Below are positions 1 to 64,000 of a stretch of DNA of 64,000 bases, one piece after another. The notes under the pieces were generated by a model. That model worked only from the letters and a program-made list of their open reading frames with translations, was not told the origin of the DNA and did not search any database. The translations under genes and the position numbers were made by a program. Origin of the DNA: an uncultured Bacteroidales bacterium (GTDB taxonomy: Bacteria; Bacteroidota; Bacteroidia; Bacteroidales; Paludibacteraceae); assembly GCA_900316995.1 (NCBI GenBank), contig ONEZ01000010.1:3712-67711 (forward strand), in the 5' to 3' direction. How positions within the stretch are numbered: the first letter of the stretch is position 1; the number at the start of each line of letters is the position of its first letter.

Positions 1-246
1 ACCAAGCTTTCGGGCAATGGAAGAACGAACTTGATCAACATTCAGTCGTATGCCCTCTATCTCCGAAGAATATACTACATCGTATGTCAGGTTCTCTGCC
101 ATAGCACGGAGTTTGCTGTCAAATCCCAATGAACTCAACCTGCCGTAAAGCAGGCCCTGTTTACGGAATACTTTCTCCTGAAGGAGTGACACTCGAGATG
201 TTTCCCAACGGAAGTCCGTCCAATTATCTCTTTCGTGTATATACAT
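1..246 (-). CDS. Fic/DOC family protein, N-terminal part only (gene runs off the left edge of the window)
   Basis: The reverse strand has an ATG at 246-244. Translation is MYIHERDNWTDFRWETSRVSLLQEKVFRKQGLLYGRLSSLGFDSKLRAMAENLTYDVVYSSEIEGIRLNVDQVRSSIARKLG. The SSEIEG...QVRSSIAR(K/R)LG pattern is typical of the DUF4172-type N-terminus of Fic proteins. It is absent from the ORF track because the window edge truncates it. Confidence 0.7.
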   Translation of the reverse strand, partial: MYIHERDNWTDFRWETSRVSLLQEKVFRKQGLLYGRLSSLGFDSKLRAMAENLTYDVVYSSEIEGIRLNVDQVRSSIARKLG

Positions 247-286
247 AATGCATTCGTACTTTGTGCGACATTACACAATGATTAAC

Positions 287-303
287 GTCGCAAATTCTGC
301 GAC
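287..303. promoter_or_regulatory. Operator-like palindrome GTCGCA-N5-TGCGAC (copy 1), abutting a reverse-strand TAnnTTTG box at 303-310
   Basis: The sequence gtcgcaaattctgcgac has perfect 6-bp arms. It lies directly downstream (in the Fic gene direction) of tatctttg, read on the minus strand at 310-303. That is a typical repressor position. Confidence 0.35.
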
Positions 304-348
304 AAAGATACGAATTTAATTCCGAATCAACAAATAAAGCTGCAAATT

Positions 349-365
349 GTCGCATACTATGCGAC
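349..365. promoter_or_regulatory. Operator-like palindrome GTCGCA-N5-TGCGAC (copy 2)
   Basis: The sequence gtcgcatactatgcgac has the same 6-bp arms and the same 5-nt spacer as copy 1, 62 bp away. An extra TGCGAC half-site lies at 264-269. Confidence 0.3.
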
Positions 366-462
366 GTTTTTAGTCAATAATCGTCGAAAGAGACTCATAA
401 GAGTATAAAAAGAGACCTGCCCAAACGGACAGGTCCCTTTACAAATTATGTTTAAGTGATAA

Positions 463-600
463 TTACTCTTTAACAGCGGCCTGGGCAGCGGCTACACGTG
501 CAATAGGCACACGGAACGGAGAGCATGATACATAGTTCAAACCAACTCTGTGGCAGAACTCTACTACGGCTGTAACCGAATGTCATCTGTGTAAGGTCGA
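463..600 (-). pseudogene. Remnant of the 3' end of a pyruvate,phosphate dikinase gene, with an internal ~174-bp deletion
   Basis: Positions 463-567 align with 3781-3892 (the last ~35 ppdK codons), and 568-600 is identical to 4067-4099. It translates to [33 protein letters not shown], identical to the intact PpdK C-terminus despite ~5 nucleotide changes. The downstream terminator and flank (350-462) is also duplicated from 3679-3780. Confidence 0.85.
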
Positions 601-848
601 TACTTGCCGTTAATCTCTGATGTTATCTTCAGTGCCTCCTGCGACAGCTGATGAAACATTTGATGGACATCGCCACCGCCGACAACACACTAGCATACGG
701 ACAGCGGCGAAGATTATTCCCATTAAGAATAAAATTCCGTCCTTTCCCTCATCACAACAATAATAAAGAACAGAATAAAAAAAAACAACGAGATTAAGAA
801 TCTTATTCCAAATATTCTAATAACTATAGATAGAATTGCCCATTTTCA

Positions 849-856
849 TAACTTTG
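849..856 (+). promoter_or_regulatory. Bacteroidetes-type -7 promoter box (TAACTTTG) for the LuxR-type regulator
   Basis: This is an exact TAnnTTTG match 22 nt upstream of the ATG at 878. Confidence 0.45.
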
Positions 857-877
857 CATGCAAAAAGTTACAGAAAA

Positions 878-1519
878 ATGGGTAATTTTATATTAGCAGA
901 CAATCAGGATCTCACACGCTTCGCGGTTGAACGAATAATCAGGGAAGACGAAAGGAATCAGGTCCGACGGGCACGCGACAAAACAGGGTTGCTACAGTTA
1001 CTGCAGGAGAATGAGAACTCGACAGTAGTGCTCGACTACACATTGTTCAACTTTGCAGACGAGTACCAGCTGCTGGTGATCAGCGAACGTTATGCCATGA
1101 CGAACTGGTTGCTGATCTCCGACGAGCTGACGGAGAAATTCCTCCGCAGAATCATTTACTCCTCACATGCCTTCAGCATCGTCTTCAAGGACAGCCCGAT
1201 ACAGCATATCCGGGAGGCATTGAGCTCCGCATGCCAAGGCCAGCGGTACATCAGCCAGCGGGCGATGGAGATGCTGCTGGAAAGCAGGCGGGAGGAAGAG
1301 GAGACTGAGGTTCTAACTGCAACAGAGATGGCCATCGTTAAGCTGATCGCACAAGGAAAGACAACGAAGGAAATCGCCACAGAGCGGTTTTCTAGTATCC
1401 ATACCATCACAACCCACCGGAAGAAAATCTTCAGGAAACTGAACGTGAACACGGCACACGAGGTAATCAAATATGCGCTTCGAGCCGGATGGGTGGACCC
1501 CTCGAAATTTTATATTTAA
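878..1519 (+). CDS. LuxR/FixJ-family transcriptional regulator (receiver-like N-domain + C-terminal LuxR HTH)
   Basis: The C-terminus LTATEMAIVKLIAQGKTTKEIATERFSSIHTITTHRKKIFRKLNV is a classic LuxR-type HTH. The N-terminal ~120 aa are receiver-like (VVLDY, FKD). I chose the ATG at 878 over the track start at 836 because the promoter box lies at 849-856. Confidence 0.8.
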   Translation: MGNFILADNQDLTRFAVERIIREDERNQVRRARDKTGLLQLLQENENSTVVLDYTLFNFADEYQLLVISERYAMTNWLLISDELTEKFLRRIIYSSHAFSIVFKDSPIQHIREALSSACQGQRYISQRAMEMLLESRREEEETEVLTATEMAIVKLIAQGKTTKEIATERFSSIHTITTHRKKIFRKLNVNTAHEVIKYALRAGWVDPSKFYI

Positions 1520-1550
1520 AAGTAAAGTGAAAAGAAAAAGGCAGGTCCGC

Positions 1551-1897
1551 TTATGCGAGGGCCTGCCTGATGTCATTCAGGATATCCTCCGGGTTTTCCA
1601 GCCCCAGACTGATACGAACCGTCGTGTCATGTACACCCATGTCTTCCCTTTGCTCATCGTTGAACAAGCCGAAGATGGTGAAAGCCATCTTCTTACCTAC
1701 TTTCTTTGTTTTGGACGACAGCACCGGATTGGGTGAAAGACAGAGAAGGGTACGATGGTGGTGTCGGCCATCAGTGCAGTGGCGATGGCTGCCATTCCGG
1801 TGTTGAGTGCCGTCGGAGCCATGGAACGTCCGCAGAAAGCGTCACTCATCGCATTGGCAGACTGAAACTCGAATGCCGCCGTGAGATAGACGGGCAT
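1551..1897 (-). pseudogene. Decayed Cys/Met-metabolism PLP-dependent enzyme gene (MetY/MetC-like), reduced to ~115 codons with a frameshift
   Basis: The N-terminal piece MPVYLTAAFEFQSANAMSDAF... and, in another frame, the C-terminal piece ...GVHDTTVRISLGLENPEDILNDIRQALA* resemble the two ends of O-acetylhomoserine sulfhydrylase or cystathionine lyase enzymes (~400 aa). The middle is missing. A TAACTTTG box lies on the minus strand at 1969-1962. Confidence 0.6.
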
Positions 1898-2050
1898 GGA
1901 GAGTGAGCCGTAGGCGTCTGACTTCTGATATTTCGTAGTCAGGATTTTTGCTTTTAGTAATATGTTGCAAAGTTAGGGCGGTTTCGTGAATTACGAAATC
2001 GCCCTGTTATGGCATTTTTTTTGTACCACAAATATGGTAATGGACGTTTA

Positions 2051-3235
2051 TTAGGACAAATCGTGGTCCGTCATGGCACATACACAGGAATCAGACCACA
2101 CATTTTCTGCCGTTTCTATCATGTCGATTACGGTGTAGATGGGAAGTATCAGCCCAAGAATTTCCACTGGAGCACCTATTCCAGACATCAAAGAGAATGT
2201 GAGGAAAAAACATCCCATCGGTACTCCAGCATTGCCAACAGCCGCAATGACCGAAATCAAAATCCACAACATGACAGTTGACACAGTCAGAGAAACTCCT
2301 CCGTTCTGCATCACGAAGAGAGACGTGACAAGGATAAAGGAGGCACAGCCGTTCATGTTGATGGTGGTGCAGATGGGCAGGATAAATCTCGCCACATCCT
2401 TCCGTACCCCAAGGCGATGCTCAGCAGACTCCATCGTGACGGGCAAAGTGGCAGCACTGCTTTTCGTGAAAAGTGCCATCAATACCGCAGGGCTCATTTT
2501 TGTAAACACTTGGACGGGATTGAGATGCCTCGCCAAAAGGAACAAAGGCAGCACGATTAAAAACTGGATGGCATTTCCCCCTAGTACCACAAGCACGTAT
2601 TTGCCTATGGAATCTACCATGATTCCCGCCCCCACCTGTGCCGTCAGTTGTGCTGCAAATGCCACGACGCCGAGCGGAAGAGTCCAAATCAGACCACGGA
2701 TGAGGAGAAACAGCAAGTCTTGCAATCCATTCAGTCCTTTGATTACAACCTGCTTGTTCTCAGAATCGGGAAGTTTGGACAAACCAATGCCTATGGCAAA
2801 TGACATAATCAGCAAGGCCAGTACATTTCCTTCAAGAAACGGTTTGATGAGGTTGTCTGGAATGGTGTTGAGAATATGATCATAATAGGTGGTTGACTGA
2901 GGATCCTGCATTGTCTCCGAAGCAACAATCTCCTCAGGCAGGTTGCCTGGCGACACCAGCCAAAAGAGGACAGCGCCGGTCACTGCCGCACAGACTGTTG
3001 TCAGCAGCGTATAGCCGAGCGCATGGCGGAACACCTTTCCTGTTTGTCTTCCAGTACCCATACGGGTCATCGTCGTGATTACTGCCAGCACAATCATGGG
3101 AACAGCCAGCAATCGGAACAATCGTGTATATACTGTTGCCACGAAATCCACGGCAACATCTACTGCATGGATTTGCAGCAATCCCAGGACTGCACCAGTC
3201 AGCAGTGCACCAATCCATATTGTAATCTGTTTCAT
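2051..3235 (-). CDS. Dicarboxylate/amino acid:cation symporter (DAACS, GltP/SstT-like)
   Basis: This is a 394-aa polytopic membrane protein. Motifs such as SSAATLPVTM and NMNG plus the overall hydrophobic pattern are typical of the sodium:dicarboxylate symporter family. Confidence 0.8.
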   Translation of the reverse strand: MKQITIWIGALLTGAVLGLLQIHAVDVAVDFVATVYTRLFRLLAVPMIVLAVITTMTRMGTGRQTGKVFRHALGYTLLTTVCAAVTGAVLFWLVSPGNLPEEIVASETMQDPQSTTYYDHILNTIPDNLIKPFLEGNVLALLIMSFAIGIGLSKLPDSENKQVVIKGLNGLQDLLFLLIRGLIWTLPLGVVAFAAQLTAQVGAGIMVDSIGKYVLVVLGGNAIQFLIVLPLFLLARHLNPVQVFTKMSPAVLMALFTKSSAATLPVTMESAEHRLGVRKDVARFILPICTTINMNGCASFILVTSLFVMQNGGVSLTVSTVMLWILISVIAAVGNAGVPMGCFFLTFSLMSGIGAPVEILGLILPIYTVIDMIETAENVWSDSCVCAMTDHDLS

Positions 3236-3536
3236 ATCTATAAATCAAACGTAAGGTTCACATAAATATTTCGTCCTTTCTGCGGAATATGGTTCCAGTC
3301 AGCATAGGTGGAATAACGGTTTTGATTTCGAGTGCAAAGTTACGGCGAAATATCGGATGTCGCAATCGCACTGGTGTGGCATTCTGCATACCAAACAAAT
3401 GGGAGGGATCCCACCGGCTGGGTCCCTCCCTTCTTCGTGCTTGACGCACAAAAAACCTTCAACATCCCAATAAGAAAATAATCTGGCACCAAACAGTAAG
3501 TCCACACGGGATGAGTGCAAGTCAGTCTTGACGCGC

Positions 3537-3564
3537 AGAGCCTTGCGGAGCTCCGCAAGGCTCT
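3537..3564. repeat. Perfect 28-bp palindrome (14-bp arms, no spacer)
   Basis: The sequence agagccttgcggag|ctccgcaaggctct lies in a non-coding stretch between the symporter gene and ppdK. Confidence 0.9.
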
Positions 3565-3723
3565 ATGATGGGGATACGTATCTTGACAGATTGTAGTGAC
3601 AATAAAATTAGAGATAGTGTAAACCTATTTTAGTTGAACGAAATATAGTGAAGGTCACACTAAAGAAACACAATGATGCATATTCTGCGATGTTTTTAGA
3701 CGATAATCGTTGAATGAACATCA

Positions 3724-3757
3724 TAAAAAGAGACCTGCCCAATCGGACAGGTCCCTT
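3724..3757 (-). terminator. Rho-independent terminator of ppdK
   Basis: A GACCTG...CAGGTC stem is followed on the minus strand by a T-run, 24 nt after the ppdK stop. The same structure is duplicated at ~410-440 next to the ppdK remnant. Confidence 0.7.
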
Positions 3758-3780
3758 TACAAATTATGTTTGAGTGATAA

Positions 3781-6504
3781 TTACTCTTTAACAGCTGCCT
3801 GCGCGGCGGCTACACGTGCAATAGGCACACGGAATGGAGAGCATGATACGTAGTTCAAACCAACTCTGTGGCAGAACTCTACTGATGAAGGCTCACCACC
3901 GTGCTCACCGCAGATACCGCACTTGAGGTCTGGGCGAACCTTGCGTCCCTTCTCTGTAGCCATCTGAACAAGCTGACCAACACCGTTCTGGTCAAGAACC
4001 TGGAATGGGTCATTCTTCAGAATCTTCATATCAAGATATGCTGGAAGGAATGAAGCAATATCATCACGGCTGTAACCGAATGTCATCTGTGTAAGGTCAT
4101 TTGTACCAAATGAGAAGAACTCAGCCTTGGTGGCAATGCGGTCAGCTGTAAGAGCTGCACGAGGTATCTCAATCATGGTACCAACCTTGAAATCTATGCG
4201 GTCACCAACCTCTTCAAATAATTTCTCAGCCTCAGCACGGATTATTCTCTCCTGATTGGCAAACTCATAAAGAATACCAGTAAGAGGAACCATAATCTCA
4301 GGGTGAGTCTCTACGCCCTCTTTCTTAAGCTGTAGAGCTGCGCCAAGGATGGCACGAGTCTGCATTTGTGTAATCTCTGGATATGTGTTACCAAGACGAC
4401 ATCCACGGTGACCAAGCATTGGGTTAGCCTCATGCAGTGAATCAACACGCTGGCGGATATAATCGTATGACACACCCATAATCTCAGCAAGCTCACGCTG
4501 CTCTTTCTCTTCATGAGGAACAAACTCATGTAGAGGTGGGTCAAGCAGACGAACTGTTACAGGGCAGCCTTCCATAGCCTTGAATATGCCATAGAAGTCA
4601 TTCTGCTGGTAAGGAAGAATCTTAGCCAAAGCACGCTTGCGGCCCTCAAGAGTCTCAGCAAGAATCATCTCACGCATAGCGCGAATCTTGTCGCCCTCAA
4701 AGAACATGTGCTCTGTACGGCAAAGGCCTATACCTACAGCACCAAACTTACGTGCAACCTCAGCATCGTGAGGAGTATCTGCATTAGTTCTTACGCGCAG
4801 GCGTGTGTATTTGTCACAAAGTTCCATAAGTGCGTTGAAGTCATCAGAAAGTTCTGCATCCTTAGTTGCAACTGCACCTACATAAACATCACCGGTAGAA
4901 CCGTTAAGTGAAATGAAATCACCCTCTTTAAGAGTAACGTCACCTACTGAAACTGTCTTTTTCTCATAACTGATTACAAGAGCACCTGCACCAGATACAC
5001 AGCACTTACCCATACCACGGGCAACTACGGCTGCGTGTGATGTCATACCGCCACGGGCTGTAAGAATACCCTCTGCGGCTGCCATACCTGCAAGGTCCTC
5101 TGGAGAGGTCTCAATACGTACCATAACCACTCTCTCACCCTTGCTTGCCCAAACTGCTGCATCCTCTGCGCTGAACACAACCTTACCACAAGCCGCACCT
5201 GGAGATGCTGCAAGACCCTTAGTGAACACCTTGGCTGACTTAAGGGCTGCTTTATCAAATACAGGGTGTAGAAGTTCATCAAGCTTGTTAGGCTCAATGC
5301 GGAGAAGAGCTGTCTTCTCATCAATAAGACCCTCACGTACAAGATCCATGGCAATCTTAACCATAGCGGCACCTGTACGCTTACCGTTACGTGTCTGCAG
5401 GAACCAGAGTTTACCCTCTTGTACGGTGAACTCCATATCCTGCATATCACGGTAGTGATCCTCAAGTTTATTCTGGATAGCGTCAAGTTCTTTGTAGATA
5501 GCAGGCATAGCCTCCTCCATTGATGGATATTTGCTTGCGCGCTCCTCCTCGCTAATACCTTGGAGTTTAGCCCAACGGCGGCTGCCCTCAAGTGTGATTT
5601 GCTGTGGTGTGCGGATACCTGCCACAACGTCCTCACCCTGTGCGTTTACAAGATACTCACCATTGAAGAGGTTCTCACCTGTGGCGGCGTTACGGCTGAA
5701 TGCCACACCTGTTGCAGATGTATCACCCATGTTACCAAATACCATTGCCATAACAGATACTGCTGTACCCCACTCATCAGGAATACCCTCCATCTTTCTA
5801 TAAAGTATGGCACGCTCGTTCATCCAGCTGCGGAACACAGCACAGATGGCACCCCAAAGCTGCTCAATTGGATCCTCTGGGAAATCTTTGCCTGTATTCT
5901 TCTTAATGGCTGCCTTGAAGAGCTTAACCAAATTCTTAAGAGACTCTACTGAAAGGTCTTTGTCAAGTACTACGCCTTGCTCACTCTTAACCTGCTCAAT
6001 AATGGCCTCAAACGGGTCAATATCGGTCTTCTTTTCAGGTTTCATGCCAAGCACAACATCGCCGTACATCTGAACAAAACGACGATATGAGTCATATACA
6101 AAGTGAGGATTGTTGGTTTTCTTAACCATACCCTCAGCAACTTTATCATTGAGACCAAGGTTAAGGATTGTATCCATCATACCCGGCATAGATGCGCGGG
6201 CGCCTGAACGTACTGATACAAGAAGAGGGTTTGCTTCATCGCCGAACTTGCTGTTCATCAGGCCCTCAATATGCTTTACTGCGGCAAGAACGTCTGCCTC
6301 AAGCACTTTAACTATCTGCTCCTGACCAACCTGATAGTACTCGTTACAAACATCTGTTGTGATTGTGAAGCCTGGAGGAACAGGAATTCCTATCAGGTTC
6401 ATCTCTGCAAGGTTGGCACCCTTACCGCCAAGCTGCTCACGCATCTTAGCGTTACCTTCGGCTTTTCCATTACCAAAGGTGTAAACACGTTTTTTAGAAT
6501 CCAT
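3781..6504 (-). CDS. ppdK: Pyruvate, phosphate dikinase
   Basis: This 907-aa ORF has the PEP-utilizer signatures GGMTSHAAVVARGMG (phosphohistidine) and a C-terminal TIM-barrel region (CGEHGGEP). It is full length. Confidence 0.97.
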   Translation of the reverse strand: MDSKKRVYTFGNGKAEGNAKMREQLGGKGANLAEMNLIGIPVPPGFTITTDVCNEYYQVGQEQIVKVLEADVLAAVKHIEGLMNSKFGDEANPLLVSVRSGARASMPGMMDTILNLGLNDKVAEGMVKKTNNPHFVYDSYRRFVQMYGDVVLGMKPEKKTDIDPFEAIIEQVKSEQGVVLDKDLSVESLKNLVKLFKAAIKKNTGKDFPEDPIEQLWGAICAVFRSWMNERAILYRKMEGIPDEWGTAVSVMAMVFGNMGDTSATGVAFSRNAATGENLFNGEYLVNAQGEDVVAGIRTPQQITLEGSRRWAKLQGISEEERASKYPSMEEAMPAIYKELDAIQNKLEDHYRDMQDMEFTVQEGKLWFLQTRNGKRTGAAMVKIAMDLVREGLIDEKTALLRIEPNKLDELLHPVFDKAALKSAKVFTKGLAASPGAACGKVVFSAEDAAVWASKGERVVMVRIETSPEDLAGMAAAEGILTARGGMTSHAAVVARGMGKCCVSGAGALVISYEKKTVSVGDVTLKEGDFISLNGSTGDVYVGAVATKDAELSDDFNALMELCDKYTRLRVRTNADTPHDAEVARKFGAVGIGLCRTEHMFFEGDKIRAMREMILAETLEGRKRALAKILPYQQNDFYGIFKAMEGCPVTVRLLDPPLHEFVPHEEKEQRELAEIMGVSYDYIRQRVDSLHEANPMLGHRGCRLGNTYPEITQMQTRAILGAALQLKKEGVETHPEIMVPLTGILYEFANQERIIRAEAEKLFEEVGDRIDFKVGTMIEIPRAALTADRIATKAEFFSFGTNDLTQMTFGYSRDDIASFLPAYLDMKILKNDPFQVLDQNGVGQLVQMATEKGRKVRPDLKCGICGEHGGEPSSVEFCHRVGLNYVSCSPFRVPIARVAAAQAAVKE

Positions 6505-6621
6505 AAAAAATCTATAATTAGGTTATAAAAATTTCGCTTTAACAATAGGGGGCAAAATTAATAAAAAAAGGTGAAAGTTAAAAGTTGAAAGTTGAAAATT
6601 ATAACTGTCAACTATTAACTG

Positions 6622-7299
6622 TCAACTATTCTGGTACATTCTCTCTCCAAATATTCCGCTCCCTACTCTAATCAGAGTGGCGCCACATTTAATTGCAATA
6701 GGATAGTCATGGGTCATGCCCATTGAAATTTCTGAAAAAGAATCTTTGTCAGAGAAGAATTCTGACTTGAGTTTTTGAAATATATTCTTAACATTTGAGA
6801 ACTCACGCTCTATCTGCGCCTCATCATCACTTATTGACGCCATACCCATTACACCTATTATAGATACATGCGCCAAACTCTTAAACTCGTCACTTCTCAA
6901 CATTTGCACGCACTCATCCAGTGTGAAGCCAAACTTGGTCTCCTCAGCCGCCACATGGAACTGCAGCAGGCAGTTCACCACCCTGCCGCACTTAGCAGCC
7001 TGCTTGTCAATCTCCTTTAGCAGTTTTAGTGAATCAACTGACTCTATACAAGCCACATACGGCACAATGTATTTTACCTTATTGGTTTGCAAATGACCTA
7101 TGAAGTGCCATTTTATATCCTTAGGCAAGGCCTGGGCTTTTGGCACAAGTTCCTGAGCATGGCTCTCTCCAAACAGCCTCTGACCCACACTGTACGCCTC
7201 TTCAATGCTCTCCACGGGATTGAATTTTGATACAGCCACCAGCCTCACTCCCTCTGGCAGCGATGCTTTGATTCTCTTAATATTTTCAGATATACTCAT
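6622..7299 (-). CDS. yggS: YggS-family pyridoxal-phosphate homeostasis protein
   Basis: LVAVSKF(lysine)...HFIGHLQTNKVKY...IRVGSGIFG is typical of YggS/PROSC. I used the ATG at 7299 (MSISENIK) instead of the track's TTG at 7320. Confidence 0.88.
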   Translation of the reverse strand: MSISENIKRIKASLPEGVRLVAVSKFNPVESIEEAYSVGQRLFGESHAQELVPKAQALPKDIKWHFIGHLQTNKVKYIVPYVACIESVDSLKLLKEIDKQAAKCGRVVNCLLQFHVAAEETKFGFTLDECVQMLRSDEFKSLAHVSIIGVMGMASISDDEAQIEREFSNVKNIFQKLKSEFFSDKDSFSEISMGMTHDYPIAIKCGATLIRVGSGIFGERMYQNS

Positions 7300-7316
7300 A
7301 CTAATCCTAATAATTT

Positions 7317-7420
7317 TCAACTTTACGTCAAGGCTTCGCCTTTCCGTGCAATTTGGCTACGCTCGGCATAACTGAAACAAGTTTCACTTCTGCTCTCGCT
7401 TGCAGCGTAATTCAACTGTC
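7317..7420. repeat. Interspersed ~105-bp intergenic repeat, copy A
   Basis: It is ~88% identical by eye to 57211-57313. The shared core is tcaactttacgtcaaggcttcgcctttccgtg...gctcggcata(a/t)(c/t)tgaaacaagtttca...ctgctctcgcttgc(a/g)gcgtaattcaactgt, including the palindrome TGAAAC-AA-GTTTCA. Confidence 0.85.
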
Positions 7421-7439
7421 AACTCTCAACTGTCAACTC

Positions 7440-7736
7440 TCAACTGATTATAACGTCTTTAATTATCATCTTGTCAGCCGATACTGCGCCATTCAATTTG
7501 TCACGGAGTGCAGTGCGCTGCATATTAAGCTCCCCACGCAGTATGCTATTGCTTACTCTGAGATGAAGCACGCCATCCCGTATATATGAACTTGTAACAT
7601 ATTTATGTATAAACTGACCTAATACAGTGGGAACCGCATCAAGAACACGCTGCTCATCCATTTTACCACTAAGCCCCATCTCTGCAAAATAGGTTTCAAG
7701 GATCTTTCCTATTGGTGTTACGCTTACTCTTCTCAT
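7440..7736 (-). CDS. DUF721 (DciA-like) domain protein
   Basis: This 98-aa ORF overlaps the recF stop by 4 nt. The recF-DUF721 pairing and the motif GVL.L.V.ns....EL......L...LN are typical. Confidence 0.7.
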   Translation of the reverse strand: MRRVSVTPIGKILETYFAEMGLSGKMDEQRVLDAVPTVLGQFIHKYVTSSYIRDGVLHLRVSNSILRGELNMQRTALRDKLNGAVSADKMIIKDVIIS

Positions 7737-8836
7737 AGCATCACCTTTCCGTCTATGACTTCAAAAATTTTAAATTTCCTCCCCGATGCGCGCTCAAGCA
7801 GGGCATCGAGGTTAGTACGGTTTGTATCAGTTATGAAAATCTGCCCGAAACCTCCGCCCGATACTATCTTTATTATCTGCTCCACCCTTACTGCGTCAAG
7901 TTTGTCAAAAATATCATCAAGAAGCAGTATTGGCGTGCGCCCCATGATTTTTTTCAGGTACTCAAACTGGGCGAATTTGAGTGCTAAAAGGAATGTTTTA
8001 TTCTGTCCTTGAGAACCCACCTTTTTTATAAGGTAATCACCTAAAAGCATATCAAGATCATCCTTGTGAACTCCTTTGGTGGTATGCCCCACTATGAGGT
8101 CAACCTTGCGTGAGAGCGAGAGCTGTGACAGATAGTTACCTGACTCAAGCTGAGAACGGTATATTAGCCGCACACTCTCCTTATCTGTGGATATTAGTTT
8201 ATAGTAGCGGTTAAACACTTTGGCAAACTCCTCCACAAACTGGCGGCGCGCTTCATAAACCACATGTGCAGACTCTGCCATCTGAGCCTCACATACTTCA
8301 TACAGCGTAGGATCATCAGACTGCTGTTTCAGCATAGTGTCTCTCTGGGCATGCCACTTATTGTAGTTAAGCAGGTGATATAGGTAATCCTTACTATATT
8401 GTGATATTACTGAATCCAGAAAACGGCGGCGGTTGTCGCTCCACTCCGATATAAGATTACTATCCTGCGGCGACACTATAACTATAGGGATAAGCCCTAT
8501 ATGGTCCGCCAGACGCTGATACTCCTTACCGCAGTTCTTCACTGATTTGCGTCCACCTATCTTGTAAGCCATTTGTATGGAGACTGAGTCTCCCTCTGCA
8601 GGCCTGTCTGACTCAAACACGCCTTGCAGCATAAAGAATTGTTCACCGTGGCGCACATTCTGACTGTCAACCAGGCCACTGCGGCTCTTGGTGCATGCCA
8701 GATAATAAACTGCATCAAGAAGATTTGTCTTACCCACACCATTATTCCCTACAAAGCAGTTGATACCATTGCAAAATTCAAGATTAGCCTCTGCAATGTT
8801 CTTATAGTTCAATATGGAGATAGTACCAAGCGTCAT
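7733..8836 (-). CDS. recF: DNA replication and repair protein RecF
   Basis: It has the Walker A GNNGVGKTNLLDA, the SMC-like signature GSQGQNKT and the Walker B LLLDDIFDKLD. Confidence 0.95.
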   Translation of the reverse strand: MTLGTISILNYKNIAEANLEFCNGINCFVGNNGVGKTNLLDAVYYLACTKSRSGLVDSQNVRHGEQFFMLQGVFESDRPAEGDSVSIQMAYKIGGRKSVKNCGKEYQRLADHIGLIPIVIVSPQDSNLISEWSDNRRRFLDSVISQYSKDYLYHLLNYNKWHAQRDTMLKQQSDDPTLYEVCEAQMAESAHVVYEARRQFVEEFAKVFNRYYKLISTDKESVRLIYRSQLESGNYLSQLSLSRKVDLIVGHTTKGVHKDDLDMLLGDYLIKKVGSQGQNKTFLLALKFAQFEYLKKIMGRTPILLLDDIFDKLDAVRVEQIIKIVSGGGFGQIFITDTNRTNLDALLERASGRKFKIFEVIDGKVML

Positions 8837-8995
8837 AATTAGCTACAAAGATACAATTTTTACAAAAAACTTGAATGTTTTTTGGCAATTTAACTATTTT
8901 GCTGTAATTTTGCACCCAGTTTTGACGCAATCTCTGATGGAGCATTGGAATCCATTACATTGCGCGTTAAGTCAAACCAAATAAAAAACATAGAA

Positions 8996-9349
8996 ATGGA
9001 CTTGATTAAAGTTGCCCAAGAGGCATTTGCTACAGGCAAAGAGGGTTCCCTTCCTCAGTTCAAGAGCGGTGACACCGTTACCGTATCTTACAAGATTAAA
9101 GAGGGAAACAAGGAGCGTATCCAGCAGTATCGTGGTGTGGTAATTAAAATCACCGGCCACGGCGATACAAAGCGTTTCACAGTTAGAAAAATGTCAGAAG
9201 GTGTTGGCGTAGAGCGTATCTTCCCATTCAACTCACCATTCATTGAGAAGGTTGAAGTTAACAAGATTGGCAAGGTTCGCCGTGCAAAACTCTATTATCT
9301 GCGTGACCTTACTGGTAAAAAAGCTCGTATTAAAGAGAAAGGAATCTAA
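8996..9349 (+). CDS. rplS: 50S ribosomal protein L19
   Basis: [29 protein letters not shown]...[13 protein letters not shown] is canonical bL19. I used the internal ATG at 8996 (117 aa) rather than the track start at 8945. Confidence 0.93.
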
Positions 9350-9371
9350 CAAAACAAAACATTATACTGAA

Positions 9372-9399
9372 AGGCCGGCTTTTTTAGCCGGTCTTTTTG
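9372..9399 (+). terminator. Rho-independent terminator after rplS
   Basis: The hairpin ggccggct-ttttt-agccggtc is followed by TTTTTGTTTT. Confidence 0.7.
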
Positions 9400-9443
9400 T
9401 TTTATTACAAAAATATTACTAACTTTGCGTACGATTTACCATT

Positions 9444-9716
9444 ATGGTCTTGACAGAAAAGATAAAGGAGCTCTTAATGCTCTTGGAATACAAGAGTGAC
9501 CAGGTTACAAAACTGGAGCAGGAACTGGAGTTCACTAAAGCGGATTTGAGAAAGGCCAATGCGGAAAATGTTGAATTGCAACGCAAGTATGACAATCTGA
9601 AAATAGCAAGTGGAACGCTATCCCTTTCAGGCGGTGATGTGAGAGAGGCAAAACGTAAGATTACCGATATTATGAACAGGATAGATGTGTGTATTGACAA
9701 GCTAAGCAGGCAATAG
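9444..9716 (+). CDS. Small coiled-coil protein (ZapB-like, hypothetical), upstream of zapA
   Basis: This 90-aa ORF is heptad-rich (KLEQELEFTKADLRKANAENVELQRKYDNLK). A TAACTTTG box lies at 9420-9427. Confidence 0.55.
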   Translation: MVLTEKIKELLMLLEYKSDQVTKLEQELEFTKADLRKANAENVELQRKYDNLKIASGTLSLSGGDVREAKRKITDIMNRIDVCIDKLSRQ

Positions 9717-9726
9717 AGTTAAACAA

Positions 9727-10008
9727 ATGGGGAAACCTGGAAGTAAAAGAAAAATAACCGTAAAGGTCTCAAAACACGTAATCCCCATAAACATTGAGCC
9801 TGAGGAAGAGGAGTTTTACAGAGCGGCGGAAACTGCGCTGAGGATAAGAATAAACGAATTAGCTAGCGCATTTGTTCGCCCGGAAGACCAAGACATTATA
9901 CTGGCAGCCATAGCATACGAACTAATGCTTGAAAAGAAAAAGTATGAGAAAGAGGCTGACCAAGTGGGCAAGGAGATTGACAGAGTGTTGTCAAAACTTG
10001 ACATGTAG
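9727..10008 (+). CDS. zapA: Cell division protein ZapA-like
   Basis: The 93-aa ORF has a ZapA-like pattern (ITVKV....IPINIEPEEEEFYRAAE...) and the conserved position just upstream of rny seen in Bacteroidetes. Confidence 0.65.
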   Translation: MGKPGSKRKITVKVSKHVIPINIEPEEEEFYRAAETALRIRINELASAFVRPEDQDIILAAIAYELMLEKKKYEKEADQVGKEIDRVLSKLDM

Positions 10009-10099
10009 GGGAAAAATGCAATTCTGACATACCGTAGATGTGGTATTGATGAGTCGCATTTATTTTTTCACTTAAAATCATACAAATCAAAATTTTATT

Positions 10100-11644
10100 A
10101 TGAACACTACTCTTATAATAATATTGATTGTCGCAGCCTTTGTAGCTGGTAGCGGCATTGCAATAGGGCTTTTCTTCCTCATACAAGGAAAGAAGGCAAA
10201 GGGAATTATTGAGACTGCCAACATTGAGGCTGAGGCCATCAAGAAGGCAAAAATGCTTGAAGTCAAGGAGAAATATCTGCAGTTGAAAAACGAGTTTGAA
10301 AAACAGGCCAACGCCCGTAATGCCAAAATGAAACAGGCCGAGACCAAGATTGTGCAAAAAGAGAAACAGCTTGCACAGCAGGAGGAGGCAATTGTAAAGA
10401 AAGAGGGTGAGATAGAGCAGATGAAAGCAAACTATGAAGCCCAGCTTGACATCGCGGAGAAAAAGGATCAGGAGCTTAACCGTTTGCATCAGCAGGCCAT
10501 TGACAAGTTGGAGTCAATAGCCGGAATGTCTGCTGAAGAAGCCAAGAACAACATGATTGAATCTCTCAAAGCTGAAGCAGACACCGCTGCCATTGCCTAT
10601 ACAAATGAGATTATGGAAGAGGCAAGGATGAACGGAAATAAGGAGGCAAAGAAAATCATCATACAATCAATACAGAGAGTGGCAAGCGAGACTGCTATAG
10701 AGAACGCTGTTACCGTATTCCAGATTGAGAATGATGAAATGAAGGGCCGTATCATTGGCCGTGAGGGACGTAACATCAGGGCTCTTGAAGCCGCCACAGG
10801 TGTGGAGATTGTGGTTGATGACACACCAGAAGCCATTGTACTCTCAGCATTTGACCCTATACGCCGTGAAATAGCCCGCCTGTCCCTGCACCAGTTAGTA
10901 CAGGACGGACGTATCCACCCTGCCCGTATTGAGGAGGTGGTAGCAAAAGTAACCAAACAGATAGAGGATGAGATTATAGAGATAGGCAAGCGCACCACTA
11001 TAGACCTTGGTATTCATGGGCTGCACCCTGAGCTGATACGACTTGTGGGAAAGATGAAATACCGCTCTTCATACGGCCAGAATTTGCTACAGCACTCACG
11101 TGAGACTGCAAACCTCTGTGCTGTGATGGCATCGGAGCTTGGTCTTAACCCTAAAAAAGCTCGTCGCGCCGGTTTATTGCATGATATAGGCAAGGTGGCG
11201 GAAGATGAGGATCAGGAGCTACCACACGCACTGCTTGGTATGAAGATTGCCCAGCGTTGCGGAGAGAAACCTGATATTTGCAACGCAATTGGCGCTCACC
11301 ATGAGGAGGTTGAAATGCAGTCTCTTATATCCCCTATTGTTCAAGCCTGCGATGCCATTTCAGGTGCACGTCCTGGAGCTCGCCGTGAGATTGTGGAGGC
11401 TTACATAAAGCGTCTTAATGACCTTGAGAACCTTGCCATGAGCTACCCAGGGGTGCAAAAAACCTACGCAATACAAGCTGGTCGTGAGCTGCGTGTAATT
11501 GTTGGTGCAGACAAGGTAAGCGATGCAGAGACAGAACGTCTCAGCGGTGAGATAGCCAAGAAGATACAGGATGAGATGACGTACCCAGGGCAGGTTAAGA
11601 TAACCGTTATAAGAGAGGTTCGCTCAGTTGCCGTAGCAAAATAA
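10100..11644 (+). CDS. rny: Ribonuclease Y
   Basis: It has an N-terminal TM helix, a long coiled coil, a KH domain ([15 protein letters not shown]) and an HD domain (LLHDIGK...HH). Confidence 0.96.
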
Positions 11645-11708
11645 ATTTTTGATTTTTTCTTGTAAATTAAAAATAAGGCTGTATCTTTGCAGCCTTATTT
11701 TACACAAA

Positions 11709-12107
11709 GGGGCTGACTGGCTTTGACAGCGGGCAGAACCGGAATGTAAGCATGCAGAGCGTTGTAAGGGGGCTCTTTAATCTGAACTTTCAAACAATAT
11801 CTGGCGAAAATAACTTTGCTCTTGCTGCTTAATCGAATAATAGTAGATTAGCTTTATTCCGGCACAAGGTGCTGGATCAAGACATCTCCCAAACGCCCAA
11901 GTCACGAGGATGTTTGAACCAGGAGGTGCGGTAATATCGGGACTCGCCCTGAGTAGGCTTCTTACAAAGGGTTAAATTTTTAGAAGCTAAGGATACTCTC
12001 CAGTGGTCCGGGTCTTGGAGTATCACAAAAATTCAGGCCGGAATAAGCATGTAGAAAGCATTTTGTTTCCTCGTTTGGACGTGGGTTCAAGTCCCACCAG
12101 CTCCACA
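11709..12107 (+). ncRNA. ssrA: tmRNA (transfer-messenger RNA)
   Basis: The 5' GGGGCTGA pairs with the 3' ...GGACGTGGGTTCAAGTCCCACCAGCTCCA acceptor/T-arm. The internal tag ORF ggc gaa aat aac ttt gct ctt gct gct taa (11803-11832) encodes GENNFALAA*, the Bacteroidetes-type tag. A TATCTTTG box lies at 11682-11689. Confidence 0.93.
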
Positions 12108-12112
12108 AAAAA

Positions 12113-12149
12113 AGAGAACAATCTGATAAGATTGTTCTCTTTTTATTTT
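12113..12149 (+). terminator. Rho-independent terminator after ssrA
   Basis: The hairpin agagaacaatc-tgataa-gattgttctct (11-bp stem) is followed by a T-run. Confidence 0.8.
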
Positions 12150-12174
12150 CCCATTCCTCACCCAATGAGGAATA

Positions 12175-13095
12175 TCAATCCTTTATCATTTCACCAATTT
12201 TTTTGCGATAGGTTATACATAATGCAAGCGCAAAGCCAACAATAACAGACAAAATAACCAATTTCTTATATGTAAACAAAAAATGGTTGATAGGTATGCG
12301 ATTAATCATAAGCGGAGAAACCACTGTAATCACCGACGAGTCATATTCTAACGCATTAGCCTGATTCAATGAGAGTTCATTAAGCCTGACCACTTCTCGT
12401 GATATGGCAGCAGGATCTACCATTGAATAAACATCTCTGCCAGAAAGCACCACTCCCCCGCTTGAACCTCCTTTTACTCTTAACTCATCAAGTTTCTCCG
12501 CCTCACCTCTTGCAAGCTTTGAATTTGAATCCAAAGTTTTTGCTTTAGACTCAGCCTTTTTACTAAAGAATGAGTTCCTTGAGTAATACTTAACGAATCC
12601 TTCCTGTAAATGAGAAAACGCCATTGTATCATCAGTCATGACTTCAATAGCAAAACGGTTTGAAAGAGCAATACTCTCTTTGGGAGCATCGTCATTTATA
12701 TCTACATAGAATGAAGTGCGAAGAGTGTCTTTATAATATAACGCATGAGGAGCTATTGCCAATATATTTACAGCTTCATTTTCTGAGATATCAAGAGCTG
12801 ACGCCATATATTTTGGTGATGTATGGGCAAGCGGACGTATTGCGTTGATGAAATCGCTGCTATTCCCCACATTATTCTCATATATAACATACCCAGTGTA
12901 TTTTGGGAAAAAAGTTGAAATACAATAAGAGATAGCAAAACCTACAATGGCTGATAAAAGTATCACCCACCATTTTTTTATAGCAAACCTTGCCAAGAAC
13001 AATAAAGGCTTACATATATAAGACACAAACCACCCCCAACAGATTTTAATAAGGTCAATAAGATCAAGTTCTCTTTCTGTATTTTCAGTTTCCAT
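12175..13095 (-). CDS. Bitopic membrane protein with Wzz/chain-length-determinant-like topology (hypothetical)
   Basis: This 306-aa ORF has one TM helix near each end flanking a ~220-aa soluble region with a short coiled coil. I recognised no catalytic motif. Confidence 0.4.
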   Translation of the reverse strand: METENTERELDLIDLIKICWGWFVSYICKPLLFLARFAIKKWWVILLSAIVGFAISYCISTFFPKYTGYVIYENNVGNSSDFINAIRPLAHTSPKYMASALDISENEAVNILAIAPHALYYKDTLRTSFYVDINDDAPKESIALSNRFAIEVMTDDTMAFSHLQEGFVKYYSRNSFFSKKAESKAKTLDSNSKLARGEAEKLDELRVKGGSSGGVVLSGRDVYSMVDPAAISREVVRLNELSLNQANALEYDSSVITVVSPLMINRIPINHFLFTYKKLVILSVIVGFALALCITYRKKIGEMIKD

Positions 13096-13108
13096 ATTGA
13101 TAAATATA

Positions 13109-13969
13109 TTAATTTAATTTCAGTATCCGCCCTACTTTAGGCACTTCATTATAGTCCATACCGTTAAGGTCATATAATTTCAAAAGCTTTATACCATATT
13201 TCTGAGAAATGTCATGCATAGACTCCCCTCTCTCCACTGTATGAGTGTCAAACTGCTCACATTTGTCATTTTTTGCCTGAAGAAACACCACCTCGCCAAT
13301 GTAAGGCTGACGGTCACGGTTATCCACATCGTTGTAAACATAAATAAGACCGAACGGAATATGATACCGTTTGGCTATTGTGTGATATGTTTCACCTCGT
13401 TGGGCAAACACATGCTTTACATTCAGTGTGGAATCTTTAACAGGTTTCTGCTTTTTAGGATAGACCTTAGGTGTCATACTGTCATACTGATGCAAGTTAT
13501 GCTCTTCTATGAGGTTTATCAAAAGCTTAGGGTAACGAGGGTCTGTAGCGTAACCAGCCTGCTTTAGCCCCTTGGCCCAGCCTTTATAATCTGTACGGTC
13601 CAACTCAAAGAGGAACGAGTAACGAGCTCTGTTTTTAAGTATTTGAGAATGATCTATGTATGAATCTTCAGGATTATCATACTTACGGAAGCACTCATGG
13701 CGGGCGTCATCATCATGGCGCATTGTTGCACCTTTCCAGTCATTATGACATTTTATACCAAAATGATTATTTGCATATACAGCCAAGTCACTCTTCCCCA
13801 AGCCTGACTCTAAAATTCCCTGCGCCAGAGTTATACTGGCAGGAATGCCGTAGTCATACATTTCACGTATGGCAATATCCTTGTATAGAGCCACATAATC
13901 ATCATATTCGTCAGCCACTGATGCCAGAGATGAAACAAATGCGAAAAATATGAATAACGCTCTCTTCAT
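13109..13969 (-). CDS. Secreted glucosaminidase-domain peptidoglycan hydrolase with two LysM repeats
   Basis: It has a signal peptide, ITLAQGILESGLGKS...NNHFGIK (mannosyl-glycoprotein endo-beta-N-acetylglucosaminidase/FlgJ-like) and two C-terminal LysM-like repeats (GETYHTIAKRY.., GESMHDISQKYG..). Confidence 0.8.
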   Translation of the reverse strand: MKRALFIFFAFVSSLASVADEYDDYVALYKDIAIREMYDYGIPASITLAQGILESGLGKSDLAVYANNHFGIKCHNDWKGATMRHDDDARHECFRKYDNPEDSYIDHSQILKNRARYSFLFELDRTDYKGWAKGLKQAGYATDPRYPKLLINLIEEHNLHQYDSMTPKVYPKKQKPVKDSTLNVKHVFAQRGETYHTIAKRYHIPFGLIYVYNDVDNRDRQPYIGEVVFLQAKNDKCEQFDTHTVERGESMHDISQKYGIKLLKLYDLNGMDYNEVPKVGRILKLN

Positions 13970-14073
13970 TGTAATTTAGATATAGAGTACAAAGATAATA
14001 AAAACTTAATATCCGTCACTTGTACAGTGCCATAATTTTTGTATTTTTGTGGTTGTATATAAACATCCATAGC

Positions 14074-14529
14074 ATGATACTACCATATACAGGTTCCAAA
14101 GGTGAGTTTGACAAGCTGATACAGCAGGCCAAAAGCATGACACAAAACTCATACGCGCCATATTCCAAGTTTAGTGTGGGTGCGGCTGTTCTTCTATCAG
14201 ACGGCACTGTTATAACAGGTGCCAACCAAGAGAACGCCGCATACGGTGAGTGTGTGTGCGCTGAGAGAGTGGCTCTTCTTTATGCCATGGCAAACCACCC
14301 CGATGCCAAACCTGTAGCCATTGCAATAGCTGCAAAAACAAACGGAAGTTTCACCAGTGAATGTATAAAGCCCTGCGGCTCATGCCGCCAAGTAATGCTG
14401 GAGGCGGAGCATCGCTATGGCTCAGACATAAAGATAATAATGTACGGAGACAAAGAGATATACATCGCAGAAAGTGTTAAGGACTTAATGCCGCTCAGTT
14501 TTGGCTGCGGAATTCTAAGTGACAAATGA
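14074..14529 (+). CDS. cdd: Cytidine deaminase
   Basis: It has the zinc-binding motifs CAERVAL and PCGSCRQ. I used the ATG at 14074, with a TATTTTTG box at 14042-14049, instead of the track's TTG at 14020. Confidence 0.88.
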   Translation: MILPYTGSKGEFDKLIQQAKSMTQNSYAPYSKFSVGAAVLLSDGTVITGANQENAAYGECVCAERVALLYAMANHPDAKPVAIAIAAKTNGSFTSECIKPCGSCRQVMLEAEHRYGSDIKIIMYGDKEIYIAESVKDLMPLSFGCGILSDK

Positions 14530-16019
14530 TTCTTACAAAGATTCTACATAGATACATACTCAGGAACTTTTTAAGGACCTTCTTCATAACGTTCACAGTA
14601 AGTATTTTTGTGCTGGTGATGCAGTTTATGTTTCACTACGCAGATGACTTTATAGGTAAGGGAATGGGGCTTGGACCTATCGCAGAGCTGTTTTTTCATG
14701 CCGCACTTTCACTCGTACCACTTTCATTGCCGCTCTCAATACTGCTGGGCTCACTTATGACATTTGGAAATTTGGGTGAGAGGCTCGAGCTCTTGTCAAT
14801 GAAAGCAGCCGGTGTGTCACTGTTCAGAATCATGCTGCCTCTTATAATACTTGTGGGGGGAATATCTGTGGGCAGTTATTATTTTGCAGACAACGTGCTG
14901 CCTAAGGCACAAGTTAGAATGTGGACTCTGATATTCTCAGTAAGAGAAAAATCTTTAGAGCTTAACATTCCTGAAGGCTCATTCTACAGCGGAATAGAGG
15001 GAATCAACATATATGTACGTGAGAAAAAAGACGGAATGTTAAAGAACATAGTAATCTATGACTACTCACAAGGCTTTGAAAACACTCTTATTATTTTAGC
15101 TAATGAGGGCAAAATGGAGATGTCAAAAAACAAGACATACCTGCTGCTCACTCTCTATGACGGAGAGTCTTTTGAAAATCTGACAGAAGGAGGCGGGCCT
15201 CAGGACAAACGCCACAATGACAATGAAATAATTCCCTACCGCCGTGAAACATTCAGCAAAAAGGAGGTGATAATTGACTTTGACTCAAACTTTAATGAGA
15301 TGAGCTCGTCTTTCCTGGAAGGACAGTATGTGAGCAAGAACACAAAGCAGCTGCAACACTCAATTGATTCAATATCAGCTAAAGTTGACTCTGTAAAGCA
15401 GGCTAACGCTGTGAAGCAGGTAAACACAGCATATTTTGACAACAAGACTGGTTCCAAAAACGCCACCAAGATGGCAAGCAACGACGCCATAAAATACCGC
15501 GCAGAGTCACTTGACAAGATATATATACAGCTTGACTCCATACAGAAAATAAGAGTTCTTGAAAACGCCATGTCACGATGCAACACAGTGAGCAATGATA
15601 TCTCATACGATGCTGCAGTCACAGACTGGATGGACGGAGAGCTGCGACGCCATGCCATAGAGTGGCACAAAAAGTTCACATTAGCATTCGCCTGTTTCAT
15701 ATTCCTATTTATAGGCGCACCACTTGGTGCCATAATACGCAAAGGCGGTATGGGAATGCCAATAGTAATCTCCACAGTGATGTTCATAGTCTATTACATA
15801 ATAGACAACACAGGATATAAAATGGCGCGTGAAGGCCTATGGCCTGTATGGCAAGGAATGTGGCTTAGCGCGGAGATTCTGCTCCCGCTTGGCATTTTCC
15901 TAACATATCTGGCAGCCACTGACAATACATTTGTAAGTGGAGAGGCATATATCATGAAGATTAAAGAAATATTCAATAAAATAAAAACAAAATTCCATGT
16001 ACAAGCTAAACACAATTGA
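14526..16019 (+). CDS. LptF/LptG-family (YjgP/YjgQ) permease
   Basis: This 497-aa ORF has three N-terminal and three C-terminal TM helices around a large periplasmic domain. The N-terminal pattern ILxRYIxRxF is typical. Confidence 0.8.
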
Positions 16020-17199
16020 AGAGGCTATAGCTGACTTTAAAGAGGGTAAATTTCTTATTGTGGTTGATGATGAAGACCGTGAGAATGAAGGAGACTTCAT
16101 CACAGCCGCCCAAACCATAACCCCAGAGAAAATCAACTTCATGCTAAAGAACGGAAGAGGCGTGCTCTGCGCACCAATTACAGAGGAGAGATGCCTTGAA
16201 CTGGAGCTTAAGCGTCAGGTTGACAATAACACCTCCATACTTGGAACACCATTTACTGTTACAGTTGACAAAATAGAGGGCTGCACCACAGGAGTATCAG
16301 CAGCAGACCGTGCTGCAACCATACGTGCCCTTGCTGACCCAGCCTCCACCCCAGCCACATTCGGACGTCCGGGGCATATCAACCCGTTATACGCCAAGCA
16401 AAAGGGCGTGCTGCGCCGTCCTGGCCACACAGAAGCTGCAATTGACCTTGCCAGACTTTCAGGCCTCTACCCTGCCGCCGCACTTATTGAGATAATGAAC
16501 GAAGACGGCACCATGGCTCGTATGCCTGATTTGCAGAAAGTGGCGGAAAAGTTTGGCATCAAGATAATTACAATAAAAGACCTTATTGCGTACCGTATAA
16601 AAGAAGAGTCAATAGTAGAAAAAGGAGAGGAAGTACACCTGCCCACAAAATATGGTAACTTTATGCTAATACCGTTCCGCCAGAAATCTAACGGGCTGGA
16701 ACACATAGTTCTTAAAAAAGGGGAATGGGGAAAGGACGAGCCCATTCTTGTAAGAGTACACTCATCTTGCGCCACTGGCGATATATTCGGCTCCATGCGT
16801 TGTGAATGTGGCGAGCAGCTGCACAAGGCAATGGAGATGATTGAAAAAGAGGGCAAAGGTGTTATTGTGTATATGAACCAAGAGGGGCGCGGCATAGGGC
16901 TGATGAACAAAATTAGAGCCTATAAGCTTCAGGAAGAGGGACTTGACACTGTAGATGCTAATATACACTTGGGTTTTGACCCCGATGAAAGAGACTACGG
17001 CGTGGGGGCAAGCATACTGCGTGAGATTGGTGTAAGCCGTATGCGCCTGATAACAAACAACCCTGTAAAACGTGCCGGACTTGAGGGCTACGGCCTGCAA
17101 ATAGTGGAGAACATTCCTATTGAAGTGGGAATCAACCCGTACAATGAGCGCTATATGCGTACAAAGAAAGAGCGTATGGGACATAACTTGAAACTGTAG
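15997..17199 (+). CDS. ribBA: Bifunctional 3,4-dihydroxy-2-butanone-4-phosphate synthase / GTP cyclohydrolase II
   Basis: It has [10 protein letters not shown] (DHBP synthase) and the CxC zinc motif [10 protein letters not shown] with [11 protein letters not shown] (GCH II). Confidence 0.96.
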
Positions 17200-17238
17200 T
17201 TTCAAAGTAGTCCCATAATTTGCACGTAAATATGCTTT

Positions 17239-18258
17239 CTACCCGAAGATGATATTGACTTCTGGAATAAGTTCCACCCCAAACTTTTCACGGACACTGG
17301 CGCGAATGCTGTCTGACAGATTTATAATGTCAAGACCATTTGCACCACCTTTATTTATAAGGACAAGTGCTTGAGAGCCGTGAACCGCTACTGGTCCCAC
17401 ACTCTTGCCCTTCCAGCCGCACTGCTCAATAAGCCACCCTGCAGCAAGCTTCACATTTTTTTCTGATACAGGATATGAAGGAATATCAGGGTATGTGGAT
17501 TTGAGTTCATTGAATTTAGAGACTGGCACAACAGGGTTCATAAAGAAGCTGCCTGCATTGCCAAGCACCTTAGGTTCAGGAAGTTTGCGTCCTCTTATGG
17601 CAAGTACGGCACTACGCACAGCTGCAATATTCTGTTCAGGATATTTTGCAAACTCATCTTTAAGCGAACCATAGTTAACATTAGGCTCCCAACCCGTTTT
17701 CTGCAACTTAAAATGAACGTATGTCACTATGTACTTTCCTTTCAGACTACGCTTAAAAATACTGTCACGATACCCAAACTCACACTCCTTTGCCGTAAAT
17801 ATCTTCTCCATGCCAGTCTTTACATCGATGCACTCTACTGCGCATATAACATTTGCCGCCTCTGCTCCGTATGCTCCAATATTCTGAACCGGCGTGGCTC
17901 CAACTTCACCAGGAATGCCAGAGAGATTCTCCACTCCGCCATAGTTTTTTGAAACACAGTACTCTACAAAAGAGTCCCACGTCTCCCCCGCCCCTACTTT
18001 AAGCACAACTACGCTTCTTGTACCCTCAATGGCGTCAATGCCTTTTATTTTTGAATGAAGTATAACTCCTTCATAATCATTTATGAATAGCAGATTGCTG
18101 CCACCGCCTATATGAAAAAACTTATTCTCCTGTAGCAAATCACTCCTTAGCAGATACTGAAGTTCATCTACTGAATCATACTCAATAAAGTAGCGGGCGT
18201 TAACATCCACGCCAAACGTATTGTTATTTAAAAGGCTATAGTTTTCTATGGTTTTCAT
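17239..18258 (-). CDS. murB: UDP-N-acetylenolpyruvoylglucosamine reductase
   Basis: It has the FAD-binding GGGSNLLF and C-terminal AGWLIEQCGWKG motifs. I used the ATG at 18258 (MKTIENY). Confidence 0.93.
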   Translation of the reverse strand: MKTIENYSLLNNNTFGVDVNARYFIEYDSVDELQYLLRSDLLQENKFFHIGGGSNLLFINDYEGVILHSKIKGIDAIEGTRSVVVLKVGAGETWDSFVEYCVSKNYGGVENLSGIPGEVGATPVQNIGAYGAEAANVICAVECIDVKTGMEKIFTAKECEFGYRDSIFKRSLKGKYIVTYVHFKLQKTGWEPNVNYGSLKDEFAKYPEQNIAAVRSAVLAIRGRKLPEPKVLGNAGSFFMNPVVPVSKFNELKSTYPDIPSYPVSEKNVKLAAGWLIEQCGWKGKSVGPVAVHGSQALVLINKGGANGLDIINLSDSIRASVREKFGVELIPEVNIIFG

Positions 18259-18297
18259 AATCTGCAAAATTACCTTATTTTTACCAATTGCCACAAC

Positions 18298-19548
18298 TCA
18301 GTGCTCCAAAGTTTTTAACAAAGAGTCAAACTGCTCCGCCTGCTTTTTTCTGGAGAATGACTCCACAAAATTTGAATCAGACTCTATGTTCACTACTCCC
18401 TCTGACTTCCAAAGACTATAATATTTTTTTATGTATGCAACCACAGCGTCAGAATCAGTTGCAGAAATTCCACTCTTGGTTTCACTAATAAGTTGTGCCA
18501 GATATGACTCGTCACTGCGTACACAAAGTATGGGTTTGCGTACTGAGAGTGCTTCAAAAAATTTTGTTGTTAAAATTCCATGCGGCCCACCATACTCCAT
18601 TTTGTTTGTGAGCACAAGAATCATACTACTTTCATTTAACAAATCCGGCACTCTATTCTGAGGCACATAATTTTCTATATTAACATACTCAGTAACGCAG
18701 TAATCAGTTGCAAGTTTTCTTAGTTTTTCAGCAGATGAAACGTCTGTATGCCATCTTACAGAAAAATCAGACTCACTAATAACCCCTTGAGATTTCAATT
18801 TTTGCAAAGCCTCAAAGAGAAGCACTGGATTTTGCAAGCTTAAATCAAGTACACGACCCGTATATTCTATTATAAATTTATCTGACTTTAAATGTTTTGG
18901 GAAGAAGAGCTGAGGATCATAACCGTTATAAATCACAGATACCGCCTTGCACTTTGAATCTCTGCCGGCAAGAACTTTTTCAAGCAAGGCCTTATGCCAT
19001 GGAGAAACTGTTGTCACTGCATCTGCTTTAGACACCAACCTGTTACGCTGAACTATAACACTGTAACGTCTTACTTTGTGTGCAAGCGAATTTAATTTCT
19101 GCAATCTGAAAATTTTATGTATGGCAAATTCATGGGCCACAAACTGCTCTATCAGATCTCTAAAATCATACACAAGTGGAGCCTTGCATATTTTTGATAT
19201 TTTATAGGCAGCCTGCATCGGGAATAAGAGAAACGTACTGCAAAGAACAACGTCAAACTTAACATCATGCCAATGTTTAAGAAAAAGAGTAACCAAATCC
19301 CTACTTTTACTGTTAAAGCCTAAATCAAGGAGAAAACCTCCGAGCCATACAAGTTTAGCAGAATGTTTGTAGTATTTTAGCCTCAACACATTTTCTGCGC
19401 AACCGTCAGCAGCACAACCCACATCATCAAGGTCTTCTGTAAGTACATACACATTCCAACCCATACCTTGAAGATATTTGCTAAGCACACCCATTCTTGG
19501 AGCAAAAGCAGGCGGAAATGCGTCACAAACTATCAGCAGATTCTTCAT
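18298..19548 (-). CDS. Glycosyltransferase (GT-B fold, GT4-like)
   Basis: This 416-aa ORF has an N-terminus (LLIVCDAFPPAFAPRMG) and C-terminal half typical of group 1 glycosyltransferases. Confidence 0.65.
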   Translation of the reverse strand: MKNLLIVCDAFPPAFAPRMGVLSKYLQGMGWNVYVLTEDLDDVGCAADGCAENVLRLKYYKHSAKLVWLGGFLLDLGFNSKSRDLVTLFLKHWHDVKFDVVLCSTFLLFPMQAAYKISKICKAPLVYDFRDLIEQFVAHEFAIHKIFRLQKLNSLAHKVRRYSVIVQRNRLVSKADAVTTVSPWHKALLEKVLAGRDSKCKAVSVIYNGYDPQLFFPKHLKSDKFIIEYTGRVLDLSLQNPVLLFEALQKLKSQGVISESDFSVRWHTDVSSAEKLRKLATDYCVTEYVNIENYVPQNRVPDLLNESSMILVLTNKMEYGGPHGILTTKFFEALSVRKPILCVRSDESYLAQLISETKSGISATDSDAVVAYIKKYYSLWKSEGVVNIESDSNFVESFSRKKQAEQFDSLLKTLEH

Positions 19549-20725
19549 ATTCTATTATTTCTTCAAACAAATCCTTATGGTATGAGCAGCTGTAAGTTTT
19601 AGCAACTGATGTGTTATGCCATAACGATACAAATTCTCCTCCAAACTTCAACGCTTCTAACCTTAACTTCTTATATAGAGCAAACGCAGCATCGTGGTCT
19701 AAGTTCATATAATTCTCTTTGCTAAGAGTACAATCCATCACCGCCAAAGGATGCAGCGTAAGCGTTGTAACTTCCTTACGTTCAGGGTCAATCCATTTTA
19801 CCGGGCGGCAGGTTCCAAGCCTGAAACCAGCACAGTCTGCAAAGCCCATCGTGTAATCATCTTTTATTCCTGCATCAATGAGATAACGCATATCTGATGG
19901 CCTCAGCGATGCCAGATAGTGGTGCCTTGATTTTGTAACTTTTGAGCCCGTAATATTTTCAAGGATTTTAACCTCTTCCTTGATTAACTGAGGGTTTAAT
20001 GCAGCCTCATAACTAATATGTAATCCTGCATCGGGATAGAGATTCAGCACCTTTTTCACATCGCCGCCGTATGGATTATAATAAGGTGTATCTTGTGGCA
20101 ATGTTCTACCCGCCACCTTTATAAATGCCATAGCAGACGCATAGTGCAACCTGCTCTCTAAACTTTTCATCCATCCAAATGTAAATAACGGATCATTCTC
20201 CACCCCACCCACAAAAGATTTCAAAGTCGTTTTAACATCTCTACGCAGTAAGCCTCCTGCCAAGCCACGCAAGGTGCGATACTGCGATATGATGTCAGCA
20301 TCGTGAGTCATGACAAAACGGTACTTTGTACTTGAAACTGGTATTTTAACACCACACTCTGCCAACCATTTGCGAAGCAATCTGCCATACTCGTCAACTA
20401 AAGGTCTGTCAAGCCAGCCTATCCTTTTCAGAAGAGAATTTCTTGCTGCAAAACGGCCATGCTCATCACGTTCCTTTACAATAAGCTCCTCATACCGCGA
20501 CAACAAGAAATAGGCGCTTGCCACTATATCAGCCTTCACAAACACCTGACTGTTTGTCCTGCTTACTGAATCTTCACCATAAAGGAAAGGCACACCATCA
20601 ATCTGTTTAAGTGGCAACTCTGGCATTGACTTTTCAGTACCATATAAACCTTCTTTAAAAAAATTTGAAGGTATTATCACCACCTTATACTTTCCCCACT
20701 CACTTTTATCAGCGGTATAACCCAC
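19523..20725 (-). CDS. Polysaccharide deacetylase-like protein (DUF7033/NodB-like); 5' end uncertain or truncated
   Basis: This 400-aa ORF resembles Bacteroides polysaccharide deacetylase family proteins. There is no in-frame ATG between the upstream stop (20801-20803) and the GTG at 20725. The upstream in-frame codons are RVNCQLSTIEYILSFLLDSSKLGNL. Confidence 0.5.
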   Translation of the reverse strand: MGYTADKSEWGKYKVVIIPSNFFKEGLYGTEKSMPELPLKQIDGVPFLYGEDSVSRTNSQVFVKADIVASAYFLLSRYEELIVKERDEHGRFAARNSLLKRIGWLDRPLVDEYGRLLRKWLAECGVKIPVSSTKYRFVMTHDADIISQYRTLRGLAGGLLRRDVKTTLKSFVGGVENDPLFTFGWMKSLESRLHYASAMAFIKVAGRTLPQDTPYYNPYGGDVKKVLNLYPDAGLHISYEAALNPQLIKEEVKILENITGSKVTKSRHHYLASLRPSDMRYLIDAGIKDDYTMGFADCAGFRLGTCRPVKWIDPERKEVTTLTLHPLAVMDCTLSKENYMNLDHDAAFALYKKLRLEALKFGGEFVSLWHNTSVAKTYSCSYHKDLFEEIIEYEESADSL

Positions 20726-20894
20726 CAGATTACCAAGTTTGCTGGAATCAAGCAGAAAAGATAATATGTATTCTATAGTTGACAGTTGACAGTTAACACG
20801 TCACGGAACAGTAGAGCTGTGACGTGATGTTAAAATACTTTGTAAAGATAGTAAAAAAAATTAAAAAGTGTTTTGCGATTCAAAAAAAACGTAT

Positions 20895-20902
20895 TACCTT
20901 TG
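20895..20902 (+). promoter_or_regulatory. TAnnTTTG promoter box (TACCTTTG) for tRNA-Ser
   Basis: This is an exact motif match 10 nt upstream of the tRNA 5' end. Confidence 0.5.
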
Positions 20903-20912
20903 CATCGCTTTC

Positions 20913-20997
20913 GGAGAGATGGTAGAGTGGTCGATTACAGCGGTCTTGAAAACCGCCGTACCGAGAGGTACCGGGGGTTCGAATCCCTCTCTCTCCG
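20913..20997 (+). tRNA. tRNA-Ser (anticodon UGA)
   Basis: The acceptor GGAGAGA pairs with TCTCTCC. It has a long variable arm, the anticodon loop CT-TGA-AA and the T-arm GGTTCGAATCC. Length is 85 nt and CCA is not encoded. Confidence 0.92.
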
Positions 20998-21028
20998 CAA
21001 CGAGGATTTAAGGATTAATCCTATAGCA

Positions 21029-21057
21029 AAACGGGAACCAAAAGTTCCCGTTTTTTT
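21029..21057 (+). terminator. Rho-independent terminator after tRNA-Ser
   Basis: The hairpin aacgggaac-caaaa-gttcccgtt is followed by TTTTTT. Confidence 0.75.
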
Positions 21058-21112
21058 GTATGTACAACTGTGGGCGTTACAAGCTTGCTTGTATAAGAGC
21101 ACAGGTGTATAT

Positions 21113-21140
21113 ACAAAAAAGGAGATGTGAAAACATCTCC
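21113..21140 (-). terminator. Rho-independent terminator of the lipoprotein gene, placed after the 68-bp tandem repeats
   Basis: The hairpin ggagatgt-gaaa-acatctcc is followed on the minus strand by TTTTTT. Confidence 0.65.
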
Positions 21141-21162
21141 GTATACTATAGGATTAATCCCA

Positions 21163-21326
21163 CTCCGAGTTGCAAGGACGCCTGCGGCGTAGCATCAGGG
21201 ATCACGGAGCGCAGCGACGTAATCCCTCTACTCCGAGTTGCAAGGACGCCTGCGGCGTAGCATCAGGGATCACGGAGCGCAGCGACGTAATCCCTCTACT
21301 CCGAGTTGCAAGGACGCCTGCGGCGT
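21163..21326. repeat. Tandem repeat, 68-bp unit x ~2.4 copies
   Basis: The unit ctccgagttgcaaggacgcctgcggcgtagcatcagggatcacggagcgcagcgacgtaatccctcta occurs at 21163-21230 and identically at 21231-21298. A 28-bp partial third copy ends 2 nt before the stop codon of the lipoprotein gene. Confidence 0.95.
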
Positions 21327-21328
21327 GA

Positions 21329-21778
21329 TTATTTCTCCACCATCTTCACCTTCAAACCATCATACTCACGGTCAAGTACTATGAGAGCCATAGGCCGCAT
21401 GCTGTAAGTCATCTTTTCGCCAGTCTTCACGCTATACTCGTACACAAGCTCCCCATTAATAACCTTTACGTCAACAGGCTGAATCTCAGTATAAACATCC
21501 GTAACAGGCAGAACTACAGCCAACACAAACTGCTTGCTAAAGTCAATAGCAGTGGGCGTGCCATCCTTCCCCATCACAGCCGCCATGCCAAACAATTTCT
21601 GGAACTCATCAGCAGAGCTAATCTTAGGATTGTCAGGAATCACAGCTCCGTTTTTGAAAAAATAGTTCTTAGCAACAGTAAAATTCACATTGCTCCCAGC
21701 AGTAGAATTATCTCCACTCTTACAAGAGCAGAAAAGCATAGCACCACACAGCGCCATTATAAAAATCAGTTTCTTCAT
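21329..21778 (-). CDS. Hypothetical lipoprotein
   Basis: It has a signal peptide with a lipobox-like MLFCSC. The 149-aa protein matches no family I recognise. Confidence 0.6.
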   Translation of the reverse strand: MKKLIFIMALCGAMLFCSCKSGDNSTAGSNVNFTVAKNYFFKNGAVIPDNPKISSADEFQKLFGMAAVMGKDGTPTAIDFSKQFVLAVVLPVTDVYTEIQPVDVKVINGELVYEYSVKTGEKMTYSMRPMALIVLDREYDGLKVKMVEK

Positions 21779-21853
21779 ATATCAAAAATTGTTTGTACCT
21801 TGCAAATGTACATTATTTTTACTAAATTTGCACATAGCCTTAAGATTTTGCGC

Positions 21854-23128
21854 ATGAGAAAGCTTCTACTCGCCTTAATAATTTCAACTTCATTTCTAAC
21901 AGCAAATGCAGAGAATACTCTTCTTGTAGGCGGCGATGTCTCCGTCCTGCAAAGTTATGAAGACCACAACGTACCGTACCTTAACAAAGACGGGGATGCA
22001 ATCAGCGATATGCTCACATATCTAAAAAGTGATATTGTAGGCTGGAACGCCTTACGAGTTCGCCTTTTTGTGAATCCGCAGCAAAAAGACGGGGGCTGGC
22101 ACACCGATGCACAAGTCTGCCAAGACCTCAATTACGTAGTAAGATTTTGCAAGAGAGTCAAAGCCGCCGGCTACTCACTGCTGCTTGATTTCCATTACAG
22201 CGACACATGGGCAGACCCCTCAAACCAGTGGATACCAGAATCATGGGCGGAACTTACAGAAGAAGAACTTAAAGAAAAAATATACACCTACACAAAAGAA
22301 TGTCTTCAAGCACTTGTAGATAATGACGCCACGCCAGATTTCATACAAATAGGCAATGAAATATCCTACGGAATGTTATGGAGCGTAGAGCATGACCGCA
22401 CATCGAGGCAGAACCGCTGCTATAGTGATTCATACCCGGCATATTGGACCAGATTCATAAATCTGTTAGGTCAGGCGTCAAAAGCATGCCGTGAAATATG
22501 CCCCGATGCACAAATTGTAATTCACACAGAACGTTCAGGAGATCCATCAGCCCTACAAGACATATACACACGCCTAAGCGGAGTTGATTATGACATAATA
22601 GGGCTCTCCTACTACCCTTTCTGGCACAATTCACTTTCAGTACTGTCAAACTCACTTGAAACCTTGGCCACAAACTTTCCAGAAAAGAGAGTTCACATAG
22701 TGGAAACCGCCTATTACTACCAATACCCAAGTGACATTATTTATGATTTCTCAAACATCTGGCCATACACCCCGGAAGGCCAGGCAAAATTCACAAAAAA
22801 CCTTATTGAGGAGCTAAAAAAACACACTAACGTAGATGCTCTATATTGGTGGTTCCCAGAGGAGAACGGGAACGGGCCAGACAGTTCAGTGCTTACGGGA
22901 TGGATAAACCGCGGATTCTGGAACAACTCCACACATACAGCATTGCCAGGACTCTACATTATGAAAGACTTCCTTGACCGCAGCACAGACGTGGATGAAG
23001 CCTACACTGATGCAGACGCCTCCACACCGCCTGCATACTTTGACCTTATGGGCAGAAAAGTCTCACAGCCTACAGAAGGAATATATATAATGCGTCAAGG
23101 CGGCAAGACAAGCAAAATTCTTAAATAA
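21854..23128 (+). CDS. Arabinogalactan endo-beta-1,4-galactanase (GH53)
   Basis: GGDVSVL, DFHYSDTWADP and IQIGNEISYGMLW match the GH53 catalytic core. I used the ATG at 21854 (MRKLLLALIIS signal peptide). The C-terminal YFDLMGRKV....GIYIMRQGGKTSKILK resembles the end of a T9SS sorting domain. Confidence 0.85.
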   Translation: MRKLLLALIISTSFLTANAENTLLVGGDVSVLQSYEDHNVPYLNKDGDAISDMLTYLKSDIVGWNALRVRLFVNPQQKDGGWHTDAQVCQDLNYVVRFCKRVKAAGYSLLLDFHYSDTWADPSNQWIPESWAELTEEELKEKIYTYTKECLQALVDNDATPDFIQIGNEISYGMLWSVEHDRTSRQNRCYSDSYPAYWTRFINLLGQASKACREICPDAQIVIHTERSGDPSALQDIYTRLSGVDYDIIGLSYYPFWHNSLSVLSNSLETLATNFPEKRVHIVETAYYYQYPSDIIYDFSNIWPYTPEGQAKFTKNLIEELKKHTNVDALYWWFPEENGNGPDSSVLTGWINRGFWNNSTHTALPGLYIMKDFLDRSTDVDEAYTDADASTPPAYFDLMGRKVSQPTEGIYIMRQGGKTSKILK

Positions 23129-23195
23129 GAGGCAAAAAGAGAGCGGCTAAGACTTAATGTCAAAGCCGCTCTAATTTTATAAGCTATATACTAAC

Positions 23196-23540
23196 TTACT
23201 TTACCTTGGCAACAATAGCCTGGAATGCCTGAGGCTCGTTCATTGCAAGGTCAGCAAGAGCCTTGCGGTTGATATCGATGCCTGCCTTGTGAAGAGCACC
23301 CATAAGCTTAGAGTATGACATACCCTCTATGCGTGCAGCAGCATTGATACGCTGAATCCAAAGTGCACGGAAGTTACGTTTTTTAGCTTTTCTGTCACGA
23401 TAAGCATACTGAAGACCCTTCTCCCATGTGTTTTTGGCAACTGTCCAAACATTCTTTCTGGCTCCGTAGTAGCCACGAGTAAGTTTTAATACTTTCTTTC
23501 TTCTTGCTCTTGAAGCAACGTGATTTACTGATCTTGGCAT
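23196..23540 (-). CDS. rplT: 50S ribosomal protein L20
   Basis: [30 protein letters not shown] is canonical bL20. Confidence 0.96.
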
Positions 23541-23609
23541 TTTCTTTAAATTTTGATTGTCAGCGTTATCTGTTCAGATAAACTTTAAGGCTGAACATTC
23601 GGTTAATAA

Positions 23610-23807
23610 CTATTTAAGACCCAACAACAATTTTACATTTGACTTATCTGCTTTGTCAACCAGACCTGCGTAAGTAAGGTTACGTTTCTGCTTGGTTGTC
23701 TTCTTAGTCAGAATATGACTCTTGTAAGCGTGTTTTCTCTTGATTTTTCCTGATCCGGTAAGGCTGAACCTTTTTTTGGCACCGGAATTAGTTTTCATTT
23801 TTGGCAT
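23610..23807 (-). CDS. rpmI: 50S ribosomal protein L35
   Basis: [34 protein letters not shown] is canonical bL35. Confidence 0.95.
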
Positions 23808-23837
23808 TGTCTTAAAATATTTAATTAATAAAAAAGT

Positions 23838-24398
23838 TTACTTTTTCTTTTTTGGAGACATGAGTATTGTCATTCTCTTACCCTCAAGAACAGGCATTTG
23901 ATCAACTTTACCATACTCCTCCAAATCATTTGCAAATCTCAGAAGCAGAACCTCACCCTGCTCTTTGAACATAATAGAACGTCCCTTGAAGAATACATAG
24001 GCTTTAAGCTTAGAGCCTTCAGAAAGGAAGTTCTGGGCGTGTTTGAGCTTGAAGTTATAGTCATGATCGTCAGTCTGAGGTCCGAATCTAATCTCCTTGA
24101 CCACAACCTTGGCTGCTTTCTGTTTCTGCTCTTTCTCTTTTTTCTTGAGCTGATACAGAAATTTAGAGTAATCTATAACTTTACAAACTGGAGGAACCGC
24201 CGATGGTGAGATTTCAACCAAATCAAGTTCCTGCTCATCCGCAATTCTAATTGCGTCCTTAATATTGTAGATACCGGGTTCTACATTGTCTCCAACTAAA
24301 CGGACCTCATTCACACCTCTTATAAACTCGTTAATGCGGTGCGGATTTTCTTTTACCGGCCGTCTATTGCCACTTCTCGGTACAAAAGTTTGTGCTAT
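23838..24398 (-). CDS. infC: Translation initiation factor IF-3, probably starting at a non-canonical ATA
   Basis: The track ORF starts at a GTG inside the conserved [16 protein letters not shown] region. The frame is open upstream to a TAA at 24401-24399, and the first codon after it is ATA (24398-24396). IF-3 genes classically use AUU/AUA starts. Confidence 0.85.
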
Positions 24399-24519
24399 AG
24401 GTTACGCCCTCCAAGCGTTTAATTAATTGTTTTTAAATACAAAAAAATTGCTGCTTCAAAAATAAGCGTGCAAATATACGACTTATTCTTGAAACAGCAA
24501 AAAGAAAATTCAACTTTTA

Positions 24520-24963
24520 TTAGTCGTACTCAAATTCAGTTATCTGACCATTGGCATTGATCTCAACCTCTGTTCTGTCAGTGAACTTAATCTTGTACTG
24601 ATAGCCATTGTTCTCCATCTTATAGATTCTCTTGTCACCAAAACGGCTGTCAAGAGTCTCTTGAACAATGTCAGGGAGAATCATACGAGGCATGTTACCG
24701 CCTCTTGTAAGCCAAATCTCATCCCAGCCGCCAAGCATGTCAAATTCAACTATAATACCACCCTTAAGGTAAGCCCTGTACTCTGACACACCGTCATCAA
24801 ACTTTTGTGTAGTATTTTTTACAGGATTAGCGGCAAAATACTGGGTTAGGAACTGCTGAGCCTGCTCTGGAAGCTGGCTATAAGAAATCTTAAGTTCTGG
24901 GTCTCTCGCAAGTGCAACCACTGACATGAGTGTTGCAGCAACTAAAATAGCAATCTTTTTCAT
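24520..24963 (-). CDS. Secreted PepSY-like (DUF2874-type) small protein
   Basis: It has a signal peptide (MKKIAILVAATLMSVVALA) and two repeats of the LP..a..fl...f pattern typical of Bacteroides PepSY-like proteins. I used the ATG at 24963. Confidence 0.6.
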   Translation of the reverse strand: MKKIAILVAATLMSVVALARDPELKISYSQLPEQAQQFLTQYFAANPVKNTTQKFDDGVSEYRAYLKGGIIVEFDMLGGWDEIWLTRGGNMPRMILPDIVQETLDSRFGDKRIYKMENNGYQYKIKFTDRTEVEINANGQITEFEYD

Positions 24964-25014
24964 TTCTTTCAAATTTAGTTTAATGTCTGTTAGACTATAT
25001 AAAAATTAAAAAGT

Positions 25015-26964
25015 TTATTTAATAAAGCTTTTTGTCATCTGGTCAACCTCAGTGTTAATCATCTTGGCAAAATCAGATACACTCATAGTGCCTTTGTCTC
25101 CCTCACCCTGACGACGTACAGACACAGCACCCTCCTGCTCTTCCTTCTCACCCACAATAACCATGTAAGGTATGCGCTTCAGCTCATTATCACGTATCTT
25201 ACGGCCAATTTTCTCATTGCGGTCGTCCACAATAACGCGCACATCCTCCATTTCAAGTTGCTCAGCCACCTTGCGGGCGTAATCATTGAAACGCTCACTG
25301 ATAGGCAGGATAGCCACTTGGTCTGGTGTGAGCCAAAGTGGGAACTTACCGCCGGTATGCTCAATAAGCACAGCCACAAAACGCTCCATAGAGCCAAATG
25401 GCGCACGGTGAATCATAACAGGACGGTGTTTCTGATTGTCCTCACCTACATACTCAAGTCCAAAACGCTCAGGCAGGTTATAATCAACCTGAATGGTACC
25501 AAGCTGCCAGCGGCGGCCAATGGCATCCTTAACCATAAAGTCAAGTTTTGGCCCGTAGAATGCAGCCTCACCAGTCTCAACGCGGGCAGGCAGCCCTCTC
25601 AGTTTGCAAGCCTCCACTATGGCGCTTTCAGCCTTCTCCCAAACATCATCAGAACCAATATATTTGCTCTTATTATTAGGGTCACGCAATGAAATCTGAG
25701 CCTCAAAGTTCTTGAAATCAAGGGCGTTGAATATAATAGATATAATATCCATCACCTTAAGGAACTCGTCAAGCAGCTGGTCTGGACGGCAGAAAATGTG
25801 CGCATCATCCTGTGTAAAGCTACGTACACGTGTAAGTCCGTGAAGCTCACCACTCTGCTCATAACGGTAAACAGTACCAAACTCCGCACAGCGGAACGGC
25901 AGATCCTTGTATGAACGAGGTTTGAACTTATATATTTCACAGTGATGAGGGCAGTTCATAGGTTTAAGCAAGTACTCCTCACCCTCCTCAGGTGTATGTA
26001 TTGGCTGGAAAGAATCCTTACCATACTTAGCATAGTGACCCGATGTTACATATAGCACTTTATTACCTATATGAGGAGTCATTACCTGCTGATAGCCAAA
26101 ACGTTTCTGAATTTTCTTAAGGAAATCCTCAAGACGCAGACGCAGCGCAGTTCCCTTTGGTAGCCATAGAGGCAATCCCTTGCCCACTGTATCAGAGAAT
26201 GCAAAGAGTTCCAGCTCCTTGCCTATCTTACGGTGGTCACGTTTCTTAGCCTCCTCCATAAGTGTCACATAGTCATCAAGCATCTTTTTCTTTGGGAAGG
26301 ATATGCCGTAAAGACGTGTAAGCTGCTTACGCTTCTCATCGCCGCGCCAATACGCGCCAGCCACACTTGTAACCTTGAACGCCTTGATTATGCCTGTATT
26401 AACAAGGTGCGGTCCTTTACAAAGGTCAAAGAAACCACCCTGCCTGTATATTGTGATATTACCATCCTGAAGGTCATTGATAAGCTCCAATTTATAATTC
26501 TCGCCACGCTCAGCAAACATCTTCTGAGCATCTGCTTTGCTAACCTCCTCACGAACAAGATTTGCCTTGCGGCCTACAATCTCCATAAACTTTGCCTCAA
26601 TGGCAGGAAAGTCAGACTCCTTGATAACAACGCCGTCACCCGGGTCCACATCGTAGTAGAAACCGTTCTCAATAGCCGGGCCTATACCAAACTGGATACC
26701 TGGATAGAGCTCCTGCAAAGCCTCAGCCATAACGTGAGCTGAAGTGTGCCAGAATGCATGCTTGCCATCTTCATCATCCCACTTCAGCAGGTTTATTGTA
26801 GCATCTGCTGTTATAGGGCGGTTAGCCTCAATTACTTTGTCATCAACTTTTGCGGCAATGACGTCAGCAGCCAGACGAGGGCTGATGCTCTCCGCAATTT
26901 GAAGTGCTGTTACGCCACTCTCATACTGGCGTACAGACCCGTCAGGGAATTTAATATTAATCAT
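25015..26964 (-). CDS. thrS: Threonine--tRNA ligase
   Basis: It has a TGS domain ([13 protein letters not shown]), an editing domain ([10 protein letters not shown]) and class II motifs ([35 protein letters not shown]). I used the ATG at 26964. Confidence 0.96.
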
Positions 26965-27081
26965 TTGTAAAAAAGTTTTAGGCGGGTGATACAAAGCCCG
27001 CATTGTTTTGAAGGTGCAAAGATACGAATAAGCGAGAGCAAATCAAAATAAATTTTTGATTTGCATAAATGATGAGTATTG

Positions 27082-27723
27082 TCACGAGCGAATGCGAGTA
27101 AAGATACAAATATCCTTCAATCCGCACCCCTCACACTTGGGATTGCGGGCGGTGCAGGTGTAGCGTCCAAAGAGAAGAAACCAATGATGGGCTTTTGAAA
27201 GTATCTCCGCAGGAATATTTTTTGTGAGCACCGCCTCCACCTTGGCAGGAGTGTCCTCTTTCTCTGTAACCAGCCCAAGGCGATGTGAGACTCTGAACAC
27301 ATGTGTATCAACAGGCATGGCAGGTTTGCCAAACGCCACCGCCATAACCACATTGGCGGTCTTACGTCCCACTCCGGGCAGTTGGGTCAGCTCCTCCATA
27401 GTCTGCGGCACTACCCCGCCAAACTTCTCAACAAGAGTCTGGGCAAGCCCTTTCAGGTGAGCAGCCTTACTATTTGGGTAGGAAATCTCCTTAATATATT
27501 GGAATATTTCTGCATCGGTGGCACGGCTCATAGCCTCAGCATCAGGGTATGCCGCAAAAAGCGCAGGAGTGTTCTTGTTCACACGCTTGTCTGTACACTG
27601 GGCAGACAGCACCACCGCCACTATCAGTTCAAAAGGGTTTCTGAACTGAAGTTCACTCTCTGCATCGGGAAGCCGCGCCGCCAGCTCCTTCAACACAATA
27701 CTATAGCGCTCTTCTGTAGTCAT
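27082..27723 (-). CDS. nth: Endonuclease III
   Basis: It has the HhH-GPD motif (LTQLPGVGRKTANVV...VDTHV) and a C-terminal 4Fe-4S cluster loop CTARNPKCEGCGLKDIC. Confidence 0.95.
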   Translation of the reverse strand: MTTEERYSIVLKELAARLPDAESELQFRNPFELIVAVVLSAQCTDKRVNKNTPALFAAYPDAEAMSRATDAEIFQYIKEISYPNSKAAHLKGLAQTLVEKFGGVVPQTMEELTQLPGVGRKTANVVMAVAFGKPAMPVDTHVFRVSHRLGLVTEKEDTPAKVEAVLTKNIPAEILSKAHHWFLLFGRYTCTARNPKCEGCGLKDICIFTRIRS

Positions 27724-27983
27724 TATTAATTTTTATTGATTTTTTACCTCTTAATGTTGGTATTGCTTTAATTGCTGTTGCCATACTGATATGATTTGAT
27801 ACGGCAAAGATAGAATACAAATTTTTCCCGTGCAACACCATCAAAAGGCTTTAACGCAAAAACAAAATCTACTATACAAATCCATTTTGCTATATAGCAG
27901 TACACACAAGCAAAAAATAGCTTATTTTCAGCGGAAACACTATAAAAATCACAAGTTTCCGCTGGTTATAAGGCAAAAATTAC

Positions 27984-27991
27984 TATATTTG
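27984..27991 (+). promoter_or_regulatory. TAnnTTTG promoter box (TATATTTG) for the ATPase gene
   Basis: It lies 30 nt upstream of the ATG at 28022. A 10-bp-stem hairpin cagcggaaac...gtttccgctg lies just upstream at 27929-27964. Confidence 0.4.
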
Positions 27992-28021
27992 TAGCGGATT
28001 TAATATAAAACCATAGAGTTT

Positions 28022-29455
28022 ATGATAATAGGACGAGAAAAAGAGCAGCATGAACTGTTGAGCCTACTTGAGAAGGAAGAATCTCAGTTTTGCGCCGTAT
28101 ATGGCAGGAGACGCGTAGGTAAAACATATCTCATTAGAGAAACATTCAACTATCATTTTTGTTTTCAACACACAGGGGTGGCAAAGGGGACGCTGCGCCA
28201 GCAACTGACAGCATTCAGGAACTCTCTGACCGCAGCTGGAATGAAATGTGCGATACCAAACTCATGGATTGACGCATTTGAGTTGTTAAAGGAACATATC
28301 AACAACTCTCCTGCAGGTAAAAAAGTTCTATTTATAGATGAACTGCCATGGATGGATACTCCGAAGGGTAACCTGATAGGAGCCTTGGAAAACTTCTGGA
28401 ACGGATGGGCTACGGCACGCAAGGAGAAGGATATAATTCTCATTGTTTGCGGCAGCGCAACATCTTGGATTAGCAAGAAACTATTGAAGGATAAAGGCGG
28501 ACTCCGTGGACGACTGACCAACAGAATAAAGTTAGCCCCCTTTACACTACGTGAATGTGAGCTATTTGCTAAAAATGCAAATCTCGCCCTTGAGAGAAAA
28601 GATGTGCTGGAACTATATATGATACTCGGAGGAATACCCTATTACTGGAGTTTCTTAAGAAGAGGGCTTAGCGTAGCACAGAACATAGACCAACTGTTCT
28701 TTACAGAAACAGCCCAACTACGTGATGAATTTGACGCCCTCTATTCAGTACTGTTCAAACGTCCCGAGAACTACCTCAAAATCATTGAATGTCTTAGTGA
28801 CGGCAAACAGTCTGGAATGACCAGAGATGAGCTGCTCACTAAAAGTAAGCTCTCAGACGGAGGTACTTTCTCCACCGTATTGGAAGAACTGGAGGAATGT
28901 GGATTCATTCGTAAATTTACGTCTGCTGACACAGCAGAGATTAACGCGATATATCAGTTGATTGACAATTACACCCTATTTCACTATCTGTGCATCAAAA
29001 AGAACGCTTTCAGCGATGAGCATTACTGGTCAAACACAATAACATCCACAATGCACAACACATGGAAGGGGCTTGCTTTTGAGCGTGTATGCCTGCAACA
29101 CATACGCCAAATAAAAGCAACCCTCGGTATTTCTGGTGTGCAGACAAATGTCTGTTCATGGTTCACTCGTGGCACATCAGAGATACACGGTGCACAAATT
29201 GACTTAGTGATTCAACGTGCTGACGGATGTACAGATATTTGTGAAATGAAGCACTCTGCAAATGCGTTTACCATAGACAAAGATTACTCAGACAAGTTAC
29301 AAAACAAGATTTATGCATACAAAGAGCTGTCAAAAGACAAGAACACCGTTCATCTTGTAATGGTAACTACAAACGGAGTTGTCCATAATAGCTATTACAA
29401 CCTCATACAGAATGAGGTCACTATGGATGACCTGTTTGACAAAAAAAGTGGCTAA
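28022..29455 (+). CDS. AAA-type ATPase (Arch_ATPase-like) fused to a wHTH and a C-terminal DUF234/PD-(D/E)xK-like module
   Basis: It has the Walker A GRRRVGKT and Walker B LFIDELPW. The C-terminus has GLAFERVC...AQIDLVIQR...DICEMKHS, which fits a D...(D/E)xK nuclease-fold motif. Confidence 0.75.
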   Translation: MIIGREKEQHELLSLLEKEESQFCAVYGRRRVGKTYLIRETFNYHFCFQHTGVAKGTLRQQLTAFRNSLTAAGMKCAIPNSWIDAFELLKEHINNSPAGKKVLFIDELPWMDTPKGNLIGALENFWNGWATARKEKDIILIVCGSATSWISKKLLKDKGGLRGRLTNRIKLAPFTLRECELFAKNANLALERKDVLELYMILGGIPYYWSFLRRGLSVAQNIDQLFFTETAQLRDEFDALYSVLFKRPENYLKIIECLSDGKQSGMTRDELLTKSKLSDGGTFSTVLEELEECGFIRKFTSADTAEINAIYQLIDNYTLFHYLCIKKNAFSDEHYWSNTITSTMHNTWKGLAFERVCLQHIRQIKATLGISGVQTNVCSWFTRGTSEIHGAQIDLVIQRADGCTDICEMKHSANAFTIDKDYSDKLQNKIYAYKELSKDKNTVHLVMVTTNGVVHNSYYNLIQNEVTMDDLFDKKSG

Positions 29456-29500
29456 AAAAATTTTTTTAGCCACTCTCAATGCAATTTTATCTTACAGATA

Positions 29501-31120
29501 CTACTTAACCATAACCTTCACAGCCTCACCACCTATCTTTACCACATACACACCCGATGCAGGCACTGGGTTACCAACTGGCAGACCTGCTGTGTTGTAC
29601 ACTCTTATATCTGATGGCTCTTTCCCATTAACAGTAATCAACTTCTCACTTATAGAGATTGCATCCTTTATATTCTCTGAGGTGCTTTCATTTACATTCA
29701 CCAGATCTTCTATGCATTTAAAATTAGAGGAATCAAAATAGTTCCAACCATCCGCTATCATATAGTCAACAAGACTGGCACATGGCACATAAACTTCAAC
29801 ATCACTGCCTACATTTGCAAAGACATCGTTCGATGTTATAGTTGGCGGCATATCAGCACGACAAATAATTCTTTTAAGGCCAGTGCAGTTGGAAAATGCA
29901 TAGCCCTCTATTTCAGAGACTCCGCTTGGAATATCAACATTTTTTAAGTTTACACAATTTTTAAACAATTCAAAAGCAATCTTTGAAACATGTTCTGGGA
30001 TTGTAATATCCGTAATAGACGAACAATTCGCAAATGCAGCCCATTTAATATTATTCACACTTATAGGAATTACAATAGAAGACAAATTAGTACATGAAAA
30101 GAATGATCGTTCTCCTATTGAAACTACACCATTGGGAATCACAAACGAGTAAAGGCCTTCACAACCCTCAAAAGCTCCATTACCAATTGACAAAACCCCT
30201 TCTGGGATCATAGTATTTTTACATCCACAAACTAACGTATTGGAACTTGTCTCAATTATTGCATTACAGTTGCTGGTAGAATTGTAAATTGGATTATCTG
30301 GATGTACAATGATAGATGATAGATTTGTACAATATGAAAATGCTGATGGAGGTATATGCTCTACATTTTTAGGAATGAAAATTGCAGATAAACCTTCACA
30401 ATAAGAGAATGAACTGCCTAAATATCTAACAGTACTTGGAATTTCAACCGAGACCAATCTTTTACAATGCGAAAATACATCATCATTAATTACAGAAACG
30501 CCCTCATGCATTACAACAGATTCCAATTTTTCACAATTCTGAAACGCAAAACTTCCAATGTCACTGACATTTTCAGGTATCTCAATAGATGTTATATTTT
30601 TGCAACCATTAAATATGCCCTCAGAGACATACTGTAATCCATTAGGGAGCACCACTGGATCTGACAAATCTGTACATTCTCTAAATGCGGCGGCACCAAT
30701 ATTCAAAACACTATTTGGTATGTCTATTTTTAAAAGGCTTTTGCAATTATAAAAAGCTAAGACACCTATTTCCAACAAACTATTAGGAAAAATTACTGAT
30801 TGTAAATTCGTACAATCAGCAAACGCAGAATTACCTATCGATGTTATACCATTACTTATTGTAACCTTTGTTATGCCTTCTCTACCCTTACATGCATTAT
30901 CACCAATGGTCTTAACACCGTATGTTTTACCATCGTAGTTTACAACAACTGGGATTGTAACCTCACCCTCATAATCTTTGTCCTTGACAGACACTATTGT
31001 GGCATACTTGCCATCGTCTGAAGAATACTCTATGCCATCAACAACAAAGTTTGTTACAGCAGTAGCATTACATGAAACAGCGAACAATACCAGAACAAGA
31101 AAACGTCTAAATCTTTTCAT
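29501..31120 (-). CDS. BspA-type leucine-rich-repeat surface protein with a T9SS-type C-terminal sorting tail
   Basis: It has a signal peptide and ~16 repeats of the ~23-aa pattern I(P/E)..V..IG..AF..C..L.S(I/V). The C-terminal IRVYNTAGLPV....GVYVVKIGGEAVKVMVK resembles Por_Secre_tail. Confidence 0.8.
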   Translation of the reverse strand: MKRFRRFLVLVLFAVSCNATAVTNFVVDGIEYSSDDGKYATIVSVKDKDYEGEVTIPVVVNYDGKTYGVKTIGDNACKGREGITKVTISNGITSIGNSAFADCTNLQSVIFPNSLLEIGVLAFYNCKSLLKIDIPNSVLNIGAAAFRECTDLSDPVVLPNGLQYVSEGIFNGCKNITSIEIPENVSDIGSFAFQNCEKLESVVMHEGVSVINDDVFSHCKRLVSVEIPSTVRYLGSSFSYCEGLSAIFIPKNVEHIPPSAFSYCTNLSSIIVHPDNPIYNSTSNCNAIIETSSNTLVCGCKNTMIPEGVLSIGNGAFEGCEGLYSFVIPNGVVSIGERSFFSCTNLSSIVIPISVNNIKWAAFANCSSITDITIPEHVSKIAFELFKNCVNLKNVDIPSGVSEIEGYAFSNCTGLKRIICRADMPPTITSNDVFANVGSDVEVYVPCASLVDYMIADGWNYFDSSNFKCIEDLVNVNESTSENIKDAISISEKLITVNGKEPSDIRVYNTAGLPVGNPVPASGVYVVKIGGEAVKVMVK

Positions 31121-31218
31121 AATTAATTGATAATTAAATTAAAACATTGTAACTAAAGCGAATCAATAAAGACATAAAAAAGGCGAGACCTCAAAATTCA
31201 CTCTATCCATCTTGAGGT

Positions 31219-31360
31219 TCTAGCAAAACCTTACACTGAATAAAGCAACATGAAGCCTACGCCGTATGTAAAGCCCATGGCTAAAAACCATAGGCACAAT
31301 TACATACCCGTAGGCATTCATTGTCGCAACTATCCGTCAGTGTATTGAAAATTTGCTAGA
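31219..31360. repeat. Long imperfect palindrome (~142 bp, ~65-bp arms)
   Basis: Nested complementary blocks are ctagcaaa/tttgctag, acactga/tcagtgt, gcctacg/cgtaggc, gtatgtaa/ttacatac and gcccatgg/ccataggc. They are centred near 31285. Confidence 0.75.
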
Positions 31361-31435
31361 TTCCAAGATGCCGGACTGCACGTCAATAAACGCCTATTAT
31401 GTCGTGTGCAAAAGTATAAAAAAAGCGTTAAACCA

Positions 31436-31640
31436 CAAAGGCTTTAACCCTTTTTGTATTTCATACTAAATTTTATTACTTTTGCGGGTCAAAAACAATA
31501 AACTCATCTTAATTCAATGAGAGATTTCCAGCAGACAGATCAGAATGGTTTTTACGGCTCATTTGGTGGGGCGTACATTCCAGAGATATTGTACAAGACG
31601 GTAGAGAATCTTAAAGAGAGCCTATCTTAGTGCTCTTTTG
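31436..31640 (+). pseudogene. Duplicate of the trpB promoter and first ~37 codons (truncated trpB')
   Basis: It is ~98% identical by eye to 34139-34330. The ATG at 31517 gives [35 protein letters not shown], then an indel leads to a stop. Confidence 0.9.
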
Positions 31641-31641
31641 A

Positions 31642-31791
31642 TTAATCCATGTGCGGTGACGTTCGCTGTATCCGCTTATCTCTGACACCTGTTTGATGGT
31701 CTGTTTCCATCTGGTGACCGCTTTGTTTGCCCCATTTTATTACATCTTTTGAACCGCATTCCGGACACCTTTCGTGACGAGTTTTTTGCAT
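31642..31791 (-). pseudogene. 49-codon ORF with an N-terminal CPxCG zinc-ribbon motif; possible remnant of an IS transposase N-terminus
   Basis: The ORF reads MQKTRHERCPECGSKDVIKWGKQSGHQ.... A +1 frame continues as RWKQTIKQVSEISGYSERHRTWINQKS (HTH-like). It is too short for the ORF track. Confidence 0.3.
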
Positions 31792-32077
31792 AAAAAAATA
31801 ACCTTGATGAAACTAAATTCATCAAAGTTATTATAATTAGTTGTAATATAGATGATTACACCAATATCACCAACTACTTTTGTCTATTATACCTAACAAA
31901 TCCAATAGATAACAGAAAGTGGAACATTCTTCGCCTTGGCTGCACTCGCCCATGAGTGACGAGCCACGTACATGTCAATCAGCACTGGCGTTTTGCGTGG
32001 ATTTGATACCCGACATTCTTTATTTAAAAATCAGCGAAAAAGGGAAATTTTTCTTGATTTTCGCTGATTTTTAAAAG

Positions 32078-32122
32078 GCATACTGCACGGCAGCCGTATA
32101 AAACATATGCAGACCGCCGATG
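32078..32122 (+). pseudogene. Internal trpB fragment (codons ~282-296)
   Basis: It matches 35064-35108 with one mismatch and is fused directly to the trpA 3' fragment. Confidence 0.85.
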
Positions 32123-32365
32123 ACTTGAAAGCGCACGTAAAAATGCAGCAGGATGTATTATAGGGAGTAAGTTTGTGACTCTACTTGAAGAGGCAGGCGG
32201 CGATGCAGATAAAGCCTGCGCTGAGCTATTCAAAGCATTGGAGATTTAACACTGTCAACCGTTATTGTCAACCACATCTATTTCATTGCCGTCCTTGTCT
32301 GTAAACCTATATTGCAGGTACGGCATGTTTTGGTCTGGTAATATGTTAAGGCGGAACCAGTAGCC
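32123..32365. pseudogene. Fragment copy of the trpA 3' end (last ~41 codons, + strand) plus the convergent rng 3' end (last ~37 codons, - strand)
   Basis: It aligns with 40421-40663. The trpA part has one synonymous change. The rng part has ~11 changes and only one amino-acid change (K to R). Confidence 0.9.
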
Positions 32366-32403
32366 ACGAGCAGTTCAAAAGGGTTCCTGAACTGAAGCTC
32401 ATC
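32363..32403 (-). pseudogene. Short nth-like fragment (codons ~23-36)
   Basis: gccacgagcagttcaaaagggttcctgaactgaagctcatc compares with 27617-27658 gccactatcagttcaaaagggtttctgaactgaagttcactc, ~6 mismatches in 41 nt. It abuts the AbiEii stop codon. Confidence 0.6.
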
Positions 32404-33422
32404 TACATTGAGCAAGATAATTGACGAAAGCGTTCTTCAAGCAGATGTAACCTCTCAATGAGTGCGTTAAAAGACAACTTTTCTCCATAAATCATTGACT
32501 CGCACATATACTGATAATCCCTCTCCCATTCATTAATGTACTTTTCAGAAGGGACCAAGCAAAGATGCCTCCTAATATCGTCTTTATAGTCCACACCCAT
32601 AATGGGAGTAAAAAGTTCTCTGTGATGGCGTATGTTTTCCCATAATGCGTCATCAGCTATGGCTTCCTTAGCATAATTAGTATCCATCAACTTCTCTAGG
32701 TCATAAAGATGCCTTGAACGACGTTTTGCTTGAAGACTATCATGGTCAAGAGAAAACAGTTCATGCAAAAGAAATACCTTTTCCAAGAATGTCTTGCCTG
32801 GTGTTGCAGTTGGAATTGTCACATCAATAAAAGTCGTACTTATCTGTGGCAGTATTGCTTCAATAAGTGATGTCACTCTTAAATCATTTATCGGTTCCAT
32901 CAATGACCTTGCTCCAATCTCAAGAACAATCATCGGTTTTACGTATTCTATAAAAGATGGAATAACCGTCTGGTATTGGATATAAACATGTCTTGGTTCT
33001 GGATAGGTGCCATCCCCTTCTCCATCCGGCTGAACACTTACAATAAGCTTATCCTGTAGTCCATATTTGGAAATTTGAGAAATAAGAATCTCCGGAACTT
33101 TTTCCTTCACAAAAAGAGAAGATGCCTTGCGCAACTTCTTAAGCTGCTTTTTCGTAGGCTCCCCATCAAGCCCGAACAAAGCATAATCAATTGCCAAATC
33201 AATATCTTCAGAAAAACGACTAATCAGATTACTGTTCTTGCTCAGCGATGTACCGCCCTTAAAAATCAGGTGCTTCCCCAAATCGGAATCAAAGATTAGC
33301 TGAAGTACTACAGTTACCCAATAATCCTTCTCCAATGCCTGTTCAGGTAATCCCATAATATTTTTGCACTGCGTCAGCACAACCTGCTGTTGAGCAGTAG
33401 TCAATTCAGAAAAATTACTCAT
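32403..33422 (-). CDS. Nucleotidyltransferase AbiEii/AbiGii-family toxin (type IV TA / abortive infection)
   Basis: This 339-aa ORF has LIFKGGTSLSK...RFSEDIDL, the DUF1814/AbiEii NTase signature (GG[ST]...[ST]ED[IL]D). It overlaps the upstream antitoxin gene by 8 nt. Confidence 0.85.
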   Translation of the reverse strand: MSNFSELTTAQQQVVLTQCKNIMGLPEQALEKDYWVTVVLQLIFDSDLGKHLIFKGGTSLSKNSNLISRFSEDIDLAIDYALFGLDGEPTKKQLKKLRKASSLFVKEKVPEILISQISKYGLQDKLIVSVQPDGEGDGTYPEPRHVYIQYQTVIPSFIEYVKPMIVLEIGARSLMEPINDLRVTSLIEAILPQISTTFIDVTIPTATPGKTFLEKVFLLHELFSLDHDSLQAKRRSRHLYDLEKLMDTNYAKEAIADDALWENIRHHRELFTPIMGVDYKDDIRRHLCLVPSEKYINEWERDYQYMCESMIYGEKLSFNALIERLHLLEERFRQLSCSM

Positions 33423-34020
33423 ACAAACCTGATATTAAGTTTCTAATCCATACTGGCATAAGTTTCAAATCATGTATAGAGAATGGTTCAGGATGCTGTT
33501 TTATTACCGTTTGCAACCGTTTAATATGTTCATCATTAACATTACCTTCTCCCAATTCCCTCAAAGCAGTAGTAACAAGCATTGCAAATTTATCATTAAA
33601 CGCCAACTTCTTGGGTGACACATGCTTAAAAAGGATTCCCCTGCCATTACTAATGTTAAATTTCCTATTGCTCCCGTCTGTCAAATATACCACATTCATA
33701 GGCACTTGAGTAGATAAACCCAACATATTTTGAGCCAAAGCTCCAGCAGGGAAAATCTTAACCTTATCCCTTTTTGCTATAACCTGTGCTATCTCATCAT
33801 AAGAAGGAAGTAGCGGTCCTAACCCCAACTCCTTATCAATCTTGGGATAACAGTAAATACCATGGCACACATGTAAAAGCAATCCCTTCTGAACCATTCT
33901 GCTAATTGCTTTTTGTACAGAATCAGGATTCCCGTAATGCGAGAACTCATTAGTGGAAAATGCCGTACCCCTTCCGCGTTTACTTAATACATTAATTATT
34001 TTATCTTCAATAGATTGCAC
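33415..34020 (-). CDS. AbiEi-family antitoxin / transcriptional regulator (DUF6088-like)
   Basis: The N-terminal wHTH-like region reads SIEDKIINVLSKRGRGTAFSTNEFSHYGNPDSVQKAISRMVQKGLLLHVCHGIYCYP. I chose the GTG at 34020 because a minus-strand TAACTTTG box lies ~45 nt upstream. The track's TTG at 34098 would include the promoter. Confidence 0.75.
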   Translation of the reverse strand: MQSIEDKIINVLSKRGRGTAFSTNEFSHYGNPDSVQKAISRMVQKGLLLHVCHGIYCYPKIDKELGLGPLLPSYDEIAQVIAKRDKVKIFPAGALAQNMLGLSTQVPMNVVYLTDGSNRKFNISNGRGILFKHVSPKKLAFNDKFAMLVTTALRELGEGNVNDEHIKRLQTVIKQHPEPFSIHDLKLMPVWIRNLISGLYE

Positions 34021-34180
34021 TATATTATTCTTATATTTTTGTCGGTTTTTTAATGAAAATTTCCGACACAAAGTTATTATTTTTTGATTAAACCACAAAA
34101 AAGTGGCTAAGAAAAAATTTTAGCCACCCCCAATACAAACAAAGGCTTTAACCCTTTTTGTATTTCATACTAATTTTTAT

Positions 34181-34188
34181 TACTTTTG
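34181..34188 (+). promoter_or_regulatory. TAnnTTTG promoter box (TACTTTTG) of the trp operon
   Basis: It lies 33 nt upstream of the trpB ATG. The leader is short, with no leader peptide or attenuator hairpins visible. An identical box occurs in the duplicated copy at ~31478-31485. Confidence 0.5.
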
Positions 34189-34220
34189 CGGGTCAAAAAT
34201 AATAAACTCACCTTAATTCA

Positions 34221-35426
34221 ATGAGAGATTTCCAGCAGACAGATCAGAATGGTTTTTACGGCTCATTTGGAGGGGCGTACATTCCAGAGATATTGTACAA
34301 GACGGTAGAGAATCTTAAAGAGAGCTACCTTAGTGTGATAGAGAGCGAGTCATTCAAAAAGGAGTATCACGCACTACTTAAAGACTACGTGGGTCGCCCG
34401 AGCCCTCTATACTACGCGGCACGCATGAGCGAGAAGTATGGGTGCCGGCTATACCTTAAACGTGAGGATTTGAACCATACCGGCGCACATAAGATAAACA
34501 ACGCCATAGGTCAGGCGCTGCTTGCAAAACGGTTAGGCAAAAAGCGTATAATTGCAGAGACGGGAGCAGGACAGCATGGAGTGGCAACCGCTACTGTATG
34601 CGCCCTGATGAACCTGCCCTGCCGTGTGTACATGGGTGCGCTTGACGTTGAGCGCCAGCACGTTAACGTGGAGCGTATGCGTATGCTTGGCGCGGAGGTG
34701 TTCCCAGTTCAGAGCGGTAACAAAACCCTGAAGGACGCAACTAACGAGGCCATCAGGGACTGGTGCTGCCACCCTGCAGACACATTCTACATAATAGGTT
34801 CAACAGTAGGCCCTCACCCCTACCCCGATATGGTGGCACGCCTGCAAAGCGTTATATCAGAGGAGATAAAGTGGCAGCTTGAGGAGCATATAGGCCGTGA
34901 CTATCCAGACTACATACTGGCATGTGTGGGAGGCGGAAGCAACGCCGCAGGTGCCATATACCACTTCCTTAATAATGAGAAAGTGCGCATTGTGCTTGCT
35001 GAAGCTGGCGGACTGGGCATGGAGACTGGCAAGACCGCCGCATCGCTGCAGATAGGCACAACCGGCATACTGCACGGCAGCCGTATAAAACTTATGCAGA
35101 CCGCCGATGGGCAGATTGTGGAGCCATATTCAATATCGGCGGGGCTTGACTACCCTGGTACAGGTCCTCTGCACTGCAACCTCTATGAAACCGGTAGAGC
35201 CAAGGTGCTTGCTGTTAATGATGATGAGGCTCTGCAGGCTGCATTTGAGCTCACAAGGCTTGAGGGCATAATTCCGGCACTCGAGAGCAGCCATGCCCTT
35301 GCCCTGCTACCAAAAATGAAATTCAAAAAAGATGATGTGGTGGTTCTGAACGTAAGCGGGCGCGGTGACAAGGACCTTAACACATATCTGGCACATAAAG
35401 ATGAGATAGACTATGACAAAATTTAA
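34221..35426 (+). CDS. trpB: Tryptophan synthase beta chain
   Basis: It has HTGAHKINN (PLP lysine) and GGGSNAAG. The ORF is 401 aa. Confidence 0.97.
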
Positions 35427-36813
35427 ATACCATACAGAGTCAAAAACAATATTAGGCGACCTTCTCACACCTGTAAGTGCATACCTTAAGGTTAGGGACG
35501 CATATCCGCAGAGTGCGCTGCTTGAAAGTTCTGACTATCATGGCGGAGAAAACGCCAAATCCTTTATTGCACTACACCCAATAGGCACAGTGAGCATAGC
35601 ACACGGTACGGGACGTCTGGAATACCCCGATGGCAGCACCGTAGAACACAAGATTGAGGCTGGCTACACATCGGCGGACCTTATAAATGAATTTCTTAAA
35701 TCATTCAGCATAGAGGGCGCTGATGCAAAATATTGTGGACTTTATGGCTACACCTCTTTCAATTCAGTGCGCTATTTTGAAAATATAAAGGTGAAAGATG
35801 AGGTTCAGGAGAAGAATGACGCACCTGATCTGCTCTATATTCTCTACAAGGATGTGGTTGTGTTTAACCACTTTAGCAATGAGCTGACCATAATTGAGAT
35901 GCTCTCTGATGATGAGAGAAATGACCTTGACCAGCTGGAGCGAGACCTTAAAAACCGCCCGTATCAAGCGTACAACTTCAGCCCCGTGGGTGAGTGTACA
36001 AGCACGCTCACTGATGATGAGCACCGTGAGAACATACGCCGTGGCATTGCCCATTGCATGAGAGGAGACGTATTCCAGATAGTGCTGTCAAGAAGGTTCA
36101 TACAGCGTTACAGCGGTGATGACTTCAAACTATACCGTGCGTTGAGAAGCATAAATCCAAGCCCTTACCTCTTCTATTTTGATTTTGGCGGGTTCAGAAT
36201 ATTTGGCTCGTCACCTGAAACTCACTGCAAGATTGAGAACCGCCACGCCTACATTGACCCTATTGCAGGCACCACCAAGCGTACTGGCAATACGGAACAA
36301 GACCGCAAAAATGCGGAATACCTGCGAAATGACCCTAAGGAGAATGCAGAGCATGTAATGCTTGTGGATTTGGCGCGTAATGATCTGTCACGCAACTGCC
36401 ACGGTGTGCACGTTGATTTCTATAAGGATATGCAGTTCTACAGCCATGTGATTCACCTTGTGAGCCGTGTAAGCGGAGAACTTGACCCTGATGCAGACCC
36501 AGTGCAGGCATTTATTGACACATTCCCTGCCGGAACCCTTAGCGGTGCTCCAAAAGTGAGAGCCATGCAACTTATCAGTGAGTATGAACCGCACAACCGT
36601 GGAGCCTACGGCGGCTGCATAGGTTTTATTGGCTTTGACGGGAGCCTTAACCAGGCCATAACAATACGCACCTTTGTAAGCCGCAACAACGAGCTGTGGT
36701 TCCAGGCTGGCGGCGGCATTGTGGCAAAGAGCAATGTGGAGTATGAGCTACAGGAGGTAAATAACAAGTTAGGGGCGCTGAGCAAAGCAATAATAATAGC
36801 AGAAACATTATGA
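35413..36813 (+). CDS. trpE: Anthranilate synthase component I
   Basis: LLESS..., [12 protein letters not shown] and [14 protein letters not shown] are chorismate-binding motifs. Confidence 0.95.
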
Positions 36814-37376
36814 AAAACATTGTAATCATAGATAACTATGACTCATTTACATACAATCTGAGTCACCTTACAAAAGAGCTTGGCGCAAAAGTCACAGTAT
36901 ATAGGAATGACAAGTTCCAGTTACCTGATTTAGAAGCTTTTGATAAAATAATACTATCCCCTGGCCCTGGCATACCAAGCGAGGCGGGGCTCCTTCTTGA
37001 CACCATACGATGCTACGCTGGCAAGAAACCTATATTGGGTGTATGCCTTGGACATCAGGCCATAGGAGAGGCGTTTGGCGGCACACTTACAAACCTAAGT
37101 GAAGTATTCCATGGCGTAGCCACCCCGATGCACATAGTAGCAAATGATTACATCTACAGCAGTCTGCCAGATACCATTGAGGTGGGACGCTACCACTCAT
37201 GGGTGGTGAACCGTAATGGTTTACCTGAATGTCTTGAGATTACAGGCGTGTCAGATGAAGGCTACATCATGTCACTGCGTCATAAGGAGTTTGACATCCG
37301 TGGCATACAGTACCACCCTGAGAGCATACTAACAAAGGATGGGCGTGTAATTCTAAAAAACTGGATTGAAAAATGA
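36810..37376 (+). CDS. trpG: Anthranilate synthase component II (glutamine amidotransferase)
   Basis: It has the GATase-1 triad context ILGVCLGHQAIG and YHPES. The ORF is 188 aa. Confidence 0.95.
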   Translation: MKNIVIIDNYDSFTYNLSHLTKELGAKVTVYRNDKFQLPDLEAFDKIILSPGPGIPSEAGLLLDTIRCYAGKKPILGVCLGHQAIGEAFGGTLTNLSEVFHGVATPMHIVANDYIYSSLPDTIEVGRYHSWVVNRNGLPECLEITGVSDEGYIMSLRHKEFDIRGIQYHPESILTKDGRVILKNWIEK

Positions 37377-38371
37377 AAACATACCTGACAAGACTTGCCG
37401 GAGGTGACACACTAAGCCGTGAAGAGACTCGTGAAATACTGCTTCGCATTACACGTAGCGAACTGAATGACTGCCAGATAGCAGCGTTTCTCATGGCCAT
37501 TCAGACAAGAGGCATAACTGTGGATGAAATATTAGGTCTGAGAGACGGAATATTAGAGACAGGCAAGAGTGTGGATTTATCTGATTATGGCAACACTCTT
37601 GACATTGTGGGTACTGGCGGCGATGGCAAGAATACATTCAACATTTCAACCTGTGCGGCTTTTGTTATAGCCGGAGCAGGATATAAAGTAACCAAGCACG
37701 GCAACGGAGGCAGCACCAGTGTAAGCGGTGCAAGCAACGTGCTCATGAACCACGGTGTAAAGTTCACAGATAACATAGACACGCTGCGCCGCTCACTTGA
37801 CAAGGCTGGAATCTGCTATCTGCACGCTCCCCTATTTGCCTACGGCATGAAGTTTGTGGGGCCTGTGCGCAAGGCATTAGGCATACCCACCTGCTTTAAC
37901 ATCTTAGGCCCGCTTGTAAACCCTTCAAGGCCTAAAAGTTCACTCCACGGCACCGCCACTCCGGCACAGATGCGCCTTTACACCAACGCACATCAGAAAA
38001 TAGGAGACAATTTTGGTGTACTCAGCAGCTATGACGGCTATGATGAAATATCACTTACCAGCGGTTTCAAACTTATAACAAACAACTTTGAGAAGGTGTT
38101 CACCCCTAAAGACCTTGGGTTCAACTACGTGGAGCCTGCCGAAATATATGGTGGTGAGACTGCCGCTGATGCCATGAAGATATTTGACAGCGTACTGGAG
38201 GGCACATCCACCGAGGCGCAGAAAAACGTGGTGCTTGCAAACGCAGCCTGCGGCATAAGCATAATGGACCGCAACTTGAGCATTGCAGAGAGCGTGGCTC
38301 TGGCTCGTGAGTCATTAGAGTCAGGCAAAGCGCTAAGCACACTAACGAAATTTATAGAGATAAACTCATGA
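37373..38371 (+). CDS. trpD: Anthranilate phosphoribosyltransferase
   Basis: DIVGTGGDGKNTFNIST and KHGNGG are motifs of this family. Confidence 0.95.
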   Translation: MKTYLTRLAGGDTLSREETREILLRITRSELNDCQIAAFLMAIQTRGITVDEILGLRDGILETGKSVDLSDYGNTLDIVGTGGDGKNTFNISTCAAFVIAGAGYKVTKHGNGGSTSVSGASNVLMNHGVKFTDNIDTLRRSLDKAGICYLHAPLFAYGMKFVGPVRKALGIPTCFNILGPLVNPSRPKSSLHGTATPAQMRLYTNAHQKIGDNFGVLSSYDGYDEISLTSGFKLITNNFEKVFTPKDLGFNYVEPAEIYGGETAADAMKIFDSVLEGTSTEAQKNVVLANAACGISIMDRNLSIAESVALARESLESGKALSTLTKFIEINS

Positions 38372-39168
38372 CACAGGACATTCTCTCAAAAATAACTGCT
38401 CAAAAAAGGATTGAGGTGGCTAAAGACAAGTCTTTAACCCCGCCTGCGGTGCTTTATAAATCAGTGGAACTCCTAATGTCTGAAAACTCTGACACACGGA
38501 GCATGAGTGGCTCTCTTATGGCAAGCGCACACGGAATTATTGCAGAGTTTAAGCGCAAAAGCCCGTCAAAAGGCTGGATTCACCCCGATGTGGAGCCCGA
38601 GGATGTGGTGCCACGCTACGCAAAAGCAGGCGCAGCCGCACTAAGCATACTCACTGACACAGATTTTTTTGGAGGATGCAGGGAGTTTATAAAAAGAGTG
38701 CGTCCCATGGTGCAGACCCCCATACTGCGCAAGGATTTCATAATTGACGAGTACCAGATATTTCAAGCCAAAGAGATAGGAGCTGATGCAGTGCTGCTAA
38801 TTGCAGCCTGCCTGAGCAAACAGGAGTGTGAGAGCCTTATAAGCACGGCGCACAACCTGGGTATGGAAGTTCTGCTTGAAATGCACAGCAAGTCTGAACT
38901 TGACTACGCCACACTTGGCGCTGATATGCTTGGCATTAACAACCGCAATCTTGGAACCTTTGTAACAGACGTGAACAACTCATTCAAAATGGCAGAGCTT
39001 CTGCCCGAGGATAAACTTAAAGTGAGTGAGAGCGGCATAAGCAACCCTGAGACCATAAAGCAGTTAAGAAATGTAGGATTCAGAGGTTTCCTTATAGGAG
39101 AAACATTTATGAAAGAGAGCGACCCTGGTGCAGCATTGGAGAATTTTATAAAAAACTTAGCTGAATGA
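38368..39168 (+). CDS. trpC: Indole-3-glycerol phosphate synthase
   Basis: IIAEFKRKSPSKG, LSILTD..FFGG and INNRNL are motifs of this family. Confidence 0.94.
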   Translation: MTQDILSKITAQKRIEVAKDKSLTPPAVLYKSVELLMSENSDTRSMSGSLMASAHGIIAEFKRKSPSKGWIHPDVEPEDVVPRYAKAGAAALSILTDTDFFGGCREFIKRVRPMVQTPILRKDFIIDEYQIFQAKEIGADAVLLIAACLSKQECESLISTAHNLGMEVLLEMHSKSELDYATLGADMLGINNRNLGTFVTDVNNSFKMAELLPEDKLKVSESGISNPETIKQLRNVGFRGFLIGETFMKESDPGAALENFIKNLAE

Positions 39169-39782
39169 TAGTAAAAGTATGCGGTATGCGTGAGCCTGAC
39201 AATATTAGGGATGTGGAGGCTCTCCACCCTGACATGATGGGCTTTATATGCTGGGAGAAATCTCCCAGATATGTAGCCGCAGTGCCGTCATACCTTCCTA
39301 AGTGCCAGAGAGTGTGCGTTTTTGTAAATCCTTCAATTAACTACGCACTCCAGATGGCGGATAGTTTTAAGGCAGATTATCTACAGCTGCACGGCAGTGA
39401 GACGCCAGACTTCTGTCAGGAGCTAAAGCAAGCCACCGGACTTAAAATAATTAAAGCCATTTCCATTGCAAACTCTGCTGACATTGAAAAAAGCAAAAAA
39501 TACCAAGGTATAGCAGACATTATGCTTTTTGACACCAAGTGCGCCACGGTGGGCGGCAGCGGAGTAAAATTTGACTGGAGCATACTTGACAGTTACTCTG
39601 GCACCACCCCGTTCCTGCTTTCAGGCGGGATAGGACCGGATGACGCAGAAAGTATACTATCCATAAAACACCCAATGTTTGCAGGAGTTGACCTTAACAG
39701 CGGCTTTGAAAGTTCTCCGGCAGTAAAAGATATACCAAAACTAAAAAAATTCATAACAAGCATACGATATGAACAGAATTAA
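39165..39782 (+). CDS. trpF: Phosphoribosylanthranilate isomerase
   Basis: It has (I)VKVCGM, LQLHG and LSGGI motifs. The ORF is 205 aa. Confidence 0.92.
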   Translation: MIVKVCGMREPDNIRDVEALHPDMMGFICWEKSPRYVAAVPSYLPKCQRVCVFVNPSINYALQMADSFKADYLQLHGSETPDFCQELKQATGLKIIKAISIANSADIEKSKKYQGIADIMLFDTKCATVGGSGVKFDWSILDSYSGTTPFLLSGGIGPDDAESILSIKHPMFAGVDLNSGFESSPAVKDIPKLKKFITSIRYEQN

Positions 39783-40545
39783 CCAACTATTTGCAAACAA
39801 GAAACAGAATATTCTCTCCATATATTTTTGTGCAGGCCATCCAAAGGCCGGAAACTGCGCAGAGGTGATAACATCGCTGGAGCGCAACGGCATAGACATG
39901 ATAGAAGTGGGCATACCGTTCAGTGACCCTATGGCAGACGGTCCGGTAATACAAAGTGCAGCCACAACCTCACTAAGGAACGGGACAACACTTAGCGGGA
40001 TATTCTCAGAACTTGACGGCATACGCCGGGATGTGAGCATACCGCTGGTGCTTATGGGCTACCTTAACCCCATATACCACTTTGGGTACGAAAAGTTTTT
40101 CAGTAAATGCATTGAGACTGGCATCGACGGAGTAATAATACCAGACCTGCCTTTCAAAGACTACATAGAAGAGGTGAAACCCATAGCAGACCGCTATGAC
40201 ATTCGAGTAATCATGCTTATAACACCTGAGACCAGCGATGAGCGCATACGCTTCATTGACAGCAATACAGACGGATTCATCTATATGGTTTCAAGTGCAG
40301 CCGTAACAGGCGCACAGAAGGAGTTTGATGCGGCAAAACAGGCATACTTCAATCATGTTAACAGCATGAATCTGACACAGCCGAGAATGATAGGTTTTGG
40401 TATAAGCAACCGCGCCACACTTGAAAGCGCACGTAAAAATGCAGCAGGATGTATTATAGGGAGTAAGTTTGTGACTCTACTTGAAGAGGCAGGCGGCGAT
40501 GCAGACAAAGCCTGCGCTGAGCTATTCAAAGCATTGGAGATTTAA
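39769..40545 (+). CDS. trpA: Tryptophan synthase alpha chain
   Basis: IEVGIPFSDPMADGPVIQ and GFGIS are motifs of this family. Confidence 0.95.
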   Translation: MNRINQLFANKKQNILSIYFCAGHPKAGNCAEVITSLERNGIDMIEVGIPFSDPMADGPVIQSAATTSLRNGTTLSGIFSELDGIRRDVSIPLVLMGYLNPIYHFGYEKFFSKCIETGIDGVIIPDLPFKDYIEEVKPIADRYDIRVIMLITPETSDERIRFIDSNTDGFIYMVSSAAVTGAQKEFDAAKQAYFNHVNSMNLTQPRMIGFGISNRATLESARKNAAGCIIGSKFVTLLEEAGGDADKACAELFKALEI

Positions 40546-40550
40546 CACTG

Positions 40551-42125
40551 TCAACCGTTATTGTCAACCACATCTATTTCATTGCCGTCCTTATCAGTAA
40601 ACTTGTACTGCAGGTACGGCATATTCTGGTCTGGCAGTATATTTAGGCGGAACCAGTAGCGGCGGCGCATCTTGTGACGCAGGCTGATAAAGCCCTTGGT
40701 CATATAGGCATAAACAAACGGATGAACCCACAGAGTGGCACGCTTTACATTCATAACCTTGAACACAAAGTAAGCCTTGCGCTCCAGAAGGTCTGTGAAA
40801 AGTATTGATGAAGTGGTTTTACCTGAGCCTCCGCACGTAGGGCAAATCTCCTTAGTGTTTACGTATGTGGCAGGACGCACTCTCTGGCGTGTAATCTGCA
40901 TAAGTCCGAATTTAGAGAGCGGCAGAACGTTGTGCTTTGCACTGTCATTCTTCAAGTTCTCCACCATACGCTCATAAACCTGCTGTTTATGCTTCTCATT
41001 ATGCATATCTATGAGGTCAATTACAACTATGCCGCCCATATCTCTGAGCCGCATCTGATGCGCCACTTCATCTACTGCCATCATATTAACCTCAAAAGCG
41101 TTTGACTCCTGGCTATCCTGGTCTTTCTGTATGCGGATGCCACTGTTTACGTCAACCACGTGCATAGCCTCAGTAGTGTCAATAACCAAATACGCACCCT
41201 TCTTGAACGGGACTATCCTGCCAAATGACGCCTTAATCTGCTTGGTTACGTTATACACGTCAAACAGCGGAAGTTCATCATCGTAGAACTTCACAATATC
41301 ACTTTTGGTAGGCTCTATAAGGCTAATGTATGATTTTATCTCCTCATAGAACTCACGGTCATTCACCACGATGCTCTCATAGTTGCGGTTAAGGTTATCT
41401 CTGAGCACCGCCTCCGCCCTGTTAATCTCCTCAAGGATGAGAGAGGGAACCGTTTTACGCTTTGCGGCGATGCGAGCCAGAGCCTCCTCCCAGCGCTTTA
41501 CTAAAATGACAAGTTCATTCTTAAGCTCATCAGCCTCCTTGCCCTCAGCCACAGTACGCACTATGGCGCCGTAATTCTTTGGACGGGCAGCATTTACAAT
41601 CTTTCTAAGGCGGTTACGCTCCTTACTCTGCACAATTTTCTGTGAAACAGACACCTTATTTGAGAACGGCATCAGGACAAGCGAGCGTCCGGCAAGACTT
41701 ATCTCAGTAGTAAGCCTTGGACCTTTGGTGGATATAGGTTCCTTGGTCACCTGAACCAGTATCTCCTGCCCTGCTGTAAGTGTATTTGAGATAAGACCGT
41801 CTTTTGTGGTCTCCTTCTGGAAATCCACCTTGTTCATGGATAGCTGCCGACCCTTACCCTTAGGCATATCTTGCAGGAAACGGTCTATTGTGAAGAAATT
41901 AGCTCCCAGATCAAGGTAGTGCAGAAAGCCCTCTTTCTCATACCCCACCTCCACGAATGCCGCATTAAGACCTGGCAAAAGTTTCTTAACCTTTGCAAGA
42001 TATATGTTTCCAACGGCAAATGTGGATGTTCTGCTCTCTTTAGTGTACTCCACAAGCGTGGAGTCTTCTGTAAGGGCTATATCAATTGTATCAGAAGATA
42101 CGTTTAATAAAAGTCTGCTTTCCAT
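40551..42125 (-). CDS. rng: Rne/Rng-family ribonuclease (RNase G-like)
   Basis: It has an S1 domain (VGNIYLAKVKKLLPGLNAAFVEVG), a DNase-I-like catalytic region (VIDTTEA..VDVNSG) and a Zn-link CPTCGGSG. I used the ATG at 42125 (MESRLLLNV). Confidence 0.9.
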   Translation of the reverse strand: MESRLLLNVSSDTIDIALTEDSTLVEYTKESRTSTFAVGNIYLAKVKKLLPGLNAAFVEVGYEKEGFLHYLDLGANFFTIDRFLQDMPKGKGRQLSMNKVDFQKETTKDGLISNTLTAGQEILVQVTKEPISTKGPRLTTEISLAGRSLVLMPFSNKVSVSQKIVQSKERNRLRKIVNAARPKNYGAIVRTVAEGKEADELKNELVILVKRWEEALARIAAKRKTVPSLILEEINRAEAVLRDNLNRNYESIVVNDREFYEEIKSYISLIEPTKSDIVKFYDDELPLFDVYNVTKQIKASFGRIVPFKKGAYLVIDTTEAMHVVDVNSGIRIQKDQDSQESNAFEVNMMAVDEVAHQMRLRDMGGIVVIDLIDMHNEKHKQQVYERMVENLKNDSAKHNVLPLSKFGLMQITRQRVRPATYVNTKEICPTCGGSGKTTSSILFTDLLERKAYFVFKVMNVKRATLWVHPFVYAYMTKGFISLRHKMRRRYWFRLNILPDQNMPYLQYKFTDKDGNEIDVVDNNG

Positions 42126-42209
42126 ATAGTATGATGTAAAACAAAAAGAACAAACCCGGCCTTGCAGGCGTAAGTTTGTTCCTTTTTTTCTCAGACCAGA
42201 CGTCAACTG

Positions 42210-42299
42210 TTACTTATGTTTGTGACGATTCTTTCTAAGTCTTTTTTTACGTTTGTGAGTGGACATTTTATGTCTCTTTCTCTTCTTTCCGCTTGGCAT
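42210..42299 (-). CDS. 29-aa highly basic peptide, bS22/AURKAIP1-like small ribosomal-protein candidate
   Basis: The unannotated minus-strand ORF reads MPSGKKRKRHKMSTHKRKKRLRKNRHKHK*. Its KRKRxKMxxHKRKKRL pattern recalls the small basic ribosomal protein bS22 family. It is too short for the ORF track. Confidence 0.5.
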   Translation of the reverse strand: MPSGKKRKRHKMSTHKRKKRLRKNRHKHK

Positions 42300-42332
42300 A
42301 ACTATAAATTTTTAGATATTTTCAACAAAAAA

Positions 42333-42608
42333 TTACTTGCTAACCTTCTCAACAAAAGTCTTCGCTGGCTTAAATGCCGGGATTGAGTGAGCAGGAATAT
42401 TTATAGTGGTGTTCTTTGAGATGTTACGAGCAACCTTAGCAGCACGCTCCTTAACAATAAAGCTACCAAAACCTCTCAAATAAACATTCTCTTTTGCCTC
42501 AAGGGACTTTCTAACCTCTTCCATAAAAGACTCAACAACCTGCATAACTGCAACCTTGTCAATGCCGGTGCTATTGGAAATCTCGTTTACAATTTCAGCT
42601 TTTGTCAT
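42333..42608 (-). CDS. hup: HU-family DNA-binding protein
   Basis: It has MTKAEIVNEIS... and the RGFGSF..K.R..R..RNP-like beta-arm. The ORF is 91 aa. Confidence 0.93.
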   Translation of the reverse strand: MTKAEIVNEISNSTGIDKVAVMQVVESFMEEVRKSLEAKENVYLRGFGSFIVKERAAKVARNISKNTTINIPAHSIPAFKPAKTFVEKVSK

Positions 42609-42698
42609 AGTTGTATAGTGTTATTAATTATGATATTTTCAATTGGACTGCAAATATAGTATCTTTTTGCGTAACAATCTAATAATCCCACATTTTTT

Positions 42699-45600
42699 TT
42701 AATTTTTTTTGATTTTGCCGGATAATATAAGTTTGTTAGAACTATATAAAAATGAATATATCAGTATTCCACCCTTATCCTCATTGTAAGTGTAACCGTT
42801 TGCACACGGGGCGCATATATCCTCACAGTTAGGGTCCACCACCGGAAGCCTGACTATACGCTCCACCGCACCACCAAGGGTACTTAAAACCACACTCACA
42901 TTCTCACATTTGGTTGTAAAGCGCCATCCTTCTGAAACAGAACCAGTTATACACACATCATTAGCGGTAGGAACTGAAGTGGGATCAAAACTGTCAGGCA
43001 CAAAATGCACTATGTATTTTGACTTGTGTACGCCATCCTGCGCCACCACCTGCACCTCAACTGCAATCTCTGTTTCAGATTCACTTCTCACAACCATCAC
43101 ACTCTGGCCGCTCTCCATGGCCGTAAAGGTTACAAGCTCCTTATCCACCGTGCCGGCTCCAAACGGCAGCTTTATTTCATAGTCATGCACATCAGGGCTG
43201 AAATTATCCAGAATTACATCCTTATAATATATAGCCTGAAGTTTTGTGTTATCAGACAGTTTGATAGATGTTTTAATCACATAGTTTGCTGTTTTTCCGC
43301 TTGCCGCCACCGATGTCAGGGTTATGCTCTCACGCGTAACCTGACGCATTGACACCTTGGCGTTAGGACTCAAGGTCTTGTACTCCACGTCTTTCACCAG
43401 TGGTATAAAAGAGGAGTCTGTATAGGCCTCATGCTCCACAGTGTAAACCGGACGGTCCGGATCAAAACCCTCTATGGTCTTACCAAACACCCTTAAATCA
43501 CTGAGTCGGGCCTCATCATCAGGCTGAATCAGAAAATCAACCACATACTCATTAGGCACACCCACCTCAGACACCACGTCAAGCACCACATTAATGTGTG
43601 ACTCATCCAGCACAGTAATTTTTGGACTTACACTCTGGGTTCCAGGAGGAGTGAGGTCATAAGTAACCGCCACATCGGTCGATGTGCCGTACGGGAGCTT
43701 CACTTCATATTCGTTCACATTCGGATCAAACCCTTCAATCTTGACACCGTTGTAGTATATCATATCAAGCGTGCCCACTTCACTTGGCACAGGTGATATT
43801 TCCACCGTGTATTTTTTATCATTACTACCGTCAGCGGATTTTACCGTGATATTATAAACAGAGCTTTCTCCCTTTATCTCAGTGGTTACTGTCTGATCCT
43901 CCGCAAACTTTACTGCCTCTATCACTGGTATTTTATACTCTCCAGCTTTACGTTTCACATAGTAATAGGTACCATCCGGCTTAAAGTCAAGTTCGTGTCC
44001 TATTACCCTGATGTTTTTAAGATCAGCCACATCTTTATCACCCTGCAAAAATAATATTTTGTATGAGACAGACTCTTTGAGTGACTCGGAAACAGCGGTA
44101 ACAGTAACAGACAATCCTTCCTTACTCTCCGCATAATCCACATTGCATATCTGGCTTGACGATTTACCTATCACCGTTACGTCTGGTATATAGCGGACAC
44201 CTGCCGGCAGTTCATACTCATACAGGTGTTTCTCAGGATCAAAACCTTCAAGAGGCTTACCATCAACCATAATTGATTTTACGCCCACATTATCAGTTTT
44301 GCTTCTGGTAACATTAAGGTTGTAGTCTGTATATGTGCCATCCTCAGCATAACTTCTTATGCTTATATGATGCACATTATCCTTATACTCACCATAAGTA
44401 ATGTCATACATCTGGTCCTCCACCTCGCCTTCTATCTCTATCAAAGGAGTGCCTGTGCTTTCTGAGCTTATTATTGCCATGACATCAGTACCGTTTATTA
44501 CAGCCTTTTTTCCATCCACTGTAATTTTAGCAATCTTAGAACTATACTTAAACCTAATGTAATCAACTTTGAGTTGGGAACAGAGGTCATAGCTAACAAA
44601 ATCAAATCCATTCGCATAATATGGAAAATCTTTAACACTGTTATACTTTGCACTGTTGACAATTATATTAAGCTGGCTTGGATTCTTGAATTTACCTGTT
44701 ATTGGTACACTCTTAACCTTCCATTTGTCATTATATTCATAATCCGTAAAAGAGTATGTCTTAGTGCCACTGTCATCTGTCAGAGAACAATCCATGTGAA
44801 TGTAGTTATCGTCGATGCCTATATAGTCCTTGTTGTTTGAGACTGGATTGTATCTCATCTCAATGGCATCAGGTGTATTATGGAACGGTATGCCTCCTGA
44901 GATCTTTACAGTGGTGTAACTGGCCGCCTTAAAATCAACCGCTATATCACCTAAAGTCATAAGGCCAGGGAAACGGCCAGCCAAACTCCAATAATTACGT
45001 ACCGTTTTTAGAGTAACCTGACCTTCTCCCTTTTCAATAAGGTATTTGGTGTTAAATCGTCCGTAGGAGCTTTCCACATCAGCAGGGACAACCCAGCCCT
45101 TGGGCTTTTTGGTATCCTTCTCCTCAGAATGCATACAGTCAGTCCACTCGTCAAACTCACCATTAGGTATCTCATCATTCTCATAGTGCAGGTATAAGTC
45201 ATATCTGGCGGGACCGAGTTTACCTGAACTTCCAGTTTCAAACCTTACATGGTTGTTTTCAGAGATGCTCTTATTAAAGGGGACATCAGCAACCGCTTCA
45301 ATGCTTTTGGGAGCCCTCTTTACATTTATTATGTACTTGAATTTATCTGGTCTGAAATTTTCAATCGGCTTACCATCTACAACAATGCCTTTAATTGCAT
45401 TGTAAGATTTATGTCTGTTAAAATGGAGAGTGTATCTCACATTTTCCACACCTTTCTGATTAGATATAACATCCAAAAATGCATGACCTTCACCAGCCGT
45501 TGACAGTACTACTGATTGAATATCATAGCCCTTTACATATCCTACAACCAAAGAGTCCGCCGTGTTTATATCAACTGTATATTCAAATACGTCCGGATTA

Positions 45601-47507
45601 AAACCTTCAACCTCCTTACCGTTTACATTTATTGATTTAAGACGGTTATTCTTTCCTGCATAATCATGAACATACCTTAATGTGTATGTTTTCAAGGCGC
45701 CGCTCTTTGATGTCACCATCAGCGATGTTGAGTTTTCATACGGACGGTCAACAATCTTAACAGTGGACTCTTCACACCTTCTTTGGCAGGAGATAACCCT
45801 GTTACTGCCGTATTTCTCATACTCTATGGTGTATCTGACAACATCTGGATCAAAGTCATCTACTATCTCTCCATTAATCATTATCTGGTCCAGCCTGTTT
45901 TCTGTAGGGTCATCACACTCACTCGGAGCATCAGAGTGCTTGACGCTGAACATTATCCTATATTCACGTGGCAACCTGGCACCTGCTACTGACACTGTTA
46001 CCGTAGAGACTTCTGATACATCCCTGCTGTCAACAACAACGGTCTGCATACCTTCAGGATATGCAGACTCGTATGTTATCTTTTGGGCGCCTGTAGTTCC
46101 TTCAGGCAGTTCCACCCTATATATGTTTTTTGTGGGTGAGAAATCCTTTATGGGTTCACCATTGATAAAAATGTTTTTTAGTGTGGTGTCATCAAACTCC
46201 TTAACTCTGAAGTTTATAGTGTACGTGGCACTTATGTCCGCATCCTGGGCGTGTGTAACTATTTTAAGAATTCCAGGCACCTTAAACTCCCCTATTTCAT
46301 AACTCTGATTTTCGTTTGCCTTTTCCACCTCTATCTTTGGTAGTGACGTCCCGTATGGCAGTTCCACCTCATAATCAGTTATATAAGAGTTGAAACCTGG
46401 AATTTCCACTCCATTTACTTTAATGGATTTCACATACGGGCTGTTATCAGTCATTGAAACAAAGTAGATATTATACGTGGAGGTGGAGCTACCATCCTCT
46501 GCTCTTACAGTTATGGTTGTGGCTCCTTGGTCTTTGGGATTGTAGTTAATGGAGATTTCATCACCTGAAAGAAGACGTCCGCTACGGTAACAGGTTATCT
46601 TTGGCAGTTTGTCATCAACTACAGAATAGTAGTATTCATATTTGTCAGTTTGAAACTTAGGATAGGCAAAGCCGTCAAAACGCAGTTCGTGAATCTTTGA
46701 TGAATATATGAGGCTAATATCATCCACCAATAGCTTGCTTGTCTTACTAAAGGTAGTGGAGGCACGCTTGTTTGGATAGTTGCCTGAACACAATATTATG
46801 TTCATCTTCTCAGGTATATCATTTGTCATATACTTTATAGGCACCTTTATCAATGACCACTCCGGGTAGTCCTGAGTACTCTTAAGCCAACCTTCTGCCA
46901 CCTGCACTGCATTTCCGCTTGGGGTGCTACAGGTGTTACCGTCTGATGTACGGCATATATCTGACTCCTCATCTGTATGTGACGTATTAATGCAACTGCC
47001 AGCTTTTGCCTTATATTTATTGTTATGGGCTGTACCCTTCCATGAGTAATACATAAGACTCATTGTCTCACCGGCAGGGGCAATGCGTTTTACCCATACA
47101 GCCATTGTGTCAGGACGAGCTGTCCATGACATACCGCCATCTGTACCGCCAGAGCCTGTATTAATAGGATCTGTCCACGTGTCATACGTAGCCCACGGAG
47201 TACCAAGTGTAATCCATGATGGAGCCACATCATAAAAGCCTACCGCGCCAACCTCTTTTGACTGTAGTTCCACAGCATAGCTGCCCGAGTGCGCATCAGA
47301 TGTGCGCTTGCCAATTGGAAATTTATAACCTGCTTGAGAAACATTAGACAGGTTCCATACGTCCGGCTGCGGTTCATCCTTAAAAGGTCCCTTACCCCAG
47401 CCTTCAAAACTACTGTTTGGCAACTGGTAGTTGGCAGAATACAAGACAGGGAATGACAAACATAATATTGCTACTGTCAGTAGGCGTTTTCTTAATAAAG
47501 TCTCCAT
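42699..47507 (-). CDS. Giant surface protein A (1602 aa): signal peptide, PCMD-like domain, ~6 cadherin-like beta-sandwich repeats, second PCMD-like domain, ~6 more repeats, conserved Cys-containing C-terminal domain
   Basis: The N-terminus YQLPNSSFEGWG... and the internal IPNGEFDEW... start PCMD-like domains (nt ~44520-45180 for the second). The ~80-aa repeats follow L..I.V.G..I.GF.P....Y.V.LP.GT........Y.I.F, which matches my memory of the Cadherin-like (PF12733) domain. It is a paralog of the next gene. Confidence 0.8.
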   Translation of the reverse strand: METLLRKRLLTVAILCLSFPVLYSANYQLPNSSFEGWGKGPFKDEPQPDVWNLSNVSQAGYKFPIGKRTSDAHSGSYAVELQSKEVGAVGFYDVAPSWITLGTPWATYDTWTDPINTGSGGTDGGMSWTARPDTMAVWVKRIAPAGETMSLMYYSWKGTAHNNKYKAKAGSCINTSHTDEESDICRTSDGNTCSTPSGNAVQVAEGWLKSTQDYPEWSLIKVPIKYMTNDIPEKMNIILCSGNYPNKRASTTFSKTSKLLVDDISLIYSSKIHELRFDGFAYPKFQTDKYEYYYSVVDDKLPKITCYRSGRLLSGDEISINYNPKDQGATTITVRAEDGSSTSTYNIYFVSMTDNSPYVKSIKVNGVEIPGFNSYITDYEVELPYGTSLPKIEVEKANENQSYEIGEFKVPGILKIVTHAQDADISATYTINFRVKEFDDTTLKNIFINGEPIKDFSPTKNIYRVELPEGTTGAQKITYESAYPEGMQTVVVDSRDVSEVSTVTVSVAGARLPREYRIMFSVKHSDAPSECDDPTENRLDQIMINGEIVDDFDPDVVRYTIEYEKYGSNRVISCQRRCEESTVKIVDRPYENSTSLMVTSKSGALKTYTLRYVHDYAGKNNRLKSINVNGKEVEGFNPDVFEYTVDINTADSLVVGYVKGYDIQSVVLSTAGEGHAFLDVISNQKGVENVRYTLHFNRHKSYNAIKGIVVDGKPIENFRPDKFKYIINVKRAPKSIEAVADVPFNKSISENNHVRFETGSSGKLGPARYDLYLHYENDEIPNGEFDEWTDCMHSEEKDTKKPKGWVVPADVESSYGRFNTKYLIEKGEGQVTLKTVRNYWSLAGRFPGLMTLGDIAVDFKAASYTTVKISGGIPFHNTPDAIEMRYNPVSNNKDYIGIDDNYIHMDCSLTDDSGTKTYSFTDYEYNDKWKVKSVPITGKFKNPSQLNIIVNSAKYNSVKDFPYYANGFDFVSYDLCSQLKVDYIRFKYSSKIAKITVDGKKAVINGTDVMAIISSESTGTPLIEIEGEVEDQMYDITYGEYKDNVHHISIRSYAEDGTYTDYNLNVTRSKTDNVGVKSIMVDGKPLEGFDPEKHLYEYELPAGVRYIPDVTVIGKSSSQICNVDYAESKEGLSVTVTAVSESLKESVSYKILFLQGDKDVADLKNIRVIGHELDFKPDGTYYYVKRKAGEYKIPVIEAVKFAEDQTVTTEIKGESSVYNITVKSADGSNDKKYTVEISPVPSEVGTLDMIYYNGVKIEGFDPNVNEYEVKLPYGTSTDVAVTYDLTPPGTQSVSPKITVLDESHINVVLDVVSEVGVPNEYVVDFLIQPDDEARLSDLRVFGKTIEGFDPDRPVYTVEHEAYTDSSFIPLVKDVEYKTLSPNAKVSMRQVTRESITLTSVAASGKTANYVIKTSIKLSDNTKLQAIYYKDVILDNFSPDVHDYEIKLPFGAGTVDKELVTFTAMESGQSVMVVRSESETEIAVEVQVVAQDGVHKSKYIVHFVPDSFDPTSVPTANDVCITGSVSEGWRFTTKCENVSVVLSTLGGAVERIVRLPVVDPNCEDICAPCANGYTYNEDKGGILIYSFLYSSNKLILSGKIKKN

Positions 47508-47637
47508 ATCGTTTAGTTCTGTTATTTACACTAACCATAAAATTAGTTAATATATATTAACAATAAACTATTTAATTGTTAAATATTTTAGCATTTAACA
47601 AGGCGGAGTAAAATTTTAACACTATCTGAGCATATAA

Positions 47638-47666
47638 CAAAAAAAAGCGGGGAACTAAGTCCCCGC
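47638..47666 (-). terminator. Rho-independent terminator of giant gene B
   Basis: The hairpin gcgggga-actaag-tccccgc is followed on the minus strand by a run of 8-9 T. The two giant genes therefore appear to be separate transcription units. Confidence 0.75.
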
Positions 47667-47692
47667 CTCTGTAATAAATTTGTAACAAATTA

Positions 47693-50600
47693 TCACCTGC
47701 ACCTTAACTTGCCTGTGAGTACACGCTGCTTCTGTGCATATAGGAAGTTATAGGTTACCACTTGGTTCTTGACACCGTAATAAACGTAACCTTCAGCATC
47801 AGGGCTACAGATGTCCTCGCAGTTTGGATCAACTGAAGGAAGTTCTGCGATTGAAAGGAACCTACCGGCAAGGTCTGTTATTATTACGGTGAGATTCTTA
47901 CACTTGGTTGTGAATTTCCAACCACCATCTGCCGTACTGGTAACACAAACTTCATTTTGTGTTGGAACCACTGTCGGGTCAAAGTCATCAGGAACAAAGT
48001 GAATTGTGTAAATCTGATACGTCTCTCCGTCCTGAGCAGTTACCTGAAGCTCCACATCAAGGTTGTTCTTCACAACCATGACAGTCTGACCAGGTTCTTG
48101 TGTCTTGTATGTTACAAGTTCCTTGTCGATGGTATTTGAACCAAACGGAAGTTTTATGGTGTATTCATAAACATCTGGTTCAAAGCCGTCAATCAACGCA
48201 TCCTTGTAGAGAATAGCAGCAAGATGTGCATTGTCTGAAACTCTGATTGTGGTTTTGATTACATAGCTTCTAACCGCACCGCTTGGAGCAGTAACTTTTA
48301 GAATCACACACTCTCTTGATGGTTGTGAAACCTCAACTGTCTCATTACTGCTCATCTTCACATACTCCACATCCTTTGGATAAGGAAGAAGCGTGGAGTC
48401 ACTGTAGGCTTCAAGTTCAAATGAGTAGCTATCTATTTCCGGATTGAATCCAACAATAGACTTTCCAAATGTCTTAATATCAGACAGTCTTGTCTCTGAA
48501 TCAGGCATGACTTTAAATATCACAGTGTACTCATTTTCGTCACCACTTTCAGCCTTTACTGAGATTACAGACTTCCATCCATTTTGTGTACCTGTAGTTA
48601 CAACACTTGCACTCTGAGATCCTGGAACTGAGAAATCAAATGTAACCTCTGGAGCATCTACAGTACCGTATGGGAGGTTGACTTCGTAGTCATTATCCTC
48701 TGGCAAGAAATCTGGAACATTTTTACCATTATAGTAAATCATGTCAAGAGTGGTGACATCACATGGCAACAGAGAGAACTTTATGGTGTATGTGTTTGAT
48801 GTGACACCATCAGCCGCTGTAACCTTTATGGTTGAAACACCTGTTACGCTTGTGGTATAGTCGGTTTCAACAGTCTGCTCATCTTCACCTTTTTCGTAAT
48901 CAATGGAAGGTACACTCTTGGCATTATACGGTAGCTTCACCTCATATAAGAACACATCTCCGTCAAATGATGGTATCAACTGGCGTTCATCTCCGAGAGT
49001 GATACTCTTTAGTGTGGCATTATGAGAGAGTTCCCTTTCATAACGTACAACGTAAACGCGCTTATCAAGATTTTGAGCTGTTACGGTAACTGTGTGAATA
49101 AGCCCGTCAACAGATACAGTCTTCTCTATTGTCTGATACTCGTCACCAGCTATATAAGTAACCTCAGGAATAGTTTCAGTTCCTATTGGGAGTATTATCA
49201 CATAGTCTGTTTTCTCCGGCTCAAAGCCTTCAACAGTCTTACCGCCTGACATAAGATCAGACAGTGCGGTGTTGGTTGACTTCTCAACATTGAGAGCAAC
49301 AGAGTAAGTCTGACTGTAATCTGTGTTCTGAGCAACCACGTGAATATTCTCTACATTATCTAATCTGCTCTGGTTTACAGTCTGCCACTCTGTACCCTTG
49401 TCATAACTAACCTCTACTTTAGAAAGGTCTGTGCCAAGAGGAAGCGTTAGGCTATATTCAAGAGTCTCCTTGCTAAAGCCCTCAATCTGAATGCCATCAA
49501 CATATATCATGTTAAGAGTGGCATCGGTGCTAAGAACTACAGTAAAATCAACTACGTAATTCTTTTCATTACCGTTCTCGGCTTTAACATTTATAGTAAC
49601 CTTTGTTCCTTCCACACTCTTTACAATTTTCTGTGCAGGGTGGCCGGCGTCAAACGTAACTTCAGGTATATCTGTTCTTCCTACCGGCAGAGTAATGCTA
49701 TACAATGTCTGCTCAGGATTGAAGCCTTCTATCTCTACCCCGTCTGTATAAATCATGCTGAGGTCTGCATTGTCTGATTTCTCCACACTAAAGTGAATTG
49801 TGTAGGTGCTTGTATTTGAACCATCCTGAGAAACCACATTTATTATGGCGTCTCCATCCAATCCATTTGTAGTTACTGTGATAACCTGACCAAAGTCACC
49901 CATAACAGTTTCAATGGTAGGCAGAGTAACAGTGCCGGCTGGAAGTTTAACACTGTACTCATAGTTCTTTGGTGCAAAGCCTTCCAAAGAAACTCCGTCA
50001 AGAGTTATATCTGCAAGGTCGCTACCCGATGCCAGCTTACGGTCAAATGCAACTACATACTTGTTTTTAGCACCTGATGCAGCAGTAACGTTGATAATAA
50101 ACTCACTATCTGTGGTCTCTGTCTCAACTGTCTGGTAAGGATCTCCCTTGAGGTAAGTTATAACAGGGTCTTCCTTACCCGATGCAACCTCCACCACATA
50201 ATTAAACTTCTCAGGCTCAAAATCAGGAAGTGGCTCATAGTTAGCAGATATTCTGCTGAGCAGTGCATTATCAGATGGTATAACACTGAAATTAAGAACG
50301 TATGTATTCTCATTACCGCTTTCAGAAGTAACATTAACAAGACTTGACTCATTAATGCCACCAATAGTAGCAGAGAGTGTCTGACCCAATGCGCCACCGG
50401 AAGCCCAAACCTCTGGTACATCAGTGGTACCTACAGGTAGGTTAATATTGTACTCATTTTTCTGAGGATCAAACTCTGCAATAGATGTTCCGCCAAGTTT
50501 AATATCAGAAAGAGTATTATTTGTGTTACGCTCAGCTTCAATAGCAACAGTGTAAACCTGAGTATCTGTGCCATTGGCGGCAGTAACAGTAAACTTATAC

Positions 50601-53600
50601 ACACCTGAGAGTTCATCATACTCTGAGCTTAGTGTCTGTTCAGCCTCTGCAAGATATGCGTCTATCTGGCGATTATTGTATAGTGTAACTGGGACTGTAT
50701 ATTCTGTTACATTTGGATTGAAATCCTCAAGAGTCACACCATTCAACTTAATGTCACTGAGTTTCACATTGTTTGACTTTACATTGTCAAATGTGAGTTT
50801 GTACTTGTTTGAAGAGGCGGAAACCGCATTGCTAAGCTGCCATACCACAGAATCTGAATTTACGGTAACTATCATGTCATCTTCAGCAAACTCTCTTGCG
50901 TATGCCACAGCCGCAGCCTCATCGTATGGTTTGCTATAAGTGTACTCCTTAACATCAGGGTCAAAGGCAATCTGCTCAGTAGCACCCGTAACCATCATAG
51001 AAGAGAGTTTGGAAGAAGTATTACTCATAGGAAGCACAGAGAAGTTTACTTTATAACTCTTCTGGCTGTTTCCGTCAGCTGACTTAACCACAAACTGAGT
51101 TGCAGAATTGATACCGCCTTCTGTCATTTCAACCGTCTGAGCATCGTATTTCTTGCTAAAGCTTGTAACAGGCAGGCATGTGCTTCCAGCTGCAAGTTCA
51201 ACGTTGTACTCTTCATTATCAGGTGTAAACGCAATGCTGTAACCTTCAACACTTATATTAGTAAGAGTGGCATCGGCAGCACCCTCCTCTGCAAAGTTTA
51301 TTGTATAGGTCTTTGATGAAGAGCCATCCTCAGACTGGGCATTGATTACAGTCTTGCCAGATGTATATTCCACATTCAAAACCTGATGATTTGATGCGCT
51401 TCCCACCACGATGTCAGGCATAAAGCGTATATCAGGCACTGTAACACTGTATTCAGTTACAGACGGATCAAAACCAGCAAGATCAGCACCATTGATTTTT
51501 ACAGATTTAACATCGGCTACAGATGACTTTGGCCTTGTGATGGTAAGAGTATAGTCTGTATATGACATATCCTCAGCATAACTGCGTATGTTTACCTTAC
51601 GCACTCCGTCAACCTCTTTTCCGTAACTGATATTGTACATCTGGTCATCAACAGCACCAGTAATACTAATTTCAGGAAGTCCGCAATAGTCAGCGTCTAT
51701 GGTGGCGGTAGCTGATGTTCCACTCAAAGCGGCAACCGTACCGTTAACCTTTATTGAATTAATCTTTGAACTATATACAAGCCTTATGTAATCAACACGT
51801 AACTGAGAGCCCGTCGCCACTTTAAAATTAGTCAGACTTCCATACTTATCAAAACTCTTGGCGTTGTCATACTTACTACTATTCACCCACAGATTGAGTG
51901 TTTTTGGAGTTTTTAAATTAAAGCCTAAGCCCTTGGTGTATGTTTTCCAAGTATTATTATATGTTCCGTCAGTGTGTTGGAATGTCTGTGTCGAAGAGCC
52001 GTCAGAAAGAGTACACATTATACGTATATTATCAGACATACCAATTACATCACTATTAGTGGTCACTGGATTATATCTGAAACTTATGTCATCAGGAGTA
52101 TTTCTAAATGTTATACCCTCTCCTATTTCAGTTACAGACTCACCAGCCAGACTAACCTGTACGTTCATGCTACCAATTGACATAATTCCTGGGAAACGAC
52201 CTCCTAAATACCAATAATTTCTGACCGATGTAAGTTCAGCGTATCCGTTGCCTTGTCTTACTGGATAAGATGTTGTAAAATACTCTACATTATCACGGTG
52301 AATCCAGCCATCTGGTTCAGGCCTTACTGCAAAATCAGCAGGTACAGTCCAGCCTACCGGTTTCTTTGCTGACGTATTAACAGATGCGGTAGTCCACTCC
52401 GTAAACTCTCCGTTAGGAATAACGTCTGTGGTATAGTGGAGATACAAATCATACGTAACAGCACTTAACGTACCAGTACCACTCGTCTTGAAACGGATAT
52501 AGTTTGTTGTCTGTTCTGTAGCGGCAATCTGTGTTCCGTCTGGCAATTCTGCAATAACAGAAGCAGGAACGTCATTTACAAGCACCACATACTTGGTTTT
52601 GTATGGGTCAAAGTTCCCAATGGCATTACCATCAATTTCAATTTTTGAAAGTACATTCCACTTTTTCAGATGATTATATGATATGGTGTAAACAGCGTCA
52701 TCAACATTATCCTGATTTGAATGTACTGTAATCACAGATTTATTAAGACCTAATGTGGCAACAGATACTCGCTGCTCATTATAATTCTTAATGACAGTTA
52801 TAACCGGAGCCACGCCTTCATCGATATCTGCAACATAATCAAACTTATCGGCTGCAAAACCGCTGACTGGCAAGCCGTTCACGAGAATGGATTTCAGTGT
52901 GTTATCCTCTCCGTCAAAATGATACTTGAATTTAAGTGTGTAAGTCTTAACATCGCCGTTCTCTGCTATGACTTTTATAACAGAAGCATTAACTGACGTA
53001 CTGTCTGAGACAACAACCTTTGAGTAGCAATCTGATTTCAAATAGCTTATCACACCCTTCTTGTTATCATTGCCAAGCTCCACAACGTACGATGTAACCT
53101 CAGGGTCAAAACTATCAACACTAACTCCGCCAACCTTTATATCATCAAGAGTGCATACTGAAGACTTCTCTCTATTTAATGTTACGGTATAGTCTTTAGC
53201 AGTAACACCATCGGCAGCTATTACAGTAATAACAGTAGGAGTGCCGAGCCTACCATACTTAATAATGTAGGATTGTCCATTAGAGCCCACACAATTTACT
53301 GCACATATATCAGCCGCTCCCTTAGGAAGTGTCACATTATAGTCAAATGTTTCTGGAGCGAATCCACTTATTGACTCAAAGTTCTGTGTCTGTGCGTTGT
53401 ACAACTGCAAATCAGACAAAAGAGCATTGGTCTCAGCCTTTTCAGTAAATCTTACATTATAAACTGATTTTGAACCATTTTCAGCTAAAACAGTGATAAC
53501 CGCATATTTGCCGTCATTTGAAAGTATCACAATCTGAGACTCGGTAGCCTTTGTATATGCAACAACTGGCACAGAGCCCTTTTTAGCCTCAACTTCATAA

Positions 53601-56600
53601 TCAAACACATCACCAGAGAAGCCTTCTATTTCAGTACCATTAACAGATATTCCTGAAAGAAGTGCGTTAGTATCAACCTTGTATGTGAAATGTACTGTAT
53701 AAGTGGCTCTCTCTGTTCCATCCTCTGATGTCACATAGAAAATAGCATCACCGTTAAAGGATGGTATCACTTCATTCAAACGAGATGAAGTATTAGATTT
53801 TACAGCAACCACTGAAGGACAGGCCTGACCTTTTTCCATGTAATAAGTATATTCATAAACCTCAGGATTGAAACCCTCTATAGATACGCCGTCTATTAGA
53901 ATATCAGAAAGTAGTCCGTCAGAGGATTTTTCAGTAGAGAACTTCAGGTAATATATTTTTGTATTGCCGTTCTCTGCCATAACTGATATGGTTGAGGTTC
54001 CGTTAACACTTCCCTCCACTAACTCAACACGCTGTTTTTCATCACCCTTAACGAATTTGATGGCAGGCAATGAATGTGTGCCTTGAGCCAGTCTGATTCT
54101 ATATTCTGTTGTTTCAGGATTAAATCCTTCCACTGTAACACCGTTAACGCTAATATCTGCCAGATTGCAATTTCCGCCCTCTGCTGACACGAATTTGATT
54201 ACATAGACGTTAACAGCACCCTCTTCCGGCACCACTTTAATATTTGCGGTTCCTTCAAGCTGAGGTTTAGTAATAACCACATCCTGGTTACCATCCTTTT
54301 CAACTGTTATAGCAGGACATACAACCGCTTGTGGGCTAAGGGTATATGTATAAGAATAGTTATCAGGTGTGAAACCTTCAAGCGCCACTCCGTCTATAAA
54401 TATATTCTTTAGATTTGCACTTTCTGACTTCTGCACTGAGAAGTTTATGCTGTAAGTGCGTCCGTCACCTGTTTCTGCAATTGTACGCAGGGTTGTAACA
54501 CCTTTCACTCCACCCTTGTTAACATATACCCTTTGGTATTCATCACCAGGGGTGTATGTAATCTCAGGGAGAACTGTGGTTCCTGCTTCAAGTTCATAAT
54601 CATATTCAAAGACATCTGGAGCGAAGCCAGAAATTGTCACACCACCAACCTTAATATCAGCAAGCAAAACATTATCTGACTTTTCTACACTGAATGTAAG
54701 GGAGTATGTGGTAACATCGCCGCTCTGAGCCTTTACCCTAATGGTTGTCACACCGTTCACTCCACCCTCCTTCTTAGTTATCTGCTGAAGGTTATCATAC
54801 GGTGTGTAGGTTATTTCCGGAAGCACCTTGGTTCCACGAGACAGCACAATACTATATTCTGTAACATCCGGACTGAAGCCTTGAATGCTTTCTCCACCAA
54901 CCTTAATATCTTTAAGAGTTGAATTGGTGGCTTGTGTAACACTGAACGCAATGCTGTATGTGGTTACGGTACCGTCCTGTGCTGTCACAATAATCTTGGT
55001 AGTACCGTTTACGCCTCCATATATTACCCTTACACTCTGATAATCATCACCTTGTATCCATGTTACTGCTGGCAGTTCGGTAGTACCTACCGGCAATACG
55101 TATGAGTAAGAAGTAACGTCGGCTGAGAAGTCTGGCAAAGTAACTCCGCCCACCTTCAAGTCAGAGAGTTTTGAATTTGATGACTTTGTAAGAGGGAAAC
55201 TAATCCTGTATATAGAAGTGTTTATTCCGTTTTGAGCCTTTACTGTTATTTTTGTAATTCCGTCAATGCCGCCATCTTCTTTAGTAATAGTCTGATAGTT
55301 ATCACCAGAAGTCCATGTTACGGCTGGTACAGATGTGGTACCGAGCGGCAACGGACATGAATAAGAAAGAGTGGCTGGTGCAAAACCTGGTATTGTAACA
55401 CCTCCAACTTTCAAATCCTGCAAATACGAATAGGCTGACTCGGTAACATTATATGAGATCTTATATACTCTGCTGCTTGTAGCCTCTGGTGCGGAAACAG
55501 TGATTGTTGAAGTTTCTGAAATATCACGGCTGTCAACAACTATGGTCTGGGCACCTTCAGGATATGCGGACACGTATGTAATCTGCTGAGCACCAGTGGT
55601 TCCTACAGGAACATTAACCTTATAGAATGTCTTGGTTGGAGAGAATCCCTCAATAGATACCCCGTTCACAAGAATATCCTTCAGTGTGGTGTCACTTAGT
55701 CCCTTTAATTCAAATTTTATATTGTAAGTAACTGAATAGTCAGTATTCTCAGCATATACTGTAACCTTGGCTGTTCCTGGAATTGTGTAACTTGAAATTT
55801 CAACGGTCTGCTTGTTGTTAGCTTTCACCACATCAATAACAGGCTTCTGCTCTGTTCCGTATGGAAGTGACACAGTGTAATCAGATACGTAAGCGTTAAA
55901 TCCAGACAATTCCGTACCGTTTACCTTAATTGAAGTTGGATACTGATTGGTATCACGCTTTGACACAAAATATATTTTGTATGTGCTTGTAGAACTACCA
56001 TCCTCCGCCTTTACAGTAATAGTGGTAGGAGTTCCATCCTTTGTGCCATATTGTATTGAAATCTCACTGCCGCTTAACTGACGGTCACTACGGAAGCAAG
56101 TGATAACAGGCATTTCATCACCTGTCAATTCGTATGTGTATTCATATTTATCTTTTTTGAATTTAGAATACGCCATACCATTGAAACGCATCTCATAAAT
56201 CTGTGATGAATAGATAAGATGCACATCATCAACTATCATCCAACTTGTGGTGTATTGTCCGCTATTTGCTCTCTTATTGGGGTAATTTGAGCCAGACAAT
56301 ATGATGTTCATTTTTGTAGGCCTGTCATTATTGAAATATTTAATAGGAACCTTAACAAGAGTCCAATTACCATAATTAACTCGAGACCTCAGCCAGCCTT
56401 GAGCTACTTGAACAGCATCGCCAGAAGGGCTCTGACATTCATTACCGTCTGATTTACATATATCTGACTCCTCATCTACTCGTTGCGTAGTGGTACATCC
56501 GCCATTTTTGTTGCCGTATTTATTATTAGTTGCCGTACCATGCCATGAATAGTACACAATATTCATATCCTCATTGCCACCAGCTGTTCCACGCTTCATC

Positions 56601-57007
56601 CATACGCCTAATGAATCCGGTCGTGCAGAAAAGGCTATGCCACCAGTGGTACCAGCTGTAGCGCTACCCACATTAATGCCGTCAAGATACGCCCATGCTA
56701 CACCAAGAGTCACCCATGACGGAGAAACCGCTTCAATTCCGAAGCCTCCGACTTTCGTACCCTGACATCTTACAGCATATTGTCCAGTGTGAGCATCATT
56801 TGTTCTTTCACCCACATTGAAGTCAAAACCAGCCTGGGAAACGTTTGACAGATTCCATGAGTCTGGTTGCGGTTTACCGTTCCAGGAACTATTCCATGCT
56901 TCAAAACCAGCATTAGGGAGCTGATACTGCGCACTTGCTGAAACCACTGGAAGTAGTAACAATACAAATGTAAAATTAACTAATTTTTTGATAAAATTCT
57001 GTATCAT
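47693..57007 (-). CDS. Giant surface protein B (3104 aa): same architecture as A but with ~15 + ~15 cadherin-like repeats
   Basis: It has the signal peptide MIQNFIKKLVNFTFVLLLLPVVSASA and PCMD-like domains at aa ~28-270 and ~1560-1790 (nt ~51640-52330). I parsed ~30 repeats by hand. The C-terminal ~100 aa are homologous to protein A. Confidence 0.8.
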   Translation of the reverse strand: MIQNFIKKLVNFTFVLLLLPVVSASAQYQLPNAGFEAWNSSWNGKPQPDSWNLSNVSQAGFDFNVGERTNDAHTGQYAVRCQGTKVGGFGIEAVSPSWVTLGVAWAYLDGINVGSATAGTTGGIAFSARPDSLGVWMKRGTAGGNEDMNIVYYSWHGTATNNKYGNKNGGCTTTQRVDEESDICKSDGNECQSPSGDAVQVAQGWLRSRVNYGNWTLVKVPIKYFNNDRPTKMNIILSGSNYPNKRANSGQYTTSWMIVDDVHLIYSSQIYEMRFNGMAYSKFKKDKYEYTYELTGDEMPVITCFRSDRQLSGSEISIQYGTKDGTPTTITVKAEDGSSTSTYKIYFVSKRDTNQYPTSIKVNGTELSGFNAYVSDYTVSLPYGTEQKPVIDVVKANNKQTVEISSYTIPGTAKVTVYAENTDYSVTYNIKFELKGLSDTTLKDILVNGVSIEGFSPTKTFYKVNVPVGTTGAQQITYVSAYPEGAQTIVVDSRDISETSTITVSAPEATSSRVYKISYNVTESAYSYLQDLKVGGVTIPGFAPATLSYSCPLPLGTTSVPAVTWTSGDNYQTITKEDGGIDGITKITVKAQNGINTSIYRISFPLTKSSNSKLSDLKVGGVTLPDFSADVTSYSYVLPVGTTELPAVTWIQGDDYQSVRVIYGGVNGTTKIIVTAQDGTVTTYSIAFSVTQATNSTLKDIKVGGESIQGFSPDVTEYSIVLSRGTKVLPEITYTPYDNLQQITKKEGGVNGVTTIRVKAQSGDVTTYSLTFSVEKSDNVLLADIKVGGVTISGFAPDVFEYDYELEAGTTVLPEITYTPGDEYQRVYVNKGGVKGVTTLRTIAETGDGRTYSINFSVQKSESANLKNIFIDGVALEGFTPDNYSYTYTLSPQAVVCPAITVEKDGNQDVVITKPQLEGTANIKVVPEEGAVNVYVIKFVSAEGGNCNLADISVNGVTVEGFNPETTEYRIRLAQGTHSLPAIKFVKGDEKQRVELVEGSVNGTSTISVMAENGNTKIYYLKFSTEKSSDGLLSDILIDGVSIEGFNPEVYEYTYYMEKGQACPSVVAVKSNTSSRLNEVIPSFNGDAIFYVTSEDGTERATYTVHFTYKVDTNALLSGISVNGTEIEGFSGDVFDYEVEAKKGSVPVVAYTKATESQIVILSNDGKYAVITVLAENGSKSVYNVRFTEKAETNALLSDLQLYNAQTQNFESISGFAPETFDYNVTLPKGAADICAVNCVGSNGQSYIIKYGRLGTPTVITVIAADGVTAKDYTVTLNREKSSVCTLDDIKVGGVSVDSFDPEVTSYVVELGNDNKKGVISYLKSDCYSKVVVSDSTSVNASVIKVIAENGDVKTYTLKFKYHFDGEDNTLKSILVNGLPVSGFAADKFDYVADIDEGVAPVITVIKNYNEQRVSVATLGLNKSVITVHSNQDNVDDAVYTISYNHLKKWNVLSKIEIDGNAIGNFDPYKTKYVVLVNDVPASVIAELPDGTQIAATEQTTNYIRFKTSGTGTLSAVTYDLYLHYTTDVIPNGEFTEWTTASVNTSAKKPVGWTVPADFAVRPEPDGWIHRDNVEYFTTSYPVRQGNGYAELTSVRNYWYLGGRFPGIMSIGSMNVQVSLAGESVTEIGEGITFRNTPDDISFRYNPVTTNSDVIGMSDNIRIMCTLSDGSSTQTFQHTDGTYNNTWKTYTKGLGFNLKTPKTLNLWVNSSKYDNAKSFDKYGSLTNFKVATGSQLRVDYIRLVYSSKINSIKVNGTVAALSGTSATATIDADYCGLPEISITGAVDDQMYNISYGKEVDGVRKVNIRSYAEDMSYTDYTLTITRPKSSVADVKSVKINGADLAGFDPSVTEYSVTVPDIRFMPDIVVGSASNHQVLNVEYTSGKTVINAQSEDGSSSKTYTINFAEEGAADATLTNISVEGYSIAFTPDNEEYNVELAAGSTCLPVTSFSKKYDAQTVEMTEGGINSATQFVVKSADGNSQKSYKVNFSVLPMSNTSSKLSSMMVTGATEQIAFDPDVKEYTYSKPYDEAAAVAYAREFAEDDMIVTVNSDSVVWQLSNAVSASSNKYKLTFDNVKSNNVKLSDIKLNGVTLEDFNPNVTEYTVPVTLYNNRQIDAYLAEAEQTLSSEYDELSGVYKFTVTAANGTDTQVYTVAIEAERNTNNTLSDIKLGGTSIAEFDPQKNEYNINLPVGTTDVPEVWASGGALGQTLSATIGGINESSLVNVTSESGNENTYVLNFSVIPSDNALLSRISANYEPLPDFEPEKFNYVVEVASGKEDPVITYLKGDPYQTVETETTDSEFIINVTAASGAKNKYVVAFDRKLASGSDLADITLDGVSLEGFAPKNYEYSVKLPAGTVTLPTIETVMGDFGQVITVTTNGLDGDAIINVVSQDGSNTSTYTIHFSVEKSDNADLSMIYTDGVEIEGFNPEQTLYSITLPVGRTDIPEVTFDAGHPAQKIVKSVEGTKVTINVKAENGNEKNYVVDFTVVLSTDATLNMIYVDGIQIEGFSKETLEYSLTLPLGTDLSKVEVSYDKGTEWQTVNQSRLDNVENIHVVAQNTDYSQTYSVALNVEKSTNTALSDLMSGGKTVEGFEPEKTDYVIILPIGTETIPEVTYIAGDEYQTIEKTVSVDGLIHTVTVTAQNLDKRVYVVRYERELSHNATLKSITLGDERQLIPSFDGDVFLYEVKLPYNAKSVPSIDYEKGEDEQTVETDYTTSVTGVSTIKVTAADGVTSNTYTIKFSLLPCDVTTLDMIYYNGKNVPDFLPEDNDYEVNLPYGTVDAPEVTFDFSVPGSQSASVVTTGTQNGWKSVISVKAESGDENEYTVIFKVMPDSETRLSDIKTFGKSIVGFNPEIDSYSFELEAYSDSTLLPYPKDVEYVKMSSNETVEVSQPSRECVILKVTAPSGAVRSYVIKTTIRVSDNAHLAAILYKDALIDGFEPDVYEYTIKLPFGSNTIDKELVTYKTQEPGQTVMVVKNNLDVELQVTAQDGETYQIYTIHFVPDDFDPTVVPTQNEVCVTSTADGGWKFTTKCKNLTVIITDLAGRFLSIAELPSVDPNCEDICSPDAEGYVYYGVKNQVVTYNFLYAQKQRVLTGKLRCR

Positions 57008-57174
57008 TTTATTAAATTTAAGATTAGCTTTAGTAGTATTTACACATTATTATAGAAAAGGGTATACTTCGGGCACAAAAATAGTTAAATTATTTTCGCT
57101 AAAAAAAAGCGAAATGTTAAAATTTTTATGAAGTACTGTTTTTTAACATTTGATTCAAGGATATGTAATAAAAA

Positions 57175-57204
57175 AGAAACAAAGGGGCATTCCCCTTTGT
57201 TTCT
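57175..57204. terminator. Bidirectional terminator-like hairpin (13-bp stem)
   Basis: The hairpin agaaacaaagggg-catt-cccctttgtttct is flanked by an A-run and a T-run. It lies between the PG0541-like gene and the promoter region of giant gene B. Confidence 0.7.
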
Positions 57205-57210
57205 TTTTTA

Positions 57211-57313
57211 TCAACTTTACGTCAAGGCTTCGCCTTTCCGTGATTACTTGCTGCGCTCGGCATAATTGAAACAAGTTTCATTTCTGCTCTCGCTTGCGGC
57301 GTAATTCAACTGT
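57211..57313. repeat. Interspersed ~105-bp intergenic repeat, copy B
   Basis: See copy A at 7317-7420. Copy B ends 2 nt from the stop codon of the PG0541-like gene. Confidence 0.85.
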
Positions 57314-57314
57314 A

Positions 57315-57608
57315 TTAAACCGTGGCTTCCACGTTCCAAACAAAGGCCCTCACACCCACCTCCTTGTTCCTAAGGTCAAGTTTGTGAACGGTTTTTAGAA
57401 GTTCCGGGACTTTCTCATCATCAACCACAGTGATAACAGCTGAATTCATTTCCGGCCAGCAGTGAGTGCCACGGCGAGGCTCGCCTCCGTTTGTACCTCT
57501 ACCCTGCACCTCTTCAAACATAGTGAATCCGTTTATTTTAAGCTCATCAAGCAAATACTCCACTCTCTCCGTATTTGCCTGATTAAATACTATAAATACT
57601 GCTTTCAT
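57315..57608 (-). CDS. PG0541-family (P-II-like) transporter-associated small protein
   Basis: This 97-aa ORF starts at the ATG at 57608 (MKAVFIVFNQ...). Its size, ferredoxin-like pattern and position downstream of an RND pump match the PG0541 family as I recall it. Confidence 0.6.
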   Translation of the reverse strand: MKAVFIVFNQANTERVEYLLDELKINGFTMFEEVQGRGTNGGEPRRGTHCWPEMNSAVITVVDDEKVPELLKTVHKLDLRNKEVGVRAFVWNVEATV

Positions 57609-57633
57609 AATTTCCTTTAATACAATTTTCAAA

Positions 57634-57814
57634 ATTCTACAATTTTCAAGAAGGAAATTATGAAATCTTTCCTTCTTTTATGAGGCTTCGCCTCTCCTCG
57701 TGCTGCGCACGGAGGGCTGACGCCCTCTGTCGCTACGCTCCTTAATTATTTTATCATTCTACAATTTTCAAGAAGGAAATTATGAAATCTTTCCTTCTTT
57801 TATGAGGCTTCGCC
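57634..57814. repeat. 122-bp-period tandem duplication (two identical 59-bp copies at 57634-57692 and 57756-57814), each with a 10-bp-stem hairpin
   Basis: The unit is attctacaattttcaagaaggaaattatgaaatctttccttcttttatgaggcttcgcc, repeated identically as far as I can read. The hairpin is aagaaggaaa/tttccttctt. The spacer carries further GC-rich hairpins (gagggc-tgac-gccctc). Confidence 0.9.
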
Positions 57815-57817
57815 AAA

Positions 57818-60800
57818 TCAACTCTCCTCCAACTGCATGAAGATATATTCCTTCCGCTTCTCCGCATCCCTGTCACGCTCTCCATGACGTGATATTGCCG
57901 CGTAGAATATAGGAACAACCAACATTGTCACTACAGTTGACACAAGCAGACCACCTATAACAACTATACCCATAGGCTGCCACATTTCAGAACCCTCACC
58001 TTGGCTGAGTGCCATTGGAACCATACCAAGAAGTGTTGTAAAGGCTGTCATAAGAACAGGACGCAGACGTGACGCACCTGATATTTTAATAGCCTCATTA
58101 AGTTCATATCCACGTTCTCGCATAAGATTTATATAGTCAACAAGCACTATACCGTTTTTAACGGCTATACCAACAAGCATTACTATACCCAAAGCACCAA
58201 TCATATCAAGAGTCGTATGAGTTATCCACAAGGCAAGCACAGTACCAGACAACGCAAACGGTATAGAACCAAGCATTATGATGAACGGCTTGGAGAATGA
58301 TTCAAACTGCGATGCCATAACCACATAAACAAGCAGTATTATCAAAGCACCGAGAAGCAATATATCACCAAATGTATCTTGCTGGTCTTCATAATCTCCA
58401 GCATAACGCACTGTTACGCCAGCAGGTCTGTCAAGTTTCTCCATTGCCTTCTGTATATCAACAGCCAGTTCGCCAAGAGATGTGTTATACGGAGTAACAG
58501 CCACTGTCACACAACGCTGACGAGTCTTGCGTTCAATCTCAGGCGGCTGGAAATACTCTACCACACGAGCAATTTCATTAAGTTTAACCAACGCTCCTGA
58601 AGGAGTAGGAATTGTGAGATTTTCTATCTTAGAGATTGAATTCCTATCATCCTCAACAAGACGTACAACTATGTCATACTCATCACCGTCCTCCTTCAAG
58701 AAACCAGCTGTATATCCGTTAACACGGTTACGGACGTACGTGGAAACCATTGCTGATGTCAGACCATGACGTGACGCCTTCTCCTTATCAACAACTATTT
58801 TAAGTTCCGGACGGTCATCCTCACGACTGATGTCTATATCTCGCGCGCCTGCCACCTCTGTCTGAATCAGACGTTTAACATCCTGAGCATATTTGTTGGT
58901 AACATCAAAATCATAACCATATATTTCAACATCAACGGTTGACGCGCCACCACCCATGCCGCTTGAAACCTGACACGTGTAATCAATTATCTCAGGATAA
59001 CGCTGCATCTCTTTACGCAAGGCTTCAGCGATGTCAAATATTGAACGATCACGCTCATATTTTTTTGTACATCTGATACGCATCTGTATCTTATTGTTTG
59101 ACGTATTATTTATAAGAGCCGCAAAACCAGCATCGTCGGCAGAACCTGTGGTGGTACTTATAAGAATAATTTCAGGAGCAAGAACCTCAAAACGCTCTTC
59201 GAGTGTACGGCTTAACTTCATAGCCTCCTCCACTCTGGTGGTTTGATGCAGTTCTATATTCACAGTCAGACGACCGTTATCCGTCTGTTGCATAAAGTCT
59301 GTACCCACCCAGCCCAAAATCATTGGCGATATGGAAGCAATGAAGAACAGTATTGTTACAATTATAGTAACAACTTTATGGTTAAGACACCAGCCAAGAA
59401 CACGCGCATAAAACGCATCCACCTTATCAAGGAATCCCACCACATATTTCTGATACCAGCCTGCCTGAACACTCTCCTCTATAAGTTTACCATTCTCAAC
59501 CCTCACCTTCTTGGCTCTCAGTAATTTAGAGCAAAGCATTGGCGTAAGAGTTATAGCCACCGTGGTTGAAGTACATACAGTGATGGTAACAATCCAGCCA
59601 AGTTCCTTGAACATAATACCTGCCATACCCGTAAGCATCGTTAAAGGCACAAACACAGCACAGGTAACAAGAGTTGTAGCTATTACAGACACCCAAACCT
59701 CATTTGTCGCGTAAATGGCGGCCTCACGTGGATTTGAGCCTCTTTCAATATGCTTAGTAATATTTTCAAGCACAACTATGGCATCGTCCACAACCATACC
59801 TATGGCTATTGTAAGAGAGCAAAGGGAAATAATATTAATTGACCTGCCGGCAAACTGCAAGTAGATAAACGCTACTATAAGGGCGATAGGAATGGTTATT
59901 CCTATTATGAATGTCGCACGCCACCTGCCAAGGAAGAACAGAACCACCAAAACCACAAACAAAAGCGCATACATAATAGACTCTTCAAGAGAATTAATAG
60001 AGTTCTGTATGTTCTCTGATGAATCATATATAGTCTGAATCTTAACATCAGGCGGCAAGGTCTTTTTTATCTCTTCAATTTTCTTGTTTACATCACGGCA
60101 AATCTGCACTGTATTGGCTCCAGACTGCTTCATTATTATCAGTCGCACACCATCGCCACCGTTAAGTTTCTCATCAAGCGATACGTCTTTAATTGTATCT
60201 CTTACAGTGGCTATATCCCTCACATACACCTGCTTACCTGCCTTTGTAGTTGTTATGACAAGGTCTTCTATCTCCTTGCTCTCAACAAATTCACTACGCA
60301 CCTGAAGCTGATACTGCTCCTCCAGCATTTTAATCTTACCAGATGACATATTAAGGTTATTGGCACTAATAGCCGAACCTACAGTTTCAAGGGGTATGCC
60401 GTAAGAATCAAGTTTTTCCTGGTCTATATCTATATACACATAACGTTCCGGCTCTCCAGACATAGATATGTTACCAATGCCATTCACCTGATTTAGCATA
60501 GGAATCACCTCATCATCAAGCAGTTTCTCAAGCCCTGGGTATGTTTCATCAGCCGTGACAGCAAATTGCGCTATAGGCATTGAACTTGAACTGAGTTTGA
60601 AAATAATAGGAGTGGAAGCTCCGTCTGGAAGATTATCCTTAGCCATCTCTATATAGGAACGCACATCATTTGAGGCCTCATCAAGATTCCACCCCCACTG
60701 GAACTCAAGTGTGACAACTGATATATTATCCTTTGATTTGGATGTGAGTTCCTTCAGACCGTCAACAGAGTTAAGAGTGTTCTCCATCAGTTTGGTTACA

Positions 60801-60985
60801 TTGGTCTCTATCTCAGACGCATTAGCTCCGGGATATGTGGTCATAACCATAATGTACGGAGGATCTATCTCAGGAAACTGGTCAATTGGGAGCTTTAGAA
60901 AAGAGAAGACACCCAATATTATCACTGCCGCAAAAATAAGCACGGTTGAAACCGGCTTATCAATAGCTGTCTTATATATACTCAT
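57818..60985 (-). CDS. RND efflux transporter permease (AcrB/HAE1-like)
   Basis: This 1055-aa ORF has 12 predicted TM segments with two large periplasmic loops. Its N-terminus (AIDKPVSTVLIFAAVIILG) is typical. Confidence 0.93.
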   Translation of the reverse strand: MSIYKTAIDKPVSTVLIFAAVIILGVFSFLKLPIDQFPEIDPPYIMVMTTYPGANASEIETNVTKLMENTLNSVDGLKELTSKSKDNISVVTLEFQWGWNLDEASNDVRSYIEMAKDNLPDGASTPIIFKLSSSSMPIAQFAVTADETYPGLEKLLDDEVIPMLNQVNGIGNISMSGEPERYVYIDIDQEKLDSYGIPLETVGSAISANNLNMSSGKIKMLEEQYQLQVRSEFVESKEIEDLVITTTKAGKQVYVRDIATVRDTIKDVSLDEKLNGGDGVRLIIMKQSGANTVQICRDVNKKIEEIKKTLPPDVKIQTIYDSSENIQNSINSLEESIMYALLFVVLVVLFFLGRWRATFIIGITIPIALIVAFIYLQFAGRSINIISLCSLTIAIGMVVDDAIVVLENITKHIERGSNPREAAIYATNEVWVSVIATTLVTCAVFVPLTMLTGMAGIMFKELGWIVTITVCTSTTVAITLTPMLCSKLLRAKKVRVENGKLIEESVQAGWYQKYVVGFLDKVDAFYARVLGWCLNHKVVTIIVTILFFIASISPMILGWVGTDFMQQTDNGRLTVNIELHQTTRVEEAMKLSRTLEERFEVLAPEIILISTTTGSADDAGFAALINNTSNNKIQMRIRCTKKYERDRSIFDIAEALRKEMQRYPEIIDYTCQVSSGMGGGASTVDVEIYGYDFDVTNKYAQDVKRLIQTEVAGARDIDISREDDRPELKIVVDKEKASRHGLTSAMVSTYVRNRVNGYTAGFLKEDGDEYDIVVRLVEDDRNSISKIENLTIPTPSGALVKLNEIARVVEYFQPPEIERKTRQRCVTVAVTPYNTSLGELAVDIQKAMEKLDRPAGVTVRYAGDYEDQQDTFGDILLLGALIILLVYVVMASQFESFSKPFIIMLGSIPFALSGTVLALWITHTTLDMIGALGIVMLVGIAVKNGIVLVDYINLMRERGYELNEAIKISGASRLRPVLMTAFTTLLGMVPMALSQGEGSEMWQPMGIVVIGGLLVSTVVTMLVVPIFYAAISRHGERDRDAEKRKEYIFMQLEES

Positions 60986-62013
60986 AAACCTTTTTCCTCC
61001 GTATTTACTATAATGTGTGAACCGTCAACCAAACGACCTTGGCCAACTGTTATTATCTCATCGCCCTCCTTTACATCTCCAATAATCTCAACATATTTAT
61101 CAAAGCGCTGTCCAAGCTCAACCTCCACACGTTTAGCCACATCACCATCGCGAAGGAATATGTAACGATTATTTGAACCAATTAGCTTTAGAACAGCCTG
61201 ATAAGGCACAACAATGGTTGACGCCTTGCCAACAGGAAGCGTAGTGCTGACATACATACCAGGACGCAAAGTTTCAGAGGCGTTTGGAATTTTCACTTTA
61301 ACAGTAAATGTATGCGAGCTGACGTCTATTGTAGGATAGACAATCTCCACTGTCCCTTTAAAGTTCCTATCAGGATATATCTCCGACTTTAGCGATATAG
61401 GCATACCCACCTTAATCTGAGGAAAATACAGTTCAGGAATATTTATATACGCCTTGAGCATATCTATTTTTGCCAAATTAAGTATCGGCTGACCAGCACA
61501 AAGCTCACCGTTTTCAAAATTCTTAGCCGTTATCACACCAGCAAAATCAGCTTTTACAAAAGTGTTCTTTTCATAAAGAGCCAATGTCTCACCTAATTGA
61601 TCATACTGAACCTTAGTTTGGTCATAACTCTGCTGAGATATGCTTCCAGCCTCTTTCAACGCCTGCATACGTCCCATTTCCACGCCAAGATTTGCATACT
61701 GCAACTTGTAGTTAGTATATTGGGTAGGATCCATACGCACCAGCAGCTGTCCTTTTGAAACCTTGTCGCCAACCTCCACAAATATATGGTCTATTATACC
61801 ACTTACTGTGGAAGATACATTCATAGTCTCATAGCCCTGCAACGTGGTAGGCAAATTGATTTCACGGTCAATCTCCCTCTTCTCTATTTTCTCTACTTCA
61901 ACCTGCTCTTTCTTAACGTTTTCAGAGGTCTCAGTTTCAGCAGCCTTTTTAGAACATGAAACAAAAACAACTCCTAACGTCAACACTAAAATAAGTTTGT
62001 TTATTTTTTTCAT
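60982..62013 (-). CDS. RND efflux periplasmic adaptor (membrane fusion protein)
   Basis: It has a lipoprotein signal (VFVSCS) and biotinyl-lipoyl/beta-barrel patterns (V.G.I..I.V..GD.V.KGQLL). It overlaps the pump gene by 4 nt. Confidence 0.9.
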   Translation of the reverse strand: MKKINKLILVLTLGVVFVSCSKKAAETETSENVKKEQVEVEKIEKREIDREINLPTTLQGYETMNVSSTVSGIIDHIFVEVGDKVSKGQLLVRMDPTQYTNYKLQYANLGVEMGRMQALKEAGSISQQSYDQTKVQYDQLGETLALYEKNTFVKADFAGVITAKNFENGELCAGQPILNLAKIDMLKAYINIPELYFPQIKVGMPISLKSEIYPDRNFKGTVEIVYPTIDVSSHTFTVKVKIPNASETLRPGMYVSTTLPVGKASTIVVPYQAVLKLIGSNNRYIFLRDGDVAKRVEVELGQRFDKYVEIIGDVKEGDEIITVGQGRLVDGSHIIVNTEEKGL

Positions 62014-62027
62014 ATTATGTTTGTTTA

Positions 62028-63320
62028 TTATTGTATATTTAGCAAATCCTTAAGTGACAGGTAGGCCTCAACCGTTGAGAGCAGCGCAGACACATAGCTG
62101 GTCTGAGCGTTTATAAGGCTCTGGCTGGCGGTGGTCACATCAGTACTGGAACCGTAGCCGTACTCAAACTTCTTTGATGTATTGTCAAGCACTTTCTGAC
62201 ACACCTCGATGTTCTTTTCCTGCACCTTAAACTTATCATACGCATTCTTGAGGTTATAACGCAACTGATAGTTTGAAATATTCAGTTTGTCTTCTGTCTC
62301 CTTCTGTGTGTTTTCAGCCGCCTCACGAGCCCAGCGTTTCTCTTTTATTGAATAAGTGTTCTTACCCGATGTCCACAAAGGTATGCTAAGTGACACACCC
62401 ACAACATTAGGTGGAGTATTGTTAAAGCCAGCCTCCTTGCCAAAATAGGTTTTAGCAGAATACTGGTAATATGCGCTAAGCGTAGGCACAAAGCTCATTG
62501 CCGCAAGCACCTCCTGTTTCTTAGCAAGTTCAGTCTGTTTGACAACCAACTGGTAGTCATAGTTATTCTCTATATTGAACTCTCTATCAAGAATAAGCTG
62601 AGTTTCATCTGGTTTTATAAGATTATCAAAGCCATCAGTAAGTTCTATATTCTCATCCATACCCAGGCCAAGATAGAGACGCATCATACTTGTAAGCACC
62701 TCCTTATTCACCTTGGTATCGCTTATCTGAGTCTCAAAACTGTTCACCTGCACCTCTATCTGGTCAGCCGATGTCTGTTCTGCCGCACCCACATCAACAG
62801 CCTTCTGCGCACGCTGATGCAGTGTTTTAAGGTTCTCATAGTTCTTCTCCAGAAGTTTAAGAGTTGACTCCATTGTAAGAATTGAATAGTAAGTAGTAAC
62901 CACATTATTTATTATGGTTTGCTCACTCTTCTTAGCCGTTATGTCAGCCATCTTAACCGCAATATTACTAATAACAGCCCCCACAACCATTGTACCTGAA
63001 ACTGCCATTGAAGCCTTAACCCCAAAAGTTCCGTAAGGGTTCATCGGGACACCCAAACCCATAAGCTCCATCTCATAGCCACACATGTTCATATAGTCAA
63101 GCGACGCACTTGCCTGTGGCAGCATAGTTGCTATAGACTGCCAGCGTGCTGCGTACTTCTGCTTTATAGCCAGTGAAGCATTCTGCAGGGTACGGTTGTG
63201 CTCCAGTGCAAACTTTTTTGCATCTTCAAGAGAAAGAGCAAGCGTATCCTCTGTCTGCACCTGGGCAAAAGCCAAGCTGGCAAGCATAAACGCACTCAAC
63301 GCAAAAATTAACCTTTTCAT
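62028..63320 (-). CDS. TolC-family outer membrane efflux protein
   Basis: This 430-aa ORF has a signal peptide and two repeated OEP halves (LSLEDAKKFALEHNRTLQNA...). Confidence 0.88.
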   Translation of the reverse strand: MKRLIFALSAFMLASLAFAQVQTEDTLALSLEDAKKFALEHNRTLQNASLAIKQKYAARWQSIATMLPQASASLDYMNMCGYEMELMGLGVPMNPYGTFGVKASMAVSGTMVVGAVISNIAVKMADITAKKSEQTIINNVVTTYYSILTMESTLKLLEKNYENLKTLHQRAQKAVDVGAAEQTSADQIEVQVNSFETQISDTKVNKEVLTSMMRLYLGLGMDENIELTDGFDNLIKPDETQLILDREFNIENNYDYQLVVKQTELAKKQEVLAAMSFVPTLSAYYQYSAKTYFGKEAGFNNTPPNVVGVSLSIPLWTSGKNTYSIKEKRWAREAAENTQKETEDKLNISNYQLRYNLKNAYDKFKVQEKNIEVCQKVLDNTSKKFEYGYGSSTDVTTASQSLINAQTSYVSALLSTVEAYLSLKDLLNIQ

Positions 63321-63325
63321 ATATT

Positions 63326-63922
63326 TTATTGTTTTGAATTCAAATAATACTCAAGCCCCTCACTGTTGCACACCAAACGCATATAAGCGTCAATCTTTAG
63401 CGCAAACAAATCATTATCGCCACCATCAATAACTGCCATCATCATATTATAAACAAGAGCCACAAAACTATCTCCGGCGGTCACATCTGCAAGTTCTCCC
63501 CTATACAAACCTTCCTGCACTCCCTTTATTATATTATTGCATATAATATTTTTTATAGCCTCCTTGTTACCTGCAACAAAAGCATTATGTATATCAGGAT
63601 AATATTTTACAAGGTCACGCATAAACTTTTCATGCTTAAGGCGACGTTTCTGAAGCGAAGGATGACGGAAAAAGAGCGCAACATCAATGGCATTAGCCGT
63701 CTGGCAATGCATGGCGTACTCCCTGTCCTCCTTTTTATTGGTTTCAGTAACGTGCTCAAGCACAGCGCTTACAAGCTCCTCCTTCTGGCGGAATTCCGTG
63801 TAGAATGTCTTTTTAGATATACGGAGAATATCACAGATGTCATCAATACTGACACTACGGATGCCGTATTTCAGGAACTCTGACTCGGCTGTTTTAAGTA
63901 TGTTCTGACGCAAGTTTCCCAT
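63326..63922 (-). CDS. TetR/AcrR-family transcriptional regulator
   Basis: It has the N-terminal HTH ILKTAESEFLKYGIRSVSIDDICDILRISKKTFYTEF. I used the ATG at 63922. It is first in the TetR-TolC-MFP-RND-PG0541 gene string. Confidence 0.88.
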   Translation of the reverse strand: MGNLRQNILKTAESEFLKYGIRSVSIDDICDILRISKKTFYTEFRQKEELVSAVLEHVTETNKKEDREYAMHCQTANAIDVALFFRHPSLQKRRLKHEKFMRDLVKYYPDIHNAFVAGNKEAIKNIICNNIIKGVQEGLYRGELADVTAGDSFVALVYNMMMAVIDGGDNDLFALKIDAYMRLVCNSEGLEYYLNSKQ

Positions 63923-64000
63923 ATTGATATATCTAAGCGGGTGCAAAGATAACACAATATGGGAAACCCGATGCAAAAATTAGCAAAAATTTTAAAAATA

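Follow-up and report, generated by a model that had tools for sequence, protein, structure and literature searches.

Why does a chromosome with an intact ppdK gene carry the end of that gene a second time, 3.3 kb away? The question is raised by a 64,000-nt stretch of DNA from an uncultured Bacteroidales bacterium of the Paludibacteraceae (assembly GCA_900316995.1, contig ONEZ01000010.1, positions 3,712-67,711), referred to throughout as the window. A preliminary description of this DNA had taken the segment at 350-600 for the former end of ppdK, displaced by an element that brought in a replacement end of its own.

Anatomy of the two ppdK ends

Read in the direction of ppdK, the order of features is ppdK, terminator, flank, IS3-like scrap, symporter (SDF) gene, PLP-enzyme fragments, GerE gene (on the opposite strand), filler, ppdK remnant, second terminator and Fic, with the following coordinates (L numbers denote comparison loci):

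3781..6504, minus strand: intact ppdK, 907 aa (Pfam PPDK_N, PEP-utilizers and PEP-utilizers_C)
3788..3807, minus strand: attB-like core GCCGCGCAGGCAGCTGTTAA, with 2 mismatches to the published motif GYSGCNCARGCKGCHRTHGA
3725..3755, minus strand: ppdK terminator hairpin and T-tract of the cassette-borne type, read from the sequence
3660..3724, minus strand: truncated left-end module of a PAD-type cassette (cut at ~3660), alignable with those of L001, L144 and L150 up to ...CTTTAG
3446..3645, strand not assigned: internally deleted scrap of an IS3-like element, made of pieces of the IS in L009 (HTH_Tnp_1 and rve)
2051..3235, minus strand: sodium:dicarboxylate symporter gene, 394 aa (Pfam SDF, E = 1.8e-92)
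1551..1970, minus strand: pseudogene fragments of a Cys/Met-metabolism PLP enzyme, with broken ORFs (Pfam Cys_Met_Meta_PP on the C-terminal 39 residues only)
878..1519, plus strand: LuxR/GerE-type response regulator, 213 aa (Pfam GerE; weak match to Response_reg)
599..680, minus strand: filler, approximately codons 15-41 of a maa-like hexapeptide sugar O-acetyltransferase gene (95% over 37 aa to a 191-aa ORF of L153)
566..598, minus strand: ppdK′ piece A, a perfect match to 4066-4098, bounded 5′ at 598 by an illegitimate joint that L110 also has
463..565, minus strand: ppdK′ piece B, the last 34 codons and stop, with a degenerate att core at 470-489
407..437, minus strand: second copy of the terminator hairpin and T-tract (read from the sequence, repeat search and alignment)
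335..406, minus strand: left-end module of a Fic-type cassette, a spacer with an arm-like motif/palindrome at 351-371, aligning with L115, L149 and L118
1..334, minus strand: Fic promoter region and first 82 codons of Fic (DUF4172; Pfam E = 3.7e-28)

The repeat reported in the preliminary description is real. A repeat search of the window matched 405-565 to 3723-3883 over 161 nt (96% identity, 7 mismatches) and 566-598 to 4066-4098 over 33 identical nt, and pairwise alignment extended a weaker similarity of ~75% as far as ~352 opposite ~3678, with one 8-nt indel. The internal deletion it had described is likewise present, with corrected limits: the identical stretches lie at 566-598 and 4066-4098, not at 568-600 and 4067-4099, and positions 3884-4065 are absent from the remnant, a frameshifting loss of 182 bp and not of ~174. 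What is left in the window is 136 nt of ppdK (318 nt before the deletion). As had been stated, the last 34 codons of the remnant encode exactly the PpdK C-terminus and all 5 of its coding differences from the intact gene are synonymous; each is at a third position, a pattern with P ~9e-4 under random substitution, 25% of the possible single changes in these codons being synonymous.

The remnant has no likely function, and none is indicated: it is frameshifted in the window, and the copies in L098 and L110 carry an R-to-S and an A-to-T change, respectively. Side effects are possible, in that it may provide a spare, degenerate att core and a spare terminator upstream of Fic, and its 161-nt homology to the intact end could loop out the 3.3 kb between the copies. 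For annotation purposes, 463-598 should be labelled a ppdK pseudogene fragment, and the ppdK terminator with ~120 nt beyond it should be regarded as element-derived.

The flanks of the two ends differ in kind. The same terminator hairpin that follows the intact gene is found 3′ of ppdK in L115, L144, L149, L150 and L118 despite the divergence of their ppdK genes (74% nucleotide identity in L115). In the allele class of L101 and L097, this hairpin (window 3730-3755; L101 8057-8088) is inverted and the protein ends in ...AAVEE* rather than ...AAVKE*. The possibility that the flank after the intact terminator was a truncated Fic upstream region was considered and rejected, this flank being a normal PAD-type cassette left end. 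Its arm-like motif, at 3677-3697, belongs to a motif with two occurrences in the whole window (motif scan); the same scan placed the arm-like motif of the Fic-type module, in which the repeat search also found an inverted repeat. The flanks are thus only ~75% alike, against 96-99% for the coding parts, because one is the left end of a PAD-type and the other that of a Fic-type cassette.

Between the two ends, the SDF gene adjoins ppdK on all contigs long enough to reveal the neighbourhood. The IS3-like scrap is missing from L110, and L009 carries a full copy of the IS3-like element (7816-9345) directly after the ppdK terminator, at the equivalent of window position 3725. The PLP pseudogene region between transporter and regulator varies in length among strains (L103, L110). 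A block of sequence common to the window, L103, L104 and L109 stops at 681, where the filler begins. Loose contig ends in rumen sequencing runs indicate that the filler belongs to a common gene; a Pfam search with its 39-aa peptide gave no match, and no source for it was found in the neighbouring loci.

At the other side of the remnant, Fic begins at 246 and continues past the left edge of the window, and its promoter region holds GTCGCA-N5-TGCGAC palindromes, three of which precede the gene. Together with 124 nt of upstream DNA, Fic forms a discrete 1.4-kb unit (1416 nt) that recurs in unrelated contexts at 85-91% nucleotide identity; the copy in L111 (7877-9292) is 89% identical and is flanked by GCCCCCTAAAGGGGG hairpin repeats, and the unit (window 1-370) was also compared in L113 and L112. 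Approximately 8000 proteins matched Fic at E <= 1e-30, the best 120 of them being 86-96% identical.

A second duplication noted in the preliminary description, that of the trpB 5′ end, was also found to be real and to flank an AbiEii/AbiEi pair. The trpB promoter and first 115 nt (31435-31632 and 34139-34335) and a 46-nt internal piece (32077-32122 and 35064-35109) are duplicated at 97-98% identity upstream of intact trpB (34221-35426), in a topology like that at ppdK; the AbiEii/AbiEi (DUF6088) toxin-antitoxin pair between the copies occupies 32403-34098 on the minus strand. Elsewhere in the window, short tandem repeats of the AACTGTCAACT type (6589-6627 and 7414-7452, 811 nt apart) lie on either side of a YggS-like (Ala_racemase_N) gene, a BspA-type LRR protein is encoded at 29501-31120, and two very large ORFs of 1602 and 3104 aa occupy 42699-57007 on the minus strand.

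Cassettes at the 3′ end of ppdK

The ppdK 3′ end in gut Bacteroidota is a reported integration site of PvCTn-like conjugative transposons, along with five other MGEs, and its attB has the 20-bp core motif GYSGCNCARGCKGCHRTHGA (PMC11005914). The published motif has a single match in the 64-kb window, at 3788-3807 within ppdK; the corresponding core of the remnant, as read from the sequence at 470-489, has 3 mismatches to it. With respect to the locus, then, the idea of an element bringing a replacement ppdK 3′ end holds good, and it is borne out by L115, which comes from a distant organism (74% ppdK identity). Here the last ppdK codons (...AAVEE*) and the terminator are of the cassette type; Fic, an Rce1-like gene and a conserved right end come next, and beyond them lies a displaced host end, AATRAAVENA*, with a hairpin of its own. 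This arrangement is a site-specific insertion that carried a replacement 3′ end. Relatives with Fic directly 3′ of ppdK do exist, as seen from the synteny of L115, L149 and L118.

A scan of metagenome contigs for a 29-mer of the conserved right end yielded 54 of them. The offset at which the right end adjoins the C-terminal codons of PpdK is constant in 49 of these and in 4 reference loci, and the displaced terminators are of many different kinds; of the other five contigs, four stop short of the joint and the fifth (L116) lacks the core. The ending AAAQAAVEE* was found in 34 of the 53 sequences analysed, the 4 reference loci included, and clustering of the DNA beyond the displaced stop gave 18 sequence classes among the 45 metagenome contigs that were long enough. 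The right end (~125 nt) is conserved from approximately -35 to +89 relative to the 29-mer, with a consensus around GAGCGTGTAAAAACGTGCAGAATGTGTCG...CATCTGTTAG. The left end (~130 nt) consists of stop codon, terminator, spacer and a AAAAACGTCGCA...TGCG motif; it is kept between Fic-type and PAD-type cassettes and shared by cassettes with different cargo. The left-end motif resembles GTAAAAACGTGCAGAATGTGTCG of the right end, and both could be arm-type binding sites.

Five contigs (L118, L144, L149, L150 and L164) reach back to ppdK and carry only 2-3 kb of small cargo up to the right end; others have different cargo beside the right end and do not extend as far as ppdK. The cargo comprised Fic, a hexapeptide acetyltransferase, an AAA_33 kinase, PAD_porph, an aspartyl protease and ArsP (an arsenic-type permease), together with genes that look like those of regulators or defence functions. 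A crude motif test of the cassette contigs revealed no tyrosine-recombinase motif. In L155, two right ends are separated by 1.8 kb. The suggestion that Fic lies downstream of attR sites as tandem cassettes only was rejected, since many decayed or replaced versions were seen; tandem arrays and decay therefore both occur. Left ends accept insertions as well, as seen in a JGI rumen contig (L171, 2440-7000), where 4.3 kb lie between cassette terminator and Fic spacer without duplication; the genes in this insert are ImmA/IrrE-like (HTH_3 and Peptidase_M78), DUF3368 and DUF4417.

In the case of the Fic cassette, the attL core is that of the remnant, where the cassette begins, and the junction of right end and core is at a third ppdK end, r3. 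This end (~80 nt) was detected by BLAST in L001, L002, L003 and L110 (L003 19150-19366; L110 10896-11143) and lies ~2.8 kb to the left of the window edge in matching contigs. The cargo between the two comprises Fic, a 216-aa protein and PAD_porph, with integration and transfer genes absent; Pfam gave no match for the 216-aa protein or for a 368-aa protein. The part of r3 homologous to ppdK extends from the att core onwards, with the conserved right end before it. By these features, r3 is the true attR scar of the Fic cassette and the genuine displaced end.

The same features bear on the remnant. If the 3.3-kb block were a site-specific element with its own replacement end, 350-600 would be the displaced resident end (attR), as the preliminary description had proposed. 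The 3′ end of ppdK is after all a proven attB, cassettes at this site do bring replacement ends, three of the five coding differences fall inside the 20-bp core, and the core is present in the intact (3788-3807) as well as the remnant copy (470-489). However, homology at an attR must start at the core, and that of the remnant exceeds it by 291 nt in L110 and by 70 + 33 nt in the window. No conserved right end was found abutting the remnant, where the 82-nt acetyltransferase filler and the GerE block lie instead; among loci identical to window positions 1-7000 (L003 and L004), BLAST with the right end matched at r3 only, so that the copy with an attR structure is a separate, third one. Pfam, BLAST and motif scans of the 3.3-kb block revealed no integrase, conserved cassette right end or att-type junction; the Pfam matches between the repeats were SDF, GerE and the PLP fragment only, with neither transfer genes nor a recombinase family among them, and the tyrosine-recombinase box II motif was absent from the 64-kb window and related loci in a crude motif scan. 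Finally, a ppdK fragment in L103 has a different 5′ truncation point. Given the homology 291 nt upstream of the core, the missing right end and the differing truncation in L103, the remnant is therefore not an attR; this reading is largely refuted, and we regard it as very improbable. The remnant is rather an attL-type junction, made up of ppdK, core and cassette left end, from which all sequence upstream of the equivalent of position 4098 has gone. Going by its structure, no integrase could have made it, whereas an illegitimate joint plus homologous recombination could.

CIMEs are elements that have kept attL and attR and lost their integration and transfer genes (PMC5704250). The present cassettes appear to fit this definition while carrying their own stop codon and terminator, and small conserved-arm cassettes of this kind from rumen Bacteroidales were not described in the literature examined. 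It is conceivable, although we would not call it probable, that an active and as yet undescribed system of integrase-less 2-4-kb cassettes exists at the ppdK 3′ end in Bacteroidales of the ruminant gut; its cassettes, with left arms providing stop codon, terminator and the final PpdK codons, would form arrays at a PvCTn-family core and be moved by integrases supplied from elsewhere (in trans or in cis). If so, an integron-like gene-capture site would rest on a housekeeping gene, and ppdK fragments such as that at 350-600 would be portable homology for reshuffling arrays between species by ordinary recombination.

Strain comparison and the origin of the remnant

The filler|ppdK′ junction at 598/599 was found in 9 distinct rumen metagenome contigs, which belong to at least 5 assembly sets produced by different assemblers. 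That the window's structure is a chimera of metagenome assembly might be suspected from its matches being metagenomic contigs and from the 33-nt exact repeat, which exceeds common k-mer sizes. The sharing of 598/599 by 9 contigs from several studies, samples and assemblers indicates that the junction is not an assembly artefact; a variant with an undeleted remnant and 1-2% divergence, L110, also keeps the joint. A chimera is thus scarcely credible. In L110, whose ppdK is 93% identical to that of the window, the composite structure is the same and the remnant is an uninterrupted 318 nt (101-aa ORF); the 182-bp deletion is therefore secondary.

The duplication is not universal and is polymorphic among related strains. 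A protein identical to the PpdK of the window is present on 21 contigs, contigs with identical PpdK display at least 6 downstream architectures, and look-ups of the SDF and GerE proteins add further ones. In L103, L104 and L109, the ppdK-SDF-GerE arrangement runs into TerC and the remnant is absent from that place. L103 has, further downstream, a 1.3-kb ppdK 3′ fragment of a different allele class, with a different joint and with nonsynonymous changes, and the DNA 3′ of it is the DNA that follows r3 in L110. As its 5′ truncation point differs from that of the window, the truncation is variable, as expected for illegitimate ends. No same-species strain with ppdK and the Fic cassette and without the SDF block was found. 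In a PpdK search of genome contigs, the relatives among the matches listed all had 81% amino acid identity or less, and a degenerate ppdK 3′-end pattern matched nothing among metagenome contigs. Logan contigs from four rumen/goat runs were too fragmented to reveal alternative joints; one apparent joint in this set ("goes back 3500") was set aside, as its path runs through the 33-nt repeat, so that a graph chimera is possible.

Evidence for exchange between lineages came from L101, which is 100% identical to window positions 1-3737 and to 8 kb past the window edge, and 2-10% diverged from position 3738 onwards. The identity of the island and the divergence of the core indicate that the whole island has recently moved between lineages. 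Since the breakpoint at 3737/3738 sits 50 nt downstream of the att core, the present exchange of the island was homologous and not integrase-mediated, and the latter possibility was dismissed. A mosaic ppdK allele was found in L097, and the core of L110 is mosaic relative to the window; homologous exchange at the ppdK locus is rampant.

The remnants of the window (463-598) and L110 (7467-7784) differ from each other at 4 sites, all third-position and synonymous (P ~0.004 under neutrality), a pattern not predicted by simple neutral decay after a single event and one that hints at repeated recombination with functional alleles. The earlier view that the two copies in the window derive from functional alleles of different lineages is upheld by the synonymous-only differences between these two copies and by the allele comparisons; they are alleles that underwent divergence in separate lineages under purifying selection. 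If the ppdK 3′ region had instead been duplicated in tandem within one genome and the copies had then diverged, with gene conversion and deletions, their 96% likeness would be accounted for, and conversion from functional copies could restrict the differences between the two strains' remnants to synonymous sites. Such a history is nonetheless extremely improbable: the flanks of the copies, ~75% alike, are of two cassette types, 3 synonymous variants of the remnant occur in none of the intact alleles compared, and the L110 remnant is only 81.5% identical to L110's own ppdK 3′ end.

For the origin of the remnant we tentatively favor, at not quite an even chance, an HFIR import, in which one illegitimate joint and homologous recombination between two lineages placed a ppdK′-Fic block onto an SDF-GerE block; we infer both the direction of this event and its one-sided homologous mechanism. 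At the ppdK attB, cassettes insert at one fixed position, each pushing the previous ppdK end outward. ppdK, the stub of a cassette left end and the SDF-GerE block would already have been present in the recipient chromosome. An incoming segment of another lineage, which started 318 nt short of the ppdK stop codon and extended through the Fic cassette and its attR into downstream DNA, would then have been resolved at its far end by homologous recombination, and its ppdK end would have been joined illegitimately behind GerE, trapping 82 nt of the acetyltransferase gene. The 182-bp deletion inside ppdK′ came later, reducing 318 to 136 nt. Import is favored because the SDF-type arrangement stands alone in diverged strains and homologous exchange at the locus is frequent. 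A non-homologous joint with filler, a feature of HFIR, is seen in the joints 598/599 and 680/681, which enclose 82 nt of an unrelated gene. All contigs end before any right-hand homologous anchor, and the type of the donor is deduced from the distant L115, L149 and L118. Natural transformation is not known in this bacterial group.

A serious rival, possible in our view and yet rather unlikely, predicts the same final structure by a Campbell-type event: a circle with the ppdK 3′ 318 nt, the left-end stub and the SDF-GerE block, produced by aberrant excision or from a circularised transferred fragment of an SDF-type strain, would have entered a ppdK-Fic chromosome by a single crossover. The 3′ part of the remnant and Fic would then be resident, and the intact 3′ end with the 3.3 kb would be the newcomers. 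The block is indeed flanked by direct repeats of ~440 nt in the same orientation (4098-3660 and 598-335), including 318 nt of ppdK in L110, one of them 5′-truncated at a single illegitimate joint; both parental arrangements exist, the SDF type in L103, L104 and L109 and ppdK-Fic in L115, L149 and L118; and the trpB 5′ duplication around the AbiE pair has the same topology. Conversely, linkage of the SDF block to ppdK holds for all contigs of sufficient length and for diverged strains, which would be expected of a long-standing resident, and the window and L103 would need two independent circles of different extent. No circular form was seen, and for reciprocal chimerism of the two copies at the crossover point the informative sites are too few and the reference alleles themselves mosaic.

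The value of the remnant is that of a marker. The ppdK attB published from the human gut is also a busy site of gene exchange in rumen bacteria, where whole composite islands move between lineages with core DNA 4-7% different and where site-specific cassette insertion and homologous/illegitimate recombination have jointly shaped the locus. The conserved cassette arms provide simple sequence tags with which to mine cargo at the ppdK site, and a handle on whether PvCTn-type integrases mobilise integrase-less cassettes.

Comparison with known systems

The situation at ppdK recalls that of phage 21 and e14 in E. coli icd, where the element brings an alternative 3′ end differing mainly at synonymous sites and the resident icd 3′ end is left on the far side as a pseudogene. 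In icd, the crossover site is where the duplicated piece begins, and the integrase is encoded by the element; the 350-600 copy, in contrast, neither begins at the crossover site nor comes with an element-encoded integrase.

Elements that integrate at the ppdK 3′ end and restore its stop codon have already been published, and CIMEs, accretion and HFIR scars are likewise known kinds. With PvCTn-like elements (PMC11005914), the cassettes share the ppdK target gene, the 20-bp attB core (2 mismatches at 3788-3807), the regeneration of the stop codon by the incoming element and imperfect direct repeats at both ends. PvCTn-like elements differ in being large and in carrying an integrase, T4SS genes and the BVU3432/3433 regulators, whereas the units described here are of 2-4 kb and without integrase, and the remnant of the window is not an att product.

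A closer parallel in organization is offered by the ICESt1/ICESt3-related elements at fda of Streptococcus thermophilus, where CIMEs and tandem accretion occur at the 3′ end of a housekeeping gene (PMC5704250). Both systems feature integrase-less islands with attL and attR, in tandem at the 3′ end of a gene of central metabolism whose end is repeated at each junction. They differ in phylum and recombinase family, and the remnant of the window carries far more of the target gene than would an att site.

The remnant itself is best compared with the products of HFIR and with the sequential displacement of T6SS effector/Rhs 3′ ends (PMC5361080; PMC3240628), with which it has in common a conserved upstream anchor gene, one illegitimate joint and orphan 3′ pieces arranged downstream by age. 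The T6SS-Rhs modules encode toxin and immunity functions under diversifying selection, whereas at ppdK the end of a housekeeping gene, without apparent function, is combined with a site-specific system at the same locus.

Follow-up and report, generated by a model that had tools for sequence, protein, structure and literature searches.

Introduction

Textbook tandem duplications, such as those of Salmonella and E. coli, are lost cleanly by recombination between their long repeats. Illegitimate duplications and deletions typically leave joins that are blunt or have 2–4 bp of microhomology, and homology-facilitated illegitimate recombination imports foreign DNA with one homologous anchor. At defence-island hotspots, cassettes turn over between conserved core genes. 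Tandem (segmental) duplications in bacteria are treated in PMC11111574 and AbiE, a type IV toxin–antitoxin and abortive infection system, in PMC3985639. For the arrangement described below, our search of the literature returned such general papers and no exact precedent.

Here we analyse a stretch of 64,000 nucleotides from an uncultured Bacteroidales bacterium (the window), in which pieces of trpB, trpA, rng and nth lie upstream of the functional trpB and beside an AbiE gene pair. As in tandem segmental duplications, there is one head-to-tail join (2-bp microhomology), the copies are colinear and co-oriented, and redundant parts are gone. Unlike in those duplications, the copy here appears to have been whittled by several illegitimate deletions to islands of 39–242 bp and to have received insertions of an IS, an integrase island and a defence cassette, and the scar has persisted long enough to spread among strains. 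The interval between nth and trpB resembles a defence hotspot in that strains of one species hold alternative cassettes there, and differs in that turnover left legible scars of core genes, so that one rearrangement can be reconstructed.

Fragments of the core locus upstream of trpB

We searched positions 31200–32700, and then 31121–34138, by BLASTN, each against the rest of the window. The four matches that an earlier note had read from the letters were reproduced at the same positions, and a fifth fragment (E′) was added. The fragments, together with the resident partner of fragment A, are as follows.

31435–31632, plus strand: fragment A, pseudo-copy of the trpB promoter and codons 1–36
32077–32122, plus strand: fragment B, trpB codons 282–296, with one non-synonymous difference (L to H)
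32123–32254, plus strand: fragment C, trpA part, the last 41 trpA codons with the stop and a 5-bp spacer
32255–32364, minus strand: fragment C, rng part, the last ~36 rng codons
32363–32401, minus strand: fragment D, nth codons 24–36
34097–34138, plus strand: fragment E′, copy of the PDC-S27 ATPase/LRR terminator hairpin, source 29442–29484
34139–34335, plus strand: R, resident functional trpB promoter and first 36 codons, direct-repeat partner of A

Fragment A matches 34139–34335 at 97.0% over 198 bp (E = 2e-91). Its stop, which the earlier note had ascribed to an indel, is created by a 1-nt insertion at 31621 that leaves a 37-aa ORF (31517–31630). Fragment A is contiguous with the LRR–trpB spacer, in the same arrangement as in the empty-site strains L018 and L186; the frameshift is common to all copies of A, and these copies carry third-position polymorphisms that are also present in functional trpB alleles. 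Fragment B matches 35064–35109 at 97.8% (E = 2e-16) and fragment C as a whole (32123–32364) matches 40419–40660 at 95.0% over 242 bp (E = 3e-108). The join between them is equivalent to a deletion of 5,309 bp (35110–40418), which bears out the clean loss of about 5.3 kb proposed from the letters. Fragment D matches 27617–27655 at 89.7% over 39 bp (E = 7e-9), and 1 nt separates its end from the AbiEii stop codon. Fragment E′ is 84% identical to the window's own copy of the hairpin and 90.5% identical to the L018/L098 alleles; the motif is present at these two sites only, with 0 expected by chance.

E′ is joined to the trpB promoter via 3–4 bp of microhomology, and at 32363/32364 rng codon 516 is joined to nth codon 36 with a 2-bp overlap (GC). 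Overall, the junctions are blunt or have 2–4 bp of microhomology. All five fragments match their sources in the +/+ orientation, and their order fits 27617–40660 in one circular permutation: D (27617)–[AbiE]–E′ (29442)–R (34139 onward) and A (34139)–B (35064)–C (40419), with a single wrap at the join of C and D. By our own combinatorial estimate, such an order and orientation would arise at random about once in 384 arrangements. The fragments, with their order, orientation and junctions, are direct observations. The colinearity and the single join point suggest one duplicated unit, in agreement with the idea of a collapsed second copy of the neighbouring core locus.

27617–40660, no strand assigned: inferred duplicated unit of 13,044 bp, running from nth codon 36 through the PDC-S27 ATPase, LRR and trpBEGDCFA to rng codon 516

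Remnants between the fragments and the AbiE pair

The fragments are separated by mobile-element remnants, a palindrome and the defence genes. Four features had been missed in the earlier note, namely E′, the IS1/IS1595 Zn-ribbon remnant, the C-terminal integrase remnant and the palindromic terminator at 32023–32075.

31642–31791, minus strand: remnant of an IS1/IS1595-family transposase, N-terminal zinc-binding domain only, ~50 codons
31797–31832, minus strand: terminator-like hairpin with a 15-bp stem and a T-run (terminator scan), between the integrase and IS remnants
31893–31974, minus strand: remnant of a Bacteroidales tyrosine integrase, C-terminal ~27 codons (YVARHSWAS..PLSVI)
31975–32076, no strand assigned: segment X, with a long palindrome (32023–32075) and A/T runs on both sides
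32403–33422, minus strand: intact abiEii nucleotidyltransferase toxin (Pfam PF08843, 1.9e-30; PADLOC AbiEii, 5.6e-90)
33415–34098, minus strand: AbiEi antitoxin/regulator (DUF6088 and AbiEi_4 in Pfam; PADLOC AbiEi, 2.5e-60)

The transposase remnant is frameshifted and is cut off at its junction with A. It matched NCBIfam NF050000 with 28.9 bits (cut-off 28), or 35.3 bits after correction of the frameshift, and gave a weak match to Pfam Zn_ribbon_InsA. A complete element would combine terminal inverted repeats with a transposase that has both a DDE domain and an N-terminal zinc-binding domain; the latter domain alone is present at 31642–31791 and the remaining gene is missing, so a complete IS was rejected in favour of a remnant. 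The integrase remnant matched annotated site-specific integrase genes in tblastn searches (E about 1e-4 in 7.3 Gb) and matches an Alistipes integrase at 16 of 24 residues. Segment X had no source match in the window, in the fetched conspecific loci or in the cassette of strain L011, and it matched no Rfam family. Its palindrome (MFE −28.7 kcal/mol, z −2.95) is probably a bidirectional terminator, as predicted from folding.

The abiEi and abiEii genes overlap by 8 nt. Because a DUF1814-type AbiEii is preceded by AbiEi in what is predicted to be one operon, the pair is assigned to the AbiE system, whose bicistronic layout, overlapping genes and strong profile matches it shares at the level of sequence. 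The PADLOC match of AbiEi begins at residue 28 and gene callers give a product of 201 aa; translation probably begins at the ATG at 34020. The patchwork does not belong to this system; the AbiE pair is only its neighbour and probably the selected cargo. The intact pair occupies the exact position that the PDC-S27 defence ATPase holds in the first copy. Among strains of this one species, the nth–trpB interval carries PDC-S27, AbiE or an AbiEi_2/NTase-like/PP2C cassette, or is an empty site, and its BspA-type LRR genes are also variable.

Substitution pattern and strain haplotypes

The rng part of fragment C differs from the rng gene of this strain by 11 nucleotides in 10 codons, of which nine are synonymous changes and one replaces K by R, and the single difference in the trpA part is synonymous; codon analysis therefore upheld the earlier count for both pieces. 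Over all fragments, third codon positions hold 14 of the 18 substitutions (binomial p = 1.4e-4), a departure from an even spread over codon positions, and the Nei–Gojobori method gave sd 15 and nd 3 (pN/pS 0.05, Fisher p = 1e-8). This is divergence of the kind found between functional alleles, as the earlier note had held, and the fragments appear to derive from a functional allele and not from decay in place. Fragment C is without sign of decay, since its 3 non-junction differences from L004 all fall at third positions. In a highly recombining species, synonymous-only differences in a pseudo-fragment do not prove foreign DNA, since the change may lie in the resident allele.

Comparison with conspecific strains narrowed the source. 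Fragment C is the resident trpA–rng haplotype of L004 at 238–239 of 242 positions (3–4 differences), with only 2–3 differences between its rng part and the L003/L004 rng allele, and fragments A and B lie 1–3% from conspecific alleles. The 5% divergence of C within the window is thus explained by the species' allelic diversity and homologous recombination, not by a distant donor. The expectation that the fragments fall outside the allelic range of the species accordingly failed for A, B and C, and the proposed origin in another lineage did not hold for C. Only D and E′ suggest, by their divergence, a more distant and unsampled lineage: D differs from every sampled nth allele at 3–5 of 39 bases, and the two fragments lie 8–16% from all sampled alleles.

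Fragments B, C, D and E′ occur in strict linkage with AbiE, and every sampled carrier has them in 100% identical form. The carriers were found through exact protein identity of AbiEii, Nth or the ATPase and hence form a related strain set with biased sampling. All four fragments are absent from the empty-site strains. Arrival together with AbiE, another claim of the earlier note, thus fits these four but not A, which is shared with haplotype L011/L014. In the latter, A, the IS remnant and the integrase remnant are followed by an unrelated 3,031-bp cassette and then by R, with none of B, C, D or E′. Over A and the two remnants, the window and L011/L014 are 96.3% identical. L011 retains 6–8 more integrase codons (~35 codons in all) and ~24 bp more of R than the window, so both cassette borders of the window are derived trims of an L011-like structure. 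Identical borders in the window and L011, which would have indicated a site-specific mechanism, were rejected because finer alignment shows L011 extending farther on both sides.

The empty-site strains L018 and L186 have the order ATPase–hairpin–LRR–spacer–trpB with a single A/R copy. These strains are 2–8% diverged throughout, and the empty site was therefore rejected as a recent product of A × R excision. Positions 29501–34129 are ~100% identical among strains whose right flank diverges by 3–5% from 34130 on, and L098 carries the same X-B-C-D-AbiE-E′ block in a different LRR background. In L001, a further 68-bp deletion (32309–32376), flanked by AAA, crosses the join of C and D, and erosion is thus continuing. 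Haplotype L185/L188 has independently acquired a patchwork, made of trpB 5′ pieces and nth–ATPase spacer copies; scars have formed at the locus more than once. Like the junctions, the pattern of substitutions, the comparison of haplotypes and the AbiE linkage are observed directly.

Origin of the patchwork

We consider it probable, with real room for doubt, that the stretch is a non-functional scar, the remnant of a duplicated 13,044-bp segment that was later trimmed by deletions. The duplication, the sequence of steps and the absence of a function are what we infer; our analysis found no evidence that the patchwork has a function. The genome concerned would by then have had an older arrangement ahead of trpB, in which two ~200-bp copies of its promoter and 5′ end (A/R) enclosed what was left of an integrase-bearing island and an IS. 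A head-to-tail duplication, either tandem or by the topologically identical Campbell-type insertion of a circularised conspecific segment, would then have formed the novel join of rng codon 516 to nth codon 36 at the 2-bp microhomology. With each gene present in one copy too many, the surplus would have been lost in several steps. In the left copy, deletions may have taken the segment from trpB to trpA, sparing A, B (46 bp) and C (242 bp) alone. The AbiE pair would have taken the place of the PDC-S27 ATPase and the nth 5′ end in the right copy, which would also have lost the LRR gene, the spacer and the inner island, so that just D (39 bp) and E′ (42 bp) were spared. The end points of the deletions would be functional boundaries: a position 1 nt away from the abiEii stop, the terminator hairpin and the sequence immediately before the trpB promoter. 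The differences from the resident genes would be allelic, contributed by a functional conspecific allele and by later homologous recombination among strains.

Several points weigh against this sequence of events. It takes at least four separate deletions, each leaving an island of 39–46 bp, which is many events; no source was found for segment X; and A and R, beside an integrase remnant, could be an attL/attR pair of separate origin. Because D and E′ are 8–16% off and C only ~1.5%, the source genome would itself have been a recombinant mosaic, or the pieces would have different histories. No uncollapsed or less-collapsed intermediate was found among the sampled strains, in which short-read assemblies would break at such a structure.

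The earlier note had favoured import of foreign homologous DNA, and import and in-place duplication in an L004-like ancestor, with block or flanks recombined later, give the same synonymous pattern. In its strictest form, import would mean that the block X-B-C-D-AbiE-E′ had collapsed beforehand in a divergent donor, entered an L011-like recipient as a finished unit and replaced the earlier cargo by homology-facilitated illegitimate recombination, anchored in the trpB promoter and gene and joined illegitimately inside the integrase remnant. We regard this as unlikely, although it deserves serious attention. The block borders are sharp relative to L011, in which more of the ancestral sequence survives at either border; strains whose right flanks are 3–5% diverged have the block in identical form, with the break at 34130; D and E′ are not close to any sampled conspecific allele; and L098 has the block in another LRR background. 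A non-homologous cassette beside a trpB anchor, with the other border illegitimate and in a pseudogene, is also what the mechanism would produce, but the block would hold collapsed pieces of the same locus that the mechanism alone leaves unexplained. Import would still need the same duplication and collapse in the donor, and so shifts the place and not the nature of the events. Moreover, C is a conspecific (L004-type) allele, and the identity of the block also extends over A, both mobile-element remnants and the LRR gene (29501–31974), so that ordinary homologous exchange of the whole haplotype fits as well as import of the 2.2-kb block alone. Nor was a donor found: AbiEii relatives in metagenome contigs do not exceed 55% identity and have no DNA in common with 31633–32076, and a search of 31633–34138 against PLSDB plasmids gave no match.

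The shortness of the patches (39, 42 and 46 bp), their direct joins with 0–4 bp of microhomology and the position of every template within ~8 kb would suit template switching in one replicative step (MMBIR/FoSTeS-like), during break repair or AbiE insertion. We think this improbable, because the allele-type synonymous differences imply that the patches were not copied from the present sequence of this strain. Deletions in a duplicate would be expected to leave pieces that are strictly colinear and all in one orientation, whereas template switching need not do so, and the 68-bp deletion in L001 shows that stepwise erosion occurs. Slightly less credit still goes to the reading of A and R as attL and attR of an integrase island that targeted the trpB 5′ end and brought a replacement promoter, the other fragments being host DNA from imprecise excision. 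Like end-of-gene islands, the locus has direct repeats of ~200 bp that flank variable cargo (two cassettes in two haplotypes), an integrase remnant adjoining A and a downstream copy that keeps trpB functional, and an imprecise circle would likewise join rng to nth. However, only ~27–37 integrase codons survive (~27 in the window); the repeat is long and 3% diverged, and the cargo includes additional parts of the host locus. In 79 other Bacteroidales species, no further piece of TrpB was present within 10 kb of trpB, which therefore does not act as a recurrent att site. An att pair would account for A/R but not for E′ or for the D–E′–R colinearity, unless a duplication-like intermediate is added. 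An assembly chimera, in which reads of co-existing strains were joined, can be practically dismissed. Short-read contigs do often end inside repeats (L006 is exactly 32123–40505), but identical junctions and private variants recur in contigs from at least seven independent samples, three long contigs (71–224 kb) span the whole region with both the fragment and the resident copy, and the junction k-mers cannot be built from resident loci.

Possible roles and significance

The patchwork is a genuine rearrangement scar, resolved in detail, at a hypervariable defence/LRR locus; it is of an ordinary kind and raises no new biological question. It offers a natural example of how a defence hotspot is remodelled, in that a large, redundant duplication tolerates insertion of AbiE in place of PDC-S27 and deletion bias then trims the duplicate to functional boundaries. 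For annotation and metagenome assembly, the repeats explain why contigs break near the trp operon in this rumen species.

An active role of the retained pieces, as homology arms or as antisense RNA, seems to us a long shot. As homology arms, the A/R (198 bp) and C (242 bp) repeats could allow RecA alone to gain, lose or excise the AbiE block as a 2.7-kb circle, which would make it a within-species mobile defence cassette that carries pieces of its own landing site. As to antisense RNA, fragments B, C and D separate abiEii from the predicted bidirectional terminator in segment X, and the abiE mRNA would have a 3′ UTR that is antisense to trpB over 46 nt and to the 3′ end of trpA over 127 nt, with 99% complementarity to the trpA mRNA. 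Expression of the defence module could then be coupled to the trp operon.

The TTTG / TAnnTTTG promoter inside A/R is our own reading of the letters; a sigma-70 promoter scan, uninformative for Bacteroidota, returned 8 sites against 10 expected.

Five diverged fragments of the neighbouring locus surround the AbiE pair

BLASTN of the patchwork region against the remaining window sequence recovered all four matches proposed in the earlier note (fragments A to D), with coordinates essentially as given there and E-values of 7e-9 to 3e-108. A fifth fragment, E′, was seen once the query was extended to 31121-34138.

Fragments, their matches in the window, and remnants between them
31435-31632: fragment A, matching 34139-34335 (97% over 198 bp)
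31642-31791 (-): IS1/IS1595-type transposase remnant, N-terminal zinc-binding domain (NCBIfam NF050000)
31797-31832: terminator-like hairpin between A and B
31893-31974 (-): C-terminal end (~27 codons) of a Bacteroidales tyrosine integrase (tblastn matches in genes annotated as site-specific integrase)
31975-32076: segment X, ~100 bp between the integrase remnant and B, with a strong palindrome at 32023-32075
32077-32122: fragment B, matching 35064-35109 (97.8%)
32123-32364: fragment C, matching 40419-40660 (95% over 242 bp)
32363-32401: fragment D, matching 27617-27655 (89.7%)
34097-34138: fragment E′, matching 29442-29484; duplicated terminator hairpin from between the ATPase and LRR genes

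Fragment A runs from the trpB promoter region through 36 codons, after which a 1-nt insertion leads to a stop. No gap separates B from C, and their junction is equivalent to a 5,309-bp deletion, in agreement with the ~5.3 kb suggested previously. The hairpin motif of E′ occurs only at its two listed sites, with 0 expected by chance. The transposase remnant scored 28.9 bits (cut-off 28), or 35.3 bits once its frameshift was corrected, and the integrase remnant was identical to an Alistipes integrase at 16/24 residues. No relatives of segment X were detectable in the window, in conspecific and other contig sequences, or in Rfam. Its palindrome (-28.7 kcal/mol, z -2.95) is long, near-perfect and flanked on either side by A/T runs. 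It separates the transcript from the A promoter from the convergent abiE operon and is probably a bidirectional terminator.

Profile searches identified the neighbouring genes as thrS, nth, an ATPase_2 gene, a BspA-type LRR gene, AbiEii, AbiEi/DUF6088, trpB through trpA, rng and HU. PADLOC confirmed AbiEii (5.6e-90) and AbiEi (2.5e-60). The ATPase_2 gene (28022-29455, +), which lies between nth and LRR, was a near full-length match to PDC-S27 (E 9e-193), a candidate defence gene in PADLOC; the nth-trpB interval is thus a small defence island. The LRR gene (29501-31120, -; 539 aa) is hypervariable between strains: contigs of the same species carry a 62%-identical version (L018) or versions of 517 aa (L186), 973+339 aa (L098), and 1234 and 1538 aa (L185). 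Conserved sequence restarts after it ~28 bp upstream of fragment A.

Fragment order is consistent with a head-to-tail duplication

None of the five fragments is inverted relative to its source, and together they follow genomic order: A (34139), B (35064) and C (40419) on the left; on the right, D (27617), E′ (29442) and then R (34139), the resident trpB promoter. The only wrap-around is at the C|D boundary, where rng codon 516 is joined to nth codon 36 with a 2-bp overlap. This boundary corresponds to the join point that a head-to-tail duplication of 27617-40660 (13,044 bp) would be predicted to leave, and we estimate that the observed order and orientation would arise by chance in ~1 in 384 cases. 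The slot between D and E′ holds AbiE in the inferred second copy, and the nth 5′ end and PDC-S27 in the first. Junctions are blunt or show 2-4 bp of microhomology, and several coincide with functional edges: only 1 nt separates the end of D from the abiEii stop, and E′ is joined just upstream of trpB promoter elements that we read as Bacteroidetes-type -33/-7.

Fragment C carries a conspecific allele

The mostly synonymous pattern described in the earlier note was borne out by formal counting: across all fragments, Nei-Gojobori analysis gave 15 synonymous versus 3 non-synonymous changes (pN/pS 0.05; Fisher p 1e-8), with 14/18 substitutions at third positions (p 1.4e-4). The rng part of C holds 11 differences in 10 codons (9 synonymous, one K to R), its trpA part a single synonymous difference, and the nth piece (D) two synonymous changes and one I to L. 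The pattern had been attributed to a foreign lineage, which does not hold for C: it differs from the window's resident copy at 12 positions but from that of the conspecific L004 at only 3-4, the three non-junction differences all being at third positions. Judged by its sequence, C shows no decay. Conspecific strains differ by 3-7% in the trp region and by up to 15% at the trpA 3′ end. The divergence stressed in the earlier note is therefore allelic diversity within the species that recombination has shuffled. For D (3-5 differences in 39) and E′ (4-7 in 42), no sampled allele came close, and both may derive from an unsampled, more divergent lineage.

Three haplotypes at the LRR-trpB site

The window comes from an uncultured Bacteroidales of the rumen, a species represented by RUG163 (L018; TrpB 99% identical). 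In the next relatives TrpB identity is 86% at most, and nth-trpB-rng synteny is absent. Among the many contigs from independent samples retrieved by exact-protein look-ups, three haplotypes were found. The empty type (L018 and L186) reads ATPase-hairpin-LRR-spacer-trpB, with a single copy of the A/R sequence. The window type was read in 21 contigs by the AbiEii look-up alone. In it, E′ has at most one variant, and B, C and D are invariant (100% identity), save in L001 (position 11046), where the 68 bp of window 32309-32376, spanning the C|D join and flanked by AAA microhomology, are missing; erosion is therefore still ongoing. Recurrence of the junctions in independent samples, with three contigs of 71-224 kb covering everything, excludes an assembly artefact.

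The third haplotype (L011/L014) carries A and the IS and integrase remnants, then an unrelated 3,031-bp cassette, then R; B, C, D and E′ are all absent from it. Its cassette (L011 2944-5454) encodes AbiEi_2 (328 aa), a 302-aa protein without a Pfam match and a PP2C_2 phosphatase (211 aa). PADLOC models matched none of these genes, and the cassette is possibly a toxin-antitoxin or defence module not yet described. A truncated copy lies at L185 9876-11678. Between haplotypes the cassette is 98-99% identical and is found at two different positions.

From A through the IS and integrase remnants, the second and third haplotypes are 96.3% identical, and L011 extends further than the window by 6-8 integrase codons and by ~24 bp of R. 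Both cassette borders in the window are thus derived trims of an L011-like structure, and A, contrary to the earlier proposal that the fragments came with AbiE, did not arrive with it. All A copies have the frameshift, yet they share third-position polymorphisms with functional trpB alleles, which indicates gene conversion or recombination. Across strains (window 31540-31603 versus L003/L098), all six differences fall at third codon positions, and the run 31570-31603 agrees with L004's functional trpB allele; this pseudo-copy apparently undergoes conversion by, or recombination with, functional alleles. Block 29501-34129 is ~100% identical among the window, L001, L003 and L004, and 3-5% divergence starts exactly at 34130, so the haplotype was exchanged or inherited recently relative to its right flank.

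A second, independent patchwork was observed in another haplotype (L185 7486-7600, 11755-11827 and 11907-12042; also L188). It fuses 26 bp of the trpB promoter, ~12 bp read as trpB codons ~15-19, and codons 57-84, and includes extra copies of the nth-ATPase spacer and LRR 3′ end adjoining the truncated AbiEi_2 cassette. This hypervariable defence/LRR locus has thus acquired such scars repeatedly.

Proposed history and significance

The most economical history would have five steps. An older event would have produced A/R and the integrase and IS remnants upstream of trpB; a 13-kb head-to-tail duplication would have followed, in this lineage or a conspecific donor; AbiE would have displaced PDC-S27 and the nth 5′ end, both redundant, in one copy; serial illegitimate deletions would have trimmed redundant DNA back to functional boundaries; and homologous recombination would then have mixed the alleles among strains. 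Import of an already collapsed block is inseparable from duplication in place, but it would still require the same duplication in the donor. Origin of the patchwork in one step by template switching, or from an att site, is less likely.

The fragments show no signs of function: they are short, carry frameshifts or lie out of frame, and are deleted to varying extents. With the repeats as homology arms, the AbiE cassette could possibly be gained or lost in a RecA-dependent way; the abiE transcript might also extend through B, C and D to hairpin X and so carry an antisense 3′ UTR. The patchwork is not a new kind of element; it adds a new, well-resolved example of processes already known, namely segmental duplication, deletion bias and defence-island turnover.

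Elsewhere in the window, a tmRNA gene (11709-12106, +; tag GENNFALAA) and a tRNA-Ser(TGA) gene (20913-20998, +) have no association with the patchwork. Two very large ORFs lie downstream of HU, at 42699-47507 (-; 1,602 aa) and 47693-57007 (-; 3,104 aa), the former with faint cadherin-like matches in related contigs.

Follow-up and report, generated by a model that had tools for sequence, protein, structure and literature searches.

The adjacent genes A and B of an uncultured Bacteroidales bacterium (Paludibacteraceae; GenBank assembly GCA_900316995.1, contig ONEZ01000010.1) raise the question of what a bacterium might do with proteins of 1602 and 3104 residues that each contain the same kind of module twice, a head domain followed by a long run of repeats. 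Both genes lie on the minus strand of the stretch that we analysed (64,000 nucleotides, positions 3,712 to 67,711 of the contig; hereafter the window). An earlier note, made from the sequence without database searches, had described them as tandem paralogs with the plan signal peptide, first head (D1), repeat run, second head (D2), second repeat run and shared C-terminal domain (CT), with a terminator between the genes. We found both open reading frames to be intact, the plan to be present in both proteins, and a terminator-like hairpin in the gap (Table 1). A and B are 46% identical over the first 750 residues and match collinearly over the remainder, which makes them paralogs. D1 begins with YQLPN at residue 27 of A and 28 of B, D2 begins with IPNGEF at residues 780 and 1530, respectively, and both heads close with ..VDD/VDYI..YSS(K/Q). 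The N-termini of both proteins show a basic n-region, a hydrophobic core and an apparent cleavage site (ASA↓Q or YSA↓N); that of B would be of the signal-peptidase-I type, with no lipobox and with Q as the mature N-terminus. The box matching the Bacteroidetes -7 consensus upstream of B is a candidate for its promoter.

Table 1. Features of genes A and B and their flanks (window positions). Signal peptides were read from the sequence.
Feature	Position	Strand	Residues	Description
Gene B	47693..57007	-	3104 aa	signal peptide-D1-15 repeats-D2-15 repeats-CT
B signal peptide	56930..57007	-	1-26	...VVSASA↓QYQLPN
B D1	56201..56929	-	27-269	PCMD-type beta-jelly-roll
B repeat run 1	52454..56200	-	270-1518	15 cadherin-like beta-sandwich repeats; 15th a partial HMM match
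B D2	51740..52453	-	1519-1756	second jelly-roll, homolog of D1, without Cys insertion
B repeat run 2	47984..51739	-	1757-3008	15 repeats; first a partial HMM match
B CT	47696..47983	-	3009-3104	conserved family-wide
Gene A	42699..47507	-	1602 aa	plan of B with 6+6 repeats; tandem paralog of B
A signal peptide	47433..47507	-	1-25	...PVLYSA↓NYQLPN
A D1	46695..47432	-	26-271	
A repeat run 1	45204..46694	-	272-768	6 repeats, orthologous to B01-03 and B13-15
A D2	44511..45203	-	769-999	
A repeat run 2	42990..44510	-	1000-1506	6 repeats, orthologous to B16-18 and B28-30
A CT	42702..42989	-	1507-1602	
Intrinsic-terminator-like hairpin, B/A gap	47643..47670	-		11-bp stem with 6 G-C pairs, then T-run; 23 nt past B stop
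Candidate Bacteroidetes -7 box TATTTTTG	57076..57083	-		fits TAnnTTTG; 69 nt upstream of B ATG
Bidirectional hairpin	57181-57198			between B and its upstream gene

The two heads of each protein are homologous beta-jelly-rolls. Their profiles aligned over 205 columns in hhalign with 98.9% probability (E 2e-17) at about 21% identity, so that the kinship of D1 and D2 proposed from the letters holds. D1 of B additionally carries a Cys-containing insertion of about 40 residues (..GGCTTTQRVDEESDICKSDGNECQ..). The description of the heads as PCMD-like held, although by an indirect path. The Pfam model PF13201 (gathering cut-off 28 bits) matched neither A nor B, D1 and D2 taken alone also gave no match at E<=10, and NCBIfam scans of the two proteins and the isolated domains gave no PCMD match. 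Among relatives, PF13201 matched D1 in 12 of 30 family members at E<=0.1 (best E 3e-10) and none of 34 D2 domains, and one homolog, P0024, passed the gathering cut-off with 33 bits. The D2 profile itself aligned to residues 29-220 of P0158 (97.6% probability, E 2.7e-12), a protein with PF13201 and PF18962 whose own PF13201 match is partial and lies inside the aligned stretch (residues 40-136). P0158 and the heads have in common an 'IPNxxFExW...P.GW' start and a 'VDD..L.Y' end. These matches of relatives, the alignment of D2 to P0158 and the fold of D1 described below together link the heads to PCMD, and we regard the copies in A and B as divergent relatives that fall below Pfam-level membership.

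Structure prediction placed both heads in the same fold class. In Foldseek searches with the D1 model (pLDDT 87.8), the top PDB match was 3hbz (BT2081, which we take to be the PCMD prototype; E 1.5e-6), followed by 3s30 at ranks 2-3, both with modest TM-scores (0.38-0.47), and then by the carbohydrate-binding modules CBM16, CBM61 and CBM22. The D2 model (pLDDT 86.8) matched CBM70 (4d0q), CBM61, CBM16, CBM4 and CBM29 best. Searching PDB sequences with profiles of D1, D2 and CT gave nothing meaningful; D1 and D2 lie outside all CAZy CBM families, and their similarity to these modules is at the level of fold only. Both heads are conserved and contain aromatic and polar residues that are invariant.

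The repeats between and behind the heads are PF12733 cadherin-like beta-sandwiches. PF12733 scored 38.2 bits in A and 46.6 bits in B (gathering cut-off 24.2), 35.7 bits on the repeat consensus (E 1.2e-8) and 85 bits on the homolog P0024, and an AlphaFold2 model of D1 with the first repeat showed six beta strands in residues 246-322 (pLDDT 86-95). A repeat HMM iterated on both proteins gave a period of about 84 residues and counted 6+6 repeats in A and 15+15 in B (12 and 30 in total), in agreement with the approximate counts made by hand in the earlier note. That note had also taken the first three and last three repeats to be orthologous between the paralogs, and our best-match mapping agreed: in run 1, A01-03 corresponded to B01-03 and A04-06 to B13-15 (A06 weakly), and in run 2, A07-09 corresponded to B16-18 (A08 weakly) and A10-12 to B28-30. 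B therefore has nine extra internal repeats in each half, the balanced internal expansion that had been suspected, and this balance turned out to be family-wide. Recent slippage had been discounted as the origin of the repeats, and we rejected it as well, since Tandem Repeats Finder detected no tandem repeat in the DNA, recurring stretches were short and only 60-82% identical, and each repeat was about 22-64% identical to its three best matches.

The CT may be a sorting or anchoring domain. Pfam recognized a type IX secretion system (T9SS) sorting domain in none of 30 family CTs, TIGR04183 matched three of the 30 weakly (best E 0.0048), and the CT consensus matched no T9SS sorting-domain model. 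In hhalign comparisons with 12 T9SS tails, it shared only a 16-column motif, 'I.vYd..G..l', at 21% probability. However, T9SS-looking tails elsewhere in the window also escape PF18962, so the negative result on the CT is weak evidence; in related metagenome-assembled genomes (MAGs), one neighbouring tail scored 37.3 bits, above the cut-off of PF18962, and three others fell just short of it. No T9SS machinery genes were identified among the window genes scanned against Pfam. PCMD domains occur in T9SS cargo, as P0158 shows, and we infer that A and B would leave the cell by this route.

A and B belong to a conserved, so far unannotated family of gut Paludibacteraceae/Bacteroidales MAGs. Searches with the D2 profile gave 99 representatives, of which about 78 were giant proteins that carry D2 close to their midpoint, and searches of species genomes gave at least 388 relatives, the best 80 loci being nearly all from such MAGs; all family records found are metagenome assemblies. 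A word-index search for homologs of D2 gave no match; that index appears to miss giant proteins, since P0022 and P0023, which an exhaustive search recovered, were absent from its results. Intact open reading frames encoding 1.6-5 k residues are kept throughout the family, and 138 complete proteins were found, mostly of the 15+15 form. Conservation of this form is strong, each repeat position having an identity of its own; B is the modal member of the family and was found as the same protein in the same synteny in other samples. Full-length members of the A and B clusters were all 1583-1602 and 3104 residues long, respectively, and repeat number showed no variation within the species; in the family as a whole, comparison of the locus across genomes showed that it varies. 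A locus has about one conserved copy, which lies in synteny among housekeeping genes; in several lineages there are extra paralogs of other lengths. Clustering of neighbour genes at 76 loci revealed no conserved partner, the neighbours being housekeeping genes that differ between clades, and no glycan-utilisation genes flank the family gene at the loci examined. The architecture had been thought uncharacterised, and indeed all named family members are annotated as hypothetical proteins and our literature search found no paper on it. The doubled module is the standard form of a conserved family and is not peculiar to this genome.

The main new finding is that the two repeat runs, or arms, of each protein match in length, which points to a structural rule. 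Across the 138 complete proteins, run 1 and run 2 lengths were correlated with r = 0.98 and a slope of 1.04, from 6+6 up to 26+27 repeats, and the standard deviation of the arm difference was 51 residues, compared with 355 on shuffling. Phylogenetic contrasts gave nearly the same relationship (r = 0.97, slope 1.02), and 35 of the 36 large contrasts on the tree had the same sign in both arms; the sister proteins L048 and P0038 are out of balance by two to three repeat lengths. In P0055, a three-repeat unit is present in four copies in each arm, the copies being 63-76% identical within one arm and 59-70% within the other, and only 31-36% identical across arms. One recombination event can therefore not have changed both arms. 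We rejected concerted duplication of whole halves as the source of the balance, given this difference between cross-arm (31-36%) and within-arm (59-76%) identity and the low identity of D1 and D2. Expansions in one arm lie at sites that mirror those in the other. In the short forms, collinear assignment of the retained repeats gave a position overlap of 164 for mirrored and 158 for parallel pairing, and an asymmetry correlation of r = -0.69 leaned to mirroring in lineages that are not independent of one another. A mirror-tree analysis of 44 proteins of the 15+15 form favored neither antiparallel (P = 0.10) nor parallel (P = 0.08) pairing. The arm-length rule is a quantitative regularity reached independently in many lineages by separate mutations in diverged arrays.

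The reading that we favor, and consider somewhat probable, is that A and B are exported giant glycan-binding surface fibers made of two modules, each a PCMD head with a repeat stalk, whose length-matched arms are probably paired. A signal peptide cleaved by signal peptidase I would carry the protein over the inner membrane, and the CT would then drive its export, its anchoring at the outer surface, or both, with the T9SS as the likely route. The two modules are ancient homologs, and each consists of a jelly-roll head (D1 or D2) and n PF12733 repeats, which would form a stalk tens of nanometers long. Both heads may bind polysaccharide, either of the plant cell wall or of the host, so that the protein could act as a long-reach adhesin or tether, and B and A could serve as a long and a short version on one cell. 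Selection would hold the two stalks at equal length. The simplest structural account of the matched arm lengths is that run 1 lies alongside run 2, either because the chain folds into an intramolecular hairpin tipped by D2 or because two molecules form an antiparallel dimer joined D2 to D2. That the arms pair antiparallel, repeat i with repeat 31-i, in one or the other of these forms is a more tentative proposal; in the cis-hairpin version, D2 would be the distal tip and D1 would return to the CT near the cell.

Other readings account for parts of these data. Known giant adhesins built as tandem beta-sandwich arrays are usually extended rods, and it is conceivable, though less probable, that A and B are single rods of this kind with unpaired arms, D1 at the distal end and D2 midway. 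No linker or turn is evident where run 1 meets D2, the last strand of repeat 15 entering D2 directly, and the mirror-tree analysis found no coupling between arms, as would suit such a rod. Equal arms might then set the heads at one and two times a fixed distance from the cell, or reflect a bias in repeat gain and loss, a suggestion that we hold just as tentatively. However, a rod leaves the large changes, matched in sign and size in 35 of 36 cases, unexplained, and the divergence of the arms, which excludes a single recombination, and the expansions at mirror-partner sites also argue against it. It is unlikely that cleavage before D2 yields two equal chains, D1-stalk and D2-stalk-CT, that associate in parallel and present D1 beside D2 as a two-headed tip. 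The start of D2 (D-V-I-P-N-G-E-F..W) resembles the mature N-termini of D1 and of P0158, in which, as a stand-alone protein, the IPN-type motif directly follows the signal-peptide cleavage site; only equal arms would let the heads meet, and the position overlap is about as good for parallel pairing (158) as for mirrored pairing (164). No conserved protease site was identified, however, and the expansions are at mirrored rather than equal positions.

Two further readings differ from a glycan-binding fiber in the role of the heads. The proteins could form a structural envelope or spacer layer, such as a fixed-length S-layer or part of a 'fuzzy coat', that has no specific ligand. We consider this improbable: about one copy per locus with housekeeping synteny, strong conservation of the 15+15 form and a repeat number that shows no variation within the species would fit such a layer, but it is difficult to see why a protein with no ligand should keep two CBM-fold heads whose aromatic and polar residues are invariant, and several lineages have extra paralogs that differ in length. 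Very unlikely in our judgment is that D1 and D2 are enzymes, jelly-rolls of the glycoside-hydrolase kind, and the protein a giant cell-surface glycanase, even though the depositors of 3hbz and 3s30 named both a 'putative glycoside hydrolase', GH16 laminarinases and glucanases are among the weaker fold matches of D1, and D1 has a nearly invariant EESD motif. The GH16 matches were low (TM-score 0.21-0.31) and ranked below non-catalytic CBMs. We rejected the motif (EESDIR) as a GH16-like catalytic site, as it sits in a D1-specific insertion that is missing from D2, not on a cleft strand, and has no counterpart of the second catalytic Glu in the GH16 signature ExDxxE. In the paper on BT2081, catalysis was left as an open question (PMC2954218).

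The arm-length rule predicts pairing of the arms, and the family offers a natural series from 6+6 to 26+27 repeats. If antiparallel pairing were true, the protein would be a two-stranded rod of set length in which repeats gained or lost in one arm have to be offset at the mirrored site in the other, an undescribed way to build and evolve a bacterial surface fiber or molecular ruler. If the proteins are glycan-binding fibers, they are candidates for the attachment of these bacteria to the host or to particles of plant material. Rumen and hindgut samples are rich in gut Paludibacteraceae, and at most of the 80 loci there is a conserved gene of about 9 kb with an unnamed product.

Among known systems, the proteins resemble SprB and RemA, the giant T9SS adhesins of Flavobacterium, which are likewise Bacteroidota proteins of very large size and highly repetitive sequence that carry a signal peptide and end in a conserved domain. 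SprB builds long cell-surface filaments, as we presume for the A/B family. Its type B T9SS sorting domain is recognisable and it has dedicated partner genes; the CT of A and B, by contrast, matches no T9SS model convincingly and the family has no conserved partner genes. To our knowledge, neither PCMD heads nor a plan of two modules balanced in length has been reported for SprB. The B-repeats of staphylococcal SasG and Aap and the ectodomains of classical cadherins are repeat stalks that zip side by side. They have no sequence relationship to the A/B repeats but offer an analogy for tandem beta-sandwich rods that pair lengthwise, which would explain matched stalk lengths. In these systems, identical arrays from two molecules pair, whereas in A and B the hypothetical pairing would join diverged arrays within one polypeptide. 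The CBM families 16, 61, 70, 4 and 29 fold as D1 and D2 do (probability of about 1.0 in Foldseek, with modest target-normalised TM-scores of 0.4-0.66), but identity is only 6-15%, and D1 and D2 are about 80-100 residues larger, with long loops. The closest counterpart is the BT2081/PCMD family, likewise from Bacteroidota, which has the same beta-jelly-roll of the galactose-binding-like/CBM type, adjoined in both cases by an Ig-like beta-sandwich. The BT2081 jelly-roll has a putative glycan pocket and its family is located in polysaccharide-utilization loci, carbohydrate binding and metabolism being as yet unproven (PMC2954218). BT2081-type proteins are small (341 residues in the 3hbz chain), with one Ig-like domain followed by one jelly-roll, and are encoded beside SusC-like genes (PMC2954218), whereas no such locus surrounds the A/B genes and each A/B protein, of 1.6-5 k residues, has two jelly-rolls with 6-29 cadherin-like repeats after each. 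PCMD-type jelly-rolls, known until now from the small proteins that polysaccharide-utilization loci encode, thus appear also to head giant fibers.

Two tandem minus-strand genes, A and B, lie exactly where the earlier note had placed them, and their products share one plan: signal peptide, a head domain (D1), a first repeat run, a second head (D2), a second run and a C-terminal domain. Their claimed paralogy was borne out: the first 750 residues are 46% identical, and the matches beyond are collinear. A terminator-like hairpin does follow the stop codon of B, as had been reported, and the hairpins at either end of B, together with an exact match to the Bacteroidetes -7 box that we infer to be the promoter of B, make both genes look monocistronic. 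The gene order in this species (RND pump, P-II-like gene, B, A, HU gene, RNase G, trp operon) was identical around B and A in other samples, with protein sizes unchanged. The same tandem pair of giant genes was found in one other locus (L007), and neighbour-gene comparison across the family loci found no conserved functional neighbours of the giant gene.

Coordinates of genes A and B and of the features around them
Feature	Position	Strand	Remarks
Gene A	42699..47507	-	1602 aa
Gene B	47693..57007	-	3104 aa
Terminator-like hairpin	47670-47643	-	3' of the B stop codon
Bidirectional hairpin	57181-57198		upstream of B
Bacteroidetes -7 box, exact match TATTTTTG	57083-57076		upstream of B; candidate promoter
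Upstream-side flank	57315-63320	-	RND efflux operon (outer-membrane factor, membrane-fusion protein, AcrB-type pump) and small P-II-like gene; housekeeping
Other flank	34221-40545	+	HU gene (42333-42608), RNase G and trp operon on this side; housekeeping

A repeat HMM iterated on both proteins detected 6+6 copies in A and 15+15 in B, the counts previously reached by hand, with a period of ~84 aa; the final repeat of run 1 and the opening repeat of run 2 matched partially. The cadherin-like assignment also held, as PF12733 (Cadherin-like beta sandwich), the sole Pfam match in the whole proteins, scored 38 bits in A and 46 in B (cut-off 24.2), and the repeat consensus alone scored 35.7 bits. Pairwise comparison of all 42 repeats aligned A01-03 with B01-03, A04-06 with B13-15 (A06 weakly), A07-09 with B16-18 (A08 weakly) and A10-12 with B28-30, so that each half of B has nine internal repeats that A lacks, the internal, balanced expansion that the earlier note had proposed. 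The three best matches of each repeat were 22-64% identical, TRF found no tandem DNA repeats, and recurring DNA was confined to short stretches of 60-82% identity, indicating that the arrays are old and not, as already argued, products of recent slippage.

The two heads are related to each other, as claimed (profile-profile probability 98.9%, E 2e-17, 205 columns), D1 having an extra Cys-containing loop of ~40 aa relative to D2. Their description as PCMD-like needed more support, as PF13201 matched neither A, B nor the excised D1 and D2 even at E<=10, and NCBIfam matched neither the proteins nor their isolated domains. However, PF13201 did match D1 of 12 of 30 family members (best E 3e-10) and the full-length homolog P0024 (33 bits, cut-off 28), and the D2 profile found P0158, a 309-aa protein with PF13201 and the T9SS tail PF18962, aligning to its residues 29-220 with 97.6% probability. 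D1, modelled together with repeat 1 by AlphaFold (pLDDT 87.8), was closest in the PDB to BT2081 (3hbz) and BVU_0247 (3s30), followed by CBM16, CBM61 and CBM22; the D2 model (pLDDT 86.8) matched CBM70, CBM61, CBM16, CBM4 and CBM29. The kinship to PCMD is thus real, despite the failure of PF13201 on A and B. BT2081, the published prototype of the PCMD family, combines an Ig-like domain with a jelly-roll bearing a putative glycan pocket, and its family occurs in polysaccharide-utilization loci (PMC2954218).

An exhaustive D2-profile search yielded 99 representatives, ~78 of them giant (1600-5055 aa) with D2 close to the middle, and a D1-profile scan of one genome per species yielded at least 388 relatives. 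Nearly all of the top 80 loci among them came from gut MAGs (horse, ruminants, humans), and most encoded D1, 15 repeats, D2, 13-15 detected repeats and the C-terminal domain in ~3100 aa. In a set of 14 proteins in which 15+15 repeats were detected, repeat identity was specific to each of the 30 positions, and this strong positional orthology indicates that the 15+15 plan is ancient.

Stand-alone proteins of ~360-450 aa, with a signal peptide, D1 and one or two repeats and without the C-terminal domain, were common in the same taxa (P0003-P0018; L057 8569-9924, L011 9923-11128 and L070 7709-8776 in related loci), and none was encoded within the window. Two of the loci, L057 and L011, have one of these small genes immediately 5' of a giant gene. 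In the L057 giant (9935-21028), 29 repeats make up run 1, and D2 is followed by 7 more up to the point where the fetched locus stops; if its arms were balanced it would reach ~5600 aa and be the family's largest. In the L011 gene (11585-19057, 2490 aa), 24 repeats and the family C-terminal domain were detected but neither D1 nor D2, and small genes for D1 and a few repeats flank it. A 218-aa protein from a 1085-bp ENA contig, P0118, joins a D2 fragment to an unrelated basic Cys-containing tail (..RLICPNCNSQLDTYKSRNKK..) and is probably the product of chimerism or a frameshift in that short contig.

We compared the arms of 138 complete, non-identical proteins, taking L1 from D1 end to D2 start and L2 from D2 end to C-terminal domain start. 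The two lengths agreed closely (r = 0.98, slope 1.04, mean difference 4 aa), and the SD of their difference, 51 aa, was less than one repeat, versus 355 aa with L2 shuffled among proteins. Repeat number across related genomes, a comparison suggested in the earlier note, varied from 6+6 to 26+27 with the arms matched. On a neighbour-joining tree of D1, D2 and the C-terminal domain, non-modal sizes appeared at at least 10 separate places; independent contrasts gave r = 0.97 and slope 1.02, and where either arm changed by more than 126 aa (36 contrasts), the two arms agreed in sign, and nearly in size, in 35. The only clear exception to balance was the sister pair L048/P0038 (~13/11 and ~11/14 repeats), whose imbalance of 2-3 repeat lengths favours a different arm in each protein; the repeat HMM missed a stretch of ~200 aa, which lies in arm 1 in one sister and in arm 2 in the other. 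Copying of one half as the cause of balance was rejected, D1 and D2 being only ~21% identical.

The family member P0055 (24+25 repeats) reads 1-4, (5-6-7)x4, 8-15 in run 1 and 16-23, (24-25-26)x4, 27 onwards in run 2. Its unit copies are 63-76% identical in arm 1, 59-70% in arm 2 and 31-36% between arms; judged by these sequences, they are two separate amplifications of equal size and similar age. All five expanded proteins, at three tree places, grew at run 1 positions 4-7 and run 2 positions 24-26, which are mirror partners (i with 31-i), and these sites may simply be recombination hot spots. Repeat losses in the shortened forms do not tell mirrored from parallel loss, and a mirror-tree test for arm co-evolution was null.

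The arm-length rule points to a structural constraint, for which the simplest account is that the arms pair, whether in cis or in trans. The arms might instead form an extended rod, which we consider possible and rather unlikely, or belong to a cleaved parallel heterodimer, to which we give little credence. On the best-supported reading, the whole would be an exported fibre in which cadherin-like stalks bear two heads of CBM fold. Such a fibre would act as a long-reach adhesin with putative glycan binding, B providing the long form and A the short form on one cell.

The T9SS is a plausible route over the outer membrane for these proteins, as the organism belongs to the Bacteroidota, the N-termini resemble signal-peptidase-I signal peptides with Q or N as the next residue, the family keeps the domain of ~100 aa at the extreme C-terminus, and T9SS tails occur on a PCMD-domain cargo (P0158) and in relatives' neighbouring genes. 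The C-terminal domain had no convincing match to T9SS sorting-domain models. T9SS-like tails in the window were likewise missed: that of a GH53 endo-galactanase (21800-23128, plus strand, Pfam 239.6 bits; ...GIYIMRQGGKTSKILK), which resembles a type A sorting signal, had no PF18962 match at E<=0.01, and Pfam missed that of a BspA-type leucine-rich-repeat protein (29501-31120, minus strand, PF13306 364.6 bits; ...GVYVVKIGGEAVKVMVK), which suggests that sorting tails of this lineage diverge from the Pfam model.

The architecture had been thought uncharacterised, and we found no description in the literature of the doubled module, of a conserved family built on it or of length matching between two diverged arrays; every named member comes from a Paludibacteraceae or Bacteroidales MAG and is annotated 'hypothetical protein'. 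The component parts here, PCMD/CBM-like jelly-rolls and PF12733 repeats, are of known kinds, and SprB is one precedent among the Bacteroidota for a giant repetitive adhesin. The main interest of this giant-protein family is the testable structural rule of matched arms.
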